In this document: positions 1-31,974 of the stretch, piece by piece
How positions within the stretch are numbered: position 1 is the stretch's first letter
Layout of the letters: the number at the start of each line of letters is the position of its first letter
Source: Bacteriovoracaceae bacterium
Lineage (GTDB): Bacteria > Bdellovibrionota > Bacteriovoracia > Bacteriovoracales > Bacteriovoracaceae
NCBI GenBank assembly: GCA_049599895.1
Contig: JBMYPC010000019.1
Location: forward strand, 1-31,974
Direction: 5' to 3'
Length of the DNA stretch: 31,974 nucleotides
The notes under the pieces: generated by a model
Database searches by the model: none
Seen by the model: the letters and a program-made list of their open reading frames with translations, nothing else
Told to the model about the DNA's origin: nothing
Made by a program: the position numbers and the translations under genes

Positions 1-1
1 A

Positions 2-73
2 AAACAGTGTAAAGATACTGGTTGTAGAGGTGAAGATGTCACCAGAATCACTCTTATTGAAGCCTTAAAGTAA
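2..73 (+). CDS. 3' end of a gene entering from the left edge (…KQCKDTGCRGEDVTRITLIEALK*), product unknown
   Basis: Frame 2 is open from the edge to TAA at 71-73 and is followed by a terminator hairpin. Confidence 0.6.
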   Translation, partial: KQCKDTGCRGEDVTRITLIEALK

Positions 74-94
74 ACTTAGTAATCACAACGAGAT

Positions 95-126
95 AATAAA
101 AGCCGACATTAGTCGGCTTTTTTATT
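95..126 (+). terminator. Rho-independent terminator, potentially bidirectional
   Basis: Perfect 14-bp inverted repeat AATAAAAAGCCGAC-atta-GTCGGCTTTTTATT, with a GC stem flanked by A and T tracts. Confidence 0.9.
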
Positions 127-261
127 TTAACCCCTTAAGAATTCGTAGGAACAAGATGCGTTTTGACACCTTTGGTCAAATGTTGTCAATTTGTCCCTAG
201 CAAATATGGCCCCATCGACGGGCTTAATTGTTGAAAATGCTTCTTGGGTGTAAAATAAAAG

Positions 262-277
262 TGGCATATGAATTGCT
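262..277 (+). promoter_or_regulatory. sigma54 (RpoN) -24/-12 promoter for the S8 protease
   Basis: TGGCATATGAATTGCT has exact GG-N10-GC spacing and matches TGGCAC-N5-TTGCW at all but one position; it lies ~60 bp upstream of ATG 336. Confidence 0.75.
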
Positions 278-295
278 GATACTCTCAGTAATTTA

Positions 296-331
296 GGACA
301 AGGATGTCCATGTTAACGATCAAGGAAGATC
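296..331 (+). promoter_or_regulatory. Two tandem CsrA/RsmA-type binding hairpins in the 5' UTR; the second overlaps the SD
   Basis: GGAC-AAGGAT-GTCC (296-309) contains ACAAGGAUGU, the core of the CsrA consensus. GATC-AAGGAA-GATC (318-331) lies 4 nt before the ATG. Confidence 0.65.
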
Positions 332-335
332 TTTT

Positions 336-1880
336 ATGCGCTTAAGCTTTTTGCTTTTTTTATCTCTCGCTTTTGTTTATGGAACTTCAGATTTAGAAGC
401 CCGTGCTAAGAAAAAACAACGCCGATACATCGTCCATAAAAAGAAAAAAACAGCCACTGGCCTTTCTGTTTTCGGTCGATCAATCTCAAGCTCAAATGAA
501 AAGAACGAAAATGTTGAACTCGTCGATTATTCCAATGACTCCAAATGGAGAGAGAAGATTAATAACCTTCGAGCAAATCCCGATGTTGAATATGTAGAAG
601 AAGACATTGTTTTAAAAAGAGCAAGTAATCCAAATGATAGCCTCTTTAATCAGCAATGGGCCCTTAGCTCAATGGATATGACGAGAATTTGGAGCGAGTT
701 TGAACAATCTTCAAATCTTGTTGTCGCTGTTATCGATACAGGAGTTTTAAACCATCCTGATATTACTTCAAGGCTACTTCCAGGAGCTGACTTTGTTCGT
801 GATCTTGAGATGGCCAATGATGGAGACGGATGGGACCTTGACCCAACTGATCCAGGAGACTGGGTAGAGTTTGGGGACTCTTGTTATTTCTCAACAGGAA
901 GTGAATCAAGTTCATGGCATGGGACTCATGTTTCAGGAATTATTGCAGCAACTAAAGACAATTCTCTAGGAATTAGTGGAATCTTTGATGAAGTTTCGAT
1001 TCTTCCTGTGAGAGTTCTTGGAAAATGTGGTGGTTTAACCAGTGATATCGCCAATGCCATTAAATGGTCTGTAGGTGAACTTATTCCAGGTATGCCCATT
1101 AATCAGAACCCAGCAAAAGTGATTAACTTAAGTCTTGGTGCCCCTGGTTTTTGTGGAAAGACGATGCAAGAGGCGATTGACCTTGCCAATATTAGAGGCG
1201 CTGTTGTTGTCGTGGCGGCTGGAAATGATAACCAAGACTTAGATGATGTTTCTTATACTCCTGCTAATTGTCATGGTGTTATTAACGTTGGAGCTGTGAC
1301 AAACAGTGAAGACATTGCAAGTTATAGTAACTATGGATCAACAATTGATGTTTATGCTCCAGGTGGGAATGATTGGAATGGAATCCTTTCAACTCATAAT
1401 TCTGGAAGCCAGTCAGCAGGATCAATGACCTATAATACTTTAAATGGAACTTCGATGGCCGCACCTCATGTCGCTGGTTTAGTGGCAATGATGATGTCTG
1501 TTAATAGTGGTCTTTATATTGGACAGTATGAAAATATTCTAAAAGAAACTTCAAGTTTTCTTTCAGATTTTAGTAAAGGTGACGGTAATCTTTTAAGTGC
1601 TTATTCTGCAGTTGCATCAGCTTCTGTGGCCAGTGCTAATAGTAGCTTTAGATATACTCCAGTTGAAGCGGCTGAGAATGGAGGACTTGTTCTTTTTAAG
1701 GCCTCTGATGAGTCTGGACAAGGTGGTGGTTGTGCCTCAGTTAATATTGGACCTGGTGGCGGTGGCCCTGGTAGTGGTCTTTTTCAAAAGCTCTTCGCTC
1801 TTGCTCTTGGCTTAGTTCTCATTGGAATTCGTTTGGCCTCAAATCGAAGAAAACGTTATTCTTTTGGGACGGCCTCTTAG
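336..1880 (+). CDS. Secreted S8 (subtilisin-like) serine protease with C-terminal GlyGly-Cys/TM/basic sorting tail
   Basis: Signal peptide; short propeptide ending VEYVEED; catalytic motifs VAVIDTG, HGTHVSG, AAGN, GTSMAAPHVAG; tail GGGCAS…GPGSG-LFALALGLVLIGI-RLASNRRKR. Confidence 0.93.
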   Translation: MRLSFLLFLSLAFVYGTSDLEARAKKKQRRYIVHKKKKTATGLSVFGRSISSSNEKNENVELVDYSNDSKWREKINNLRANPDVEYVEEDIVLKRASNPNDSLFNQQWALSSMDMTRIWSEFEQSSNLVVAVIDTGVLNHPDITSRLLPGADFVRDLEMANDGDGWDLDPTDPGDWVEFGDSCYFSTGSESSSWHGTHVSGIIAATKDNSLGISGIFDEVSILPVRVLGKCGGLTSDIANAIKWSVGELIPGMPINQNPAKVINLSLGAPGFCGKTMQEAIDLANIRGAVVVVAAGNDNQDLDDVSYTPANCHGVINVGAVTNSEDIASYSNYGSTIDVYAPGGNDWNGILSTHNSGSQSAGSMTYNTLNGTSMAAPHVAGLVAMMMSVNSGLYIGQYENILKETSSFLSDFSKGDGNLLSAYSAVASASVASANSSFRYTPVEAAENGGLVLFKASDESGQGGGCASVNIGPGGGGPGSGLFQKLFALALGLVLIGIRLASNRRKRYSFGTAS

Positions 1881-1901
1881 TTTTTCTTTATACTAGAAAG
1901 T

Positions 1902-2735
1902 GTGAAACTTCCGACAATCTTTAAGTTGATTATTTGTTTATTTTTATCTTCATGCCAGTCCATGTTTTATAAACCAGAACATGAAAGGTTTTATTCACCT
2001 TCATTATTAGGTTTTGTCTCTGAAGACTTCTCTTTTACAAGTGCCGATGGAGAGACTATCAAAGGACTCAAGATCCTATCAAAACAAAGTCCGGTGAAAG
2101 GTCAATTTGTTTATTTTCAAAATTATCAAAAGAATATGAACCATGACTTTAAAGAGATTGCTTGGTTGAGTGAGCATGGTTACGACGTTATTCTCTTTGA
2201 TTATCGAGGCTATGGTGAGAGTTCTGAAAATCCTTCACCTTGGAAAACCCATCAAGAGGCCTTAGGACTTTTTCAATATTTAGAAAATCATATTGAGGGA
2301 AAGCTTATCATTTATTGCCAGGGGCTTGGTGGCATCATTTGTATGCGCGCAATACCTGAATGGCAAAACAACGACCAAGCCGATCTTGTGATCCTCGACT
2401 CAAGCTTTCTCTCTTATATTGAACTCGTTCGCTATAAGATGAAGCAAAGTTGGTGGACGAGATGGTTCACTTTTGTTTTAACTTATGAGTTTGATGAAAC
2501 TTATTCCGCCAAAGGATGGGTTTCGAAAATTCCTTCTCTTATCTTTCTCATTCATGGAGAAGATGACAAGGTTGTTCCTCTTCAGTTTGGAGAAGAGATT
2601 TATGAGAATATCAAAAACAAAACGTCATTTTGGAAAATTCAAAACTCAGGTCATGCTGAAACTTTCAAAAATAAAGAGAGACGTTTTTATTTCCATCAAG
2701 AGATGGAACGCATACTGAATCAAAAGACTGAATAG
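1902..2735 (+). CDS. Alpha/beta-hydrolase-fold lipoprotein, probably catalytically inactive
   Basis: GTG start; lipobox LFLSSC; FDYRGYGES, IHGEDDKVVP and GH motifs present; the nucleophile elbow reads CQGLGG instead of GxSLGG. Confidence 0.85.
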   Translation: MKLPTIFKLIICLFLSSCQSMFYKPEHERFYSPSLLGFVSEDFSFTSADGETIKGLKILSKQSPVKGQFVYFQNYQKNMNHDFKEIAWLSEHGYDVILFDYRGYGESSENPSPWKTHQEALGLFQYLENHIEGKLIIYCQGLGGIICMRAIPEWQNNDQADLVILDSSFLSYIELVRYKMKQSWWTRWFTFVLTYEFDETYSAKGWVSKIPSLIFLIHGEDDKVVPLQFGEEIYENIKNKTSFWKIQNSGHAETFKNKERRFYFHQEMERILNQKTE

Positions 2736-3682
2736 GGGAGTTCTTTACCTTTAAGTCCCGCAATAATATTCTCTGCTGCTCTTTTTGCCATAAGGGTCCG
2801 CGCCTTAAAGGTTGAAGAGCCAATATGGGGGAGAATTGTACAGTTTGAATATTGATAAAGGGGATGGCCAACTGGAAGAGGCTCTGGCTCTGTGACATCA
2901 AGAGCGCAGGCCGTGATAAGTTTTTCATCAAGGGCCTTCATGAGGCCTTGGGTTTCAATAATTTTTCCTCTGGCCGTATTGATAAGATAAAAGGTCTTTG
3001 GTGTGCGTTTTAATAGCTCATATGTCACTAAACCGTTTGTTTTTTCATTTAAGGGGCAATGAAAGGAAATTAACTCACAGGTTTCAAAGAGTTCCTCTAT
3101 GGAAAGGAATGTGGCATTGAGCTTTTCAGTGACATCACTAAGCTCTTTTGTATGAGAGTAGTAAATTTTACTTCCAAAGCCATGGTGAATAATTTGCGCG
3201 GTTTTTTTTCCAATTCTTCCCATGCCGACAATTCCAACTTTAAGTTCATTTAATTCATGACCTAAAAGATGGGAAGGCATCCAGTCTTTCCAACCTCCAT
3301 CCTTTATAAACTGAAAGTTTTCGCGATGATTGCGAAGGACGGAGAGAATAAGAGAGAGGGTTAGTTCTGCTGTGGCGTTTGTCAGAACATCAGGAGTGTT
3401 TCCAACTTTAATGTCTTTTCGTTTTGCTTCTTCTACATCGATATTATCAAAGCCCACAGCGTAGTTTGAAATGACCTTTAGATGAGGGGCCTTTGATAGG
3501 ATTTCGCCATTAATTGAATCATTCAGCATCGAGATAAGGCCCTTGGCATCAGAAAGATGTTTTTGAAGTTCTTCTGGTTCCATCGCTGAATTATTTCCTT
3601 CAATGACGGTGAAGCCCTCTGCTTCAAGCATCTCTTTTGCTATTGGGAGAATCTTACGGGTGATAACGACTTTTTGAGTCAT
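2720..3682 (-). CDS. D-isomer-specific 2-hydroxyacid dehydrogenase (glyoxylate/hydroxypyruvate reductase-like)
   Basis: AVGFDNID, NTPDVLT, GIVGMGRIG (Rossmann), INTARG, ALDVTEPEP, LPHIGS motifs. Confidence 0.93.
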   Translation of the reverse strand: MTQKVVITRKILPIAKEMLEAEGFTVIEGNNSAMEPEELQKHLSDAKGLISMLNDSINGEILSKAPHLKVISNYAVGFDNIDVEEAKRKDIKVGNTPDVLTNATAELTLSLILSVLRNHRENFQFIKDGGWKDWMPSHLLGHELNELKVGIVGMGRIGKKTAQIIHHGFGSKIYYSHTKELSDVTEKLNATFLSIEELFETCELISFHCPLNEKTNGLVTYELLKRTPKTFYLINTARGKIIETQGLMKALDEKLITACALDVTEPEPLPVGHPLYQYSNCTILPHIGSSTFKARTLMAKRAAENIIAGLKGKELPYSVF

Positions 3683-3893
3683 AGAAAATGCCTTTTAATG
3701 AGAATGTCTTTAATTAAAAGGGTAGCTGATGAAAAGTGTCAAGTAGGCGAAATGTTTAGGTTTTAATGACAGATAAAGAAAGGATTTTTATTTAGACGGA
3801 AACTCCTAATATTTTATTTAATACTGGAACATAGTTTGATGGAATAACAGTCAAGTACTGGCAAGCTTAATTATAATGCAGGGAGGCTACAAA

Positions 3894-5246
3894 ATGAGAG
3901 TACTATTACTTTCTCTAGTCCTAGGTTTATTATCGCAAACTGCTAACGCATCCGTTGTCGCGATTATCGATTCAGGGACAGATTACTTACACAATGATCT
4001 TCAAAACCTTATGTGGAACAATCCAGGTGAGCTAGCGGCAAATAACCGTGATGAAGATATGAACGGTTTTGTTGACGATGTTTTTGGTTGGAACTTTGCT
4101 GAAAACAATAACAAGGTTATTGATTACAAATACCTTGGAACATTAAATCACGACATTAGAAAATTTTTCGATATTCAAGCAAAAATGATCAAAGGTTTTG
4201 CAACGAAGTCTGACCTTCAGTGGATTAAAGACAAAAGAAAAGAGCCTGAGTTTATTAAATCTCTTCAAGTTTATGGAAACTTCATGCACGGAACGCACGT
4301 TGCAGGGATTGCTGCTGTTGGAAACGACGAAGCGAGAATCCTAGCAGTTAAGTTAATCCCAACTGAAGTTCAAAATCCATTTCCTTCATCTCAAAACCTA
4401 AAGAGTGGTTTTGCAATGACACTTTTAAAAATGGGACTTTCTAAGCTTGCTGAGCAACAAATGAAGCTTTTAATTGATATTGCTGGATATGTTGCATCAC
4501 ATGGAGCAGATGTTGCTAACGGTTCTTTTGGAACTGGTTTCAAGCAAGCAGAAGCGATTGTTGGTAATCTTGCGAAAATGCTTCTTGGGAGAGATCCAAC
4601 TCCTGCTGAGTCAAAGGAATTAACATCTCACTTTATCAACACTCTTGTTACGAAAGGAAAAGAGATGGTTGCAGCAGCACCTGATACATTATTTGTATGG
4701 GCCGCTGGAAATGATGGAACAAATAACGATGATATGCCTACTTCTCCAGCAAACATTGAAGCTGTAAACTCGATGACTGTTGCAGCTACAGTAGGAACTT
4801 TCGAGCTTGCTTCTTTTTCTAACTACGGTATCGAAAGAGTTGATGTTGCTGCTCCTGGTGTTGGAATTCAATCAACTGTTCCTGGTAGTGAATACCTAAG
4901 AGTCAGTGGGACTTCACAAGCAGCGCCTTATGTTTCAAAGGTTGCGGGACTGATTAAGGACGAAAATCCTGATCTTCTTCCAAGACAAATTAAAAAGATC
5001 ATCATGAAAACTGTTGATGTTAAGCCATGGCTTGCTGACAAAGTGAGAACTTCTGGGATTGTGAACCTAAGAAGAGCTGTTGCTGCTGCTCAGATGGCAA
5101 ACAGCATGAGAATCGACGATGCGATTGATGAAGCAAGAAGACTTGTTTCAGATATGGCAACAAAGAAAGCTGGATTTAGAGGGCAACACAAACTTGCAAA
5201 AGAATTTGTTCTTCCACTTCCATCTCAATTTAAATTACAAAAATAA
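3894..5246 (+). CDS. Secreted S8 serine protease without an N-terminal propeptide
   Basis: Start moved from 3876 to ATG 3894 because GGGAGG (SD) is at 3881-3886; signal peptide ending ANA; motifs VAIIDSG, HGTHVAG, AAGN, SGTSQAAP. Confidence 0.92.
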   Translation: MRVLLLSLVLGLLSQTANASVVAIIDSGTDYLHNDLQNLMWNNPGELAANNRDEDMNGFVDDVFGWNFAENNNKVIDYKYLGTLNHDIRKFFDIQAKMIKGFATKSDLQWIKDKRKEPEFIKSLQVYGNFMHGTHVAGIAAVGNDEARILAVKLIPTEVQNPFPSSQNLKSGFAMTLLKMGLSKLAEQQMKLLIDIAGYVASHGADVANGSFGTGFKQAEAIVGNLAKMLLGRDPTPAESKELTSHFINTLVTKGKEMVAAAPDTLFVWAAGNDGTNNDDMPTSPANIEAVNSMTVAATVGTFELASFSNYGIERVDVAAPGVGIQSTVPGSEYLRVSGTSQAAPYVSKVAGLIKDENPDLLPRQIKKIIMKTVDVKPWLADKVRTSGIVNLRRAVAAAQMANSMRIDDAIDEARRLVSDMATKKAGFRGQHKLAKEFVLPLPSQFKLQK

Positions 5247-5269
5247 TTCAAGACTAAATTGAATTTAGG

Positions 5270-5298
5270 AAAGGGGTGGCTTTCGTCACCCTTTTTTT
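5270..5298 (+). terminator. Rho-independent terminator between the convergent S8 and TPMT genes
   Basis: AAAGGGGTGGC-tttc-GTCACCCTTTT stem (with G-U pairs) running into a T7 tract. Confidence 0.8.
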
Positions 5299-5935
5299 AT
5301 GCCTCTTCGATAAAGTGAAGTCGGTTTGTAAAAGACATTTCTGGCCCGTCCTCACGCTTTAAGACTTTACGTTCTTCAGTGATAAGGTTGCATTTATAGT
5401 TCTCATTGGGAAAATAGTTTTGAATGTCTTTTTTTGTAATGTCCCAAGGAGGTCCTTCTCTATGAGTGTCCCTTTCAAGAGTGAGAAGAAAAAGCTTTGC
5501 TCCTTTTGCGAGAACAGACTTAATCACTTCGAGATATTGAAGCCTTAATGGTTTTTCTAGAGCAATTAAAGAAGCTCGGTCATAGATGAGATCGAAATTT
5601 TGATGGTCGCCAGGATTAAATTTTAAGAAATCTCCAGCGTGAAGCTTTATCTTTGCGTCTTCAGAGAGGTATTGATGAGATTCTTTTTTATAAAGAATTT
5701 GATTCTCTTCAAAGAATGAAATTAATGGTGACTCAACGAGATCGACTCCAAGGACTTCATGACCCTGATTACGAAGAAAAAGTATATCAAGAGACTTTCC
5801 ACAAAGTGGGACTAGGACATGACCTGGAGTTTTAATAATTTCTGAAAGATATTGTTTTAAGTAAGCATTAACTTCAGCTTGTTGAAAGCCCTGGGTTTCT
5901 CTTTCCCAGACTTCAAACCAGTAATCATTTGGCAT
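5297..5935 (-). CDS. tpm: Thiopurine S-methyltransferase family SAM-dependent methyltransferase
   Basis: W…W N-terminus, VLVPLCGKSLD, GHEVLGVDL, GDF, YDRASLIAL and GPPW are TPMT-family motifs. Confidence 0.85.
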   Translation of the reverse strand: MPNDYWFEVWERETQGFQQAEVNAYLKQYLSEIIKTPGHVLVPLCGKSLDILFLRNQGHEVLGVDLVESPLISFFEENQILYKKESHQYLSEDAKIKLHAGDFLKFNPGDHQNFDLIYDRASLIALEKPLRLQYLEVIKSVLAKGAKLFLLTLERDTHREGPPWDITKKDIQNYFPNENYKCNLITEERKVLKREDGPEMSFTNRLHFIEEA

Positions 5936-5950
5936 AAATGTTCTCTTTTC

Positions 5951-7213
5951 TTATGCGGCTTCTTTCTTTTTTGAGTATTTCCCACCAACTTTGGCAAGGA
6001 ATTTAAACTCTTCGTTATAAAAGGCCTGATAGATCCGATGAATCAGTCCATAGCAACCGATTCCAAGAATGATATTTCGAACGCTATAGGCATCATCTTG
6101 TTCAATTGCTGACTGTCCTTCGTGAGCAAGAAGGTTTCGAATTTCAATTAGCTGATTGTCTTTTAAAATTTTATCGAGCTCTTTTGTGATAAATTGAACA
6201 AATGGCTTTTTATTTTGGAAGGCCTTTCGAAAACAAAAGTTTGAGCTATTTTGGCAACGACCAACAAAGTAGATAAGCTGTCCGATTGAAAAGTTTTTTG
6301 AAAATTTTGAGATACTCACGCAGTCAGAGTTATTCTTTTCGAGATAGATCTTTGGCGGGTTCTGTGAGGCATCCACAAAAAATTCTTCTCCATAACCACA
6401 TCTTTTGAGGTGGTGAATAATGCAATCGTTGAGAATGATTTCTAAGGCCTTAAGATAAGAAAAAGCAATTCTTCCCATATTAAAGTGTCGACTCTCAAGA
6501 ATATCAAGCTCTGCTGATTCAATTTCTGATTTAGCAGCATGGGGAAGTTTATTATAGAGCTCTCCTGGGAAGGCATAGTTGTGAAGCGCCCTTAGAACTT
6601 GTGATGCTGAAGTTTTATTAATGGCATGATGGCCTTTGAGAATAAGATGATCTTGTTCGCTGTCATCAAACTCATCAAAGTATTGTTCTTCAGCCAAGTC
6701 TTGAACAAAAGTAGGGTAGCGAATCGAGGTTGTAAACGGTGAAAGCCCCTGGATTTTATTTTCAACATAATTATTTTCGATGTATAGCTCACTGAGCTTG
6801 TTTGCAGTCTCTCCTGGCTGAAATTCTAGGAGAGTAAAGTCTTCGATTTTAAACCAAATCTCAACTTTTTTATCTTGATAGAAGTCTAGAGAATGCTTTC
6901 TCATTTCATTTTTTGAAATCTTATCAGTCACTTCTGTGACTTTCCCCACCCAGAGATGAGTAAAGTCAGTAATGTAGAGGTGAGTGCTGAGAGACTGTTC
7001 TTTATTATCAGAAATGGCCTTCACAAACATTTTAAGATCGACTGTTGATTCTCGGTCTTTTCCAATAATTTTTCCCCAGTAGGCGTAAGAAGAAGAATCC
7101 TTTTTAAGAAGTTCTGTCAAAAAGTCATTGAACTCATGGGCCTGGGTATAGTCTCCTTCGAGTCCTTGATTGAGATAGGGATTGAAGGTGAGATAAAAAT
7201 GTATTGCCGACAC
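5951..7213 (-). CDS. HP0729-like protein with C-terminal HEPN-type RxxxxH motif
   Basis: GTG start with AAAGGAA SD. The N-terminal pattern FNPY…YWGKI…LYITDF..L.VGKV…VE.WFKIED recalls the HP0729 family (from memory). The helical C-terminus contains IRNLLAH at 6122-6142. Confidence 0.6.
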   Translation of the reverse strand: MSAIHFYLTFNPYLNQGLEGDYTQAHEFNDFLTELLKKDSSSYAYWGKIIGKDRESTVDLKMFVKAISDNKEQSLSTHLYITDFTHLWVGKVTEVTDKISKNEMRKHSLDFYQDKKVEIWFKIEDFTLLEFQPGETANKLSELYIENNYVENKIQGLSPFTTSIRYPTFVQDLAEEQYFDEFDDSEQDHLILKGHHAINKTSASQVLRALHNYAFPGELYNKLPHAAKSEIESAELDILESRHFNMGRIAFSYLKALEIILNDCIIHHLKRCGYGEEFFVDASQNPPKIYLEKNNSDCVSISKFSKNFSIGQLIYFVGRCQNSSNFCFRKAFQNKKPFVQFITKELDKILKDNQLIEIRNLLAHEGQSAIEQDDAYSVRNIILGIGCYGLIHRIYQAFYNEEFKFLAKVGGKYSKKKEAA

Positions 7214-7250
7214 TATGAACTTCCTTTTGTCATCAATATAAGTTCATTAC

Positions 7251-7278
7251 TGATCGGCTGATTTTGTGATGATCTTGA
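7251..7278 (-). promoter_or_regulatory. Candidate sigma28 (FliA) promoter for the HEPN-tpm pair
   Basis: Minus strand TCAAG-N15-GCCGATCA, ~37 bp upstream of the GTG; the spacer is 1 bp longer than the common TCAAG-N14 form. Confidence 0.4.
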
Positions 7279-7321
7279 CCGTAAAGGTCCGTTTGGCCCA
7301 CAAGAGCAAACCCCTGTAATT

Positions 7322-7831
7322 TCAACCTGCTAAGCTTGAAATGAGGGCGTCAATGTCGTCCTGGGAGACAGCTTCCTCTGGACCACTTCTGATTTGGCCA
7401 TTTTCCTGAAGCTTTTGGAGAAGCCATTCTAAACGGCCCTGAAGAGTACGGATAAAGGAAGCTGTCTGATCTTTAAGTTTATGAGGTTCTTCAATTGATT
7501 TTGTAAGTTCTTCAAGGACTTCTAAGCAGTCACCCCAAAAAGCCGCATAAATTGGTAGGAGTTTTGGGTTTTCAAAATTCCTCGCATTGTAACCAATCTT
7601 TTTACAGAGCTTGCAAATAATAGCAATGCTATCAACAAAGGCAAGTTCAGGATCATTCATATGAAGTGTTTCTGCTGAACCCATAATACGGTCTATCTTT
7701 TGAGCAAAATCTTCAAGCATTGCTATTGGGTATTCTTCTTGATCCTCAATGTCCTCGACAAGATCGTTTAATTCTTCGAAGAGTTCCATTGCTTCATCTT
7801 GAAAGTATTGTAAAATATCATTATCTGCCAT
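7322..7831 (-). CDS. Stand-alone HPt/CheA-P1-like protein lacking the phospho-His, with a CheZ-like C-terminal tail
   Basis: F.DEA.EL N-terminal helix as in CheA P1; H-box position reads DRIMGSA rather than HSIKGGA; C-terminus VSQDDIDALISSLAG; GGAG SD. Confidence 0.75.
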   Translation of the reverse strand: MADNDILQYFQDEAMELFEELNDLVEDIEDQEEYPIAMLEDFAQKIDRIMGSAETLHMNDPELAFVDSIAIICKLCKKIGYNARNFENPKLLPIYAAFWGDCLEVLEELTKSIEEPHKLKDQTASFIRTLQGRLEWLLQKLQENGQIRSGPEEAVSQDDIDALISSLAG

Positions 7832-7877
7832 TTTGATTCTCCAGTATGGGGACTGAGTAGTTTAATTTTGAGGTATC

Positions 7878-8795
7878 ATGGAAGATTATATACCAGTTAG
7901 ATTAAAAACCCTAAGACCTGATTCGAGTGTTAATTTTGACCTATATATAAAAGTAGGAACACGGTTTGTTCACTATATTCGTGACCAGGACCCAATCGAC
8001 AGCGAAAGAATTGTCTCTCTCAAAAGTAAAAAAGTGAGAAAGCTCTTTATCCCTTTTGATCATGAACAAAAGTATTTAACTTATCTCGATACTGGTCTTG
8101 ATCTTTTAGACTCTGATGATCTTCCTATTGAGGCCAAGGCTGAAATGGTTCACGACACTATGATCACTTCGGCTGAGAATGTAGAAAAAGCACTCGATAC
8201 AGAAGAAGGCTTTAAGCAGACTCAAGATCGTTTTGGAAAAATTACCGATTTTCTTCTTAAAGACAGTGGGGCCCTTAAAAATATACTAATGGCAGCTGGA
8301 ACATCCCTTGATAACCACCATCACGCAGCAACTGTTTCATCCATGGCCTTAGGTCTAGCTGCTGCTCAAAAAGAGCTAAGTTCGATTGAAATGCTAGAGC
8401 TTGGAATTGCCGCTCTCGTACACGATATTGGGAAAAATAAACTCCCCTTTGATCCGATGACACCTGTTTCAGAGCTTCGAGGGGAGGATTTAATCCGCTA
8501 TCGAAAACATGCTGCAGACTCGGTAGATCTTTTAGCAGGTAAGCCTTATATCTCTCCACGAATCTTAAGCCTTGTTGGTGACCATGAAGAGATTGGAAAA
8601 GGCCAGGGTTTCCCTAATAAGAAAAACTATTTTCGCTTAAAACTTCCATTTCAAATTCTCAATCTTTGTAATGCCTATGATCGCTTCTGCTTTGAAAGAA
8701 AGATTACCCATGCTGAGGGGATTGAAGAATTTGGGACGACTGAGCTCGAACACTTCGATCAAAAGCTATTCGAGCTCCTTTCAACACTTGCTTAA
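7878..8795 (+). CDS. HD-GYP-like protein with a degenerate metal site
   Basis: HDIGK retained; HHE->HEE, GYP->GFP, DxYD->NAYD; GAGG SD. Confidence 0.85.
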   Translation: MEDYIPVRLKTLRPDSSVNFDLYIKVGTRFVHYIRDQDPIDSERIVSLKSKKVRKLFIPFDHEQKYLTYLDTGLDLLDSDDLPIEAKAEMVHDTMITSAENVEKALDTEEGFKQTQDRFGKITDFLLKDSGALKNILMAAGTSLDNHHHAATVSSMALGLAAAQKELSSIEMLELGIAALVHDIGKNKLPFDPMTPVSELRGEDLIRYRKHAADSVDLLAGKPYISPRILSLVGDHEEIGKGQGFPNKKNYFRLKLPFQILNLCNAYDRFCFERKITHAEGIEEFGTTELEHFDQKLFELLSTLA

Positions 8796-8798
8796 GAT

Positions 8799-10718
8799 TT
8801 ATTTTTTATGAAGTTCTGAGTCTGTGTAGGCAAAGTAAACGTCTACGAGAGAGCCAGTTTTCACTTTTCCTTTACTCATGTACTTAATCTTGCTTTTTCC
8901 TTTAAACATTGCTCGGCTATCAATATTGTACTGATATTCAGGATCAAAGGTTTCATTCACATCAAGTTCAATAAGGCCAAACTTTGCAACAGAGATAAGT
9001 TCATCTGATGTTCCAATTCCATCTGAGTTTTTGTCTTTCCAAAGATAGAGTTTTTGAAAAATAGGATCTTTAGCATCGATTTTTTTATCTTTATTGTCGT
9101 CATACTCAAGAAGCTTTTTAAAGCCATTAGGGTTGGCTCGATTACCATTATCGCCAAACAATTGATTAGGTGACGTTACTCCAGCTTTTAAGCTTTCTGC
9201 CTGGACAAGGAAGTATCCTTGATGGTTCTCTTCGGGCCAAAAGGTTTGCTTATGAGAAAGAAAATGACTCTTTTTATTGAATTTTGGATGTTTGTAATCT
9301 TGAAAAACCATTAAGGGGGAATGGTAACCACCACAATACCCATCGGCTCCTGGGTATTGCGCTCTAACATGAATGAAGTTTTTTTCAGGCTTTTTTGTAA
9401 TTTGAATTTTTGAGTCTAATTTACCATCAATCCCGTAATATTTGGGAGTGTAGCGAAGAGTTGTATCCCAATATGTTTGACAACCACTTTTCCAAAGACA
9501 AGTGTCATATGTCTTCTGGTTTGTATTGACCCCTGATAATACTTGAGCCGCTGATACACTTGCATTCTTAACTTCTTGATCTGAGAGTGCATAACTCGCG
9601 TGAAATGCCCCTCTAAAGCAGCGGCTGATCTTTACACCTTTGTTTTCAAATGAGTTTTCAAACTTTCTGATTTTTTGGGACAGAGTAATATTTTGTTTTT
9701 TATCTTCTTGGTATGTCCCAAATGTTTCTACAATATCATCAAAACTAAGACCATCAGTGGCAAAAACTTGGCAATGATCTTCAACCTTTCCAGAGCCTCC
9801 TAAAAGAGACATGTCAGTCATCTCTTGAATGTTAATATCTTCAAATCCAGTCGGCTTTTTATAAGTTCGCCATTGCCACGATCTTCCGATACGAACTCTT
9901 TTTTTGTCGCTTGTTTCTTTTAGGGTACATGAGTTGAAACATTCTGCTGAATTGCTCACATCCATTGAACAGGCCATAGCACAAAGCGATTCTCGAAAAC
10001 ATTTATTAACCACGTTGTTATTTTTTGCGATATGTTCTTCTCCGTGAATATTCATACACATGGTGGCGGCTTGTTTAAAAAATGAAGAATCAAAGTTCGT
10101 TGATTTACAAATATTGCTCGTTCCTACATTCTGGTCGAGGACTTGGTAGAAGATTTCATTAATTTCTGCTGAGTAAAGAGGGTGCCAGTCTTTGATTCTT
10201 GTTTTGTATTGATCATTAACATCTGTAGAGAGAAGATTGGCAAAACCGGAATTATCTTCAGAGATAATAGGCTTAAATGAGACTCCCGAGTTAAAGCATT
10301 TGTCGGGGCTTTTTTCGCAGTCAAGATTACAGAGATTTGGATTCGCTTCACAATACTTATTACAGCTGTTTTTATAAACTTTTTGAACTGAATCAAGAAC
10401 ACTGAGAATCATTGTGTTTGATCTTTGTCGGTCTGCAAATCGTCCAATATGTTGAAGAATAAGTCTTTTTCCTCCACCAAGTTCAAGATGAAGTTGAGTC
10501 TTAGCATCTGGGTTAAGAGGGTTTTTTGATGACCTGTTATTTTGGCCAAAACATGCTGGTTCGTAGAGAACGCCATCAAGTTTTGTGGGGACATAGAGCT
10601 CACTTTTAGGGATTGAAAGGGCGTTGCCACTCATTCCTGTAGGAGTCACTGAGGTTTGCGCTTGAAGGTTGAGACTGATAAACAAACTAGCGATAAATAG
10701 TGAGAATGTAAGTTTCAT
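8799..10718 (-). CDS. Secreted Cys-rich protein with C-terminal Ca-binding FrpC self-processing-module-like domain; occupies the PilY1 position
   Basis: Signal peptide (LQA|Q); many Cys; C-terminal SPL…W…GYFLV…QLFGDN…NGF..L.EYDDNKDKKIDAKDPIFQKLYLWKDKNSDG…DELIS; GGAG SD. Confidence 0.75.
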   Translation of the reverse strand: MKLTFSLFIASLFISLNLQAQTSVTPTGMSGNALSIPKSELYVPTKLDGVLYEPACFGQNNRSSKNPLNPDAKTQLHLELGGGKRLILQHIGRFADRQRSNTMILSVLDSVQKVYKNSCNKYCEANPNLCNLDCEKSPDKCFNSGVSFKPIISEDNSGFANLLSTDVNDQYKTRIKDWHPLYSAEINEIFYQVLDQNVGTSNICKSTNFDSSFFKQAATMCMNIHGEEHIAKNNNVVNKCFRESLCAMACSMDVSNSAECFNSCTLKETSDKKRVRIGRSWQWRTYKKPTGFEDINIQEMTDMSLLGGSGKVEDHCQVFATDGLSFDDIVETFGTYQEDKKQNITLSQKIRKFENSFENKGVKISRCFRGAFHASYALSDQEVKNASVSAAQVLSGVNTNQKTYDTCLWKSGCQTYWDTTLRYTPKYYGIDGKLDSKIQITKKPEKNFIHVRAQYPGADGYCGGYHSPLMVFQDYKHPKFNKKSHFLSHKQTFWPEENHQGYFLVQAESLKAGVTSPNQLFGDNGNRANPNGFKKLLEYDDNKDKKIDAKDPIFQKLYLWKDKNSDGIGTSDELISVAKFGLIELDVNETFDPEYQYNIDSRAMFKGKSKIKYMSKGKVKTGSLVDVYFAYTDSELHKK

Positions 10719-10760
10719 AACTTGCTCCTATACAAGTCTTAATTATAAAGGAAGAACCTG

Positions 10761-11786
10761 TTAGCGCATGTTTACATCGAACTTTATGCTGGCTGCATCA
10801 CTGAATCCTCTGTAAAAACGAAGGTTTCGAACCTTTTGAAAGATCGTTTTTTCCCTGAAATTAGTGCCATCTAAAGTTGCCAATCTGGTGATCTTGTAAA
10901 AATTCTTGCCTAGATCTTCTGTTTCTTCAGTTTCAGACGGATCGGATTTATAAATAACGATCTCCACAGGGGTGACTTTGAGGGACTTCACACCAACAGT
11001 AGGAAAGCAGTCGAGAAAGTCTTTAAAAGTTTCGATTTTTGGGATTGATGTATCACAATGAGATTTCATGACATTATAAAGCTCTGTTTCAATAGAGGTA
11101 TCGGGAACAGTAATTTTATTGATCACTTCAAGTTTTGTATCATCAAGATAAATGAGAATGGCATAGCTTTTGGTCTTTCCGCCTTCAACCTGATCTGTCA
11201 TGGCCTGAACTTTATAGAGACCTTGATTTTCCATCCCTGCAAGAGTTCCAGTATCATCATCCAGGTTCTTTGCTTTTAGGGCATTTTGAAAACTTACTTT
11301 TGTTACTTCCGAACCAGCTGTTTGAAGGTCATTGGGGTCAATGATGACAGAGTTAAAACGAGCTCTTCGGGTATTTGAGAGGAACATGATATAGCTTGAA
11401 TCAGAGTTAAGTTCAATTTCTCGACCTTGGCAATAACGTTTCTCTGTGAGTTCCCAAAAATCAATATCAGTTGAAGTGGTGCTGTCAAAACAAGGGGAGG
11501 GTTTTGTTTCTAAATTATAATTGTTGGCAACTTTAAGTTCTGTAAAAAAGAAATTAGGGGCAGCTCCTCTCAAGTCTCTTGTCAGGTAAATCCTTGCAAA
11601 AGATTCGTCAATTAATTGACCTGATTTTTCTTCATGGTAAGACTCAAGTTTATTTTTTTGTTGTGATACGGCAATGATCCCAGCCGTGATGATCGTTGTT
11701 AGTCCCATGGCCACGACCAGTTCGACAAGCGTGATACCTGATTGGTTAAGGATGTGTCTGTTGTGTTTTAATAAGTGTTTCATCAT
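10761..11786 (-). CDS. Type IV minor pilin/pseudopilin, PilW/GspJ-like
   Basis: Class III signal QSG|ITLVELVVAM with E at +5, followed by a hydrophobic helix; 341 aa. Confidence 0.85.
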   Translation of the reverse strand: MMKHLLKHNRHILNQSGITLVELVVAMGLTTIITAGIIAVSQQKNKLESYHEEKSGQLIDESFARIYLTRDLRGAAPNFFFTELKVANNYNLETKPSPCFDSTTSTDIDFWELTEKRYCQGREIELNSDSSYIMFLSNTRRARFNSVIIDPNDLQTAGSEVTKVSFQNALKAKNLDDDTGTLAGMENQGLYKVQAMTDQVEGGKTKSYAILIYLDDTKLEVINKITVPDTSIETELYNVMKSHCDTSIPKIETFKDFLDCFPTVGVKSLKVTPVEIVIYKSDPSETEETEDLGKNFYKITRLATLDGTNFREKTIFQKVRNLRFYRGFSDAASIKFDVNMR

Positions 11787-12266
11787 TTAGAAACTTCCAA
11801 CTGTTCTTGTGTATATTCTTGTTTTGCTACCCTCAAACTGTGGATGGTAAATCTTAATCACGAGTTCATTGAGAGTGTTATATCCAGCTTCTGTTTTGAT
11901 AAAAACTCCATACCTTCCTGGACAATCAGAACATTTATCAGGTGTCGTCACCACCCCTTGCTGGTTCCAAACAAAGGGCATCTCTTGGACATTACCAAGG
12001 ATGTCACCTTCTGTTTTTGATGAGAAGTTAACTTGATAGTTTTTTGCGTTACTCACCATAGTGCTTAGCAAACTGCTTGAGACAGTCATACCAACTTCAT
12101 AAGTTTTGGCCCTGGTAATATTCTGTGAGACAATCCCCATTCCCTTCATTATAAAAAGTGAAGTTCCCGCTAAAATTGCAGAGGCGATAATAACTTCAGT
12201 TATGGTAAAGCCTGCTTGGTTTAATTTAAATGGGCTACTTTCGTTTACTTTATTGTTCTTTTTCAT
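11787..12266 (-). CDS. Type IV minor pilin, PilV/GspI-like
   Basis: QAG|FTITEVIIAS prepilin motif; 159 aa; start overlaps the upstream stop (TAATG). Confidence 0.87.
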   Translation of the reverse strand: MKKNNKVNESSPFKLNQAGFTITEVIIASAILAGTSLFIMKGMGIVSQNITRAKTYEVGMTVSSSLLSTMVSNAKNYQVNFSSKTEGDILGNVQEMPFVWNQQGVVTTPDKCSDCPGRYGVFIKTEAGYNTLNELVIKIYHPQFEGSKTRIYTRTVGSF

Positions 12267-15200
12267 TACTCTTCGGCCTGTTTTTGTTCATAGGTTTTGA
12301 GCCAGAATTTTTCACTTAATTTATAAAAAGATAATCTTTTGTAGATTCCACTTGGGGCACATTCAGTAGGAGAAGTTGGTCCCGCAAGACCACACTCCGG
12401 TGTAAAGGAAGTCCAGCGAAAGGGATCGGCTCTTTTAATAAGTGTTGCCGAATCACAGTTTCGAATCGCCTCTAATGTGTCGCCTGGAGCATCATCTTTC
12501 CAGATGGGGGTATCGGGTTTTGACTTACAAATATCAGTTTCAATAACGTCTTGATCTTGTAAAAGTTCCGTTGCTTTTGGGTGGTGGATACTCATCCAGT
12601 CAATTCCATTTTGAATAGCACTAGAATGAATTTCTAATTGATCAACGATGAATGTCCCTAACATGATAAGGGGATCGTTTCTTTGCTCAACTTTAAGTCT
12701 TCGGCAGGTAAAAAAGCCCATAACAATTTCGGCTTCAGGTTTAATTGTACAAAGGTCAATAATAGAATAGGTGTGGAATAATTCTTGATTGTGATCACCT
12801 ATAATAATTGAATTTGGAAGCTTTTCAGAGGTTGTCGTCGGTTTGTAGAGCATTTCCCAAATGGAAGTTGCACTTCCTGATCGACCAATGCTTCGCGGGT
12901 CGTATTGAAATCTTTTTGAAAGAGGTTTGAAGTTCCAAGAGTGGAATGATCCTTCAGTGTAATCATTCCCGACTGAAATATATTTAGGCTCTGATATACC
13001 TTCCCCGCAATAACCGGCGTAACTGATAGGTCTGTCTTTGTCATCATTAAGAGGATAAGTCTTATCAGGGTCCATTTTTGTAAAATCAAGAAGAGATCTT
13101 AATTCTTCATTAGAAAGATTAAGTTCACCCGAAGCTTCTTTTGTAAATGTTGGTTTGTAGTCAGTGGAAGTATTATCGGCGCTATAGGTGTTTGAATGAC
13201 CATCCATAAAACGCCAGTTTCTATTTGCGTTTGATTCGGTATAGCCCTTGAAGTCAAGCTCAAGTCCCATTACCTGATCACCGGCCATTTTTGGTTTGAG
13301 ATAGATTCTTCTGGCGAGATACTGTTCTGGTTTATAGAAATTAGGTCCCATCTCTAAAATAAGATCAAGAGCATCTTCTCTTTCGTTTCGATCGGTTATT
13401 GATTCATAGCTGTTGAGATAATCGCTTTTCGTGTTTTTTGCAGTGGCCATGGTAATGGCCATGTCAAGGTTAAGAACCGGTAGCTGATAAAAGAAAAAGC
13501 CTTCTGGGAGTGAAGTCTGGTTACCGTTTTGGTCAACAAGTTTCACTTCCACATCGACCACACTGGGTGCTCTTACATAATTTCCACTATCTTTTGGAAC
13601 GGCATTATCAATGGATTCAGCAGAGACTTGAAGATAGTATTTTGATTGGAGAGTTTTGATGCTCAGAAATCTTGAATAATCAAGGCCATCGCTATCGGAT
13701 TCAGGAAGGTGTTCAGGTCTTGGACCAATGTCGACACCAGAATTATTATCGGCTTCTGTCGTTTTATCTTGGGCCTCTTTTCTTTTGTTGGCAGCATCTG
13801 CAAGTCGGTCACTATAGGTGGAGTCGTCTTGCATGTCTTGAATGGCCTTGATGATTTCTTTGATCATGGTCTTTCTTTTTTCGACTAAGACTTTTTGATA
13901 GGGGTTGTTTGTGATTTCTCTCAGTTCATCGGCAAAACCATCTCTTATAATTTCACTTGCCTCTTCACCTTGGTCTGAATCAACGACTTCAGCGGTGATT
14001 GTATTTTTTGTTGGTCTTCTATTCCCTACTGCATCTCTGAAGGCTCTAATAAAGTTCACAAGCCCAAGTCGGTCTTCAATTTCTCTTTCAAGCTCTCGTC
14101 TTGCCCTATCTGTTTTGACATCTTCATTTCCTGTTATAACGAGAGAGTCAACTGCCTTAAGTATACTGTCATGCATTCTATCGGCATCGTTTTCAACGAG
14201 GTCAACATAGCTTTGATTGGCAAGAAGTTTAACAGCATCAAGTTCTGCTTGGGGCATACCAATGTTTTCAAGCTCCTCATTCATTTTCTTTTTGGCATCA
14301 TCGATTTTTTCTTTATGGGCCTTCTTTTCTCCATTTGAGTTATCACCCATGGCATCCTTGAAGTCATCTTTGGCTTTTTGAATCGCTGGGTAAAGAACTC
14401 TTTCTTTAACTTCTGTTAGAGCGTCTCTCTCAATTGTATCTGCTTCAGATTCTAGATTCGCAGCATCGTTTCTAAGAGTCGTAATGGCCGTGACATTTGC
14501 AGCATTTTTCTCTGCAAATTCTTTGTCGTAAGCCACTTGTTCTTCTCTTAGTTTTTCACCATATTCAGCATGTCTATTTTTCATGATTTCATGAACATCA
14601 TCTTTGAGATAACTTGCCGTGTAGCCAATCAAATGAGTGATGTCGATTTGCGCTTTTTTATCAGGGCCAACTCCAACTCCTACTTGAATTGGAGTTTGGT
14701 CAGAGGGGTTGTCTGTATAAGTGCCTTTAAAATAAAGTTGGGGATTTGTTTCATGAATTTCATCAATGTTTTTAATCTTGATGGGGGAGTAGACTTTTTC
14801 AAGAGCCCGAAAAAATTCTTTATACTCTCCATTACTTAAACCTACGACAAGAGTTCCTTCAGTTGAGATGAACTCTGAAAAAAGAGCTTCAGAAAGATCT
14901 GAGGGGAGGGCCCTTCTTCTTATCCCTTTTTCATTGACGGCATAATTTTCAAGAGCCTCTGGAGGATTAACATATTTATATTTTTTAAGTGGACCACTGG
15001 AGGGAATGTTATAGAGATAGTCAGCTGCGTTCGTTGTGGCTTCATCAGCATCAGCCTTAATCGGTGGAGTGGTAGGAGAGACAATTGAGAGTCCCATGTT
15101 CCTCGCAGTTGGAAAAAAGGTATTTTGACCACTGGTGTGTTTCGCGATCTCATTAAAAATATTATAATAACCCTTATCATAAAGATATTCAGGGTCATCA

Positions 15201-16597
15201 CTTTTAAAGGTTCTGTGTTCTAAGCTAAAAAAGAGAATTGATTCGCTAATAATATCAGGAGTTCTCACCAAATGATTACTATCATTTGTGGTTGTGGGAA
15301 GAGTAAACTCAAATTCGATAAACTCATTAAGTTCAGTAAGTCCTAAGCGAAAGGCATTTTTATTTCTGGCAACGTCTGGATGAGTTCTTATCACGAGTTT
15401 AGACTGGGCTTGAATTGATTGGTTTACAAGACGATCAGAGTAGGGAAAACACGCATCTCTAAAAAATTGGACCTCATCATTACTAAGGGCTTCAGATGAT
15501 TTGCTGAACATAATTTCCATTGCTTCACTATAGTTTTCTCTAACCACTCCACCTTTAATCCCCTCGTAACCAGAGTACTCTGATAAGAGGTTTGTCTTTC
15601 CATCTGGAGAGAAATTACTGACACTTGTGCCTTTATAAGTTTGCAGTGATTGCCCTATAAAAATCGGCGAAAGAAATTGAATCATTGGCTTGATATCTGA
15701 TTTTGTGTCCTCGGCCTCGGGAATCACAAAGTTTCGATTCACGTAAACCGGTGAATGAAACCTAAGACCCGATTCATTTCTAGTGGGTGCAGGAAGGCCT
15801 AAAACATTAAGGATTCTTCCATTATCAACCTCCTCATCGGGAGAAAGAAGGTTTTTTCCGATATAGAGGTCTCGGTTTACAGCAAGAGCGTAGTTATTCA
15901 CCATAAAAGGAGAATAGAGTCCGTAAAGTTCTCCTTCATAGCGAACAAAATTGTCTTGATCAAAGAGATAGATTCTTACCAGGACTTCAAATTGGCTTTC
16001 GTCATTGTCTGTTTTTTGAGGATTGTTGCCGCCGTCAACAATATAGTGAAAGCGCACTTTCGTTATGATGTCTGCTGAGCTTGGTCCATCTTCAGCTAGT
16101 TCTTCTTCGGTTGGCCCATCGTCAGCTTCGTTTTCTTGTTTTTTAGAAACTCTAATAGACTTTACAATTTTTGAGAGAACATGGTTTGAAGAGATGTCAG
16201 TCATTGAAACAGTGAAGTCTAATTCTTTAAGTTTGAGATTACTGTATTCGGGAACGGCCTCTTCGATCTTGGCTGCTGTAAAACTTGGAAGAACAAGCCT
16301 TGCAAAGTTTCCTTCACTGTCCCATTCACATTCATCATCAAGATCTCTGAGTTGCACGAGATCAAGACATTTTCTTTCAAGGATTAAGGCATTGGCATAA
16401 GCAAGGACACTTGAAGCCGCTGTTTCATTGGAAACTCTTTTAGCAGAAAAGCTTGAAACCTTAATGAAGTTTGAATGCTCCACGAATTTCAGAACCGCAA
16501 ATGTCATCACGGCACTAATCATCGAAGTCGCAATAAGAGAGACGCCAATTTTATTTGTAAGGAGAGTCCTTACAGCTTTAAAAATCCTTTTTTCCAT
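12266..16597 (-). CDS. Giant (1443 aa) PilX/GspK-like pilin
   Basis: Basic leader then KIG|VSLIA plus a hydrophobic helix lacking E5 (PilX/GspK hallmark); first gene of the minor-pilin cluster; central charged helical region; Cys-rich ends. Confidence 0.7.
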   Translation of the reverse strand: MEKRIFKAVRTLLTNKIGVSLIATSMISAVMTFAVLKFVEHSNFIKVSSFSAKRVSNETAASSVLAYANALILERKCLDLVQLRDLDDECEWDSEGNFARLVLPSFTAAKIEEAVPEYSNLKLKELDFTVSMTDISSNHVLSKIVKSIRVSKKQENEADDGPTEEELAEDGPSSADIITKVRFHYIVDGGNNPQKTDNDESQFEVLVRIYLFDQDNFVRYEGELYGLYSPFMVNNYALAVNRDLYIGKNLLSPDEEVDNGRILNVLGLPAPTRNESGLRFHSPVYVNRNFVIPEAEDTKSDIKPMIQFLSPIFIGQSLQTYKGTSVSNFSPDGKTNLLSEYSGYEGIKGGVVRENYSEAMEIMFSKSSEALSNDEVQFFRDACFPYSDRLVNQSIQAQSKLVIRTHPDVARNKNAFRLGLTELNEFIEFEFTLPTTTNDSNHLVRTPDIISESILFFSLEHRTFKSDDPEYLYDKGYYNIFNEIAKHTSGQNTFFPTARNMGLSIVSPTTPPIKADADEATTNAADYLYNIPSSGPLKKYKYVNPPEALENYAVNEKGIRRRALPSDLSEALFSEFISTEGTLVVGLSNGEYKEFFRALEKVYSPIKIKNIDEIHETNPQLYFKGTYTDNPSDQTPIQVGVGVGPDKKAQIDITHLIGYTASYLKDDVHEIMKNRHAEYGEKLREEQVAYDKEFAEKNAANVTAITTLRNDAANLESEADTIERDALTEVKERVLYPAIQKAKDDFKDAMGDNSNGEKKAHKEKIDDAKKKMNEELENIGMPQAELDAVKLLANQSYVDLVENDADRMHDSILKAVDSLVITGNEDVKTDRARRELEREIEDRLGLVNFIRAFRDAVGNRRPTKNTITAEVVDSDQGEEASEIIRDGFADELREITNNPYQKVLVEKRKTMIKEIIKAIQDMQDDSTYSDRLADAANKRKEAQDKTTEADNNSGVDIGPRPEHLPESDSDGLDYSRFLSIKTLQSKYYLQVSAESIDNAVPKDSGNYVRAPSVVDVEVKLVDQNGNQTSLPEGFFFYQLPVLNLDMAITMATAKNTKSDYLNSYESITDRNEREDALDLILEMGPNFYKPEQYLARRIYLKPKMAGDQVMGLELDFKGYTESNANRNWRFMDGHSNTYSADNTSTDYKPTFTKEASGELNLSNEELRSLLDFTKMDPDKTYPLNDDKDRPISYAGYCGEGISEPKYISVGNDYTEGSFHSWNFKPLSKRFQYDPRSIGRSGSATSIWEMLYKPTTTSEKLPNSIIIGDHNQELFHTYSIIDLCTIKPEAEIVMGFFTCRRLKVEQRNDPLIMLGTFIVDQLEIHSSAIQNGIDWMSIHHPKATELLQDQDVIETDICKSKPDTPIWKDDAPGDTLEAIRNCDSATLIKRADPFRWTSFTPECGLAGPTSPTECAPSGIYKRLSFYKLSEKFWLKTYEQKQAEE

Positions 16598-16725
16598 ACC
16601 TTAAATTCTAACATGATTGCTCTTTGAGTTACTAGGCATGAACAGGGGGATAAATAATGAAAAGGCTCAAGATTTCAATAGGTTTAGAAGTTTTTTAGTC
16701 GGGCAAAGAGAGGTTGAGAAGAGAT

Positions 16726-16760
16726 AAGGTAGGTGGCAATAAAACATGCCACCTACTTTT
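16726..16760. terminator. Strong hairpin downstream of nrdA, likely terminator
   Basis: Perfect 10-bp stem GTAGGTGGCA(16729-16738)-N8-TGCCACCTAC(16747-16756). The clean T tract is on the + side; the minus side has only a pyrimidine-rich tail. Confidence 0.65.
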
Positions 16761-16779
16761 TCAATTTGAGATTAAATTC

Positions 16780-19134
16780 TTAAGATCCGCAGGCGATGCA
16801 ATCTTCAGGGTTGTCGATTGAGCAGACCATGGTCTCTCTTTCAGCAACTTGGTCAATTTGGCCTTTAGATTCATTTTTAACTGTGAACTGGACAGCATTT
16901 ACGGCTGCTCTTGTTCTGAGATAGTACATTCCGGTTTTAAGACCAGCTTTCCAAGCATAAAAGTGCATTGAGCTGAGTTTTCCAAAGTTTGGCTCTTGCA
17001 TGTGGACGTTCATGCTTTGCCCTTGGCAGATATAAGGTCCTCTTCCTTTGGCCATCTCAATGATAACTTTTTGGCTGATCTCCCACACTGTTTTGTAAAG
17101 CTTTTTCAAATCCTCAGGTATACCATTAACATTTTGGATTGAACCATTGTTGGCAATGATTTGATTTCTGAGTTCATCAGTCCAAAGATTTGCATCAATT
17201 AAGTCTTGGACCAGGTATTTGTTAACGACAGCAAATTCTCCAGAAAGAACTCTTCTGACATAAATGTTTGATGTAATGGGCTCAAAACATTCATTATTTC
17301 CAAGAATTTGTGAAGTTGAAGCTGTTGGCATTGGAGCAACAAGAAGACTGTTTCTCACACCGTGCTTAGCAACTTTCTTCTTAAGCTCATCCCAGTCCCA
17401 AAGTTCTCCATCGGGTTTAACTCCCCAAAGGTCGAACTGAAAGAGTCCCTGGCTCATTGGTGAGCCTTCATAGGTTTCATAAGTTCCTTGCTCTTTCGCT
17501 AGATCACATGAAGCAGTCATAGCGGCAAAGTAAATTGTTTCAAAGATCTTTGAGTTAAGTTCTAGGGCTTCCTTAGAATCAAAGGCATATCTCATCAAAA
17601 AGAAAGTATCTGCTAGACCTTGAACGCCAAGTCCAATTGGTCTGTGTCTCATATTTGATCTTCTGGCCTCTGGAACAGGGTAGTAGTTGACGTCGATAAT
17701 CCTATTAAGGTTAAGAGTCATTCGATAAACTACATCATAGAGTTTTTGGTGGTCATACTTTCCATTTTCAACAAAGCGGTTAAGAGCGACTGAGGCCAGG
17801 TTACAAACAGCAACTTCATCAGGAGCAGTGTATTCCATGATCTCTGTACAGAGGTTTGATGATTTAATTGTCCCTAAGTTCTTTTGATTTGATTTTTCGT
17901 TGGCTGCATCTTTATAGAGCATGTAAGGAGAACCTGTTTCAATTTGCGATTCAAGTACGGCAAACCAAAGGTCTTGAGCTCGAATTGTCTTGATCGCTTT
18001 TCCTTCTTTTTCATATCTTGTATAGAGCGCTTCAAACTCAGCTCCATAACAGTCACTCATTCCTGGACATTCGTGTGGGCAAAAGAGTGACCATGTCTCG
18101 TCTTTTTCAACTCGACTCATAAAGAGATCAGATACCCAAAGAGCGTAGAAAAGATCTCTTGCTCTTGATTCTTCAGCACCTGTATTTTTTTTCATCTCAA
18201 GAAAGTCAAAGATATCTGCATGCCATGGCTCAAGATAAACAGCAAAACTTCCCTTTCTCTTACCACCACCTTGGTCAACATACCTTGCAGTATCGTTGAA
18301 AACCTTAAGCATGGGAACAATTCCGTTAGAAGTTCCATTGGTTCCCTTAATAAAGGAACCTTTGGCACGAATGTTGTGAATACTTAGGCCAATTCCACCA
18401 GCTGATTGGCTAATAAGGGCCGTTTGTTTGAGAGTGTCGTAGATTCCCTCAATACTATCGTCTTGCATCGTAAGAAGAAAACAGCTTGAAAGCTGAGGTT
18501 TGTTTGTCCCTGAGTTAAAAAGTGTTGGAGTTGCGTGAGTAAAGTATTTTTGACTCATTAACTCGTAAGTCTCAAGAGCAGCATCAAGATTATTGATATG
18601 GATACCAAGAGAAACTCTCATGAGCATTTGCCCTGGTCTTTCAACAATTTTACCATTCATCTTAAGAAGGTAACTTTTTTCAAGAGTCTTAAATCCAAAG
18701 TAGTCGTAGTTAAAGTCTCTTTTGTCGATGACTTTTTTATCAAGCATCTCTGCATTTCCCATAACAACTTCGTAAAGTTCTTTAGAAATAAGAGGTGCGC
18801 TTTCCCCTGTTTGCGGGTTGACGTAATGGTACATGGCCTTGATGTTTTCAGAAAAACATCCTTTAGTTTCCTTATGAAGGTTACTAACGGCAATTCTTCC
18901 CGCAAGAGTTGAAAAATGCGGGTGTTTTGTTGATAAATAAGCAGCTGTCTCTGCCGCAAGCTGATCAAGTTCAGTTGTACTGATATTATCATAGATGCCT
19001 TCAATGACCTTTTGAGTAACGATCATTGGGTCTACATGATTGCGATCAAGATCAAAGCAAAGGGCTTCAATTCTCTCCGTGATCTTATCAAACTTTACAG
19101 GTTCTTTTTCTCCACCTCTTGTGATGACGTACAT
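16780..19134 (-). CDS. nrdA: Class Ia ribonucleotide reductase alpha subunit (eukaryote-like subclass) with ATP cone
   Basis: V.TRGG…FDKI ATP cone; [40 protein letters not shown]-terminal CIAC. Confidence 0.97.
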
Positions 19135-19136
19135 AA

Positions 19137-20147
19137 TTAAAACTCCGCGTCTAATGTAAATGTGTTTTGTCCCTTGTCTGACATAACACCTGATTTCTGA
19201 TATTCAGAAACTCTTTTTTCAAAGAAGTTTGTTTTCCCTTCAAGACTAATAAGCTCCATCCAATCAAAAGGATTAGCGGTTTCGAAATGCTTCGGACACC
19301 CGAGCTGATCAAGCCAGTGGTCGGCGACAAATTCAATATATTGAGTCATAAGATCTGAGTTCATTCCTATAAGACTTACAGGGAGTGCCTCAGTAATGAA
19401 TTCTTTTTCAATTTCAACAGCTTCAAGGATGATTTGCTTGATTTCTTCTGTGTCGAGTTGGTTTTCTTTTATAAGGTGACTATGAATGAGACAAGCAAAC
19501 TCACAGTGTAGGCCTTCATCACGAGAGATAAACTCATTTGACGTACAGAGACCTGGCATTAAGCCACGCTTTTTAAGCCAAAAGATTGCGCAAAAAGAAC
19601 CTGAAAAGAAGATTCCTTCAATTGCCGCAAAAGCAACCAAACGATGAGCAAAGCTCTTGTCTGATTGAATCCATTTAAGGGCCCAATTGGCTTTTTTAGA
19701 AACACAAGGAAGTTCATCAATAGCGTTAAAGTGCTTTTGTTTTTCTACAGGGTCTTTGATGTAGGTATCGATTAAAAGACTATAAGTCTCGCTGTGGATG
19801 TTTTCCATGGCAATTTGAAAACCATAAAAACAACGAGCTTCAGGTACTTGAACATCGTTATAAAATCTTAGAGCGAGGTTCTCATTAACGATTCCATCAC
19901 TTGCCGCAAAAAAGGCGAGAACATGGGAGATGAAATGTCTCTCGTTATCGTTAAGTTTTTCCCAATCTGCTAAGTCGGGCATGAGATCAATTTCTTCTGC
20001 GGTCCAGAAAACTGCCATATGCTTTTTATACATTTCCCACACATCTTGATATTGGATGGGGAAGAGGACGAATCGGTCGCTAGAAGGAGCGAGGATAGGG
20101 TCTAGATTAGCTTCAGGGCTCGTTTCGCTTGTAGGTGTAGGTTTCAT
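19137..20147 (-). CDS. nrdB: Class Ia ribonucleotide reductase beta subunit
   Basis: [21 protein letters not shown] (radical Tyr), EGIFF, DEGLH, NFFE..V.EY; TAAGGAG SD at 20160-20154. Confidence 0.97.
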
Positions 20148-20160
20148 CTGATTCTCCTTA

Positions 20161-20340
20161 ATCGTTAGATCGAGAGTATCGTTGGTCGCACTTAGAAGAG
20201 TAGACGTACTAGTCTCGGCAGATTATTCAATCTGTTCATTAGAGATGCGGCGTGCTACAGCTTCAACTTGTGTGTTAAAAAAAGTTGGATATCTCGTGAG
20301 CTATCCAAAATACGACCAACGATGTTTTTGAGTCTCTCTA
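20161..20340 (-). ncRNA. Candidate structured cis-regulatory leader RNA of nrdBA
   Basis: Long-range 13-bp helix (20323-20311 with 20190-20178), outer GAGAG/CTCTC helix and several internal hairpins; the element runs from the predicted TSS to the SD. Confidence 0.55.
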
Positions 20341-20346
20341 GAAATC

Positions 20347-20374
20347 AAGATAGCAAATCTTTCTTGTTTGCCAA
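20347..20374 (-). promoter_or_regulatory. Candidate sigma70 promoter of nrdBA
   Basis: TTGGCA-N16-TATCTT with extended -10 (TGc); predicted TSS ~20340. Confidence 0.5.
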
Positions 20375-20566
20375 GAAAAAATTCTCTCAATATTTTGTCA
20401 CAACCGAAGAATATGCGAAAAAATAAAATGTGAGAAGATTTATCGAAAATCATTATTCTATTGAAATTTAAAGGGAAAAAACCTGTTTGAAAATGTAAGA
20501 ATGAGTGACAAGGAAATCATAAATTTCCTTACACAGGGAAAAAAAAGTTAAATTTCTCGCTTTGGG

Positions 20567-20615
20567 CCACAAGATGTAGTGGTGCCGTTGCAGTTCTTGG
20601 CCCTAGATATTGTGT
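20567..20615. promoter_or_regulatory. Tandem NrdR boxes
   Basis: ccaCaAgATgTaGtgg (20567-20582) and gccCtAgATaTtGtgt (20600-20615) match acaCwAtATaTwGtgt; they are 33 bp apart and upstream of nrdBA. Confidence 0.8.
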
Positions 20616-20684
20616 TGTGAGGGAAAAGTTGACCGTGGGAAAAGACAATTCATGAAACTAAGCTTTTCTTAGGTGAGAGATGCT

Positions 20685-21623
20685 CTAGGCAGAGATTTTT
20701 AGCTTATCGACAGGGCTATTTTTTAATTCGACCCTTCTTTTGTCATATATTTGAGTTGTCGTAACAGAAGCGTGGCCAACTTCATGAGAAACGCTAAAAA
20801 GATCAACTCCAATTTCAAGTAAATGAGTGATGAAAGTTGCTCGAGCAGAGTGAGGAGTGACTCTGCCTAGAGAGAGCTTTTTTGCGTAGCTTGAGATGAT
20901 CTCGTTTATGGTTTTAGGATTGAGGGGTTTGTTGAGATAGTCAGGGTCAGAAGGGTTTCGACTAGGTTGGAAAAGCCAGTCTTCAAGACCAAATTCTCGT
21001 TCATTTTCATTCATCCAGCTTTTATAATTTTCAAAAGCCTCCATAAAAAGAGGAGTCAGCCTCTTTATCCCGCGCTTACCACCTTTTGCCTCATATTCGA
21101 GAACCCAAAAATCAGCATGTTTTTGAATGTCTTTAACTTTCCTAAAAAGAATCTCGCTTTTTCTTAGTCCGGTGGAAAAGAAGGCAACTAAAAGAAAGTA
21201 ATGAAGAGGTCCTGAAGTTTTATTGGCCTTTGCAAGCCTGAGAATACTGTTTACGTGTTCAATTTGGAGCGCTTGTGTAGGTTTCTTTGCGGTTGGTTTT
21301 GGCCTTTTCAAAGTGGCCACCGGATTGTGTTCAAGCTCCGACTTTGAAATGAGAAACTTAAAGAGGCTTGAGAGAGAAGCTAGTTTTCGTGAGATTGTTT
21401 TATTACAGGCTTTATCGCCTTTAGGGCCACCAATCTCCATAAGATTGTTTCGGTAGTGAAGGACATGATCAATTGAGATCTCTTTGAAGGTCTGGACCTT
21501 GGGATAGTTTTTCATTAAGAAGATAAAAAACTGAGTAATGTCTCGTCGATAGTTTGATCTTGTGTGATGACTTGTAAAATTGAGAAAGAAAATTTCTGGG
21601 ATTTCCCAAACACCTATATCCAT
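20685..21623 (-). CDS. XerC/XerD-like tyrosine recombinase
   Basis: N-terminal SAM-like domain (T..NYRRDI..F; TISRKLASLSSLFKFL); catalytic TGLRKSE, K, HSAR, GH and TTQIY. Confidence 0.92.
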   Translation of the reverse strand: MDIGVWEIPEIFFLNFTSHHTRSNYRRDITQFFIFLMKNYPKVQTFKEISIDHVLHYRNNLMEIGGPKGDKACNKTISRKLASLSSLFKFLISKSELEHNPVATLKRPKPTAKKPTQALQIEHVNSILRLAKANKTSGPLHYFLLVAFFSTGLRKSEILFRKVKDIQKHADFWVLEYEAKGGKRGIKRLTPLFMEAFENYKSWMNENEREFGLEDWLFQPSRNPSDPDYLNKPLNPKTINEIISSYAKKLSLGRVTPHSARATFITHLLEIGVDLFSVSHEVGHASVTTTQIYDKRRVELKNSPVDKLKISA

Positions 21624-21646
21624 ATTTCTATTATAAGTGTTTGGGA
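21604..21646. repeat. 15-bp inverted repeat (14/15) straddling the recombinase start codon and -10 box
   Basis: TCCCAAACAC-C-TATA (21604-21618), 13-bp spacer, TATA-A-GTGTTTGGGA (21632-21646). Confidence 0.8.
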
Positions 21647-21687
21647 GTTTCTTTAAATGAAAGAGTAAATTATGCCAGTTTTCTAAA

Positions 21688-22821
21688 CTAGGCCGTCTGA
21701 GAGGCCATATCGTAAGTTTGATACCAGCTTTTAATATTGCTTTTTAATTGCTCACTGAGTTCATCAATTTTTAACTTAATAGATTTGATATCGTCAGCTG
21801 CAATACTACCAGATTCAACAGATTTCAGCTCTTGAGTTTTCTCTGAAAGACTTCGGTGAAGGGAGATAATCTTCTCTTTAAGAGAGTCAAGTGATTCAAC
21901 GAGACTCTCTTTTTCTTCGCTAAGATCTGTTTGAGAAGATCTAAGCTTTTCTGTCAAAACTTGCATTTTTGCGGCTTCAATTTTGGCTTCAGGAATTCTT
22001 TTTAAACCCCATGTGAAGCCAATTTTACTAAGAGAAAAGATGAGCCACTTGGTTGGATCGTACTGCCACCATCTAAGACCATTTCTATAATCAGTTTGAA
22101 ATTCATGGTGATAGTTGTGATAGCCTTCGCCAAATGTAAAAAGCGAAATAAGGCCATTGTCACGAGCGGTTTGAATTCTACTGTAAGGCCTATTCCCCCA
22201 CATATGACAAAGAGAATTAATGAAAAAAGTAAAGTGGTGAACAAGGACAATTCGGGCCATTGCAATGAGAGCAAATCCTCCTAGGTATGAACCGAGCATT
22301 CCGCCAATAAGAGTGGGAAGAACGATTCCAAAGCCAACTGCGATAGGAATATAGTATTTATGCTGCCAAAGAACGAGAGGGTCTTTTCCTAGGTCTTTAA
22401 TATAACTGTGAGAGTTCTTTTTTTCTTTAAGTAAGATCCAGCCCATATGAGCGTAAAAGAAACCTTCTGTTATAGTGTAGGGGTCGTCATCTGAGTCGAC
22501 TTTATGGTGGTGGCGTCGGTGATCACTGGCCCATTTTAAAATCGAGTTTTGAAATGCGATTGCGCCGAAGATTGCTAGCAAAAAGCGCACGAGAGCATTG
22601 GCCTTGTAGGTCTTATGTGCGAAAAGTCGATGATATCCAGCTGTAATACCAAATCCCGATGCCCAATAAAAAAAGAAGGCAACCCAAAAGATCGGCCAAT
22701 TCCAGGCTTCTGTACTCAGGTAATAGGCGACACTGATGACCGCGATTAGAGGAGTAAGAAGGATAAATAGGGTATTAGGCCATTCAATATTTTTTGGATT
22801 GAAATATGTTGATGCTTTCAA
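21688..22821 (-). CDS. Delta-9 acyl-CoA/acyl-lipid desaturase with C-terminal coiled-coil extension
   Basis: His boxes HRLFAH, HRRHH and HNYHH; INSLCH; TM segments. Start placed at TTG 22821 (AAGGA SD 6 nt upstream) rather than 22866. Confidence 0.92.
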   Translation of the reverse strand: MKASTYFNPKNIEWPNTLFILLTPLIAVISVAYYLSTEAWNWPIFWVAFFFYWASGFGITAGYHRLFAHKTYKANALVRFLLAIFGAIAFQNSILKWASDHRRHHHKVDSDDDPYTITEGFFYAHMGWILLKEKKNSHSYIKDLGKDPLVLWQHKYYIPIAVGFGIVLPTLIGGMLGSYLGGFALIAMARIVLVHHFTFFINSLCHMWGNRPYSRIQTARDNGLISLFTFGEGYHNYHHEFQTDYRNGLRWWQYDPTKWLIFSLSKIGFTWGLKRIPEAKIEAAKMQVLTEKLRSSQTDLSEEKESLVESLDSLKEKIISLHRSLSEKTQELKSVESGSIAADDIKSIKLKIDELSEQLKSNIKSWYQTYDMASQTA

Positions 22822-23044
22822 GGGAGATCCTTTTTTGAAAAGTATTTTTAGGATTAAATCTATCAAGTGTTAGCCGAAAAGTGGTGTAAAACAATTGTAA
22901 AAGCTTTCCATCGGCTTAGAATTATTAGAGTTTTGTTATGAACCGACCATAAAAGTCGAAAAATCTGCCCTTTTTAGGGGAATCTTTTAATTTACAGAGA
23001 AAAACTTGTCAACTTCTCGATACTAATACTGAGAAGAGAAAAAA

Positions 23045-26000
23045 ATGAGTAAATTATTTTTAATTTTTAGTATTTCAATCACAACACTTCTGTTTTCAAG
23101 TCATGGGTTTTCTAAAACCAGGGCCTTGATTACAAATCCACCAAAATGGCTGAAAAACGTTTGTCAGGAAGGACAGGTTAGTCAACCGGATTGCCCCCTC
23201 CACCCTCACCAAGTGGTTTTTGGCAAAAGTCGTTTTAAAGCAAAACAAGGCGGTGGTTGGAAGGTCATGAACCCAGTTTCAGTACGACTGCAAAAAGTTG
23301 AAGGGGATAGTACTGAAGATCTTAAAGTGATTACAAACCTTAAGGGGACGAAGTCAAACTTACGATCAAGAATAACTAACTGGGTTCAAGAGTTTGAACA
23401 AGAAAATAGTAAGGCAATTATCTTAGAGCTTGAAAAGGCACAAAAGCTAACTGAAACCTCTACGAATCCCCCTGTGACAGACGCACAGTTATTGGAATGT
23501 CTGATAAAAGAAAAGATTGTTAAAGGAGATGGTGATGAAGTTCTCATCCATCAGTTTTCAAATGAGAAGCTTGGTGAAATTGAAGATGACATTGATCTTC
23601 AACGGCAAAGAGAAGAAGAATTTGAGAATACTTATGGCGCTGCAGAGGTTGACGAAAGTATTATCGACAGTATCTCAGAAGCAACATTAAACCTAGCTGA
23701 AATAGGGGAGGAGTATCTTGGTGATGAGCTTTTAAAGCAAGTACAAAGCCTGTTTCGTTTTGATGCGGATTTTGGCGGACTTAATCTCGATGTTCGAACA
23801 AAAAGACATATCTATAAGCATAATGAACCGACTCAAGAAGGAGGCCCATTAAAAGTCTATTATATTATTGATAGAGTCTCCGTAAAACTTGGAACAGAGT
23901 TTGATTTTTTACGGGCCTATATTTTGAAATACCCGGGGGGAGGCTTCTCTATTGGTCTTGATGGCTCCATTTATTTTGAACTTTCAGAAATTAGAAAGAT
24001 GAAGGCCCACGATGTCAGAGCGGGGGAAAGACTTGAGAACCTTCAAGAGAAGGCAAAGGAAATTAAAGAAAAAATAAAAAATCTTCTTTTGAGTCATAAA
24101 GAAGATTTCGATGTTGATCCCACAGCCGGAACTGAAGAGATCGATGGCAAACCAATCTTAAGCGGTGAAAATCAAGCAAAGTTATCAAAACTTCACCGCC
24201 TGGTCCTAGGAGCTGTTGAAGTGCCATTTAACTCTGAAATGGCAAAAAAGGTAAAACCTTTTCGAACAAAAAAACTTGGCACTACGGTAAGTGGTGGAGT
24301 GAACCTGCAATTGAGTTACGGTGAGTATCAGCCAGGCTCTCTTATTGCCAATGCTTATGTCTATATTGGAGGGAGAGTTTTTAAAGGTGCAAAACTTACG
24401 ACAACGGCAACACCAAGGCCGAGTAAAAATGATCCTACGAAAACTCGATACATGGACCTTAAAATTCGACTTGAGTCAAATCAGGGACATTCAATAAGAA
24501 TTGGAACGGAAGCAAGAACAACTGATCTTGCTGAAGAGTTGGTGGGTGTTGATCTTATTCCCATTCGATTTGGTTTTAGACCTTACGAGGCGAGACTGAG
24601 TAGCACTGATATTCAGGCCGTAGTTTATCATTATCGTTTTGATCTTGAGACTGAATCAGGGAGAGAAGCTTATGATAGAGCTTATCTTGGGAATTTTGAG
24701 TTTGCTGAAAAATTGAAGGGAAAAGGTGGAGTTGAGCTTATCGATATAAAGCTTGAGCTTGCCGAGCACGATCGTATGGAGAATAAGCAGACTTTAGTAT
24801 TTAATGCCTACAAAAAAAATAAGAGTGAAACAAGGGCCAATGAAATCATACACTTTAGTTCAATTGCAGATATGGACAAGGCCATAAAAGAGATGAAAGA
24901 AGCTGAGGATCTCAATGATCATAAAATGTATCCAAACTCTCGCATCTCTGGAACAACAATACCAGTTGATAATAAGTTAAAAGTCTTTAGAAATATTGAA
25001 GAGCAAAAGCGAAGTATTGGCTTTAGTCTTAATCTCGATGATCAAGGACAAGTGACTAATGAAAAGATGGACATCTCATTTAAGTTCCGTGACAAAGTCC
25101 TCAACAAAAGTGAGTACGCTGCCTTTGTTGGAGAAATTCAAGAAGTCTCTGAAGATGTTATGACCCAAGCAGGAATTCCGAAAAGAGTTCCAGAAAGTTT
25201 TAATAAGAAAAATGCCGAGATTGACCTAACGATGGCCTATAGTCTTACCAATGATCAATTTCAAAGAGCATTTTTAGATGCAGATGACGAAAAAATTAAG
25301 CAGATCATCGCCAATAGCTATGACATTGACCCTGAGTCGATTCGAAAAGATGGCGGTGTTTTGAACTTCCTAAGAAGAGTGACAAGTCAAACTGGTGCAG
25401 TTGTTCGAGAAGCCGGACAATTTCTAACAGGAGAGGAAAGTCATGACCTAGGGGGATATAAAGAGGCCCTCAATACCTATGAGCGTTGGAAGAGAATTCA
25501 GTCAACCGAGAACGGTCGCGAAAAAAGAGATCTTATTAATGATTTTTTTACAGACCACCCTCGAAGAAAACAAGATATTCTTCAACAAGCATTAGAGGGC
25601 GAGGATATTGATTTAGTGTTTTCGGGAAAAACTCCATTTGAAGATAAAGTTCAAGGGACAGCCAAGCTTAATACCACAGGTGAGTCTCACTTAAGAGACC
25701 TTGATGAACTTGGCGAAACCAGACAAGCATTAATCCGCGGTCCACGATCGCAGCATAGTTCTCGAACTTTTCAAAAGAAAAAAGAGCCACTTATTATTGA
25801 ATCAGACCTTCAAGTTTCTCATCTCGATGTTCAAAACGAAGTTGTTAAATCAGATGGCAAAAAAGATAAAACAAGCCCTGTTATCACAGTCTCGACAAGT
25901 AAAGAGCCAATGTTTGTGGCCGTGCAAGTGACAAAAAAGTCAGGTTGGTTTGGTTATAAGTCTTCTGAAACGTTTTATATTGATCGAAATGAGCTGGACT

Positions 26001-26185
26001 ATAGTGATGGAAATGTTTCGATTAAGCCTAATAAAGAAATGGAAAAGTGGCTTGATGGAAAACCTATCACGTACGTCAATGTTCAATACTCAGACGATGG
26101 TGAAAATTGGAGTAAGTCTTTTAGTAACCGTCCGAAAGTCGAGTCAAAAGCAATGAATCGTTTTAAGCCCCAAAGGCGTCGATAG
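23045..26185 (+). CDS. Large secreted hypothetical protein (1046 aa)
   Basis: Long ORF with an N-terminal signal peptide; no recognised catalytic motif; the middle is rich in Gly/aromatic beta-strand-like segments. Confidence 0.85.
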   Translation: MSKLFLIFSISITTLLFSSHGFSKTRALITNPPKWLKNVCQEGQVSQPDCPLHPHQVVFGKSRFKAKQGGGWKVMNPVSVRLQKVEGDSTEDLKVITNLKGTKSNLRSRITNWVQEFEQENSKAIILELEKAQKLTETSTNPPVTDAQLLECLIKEKIVKGDGDEVLIHQFSNEKLGEIEDDIDLQRQREEEFENTYGAAEVDESIIDSISEATLNLAEIGEEYLGDELLKQVQSLFRFDADFGGLNLDVRTKRHIYKHNEPTQEGGPLKVYYIIDRVSVKLGTEFDFLRAYILKYPGGGFSIGLDGSIYFELSEIRKMKAHDVRAGERLENLQEKAKEIKEKIKNLLLSHKEDFDVDPTAGTEEIDGKPILSGENQAKLSKLHRLVLGAVEVPFNSEMAKKVKPFRTKKLGTTVSGGVNLQLSYGEYQPGSLIANAYVYIGGRVFKGAKLTTTATPRPSKNDPTKTRYMDLKIRLESNQGHSIRIGTEARTTDLAEELVGVDLIPIRFGFRPYEARLSSTDIQAVVYHYRFDLETESGREAYDRAYLGNFEFAEKLKGKGGVELIDIKLELAEHDRMENKQTLVFNAYKKNKSETRANEIIHFSSIADMDKAIKEMKEAEDLNDHKMYPNSRISGTTIPVDNKLKVFRNIEEQKRSIGFSLNLDDQGQVTNEKMDISFKFRDKVLNKSEYAAFVGEIQEVSEDVMTQAGIPKRVPESFNKKNAEIDLTMAYSLTNDQFQRAFLDADDEKIKQIIANSYDIDPESIRKDGGVLNFLRRVTSQTGAVVREAGQFLTGEESHDLGGYKEALNTYERWKRIQSTENGREKRDLINDFFTDHPRRKQDILQQALEGEDIDLVFSGKTPFEDKVQGTAKLNTTGESHLRDLDELGETRQALIRGPRSQHSSRTFQKKKEPLIIESDLQVSHLDVQNEVVKSDGKKDKTSPVITVSTSKEPMFVAVQVTKKSGWFGYKSSETFYIDRNELDYSDGNVSIKPNKEMEKWLDGKPITYVNVQYSDDGENWSKSFSNRPKVESKAMNRFKPQRRR

Positions 26186-26504
26186 GTTGTAATAAACTAT
26201 ATAAAGCATGAGGCCATTATCGAACTCGTTATCAACGGCCAGAGGGCTAGCTTTTTTATGAAATCAGCGGCGGGATAGTAAAAAACAGTTTTCTACCTAT
26301 TATCATAAAGACTGTATCTAGGGTGAGTGCCAATGGGTGTCTCTTTTACTACTTCTACAAGAGTCCAGAATAAAAGCAAAATAAGAGAATCCACACAGGT
26401 GTAAGCTCCACTACAAAAGTTTTGAAGTTGTCAAAGAAACTCAAACGCAAAAAGATGGGTTTACTTTTAAAGGGTTCAATCCTTTAGATCGCTGATTTAG
26501 AAAA

Positions 26505-29500
26505 TTATTCTTGAGACTTATCTAATGACTGAATACATTTTTTAAGCTCTTTAATCCTTCGTGTCAGTTTAGCTGAATTGATCGGGCCCAATTTATCATC
26601 ATATGTTTTAAGCTCTGTTTCATGAGTTTTATGGGCCTGTTCTAAAAAGTAGGCGGCAAACTTATAATCACCTCTTCTTAAATCATAGAGAGAATAGGAC
26701 AAAAGCCGTAACTGCTGTTTAATAATGAACTGATCCTCAATGTATTCAGAGATGGCCTTGAAATAATCATTCAATTCATCGTAGTTATCTCCCGCAAATT
26801 CAAGAACCTGGTATTCTTCTTCACCCTTATAACAGAAACTGGCGCCAAGAGGAGAGGGAACAGGAGTTACGTTAATGCGATATTCTTTAGCGTAATAATA
26901 GTTTGATTGGAGTTCCGCAAAGAACTCGAGACCTTCCTGAAGGATGTAGGCCAAGTTTTCAGATTCTCTAAGCTCTCTTTTTTGCTCTTGACTCAGGCGA
27001 ATACACTGTAAACCTTCTTTTTCTTGCTCATCTTTACTTGTTATACAGAAGGTATCGGCCCAAGAGTCAAAATCTGCTTTTGTGAAATTACTGTGATTAT
27101 CAACAAAAAATTGAGCATTGAGTTGGTAGGGAGTTAAGGCTTGAGTGGCAATTTTTTCCATACATTGGGGAGCAAGTTTCCAAAGTTCATCAATCTCTTC
27201 TTTACTCACATTTAACGGAAAGTCTCTTTCGAGAGTCTCTAGCCATTCAGAATTTACATCAAATGAAAGGTGGGCCAAACTTCTTTGAAAGCTTGAGGTA
27301 TTAGCAATAAGCGGAGTTTGCAGATTAATATTTGTTACGAGATTAAGGACTTTCATTTTTACGTCTTGAGAATAAAGTACTTCAGGGATGAGCTTGTTTC
27401 TTAACTCAGCTAGAGCATGGTCTGATAGAGGGATTTCCGGACTTTTGTTAGAGTTTTCAACGAGTCTATCGACATAGTTTGAGAGAAGGTCTGGTTTTTC
27501 ATTAAAAAGATTTGTGATGGTATCTGGATTAAACAGGTCTTCCATAGAATCATAAACATCTTTTGAGAAGTTGTTGGCAATAAGATCATTTTGTTCTTTA
27601 AGCTTATTGTGAATCTCAGAAGATTTCTTAAGAAGGAAACATTCTACGAGAGAAGGACGTTCAGCGTGAGTGAGTTTGATAAGAGTATTAAAGAAGTTTT
27701 TAATATCCCATGGAGAGTCATTAGAGTTTTCAAAACTTGCTTCAAAGAAAAGTTCTTCGATCTTTTTACTGTGTAAGATATTTGAAACTGTCTCTCGGCA
27801 TTTGGGATTCGGTGCCATTTTAGCATCTCTTAAAAAGTGAACGATTCCTGTGAAATGCTTCTTATAGGGAGAGTCCTCAGCATTGTCGGGAACACAAAGC
27901 TGTTTCATCTCTTTTGAGATTTGAAAGGACCTATTTATGTGCTCATCACAAAAAGCTTGAAAACGCAGCTCATCGGTAAAGTTCTGAACCAAAGGAGTGA
28001 GGTTACTGTAATTATAAAGATTAACAGTTTGCAAATAGAATTTTGATTCTTGAGAGAACTCGTTATTCACATCATAGTTTGGAGTAATATTTTTAAATAC
28101 TAACTTTGAATCTTCATAGAATTCATCGAGATCAGGTAATTGAAACTCGGGGAGACCTTCAAGCTTAAACCTTAAAGACTTTGCCTTAAAATGCTGAGTG
28201 GACTCAGGCATGATGCTATTAACCGCAACGGTTCCAAGAAAAGAATGTTTTTTCTTTGACTGAAAACTCTTCTCAAGACTTCCTAAGAAAAAATGTTCAA
28301 ATGAATCAACGAGTTCAGTGAGTCCTTCTTGAGTATTTCTTTCTTGAATAAGCTGGTAGGTATAATCAATATCATTTCCAATGTCTCCAATAAGAAGCTT
28401 CATCTGCTCATCATATTGATCTCCAAGGATTTCTTTTAGAGGGAGTTCGTTGAGCTTTTGTGCCGCAAGACCTTTGAGCCAACTTTTTAATTTTTCTCCA
28501 AGGGCCTTATTCATAACAACTTCTTGATTATAGCGATCAAGAACGAAGCCTTCGATTAAATCGAAAGTTTCGATATATTTTCCTTCTTTTAAAAGCTTCA
28601 AGGTCTCCTGGAGGGTTGTACCTGTTGAGTTCAAGAGCCTGAGTCGTACATTTTCGATTTCATTGATAAGCTCTTTTGAATCATGAGAGTCTCCAGATAG
28701 TTCAATAATCTTGTCTTTTAGTTCATCAATTTTGAAGTTAATAAGGTCTTTCGAAAAATTGATAAGTTTCGGTTCGGTCTCGGGGGAATTAAAAAAGATG
28801 GTATTTGAAACTTGTGTGACCTCATTTAAAACGTCTTTGGGGGTAATTGACGCTTCGTAGATAAGTAAATCAAAGCGAGAGCGAAGATTTTCTTCTTTTA
28901 TACTGTCGAGGGTTTGGAGCTGGCTTATTAAAGAATCGAAATCTCTCTTTGCTTTTCTTTGATCTTCAGGCTTTGCAAAGTTGGTTTTTTTTAGTCTTTC
29001 AGAAAAACTTTGAAAAGCTTCATTCTCAGCAGTGGTTAAAAAACCAATTTCAGACATTGCACTTTCAGTGAATGATTGGACCTTTTCTTCCCTAGGCTTT
29101 GCGAGTTTGCCAAAGTGAAGACTTGCATAATCGGCAGCAGAGGGTGAGAGGAGTGTTGATTCAAGGTGACTAATCAGTTCAAATGAGCTTTTTTCAAGTG
29201 CAGAGCCTTTAAACTTTGGAGACTTCGCCTGAGCGTAATAAAGTTCATGGGACTTATCCGTTGCGACTTGTGACAGTTTCTTTACTCCACCACCTCCAAG
29301 AGCTGAAAGTGCCTGGAGAGTAAAGTTCTCTTTGAGTTTGAGGACGACATCCTCAAAAGTTTCCTCTTCTTTTTTTGAGAAGAAAATATTGAAGGCCTTG
29401 TTGATTTCTTTGTCAATGCTAATGAGAAGCCTACTGCTCGAAAGGTCTATCCCAGAGTCGTAAGCTTGAATTTGATTTAAGTAATTTCTAATAACATCGA

Positions 29501-31973
29501 TTCTTGATTCAAACGGCCTTTTGTTTTTGATAGCCTCTTTAATTATTTTACTATTTTTTGGAGAGAGAAAAAATTGGGAATACTCTGTAATATAATCCGC
29601 TAAAATTGAATCAGTAAGGTCTTTTAGAAGGGATTTCACATCGTCTTTTTTAAAGAATTCTTCATTTAAAATCTCAATGATATTTTTTTCGAATTCTTCA
29701 ATGATTTGAAGTGGAGATTGTCCCTTTGAGTTTTTCTTGAGCATCTCAATGATATCCGCAGTCTTTTTCTCAAAGAGAAGATCAATCTTTTCAAGGTAAC
29801 CTCTTAGTTCTGGATGAGCTGTATTGATATTAATTCCAAGTCTTTCAAAAATTTGTTTTTTATATTTGTCGTAAAGCTCAGTGATGAGGCTTTTATAGGT
29901 TTCGACATTCTCTTTCGAAAATGAAATGTCATGCATTCTCTTATTGAATTTTGCAAGACTTGCATCGAAAATGGGGGCCATCTCTTTGTCAAAAAGTTGA
30001 AGTCCATTTTGTTCCGCACTGTCTTTGACCTCGAAAAAGAAGTTTTTGAGTTCTCCAAAAATTTGTTTACTAAGAGAGGGGTCTTCATTTGTTCCAACGA
30101 GTAGCTTCTCAAGGTTAGAGGCAATACTACTGTCTCTTTCAATCTCATATTCAATAAGAATTTGCTCATACTTAAATTTTGAAAACTTATCAACCATTTC
30201 AACAACGTGAGGATCTTTAAATATATCGTGAACGATTTCAATTCCATCTTCAATTGTTCTGGTTCTTACATAGTCAAAGACATAATCAAGAAGGGTTGAA
30301 TCAAGAGAGTCTTCTTTTAAAAGAGCTTCATCGAGTCTTTCTCTGACAATTTTAGGGATCGTCTCGTTAAAAAGATCGAGCCTTTTTTCTAAAAGAACTT
30401 TTCTTGTTTCCATGGCCTTCGACTTTAAGGGTTCTTCCATGTACTTTATGTCTTCTTCTGTTAATCCGAGTTCTTCAAAAAAAAGATTCATGGCCTCTCG
30501 AAGAATAAAGCGCAGAGTGTGTTCTGTCGCATAGTGAAGCTTTAGTTTGTCGGTATAAGGGTCATTTTTATTGGCAAGTTCTTGAGCGTCAACAAGGTTG
30601 ATCGTAGGAGTAAGAGTTTGTGAAAACTTTTCAAAAGACGTCTTTGTTTCTTGGTCAATATTTTTTTTTCGATCAGAAAAGCGATTGGCCCAGAAGTCTC
30701 TAAACTCAACCCAACTCTTGGCAAGAGGATCGTTTTCGGCTTGAGCATGTTCGAGAAGGGCTTGGGTTTGAGCTGAAAACTCTGGTGATGGAGCGTGATA
30801 GGTTTGCTCAAATTCATGTTTTGCTATCGCGATAAGATCAATGGTTCTTTCATGGTCGTTCCCATTTTCAAATTCATGAGTCGAAGGTCTTAGGAATGAT
30901 CCAAAGAAGTCATTGGTTTTAAGATAGTTTTCAAGTCTGTTTGTTACATTAGGCATCGTTGGAGTGAGTTGAATTTGATTAGATTCAATTGGAGTTTCCG
31001 TAAAAGTCTTTTTTCTGATATCAACTTTTTTTAGAGTCCATTCAATAATAGGATCTTGAAGAGTTCGATAGGCTTGGACATAACAGCTTTGTAAGGCCTC
31101 AAAGCTAAGAGCGCATTCGGTACATTCTTTTAGGGTCCCTTTTAAGTGAGGGCCATAAAAACTTGAGTTTGGAAAAAACTCGATAGTTCGATCAAGGGGA
31201 GGACTTGTTGGAACATCTGATTCCCCGATGACGTAATCAATCGTTTGGGCCATGGTCTGACGGTCTTGTTTTGAAATATCGAGACCTGCCATTTGTGCAT
31301 CGACCAGGTCTTTCATCATGTTTGAGGTAAGACCCATAACGCTGTCTGAAAGTTGGTTCAGGGCCTCGTCAGTATCATCGTTGGCAGCAACAGCAGATAT
31401 TAGTTCGTGGAGAAGTTTATAATACTTCTCTCCATTGGGGATTATTGTCTTTCCAGTATTAGGATCAGTAACGGCATTTTCAATATCAATGATGTCAGTA
31501 AATAAAACCAGCATCGCCTCAATACGACTGGCCTTTGCTTCTCTTTCTTTAAGTGTTCCTTGTTCAATATATTTTCTTAGAAAAACAAAAATCTTCTCTG
31601 GTTTGTTTTCTGCTCTTGAAAAGTAGAAACTCATAAGATCGAGGGCTCCAACGTCACCTTTGAATTCATCGCCTTTAAGGTTTCCCTGGTCATCGAGATC
31701 AATTGAACGAGTAGGATCTTTTGATTTTTCAACTAACCAATGAAAGATTTCATTCGTAATGTTTGTCGCAAATTCTTGCCGTCCTTTTTTTCCTCTAAAG
31801 ATATTAAGGTCATTGATCGTGGTGAGAGTTTTCAGTTTATCTCGAATCTCATCTTCTTTTGGCTCAATAAAATGAGGGCAAATTTCAAGATCAGCAAGAT
31901 AGCGAGCATAGCGTCTTCTTAAGAGATCTCCTGTGTCGATGACGGAGATTCTTTTAGACTTATAAGATTTTTT
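26505..31973 (-). CDS. Very large helical hypothetical protein (>1800 aa), 5'-truncated by the window edge
   Basis: The frame stays open for 113 codons upstream of ATG 31634 to the window end (…SVIDTGDLLRRRYARYLADLEICPHF…GALDL-MSFYF); composition is E/K/L-rich. Confidence 0.85.
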   Translation of the reverse strand, partial: KKSYKSKRISVIDTGDLLRRRYARYLADLEICPHFIEPKEDEIRDKLKTLTTINDLNIFRGKKGRQEFATNITNEIFHWLVEKSKDPTRSIDLDDQGNLKGDEFKGDVGALDLMSFYFSRAENKPEKIFVFLRKYIEQGTLKEREAKASRIEAMLVLFTDIIDIENAVTDPNTGKTIIPNGEKYYKLLHELISAVAANDDTDEALNQLSDSVMGLTSNMMKDLVDAQMAGLDISKQDRQTMAQTIDYVIGESDVPTSPPLDRTIEFFPNSSFYGPHLKGTLKECTECALSFEALQSCYVQAYRTLQDPIIEWTLKKVDIRKKTFTETPIESNQIQLTPTMPNVTNRLENYLKTNDFFGSFLRPSTHEFENGNDHERTIDLIAIAKHEFEQTYHAPSPEFSAQTQALLEHAQAENDPLAKSWVEFRDFWANRFSDRKKNIDQETKTSFEKFSQTLTPTINLVDAQELANKNDPYTDKLKLHYATEHTLRFILREAMNLFFEELGLTEEDIKYMEEPLKSKAMETRKVLLEKRLDLFNETIPKIVRERLDEALLKEDSLDSTLLDYVFDYVRTRTIEDGIEIVHDIFKDPHVVEMVDKFSKFKYEQILIEYEIERDSSIASNLEKLLVGTNEDPSLSKQIFGELKNFFFEVKDSAEQNGLQLFDKEMAPIFDASLAKFNKRMHDISFSKENVETYKSLITELYDKYKKQIFERLGININTAHPELRGYLEKIDLLFEKKTADIIEMLKKNSKGQSPLQIIEEFEKNIIEILNEEFFKKDDVKSLLKDLTDSILADYITEYSQFFLSPKNSKIIKEAIKNKRPFESRIDVIRNYLNQIQAYDSGIDLSSSRLLISIDKEINKAFNIFFSKKEEETFEDVVLKLKENFTLQALSALGGGGVKKLSQVATDKSHELYYAQAKSPKFKGSALEKSSFELISHLESTLLSPSAADYASLHFGKLAKPREEKVQSFTESAMSEIGFLTTAENEAFQSFSERLKKTNFAKPEDQRKAKRDFDSLISQLQTLDSIKEENLRSRFDLLIYEASITPKDVLNEVTQVSNTIFFNSPETEPKLINFSKDLINFKIDELKDKIIELSGDSHDSKELINEIENVRLRLLNSTGTTLQETLKLLKEGKYIETFDLIEGFVLDRYNQEVVMNKALGEKLKSWLKGLAAQKLNELPLKEILGDQYDEQMKLLIGDIGNDIDYTYQLIQERNTQEGLTELVDSFEHFFLGSLEKSFQSKKKHSFLGTVAVNSIMPESTQHFKAKSLRFKLEGLPEFQLPDLDEFYEDSKLVFKNITPNYDVNNEFSQESKFYLQTVNLYNYSNLTPLVQNFTDELRFQAFCDEHINRSFQISKEMKQLCVPDNAEDSPYKKHFTGIVHFLRDAKMAPNPKCRETVSNILHSKKIEELFFEASFENSNDSPWDIKNFFNTLIKLTHAERPSLVECFLLKKSSEIHNKLKEQNDLIANNFSKDVYDSMEDLFNPDTITNLFNEKPDLLSNYVDRLVENSNKSPEIPLSDHALAELRNKLIPEVLYSQDVKMKVLNLVTNINLQTPLIANTSSFQRSLAHLSFDVNSEWLETLERDFPLNVSKEEIDELWKLAPQCMEKIATQALTPYQLNAQFFVDNHSNFTKADFDSWADTFCITSKDEQEKEGLQCIRLSQEQKRELRESENLAYILQEGLEFFAELQSNYYYAKEYRINVTPVPSPLGASFCYKGEEEYQVLEFAGDNYDELNDYFKAISEYIEDQFIIKQQLRLLSYSLYDLRRGDYKFAAYFLEQAHKTHETELKTYDDKLGPINSAKLTRRIKELKKCIQSLDKSQE

Positions 31974-31974
31974 T

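Follow-up and report, generated by a model that had tools for sequence, protein, structure and literature searches.

A likely small-RNA target: the nrdBA leader of a marine Bacteriovoracaceae bacterium and a putative regulon shared across the family

The region upstream of the ribonucleotide reductase (RNR) genes nrdBA in a marine bacterium of the predatory family Bacteriovoracaceae probably belongs to the targets of a small-RNA (sRNA) regulon that extends across the family and is so far undescribed. It is probably an sRNA target and not a new riboswitch, since its fold is unshared while a CA repeat within it is found family-wide and matches a conserved, probably regulatory sRNA. On balance we favor a scaffold specific to one lineage that is placed under GcvB-like sRNA repression. 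According to the proposed mechanism, the element would be the 5' leader of the nrdBA mRNA, lying behind a predicted promoter, and an sRNA encoded elsewhere and predicted to be driven by sigma54 would base-pair with nrdB and with other DNA-replication mRNAs, repressing their translation while the predator is not replicating. Its sites on nrdB would be a CA loop, codons 3-6 (where it may block the ribosome), and a 5' GAGAGAC. The long helix of the leader would keep the 5' end of the mRNA beside the ribosome site, with GAGAG masking the anti-Shine-Dalgarno (anti-SD) sequence CUCUC, and pairing of the second seed at GAGAGAC would free this anti-SD.

The nrdBA locus

The element is located on the minus strand, between a gene for a Xer-like recombinase and nrdB-nrdA. 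All coordinates refer to the window, i.e., the whole stretch of 31,974 nucleotides that was analyzed.

20685..21623, minus strand: Xer-like tyrosine recombinase gene (PF00589, PF02899), the upstream neighbor, outside the mechanism
20600..20615, minus strand: NrdR-box-like site 1 (consensus scan)
20567..20582, minus strand: NrdR-box-like site 2, with a 17-bp spacer to the first site (consensus scan)
20347..20374, minus strand: predicted sigma70-type promoter with extended -10, TTGGCA-16-TG-TATCTT, predicted transcription start ~20340 (promoter scan)
20153..20158, minus strand: Shine-Dalgarno (SD) of nrdB (sequence)
19137..20147, minus strand: nrdB, class I RNR small chain (PF00268)
16780..19134, minus strand: nrdA with ATP cone, the only match to an RNR large chain in the genome (profile search)

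The closest named relatives of NrdB likewise belong to the Bacteriovoracaceae. NrdB is present at E <= 1e-100 in 175 of the 237 family genomes, with a top identity of 85%, in a comparison set that includes no second genome from the genus of the source. PF02867 has one match in the genome (97% complete), which is nrdA itself. For comparison, nrdB leaders were taken from 73 loci (13 including this genome, and the next best 60), 71 of which were parsed. The promoter proposed in an earlier note on this DNA was recovered by the promoter scan at 20374-20347, and 40 of the 71 leaders have a comparable extended -10.

The genome contains nrdR. Scanning with a NrdR-box consensus revealed NrdR-like boxes upstream of nrdB in 58/71 family leaders, and 16 of the 19 box pairs among these leaders are spaced by 17 bp; a spacing of 15-16 bp is given for NrdR boxes in PMC13584703. 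The pair in this genome (20567-20615) precedes the predicted -35 by ~200 nt, an unusually large distance for a repressor site. A further motif, TGTAAG, is found upstream of nrdB in 51/71 leaders (here at ~20529-20534, minus strand) and is possibly a second transcription-factor site. Elsewhere in the window, a minus-strand cluster at 8799-16597 comprises four genes (1443, 159, 341, and 639 aa), two of whose products carry weak N-terminal methylation motifs (pilin/pseudopilin-like) and two of which have no Pfam match. Two large ORFs at 23045-26185 and 26505-31634 (1046 and 1709 aa) also have no Pfam match.

A conserved CA tract before replication and dNTP genes

The leader contains a short repeat that is conserved in the family.

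20269..20275, minus strand: CA tract ACACACA, family-conserved, predicted site for the sRNA (UG)n seed (leader comparison)

This tract occurs in 57/59 nrdB leaders from genomes that bear the sRNA described below, in 0/3 leaders from genomes without it, and in 9/9 leaders of unknown status, whereas a reverse-strand tract was observed in 0/59 leaders and the genome background is 2.7%. The pooled counts are 66/73 with the sRNA vs. 0/11 without; this pool combines the 57/59 set with 20 leaders and two additional rows, scores one genome (G243) as sRNA-lacking for want of an entry among the listed matches, and ignores kinship, the 11 negatives representing 8 genera. The tract is thus absent from nrdB leaders in 7/73 sRNA-bearing genomes. 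Loss of the tract tracks loss of the sRNA even inside one genus (both in G082, neither in G083 and G084). Similarly, thyA leaders contain the tract in 16/23 genomes with the sRNA vs. 0/5 without (2 of 30 loci being unparsed). In all leaders that have both elements (39/39), the tract is located downstream of the extended -10. Against the favored reading, the tract of the studied leader is short and lies 128 nt from the start, the family median being 48. It is mostly unpaired in the predicted fold (0.64 for 20276-20270).

Within this genome, sense tracts precede dnaE, thyA, smc, scpA, and parA-like and parB-like genes. Many non-replication genes are also CA-marked, among them amtB, gcvP, nagZ, and genes for a TolC-like protein and a TonB receptor. 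Of 121 exact 9-mer sites taken from five other genomes (30/39 for G070), 73 are coding and 48 non-coding; 33 of the non-coding sites are at most 60 nt from a sense start and none is at most 60 nt from an antisense start. Across six genomes the tract recurs at thyA (5/6), dnaE (4), tdk (3), and nrdB (3), as well as at smc and a parB-like gene. A count of CA tracts combined with an SD in 30 family genomes (451 vs. 227 in the control) is noisy and carries no weight as support. The conservation of the tract points to a trans-acting sRNA.

A candidate (UG)n small RNA

Three orphan CA sites were traced to a single conserved element on the opposite strand, the candidate sRNA gene of ~90 nt. It combines a sigma54-type promoter, a (UG)n repeat where transcription is predicted to begin, a GGA-loop hairpin, the sequence GUCUCUC, and a terminator. 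A search for promoter plus repeat, built on a sigma54 consensus, matched 111/237 genomes vs. 1 match in the reversed control. A covariance model identified the sRNA in 129/150 family genomes, just one of which has more than a single copy; three of the matches are weak, and one of those is without seeds. Outside the family, the model gave one weak match among 121 genomes of other families. The copy in this genome (G000:C69:8534-8625, minus strand, equal to L534:1534-1623) is flanked by a gene of the arginase family and an ORF of 77 aa. Across 39 aligned copies the two seeds are invariant and the stems vary, the hairpin having double-sided changes at all five modelled pairs in an alignment fitted to the model. 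The sRNA has no Rfam match. A description of the nrdBA leader or of the (UG)n RNA was not found in literature listings and the starts of abstracts.

Hfq was not found in the genome, and CsrA is present. The GGA is unpaired in 52 of the 53 extracted sRNA sequences, and an sRNA assisted by CsrA is described in B. subtilis (PMC7430163). Binding of CsrA to the invariant GGA loop is conceivable, if doubtful, as a helper function. As a separate observation, a G+C-rich structured intergenic region of the same genome (G000:C3:11050-11420, equal to L264:1050-1420; z -4.3 on the minus strand) ends in a terminator-like hairpin whose 18-nt loop contains two ACACAC motifs, and is possibly an sRNA sponge; for the candidate sponge (G000:C3:11060-11420), neither a homologue nor an Rfam match was found.

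Predicted pairing of the sRNA with its putative targets

Besides the CA tract, two sites for the sRNA are predicted on the nrdB mRNA.

20131..20141, minus strand: CCUACAC(CUAC), nrdB codons 3-6, predicted site for the sRNA 5' seed (net -7.5 kcal/mol with an opening cost of 0.3; genome scan, best site)
20332..20338, minus strand: GAGAGAC, 5' strand of the closing helix (putative anti-anti-SD) and predicted sRNA seed-2 site (folding, duplex energy)

Each of the three sites has a net energy of about -6.7 to -7.8 kcal/mol after opening costs (-6.7 to -7.8 for the CA tract with the (UG)n seed, -6.8 for GAGAGAC with seed 2). CCUACAC complements GUGUAGG, the seed variant of this genome, and the codon site falls within the five-codon window for sRNA action given in PMC7534054. 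Among 2033 genes scored, nrdB takes rank 11 with seed 1, rank 221 with seed 2, and rank 4 with both summed, near smc, thyA, scpA, and a gene that we take from its sequence to be recA-like. The seed-2 motif occurs in 31/59 nrdB leaders vs. 11 on the reverse strand and a background of 21%, partly due to its likeness to the SD. Both seed motifs together were found in three genes of this genome vs. 1.8 expected, a number within the range of chance.

Covariation between the sRNA and a target was observed for an orphan gene that encodes a 115-aa protein with no Pfam match (e.g., L323:1576-1920 in G003; orthologues L595-L664). This gene is present in 92/150 family genomes and in 0/20 genomes listed without the sRNA; it was not found in the studied genome. 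Its leaders contain the tract in 65/71 cases and often several AGGA motifs. At the base beside the tract, U stands opposite A of the RNA in 9/12 cases and A opposite U in 11/13, the other two having G, and with one representative per genus the association has a Fisher p of 0.005. The target in G021 matches a private variant of the RNA. Cognate duplexes are better than those with shuffled partners (median p 0.004, p <= 0.013 in 30 one-per-genus draws). Since a test of seed flanks at 106 CA sites in 42 genomes, mostly of nrdB and thyA, gave no cognate advantage (p 0.95 and 0.39), the covariation is that of one target gene.

The tracts could instead be bound by an RNA-binding protein (e.g., an RRM protein, of which the genome encodes three) or simply enhance translation, with the (UG)n RNA serving another role or few mRNAs and the leader fold just exposing the tract. 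Three RRM genes in the genome, the lack of seed-flank covariation at nrdB and thyA, tracts that are often multiple and in some genera placed in hairpin loops, and the enhancement of translation by ACA motifs alone (PMC3879156) are all consistent with this explanation. We nevertheless rate it as rather unlikely, as the tracts are gone where the sRNA is missing, within a single genus as well, and the A:U/U:A covariation at the orphan target requires base pairing.

For the sRNA regulon that we favor, the positions of the sites suggest repression. The set of targets, together with the attack phase of Bdellovibrio, during which DNA is not replicated (PMC10547168), suggests action in the attack phase; in Bdellovibrio this phase is reported to be mainly sigma28-driven (PMC3627812), which makes the timing of a sigma54-driven RNA tentative.

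Structure of the nrdBA leader

The earlier note had presented an unrecognized structured leader RNA of nrdBA on the minus strand. The analysis supports a structured, promoter-proximal 5' leader that belongs to no Rfam family and is likely regulatory; it does not support the note's proposal of a nucleotide-sensing riboswitch or attenuator. All coordinates and pairings that it listed are present in the sequence, and the folded leader comprises the following features.

20311..20323, minus strand: 5' arm of the long-range helix, apparently lineage-specific (folding; no homologue in 236 genomes)
20277..20308, minus strand: hairpin followed by C-U7, a weak and unconvincing terminator (-6.2 kcal/mol)
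20194..20264, minus strand: inner stem-loop domain, including the hairpin 20234-20219 (folding)
20178..20190, minus strand: 3' arm of the long-range helix (folding; identical in one related contig)
20172..20176, minus strand: CUCUC, predicted anti-SD with two alternative partners, the 5' GAGAG and the SD (P(CUCU/GGAG) 0.24)
20161..20172, minus strand: imperfect copy of the 3' arm, a small local hairpin (P 0.0 with the 5' arm)

The outer helix (20323-20311/20190-20178) is predicted with pair probabilities of 0.83-1.0. It is formed by 11 Watson-Crick pairs plus G-U and A-U, and reaches 16 bp with G-U pairs. The hairpin at 20234-20219 (P 0.76-1.0), UUGGAUA/UAUCCAA (P 0.37-0.98), and, with P 0.47, the GAGAG/CUCUC pairing proposed to close the structure were likewise recovered. 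The alternative pairings fared differently. A slipped register, in which the 5' arm would pair with the duplicated 3' arm, has P 0.0 and a duplex energy of -11.3 vs. -19.8 kcal/mol, and the supposedly competing stems are predicted at P <= 0.09 (CAACUU/AAGUUG) and 0.01 (GAGAU/AUCUC).

Folding z-scores are -2.9 for the minus and -3.1 for the plus strand. Shuffling produced a perfect 11-bp inverted repeat in 5 of 1000 sequences, and among 999 long upstream windows of the genome 7 have a long-range perfect repeat of that length, which places the perfect core of the helix near the genome background once selection is allowed for. The perfect repeat of the outer helix is uncommon, not exceptional.

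Blocking the 5' site in the folding model raised P(CUCU/GGAG) from 0.24 to 0.52 (0.68 with the 5' arm forced open), increased the opening cost of the SD from 1.7 to 2.9 kcal/mol, and lowered its unpaired probability from 0.53 to 0.39. A switch specific to this leader, which releases the anti-SD, is accordingly modest in the model and differs from the one proposed earlier; we advance it tentatively, as a possibility that folding energies suggest. A more far-reaching scheme is speculative: Bacteriovoracaceae would silence the whole replication and dNTP program while hunting by means of one Hfq-independent sigma54 two-seed RNA, possibly loaded by CsrA, and in this lineage the nrdBA leader would have acquired a long clamp through which binding at the extreme 5' end closes the ribosome site at a distance of 180 nt. 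Regulation of the pyrC type, which consists in a shift of the transcription start, was considered and rejected: placing the start at 20338 instead of 20341 brings P(GAGAG/CUCUC) only from 0.45 to 0.58.

Conservation of the leader fold

The earlier note had named a lack of conservation of the helices in relatives as grounds against its reading, and such a lack was observed. No homologue of the leader was found in 236 family genomes, where BLAST returned just chance matches of 22-29 nt, in 7 of them. A comparably long helix was found neither in the 70 other nrdB leaders (one case of 10 bp, the rest <= 7 bp) nor in 20 further ones (<= 6 bp). Given that the family leaders hold neither a homologue nor a comparable helix, the long helix appears to be lineage-specific as far as the comparison reaches. 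Scanning 8 of 64 metagenome parts gave a best match of 81% identity, hence no close relative in those parts. The sequencing runs X2, X4, and X5 contained no leader match, and run X1 may be where the window itself comes from.

The sole close relative is a 161-nt contig from sequencing run X3, which covers 20086-20258 and excludes the 5' arm and the CA tract. Its 3 substitutions among the 111 leader bases are all consistent with pairing on the minus strand, whose fold they do not affect; the plus-strand fold loses 5.1 kcal/mol through them, a value within the range of random transitions. Another contig, perhaps from a different organism than the X3 contig, has 19 changes and 3 gaps in 160 upstream bases.

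The regulon could be real and the helix and inner stems still incidental or transcript-stabilizing, in which case nrdB would be regulated weakly or through the coding site only. Such an explanation would fit the occurrence of 11-bp long-range repeats in 7/999 upstream windows, the missing homologue, and the small energy of the switch. It is at odds with the folding z-score of -2.9 and with the contrast between the 3 changes in the leader of the X3 contig and the 19 in the upstream bases of the other contig, bearing in mind that the two may represent different organisms; we judge it improbable.

A mobile palindromic repeat of the MITE/REP-like type was rejected, as no further copies of the element occur in the genome and viral contigs gave 0 matches. 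Other nrdB leaders have structures of their own: genus-specific conserved hairpins or structured motifs were noted in L004, L193, and L197 (genus g10), in L003/L190/L192 (g12), and in g55 and g76, some with the CA tract in the loop and apparent compensatory changes in the stem. The leaders L004, L193, and L197 gave no Rfam match at gathering.

Riboswitch, attenuator, and independent RNA

A new metabolite-sensing riboswitch or transcription attenuator responding to nucleotide status would account for the multi-stem fold, the hairpin followed by U7, and the location before RNR genes, and other family branches do carry AdoCbl-like elements in their nrdB leaders (L016:2551-2671 and L018:1268-1405, as well as L670, L671, and L678-L682), with visible cores among them. 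Where scanned, with the same models that gave nothing in the studied leader, these elements score below gathering (E 3.8e-5 and 0.011); their occupation of the same leader position indicates that the site swaps regulatory modules. In the studied leader, neither sequence nor helix is conserved. Rfam gave no relevant match in the window at gathering or in 19900-20900 down to E 10, and at the same thresholds there was no match to cobalamin or B12-box families or to the purine clan, in agreement with the earlier reading that the leader has neither a cobalamin nor a 2'-dG core. A conserved aptamer core with covarying helices was not found by BLAST against 236 genomes or among 90 other leaders, a set with no genome of the same genus.

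The attenuator part fares no better. The terminator-like hairpin proposed at 20308-20277 has -6.2 kcal/mol and was not called by the terminator scan. The stem thought to compete with it requires 20269-20242, located 3' of the U-tract, and cannot decide termination because these bases are untranscribed until after the U-tract has been made. No minus-strand ORF of at least 20 aa starts inside the leader, and a 15-aa upstream ORF was rejected, since it starts 3' of the U-tract without an SD and both of its codons touched by the X3 changes alter the amino acid. Because the genome encodes one RNR large chain, no B12-dependent alternative RNR was found that such a switch would serve, and NrdR already provides nucleotide sensing. 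Altogether, we consider a riboswitch or attenuator very improbable.

An independent non-coding RNA, either a plus-strand antisense RNA or a second 6S-like RNA, can be set aside as hardly credible: the plus-strand rod is the more stable (-58.1, z -3.1) and does form the 19-bp helix with G-U pairs that had raised the antisense possibility, yet no sigma70, sigma54, or sigma28 match is directed into the element, the X3 changes weaken the plus fold by 5.1 kcal/mol at no expense to the minus fold (a result within the random range), and no 6S (RF00013) match exists here, the 6S RNA gene of the genome being on another contig (L001:1501-1673, equal to G000:C53:14358-14530; 47.2 bits).

Comparison with known systems

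The favored explanation, an sRNA regulon acting on replication and dNTP genes, shifts the significance from the nrdBA leader to the RNA. By itself the leader matters less, as the elaboration of one lineage and, by conservation, no riboswitch candidate. A regulator that enforces the hunting-phase stop of replication on replication mRNAs in Bacteriovoracaceae was not found described in the literature; with a single conserved RNA, a repeat seed, and a predictable list of targets, the question becomes directly testable in culturable Halobacteriovorax/Bacteriovorax.

The Qrr RNAs of Vibrio, which act as repressors, are short, require sigma54, and end in an intrinsic terminator; they depend on Hfq, act on quorum-sensing targets, and are not known to have a UG-repeat seed. 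The (UG)n RNA resembles them in its sigma54-type promoter and terminator, and has no Rfam match.

Structured or long leaders of RNR genes are known from other bacteria. In Streptomyces, nrdABS, a class Ia RNR operon, is controlled by a cobalamin riboswitch (as cited in PMC12528414). The arrangement is similar here, with a structured leader before class I RNR genes and AdoCbl-like elements at the same position in other branches of the family, and differs in that the nrdBA leader has no cobalamin match and the genome has one RNR large chain. For nrdAB of Pseudomonas aeruginosa, the account in PMC12528414 is of a long 5' UTR that affects expression alongside NrdR, with no proven riboswitch. The studied locus shares the long leader and, as predicted, NrdR control, but whereas that account identifies no trans factor for P. 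aeruginosa, a candidate RNA with predicted sites is available in this case.

The nearest parallel in working is GcvB of enteric bacteria, whose R1 region pairs with CA-rich enhancers in targets such as gltI, dppA, and yifK (PMC3879156). As described there, both would be trans-acting RNAs with multiple targets and a conserved, unstructured GU-rich seed that recognizes CA-rich repeats located within ribosome sites or upstream of them. Unlike GcvB, the (UG)n RNA is ~90 instead of 200 nt long, has its seed at the extreme 5' end, is preceded by a sigma54-type promoter, has predicted targets enriched for replication and dNTP genes, and occurs in a genome in which no Hfq was found. Membership in the GcvB family was rejected for want of an Rfam GcvB match and of Hfq. 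In purpose, the closest counterpart is EcpR1 of Sinorhizobium meliloti, which PMC4414408 describes as a trans-acting RNA that represses cell-cycle and replication mRNAs independently of Hfq. EcpR1 differs in its GC-rich loop, which pairs with dnaA and gcrA, in its induction by stress, and in its unrelated sequence (PMC4414408). By analogy, the system proposed here is GcvB-like in its working and EcpR1-like in its purpose, and would be a member of neither family.
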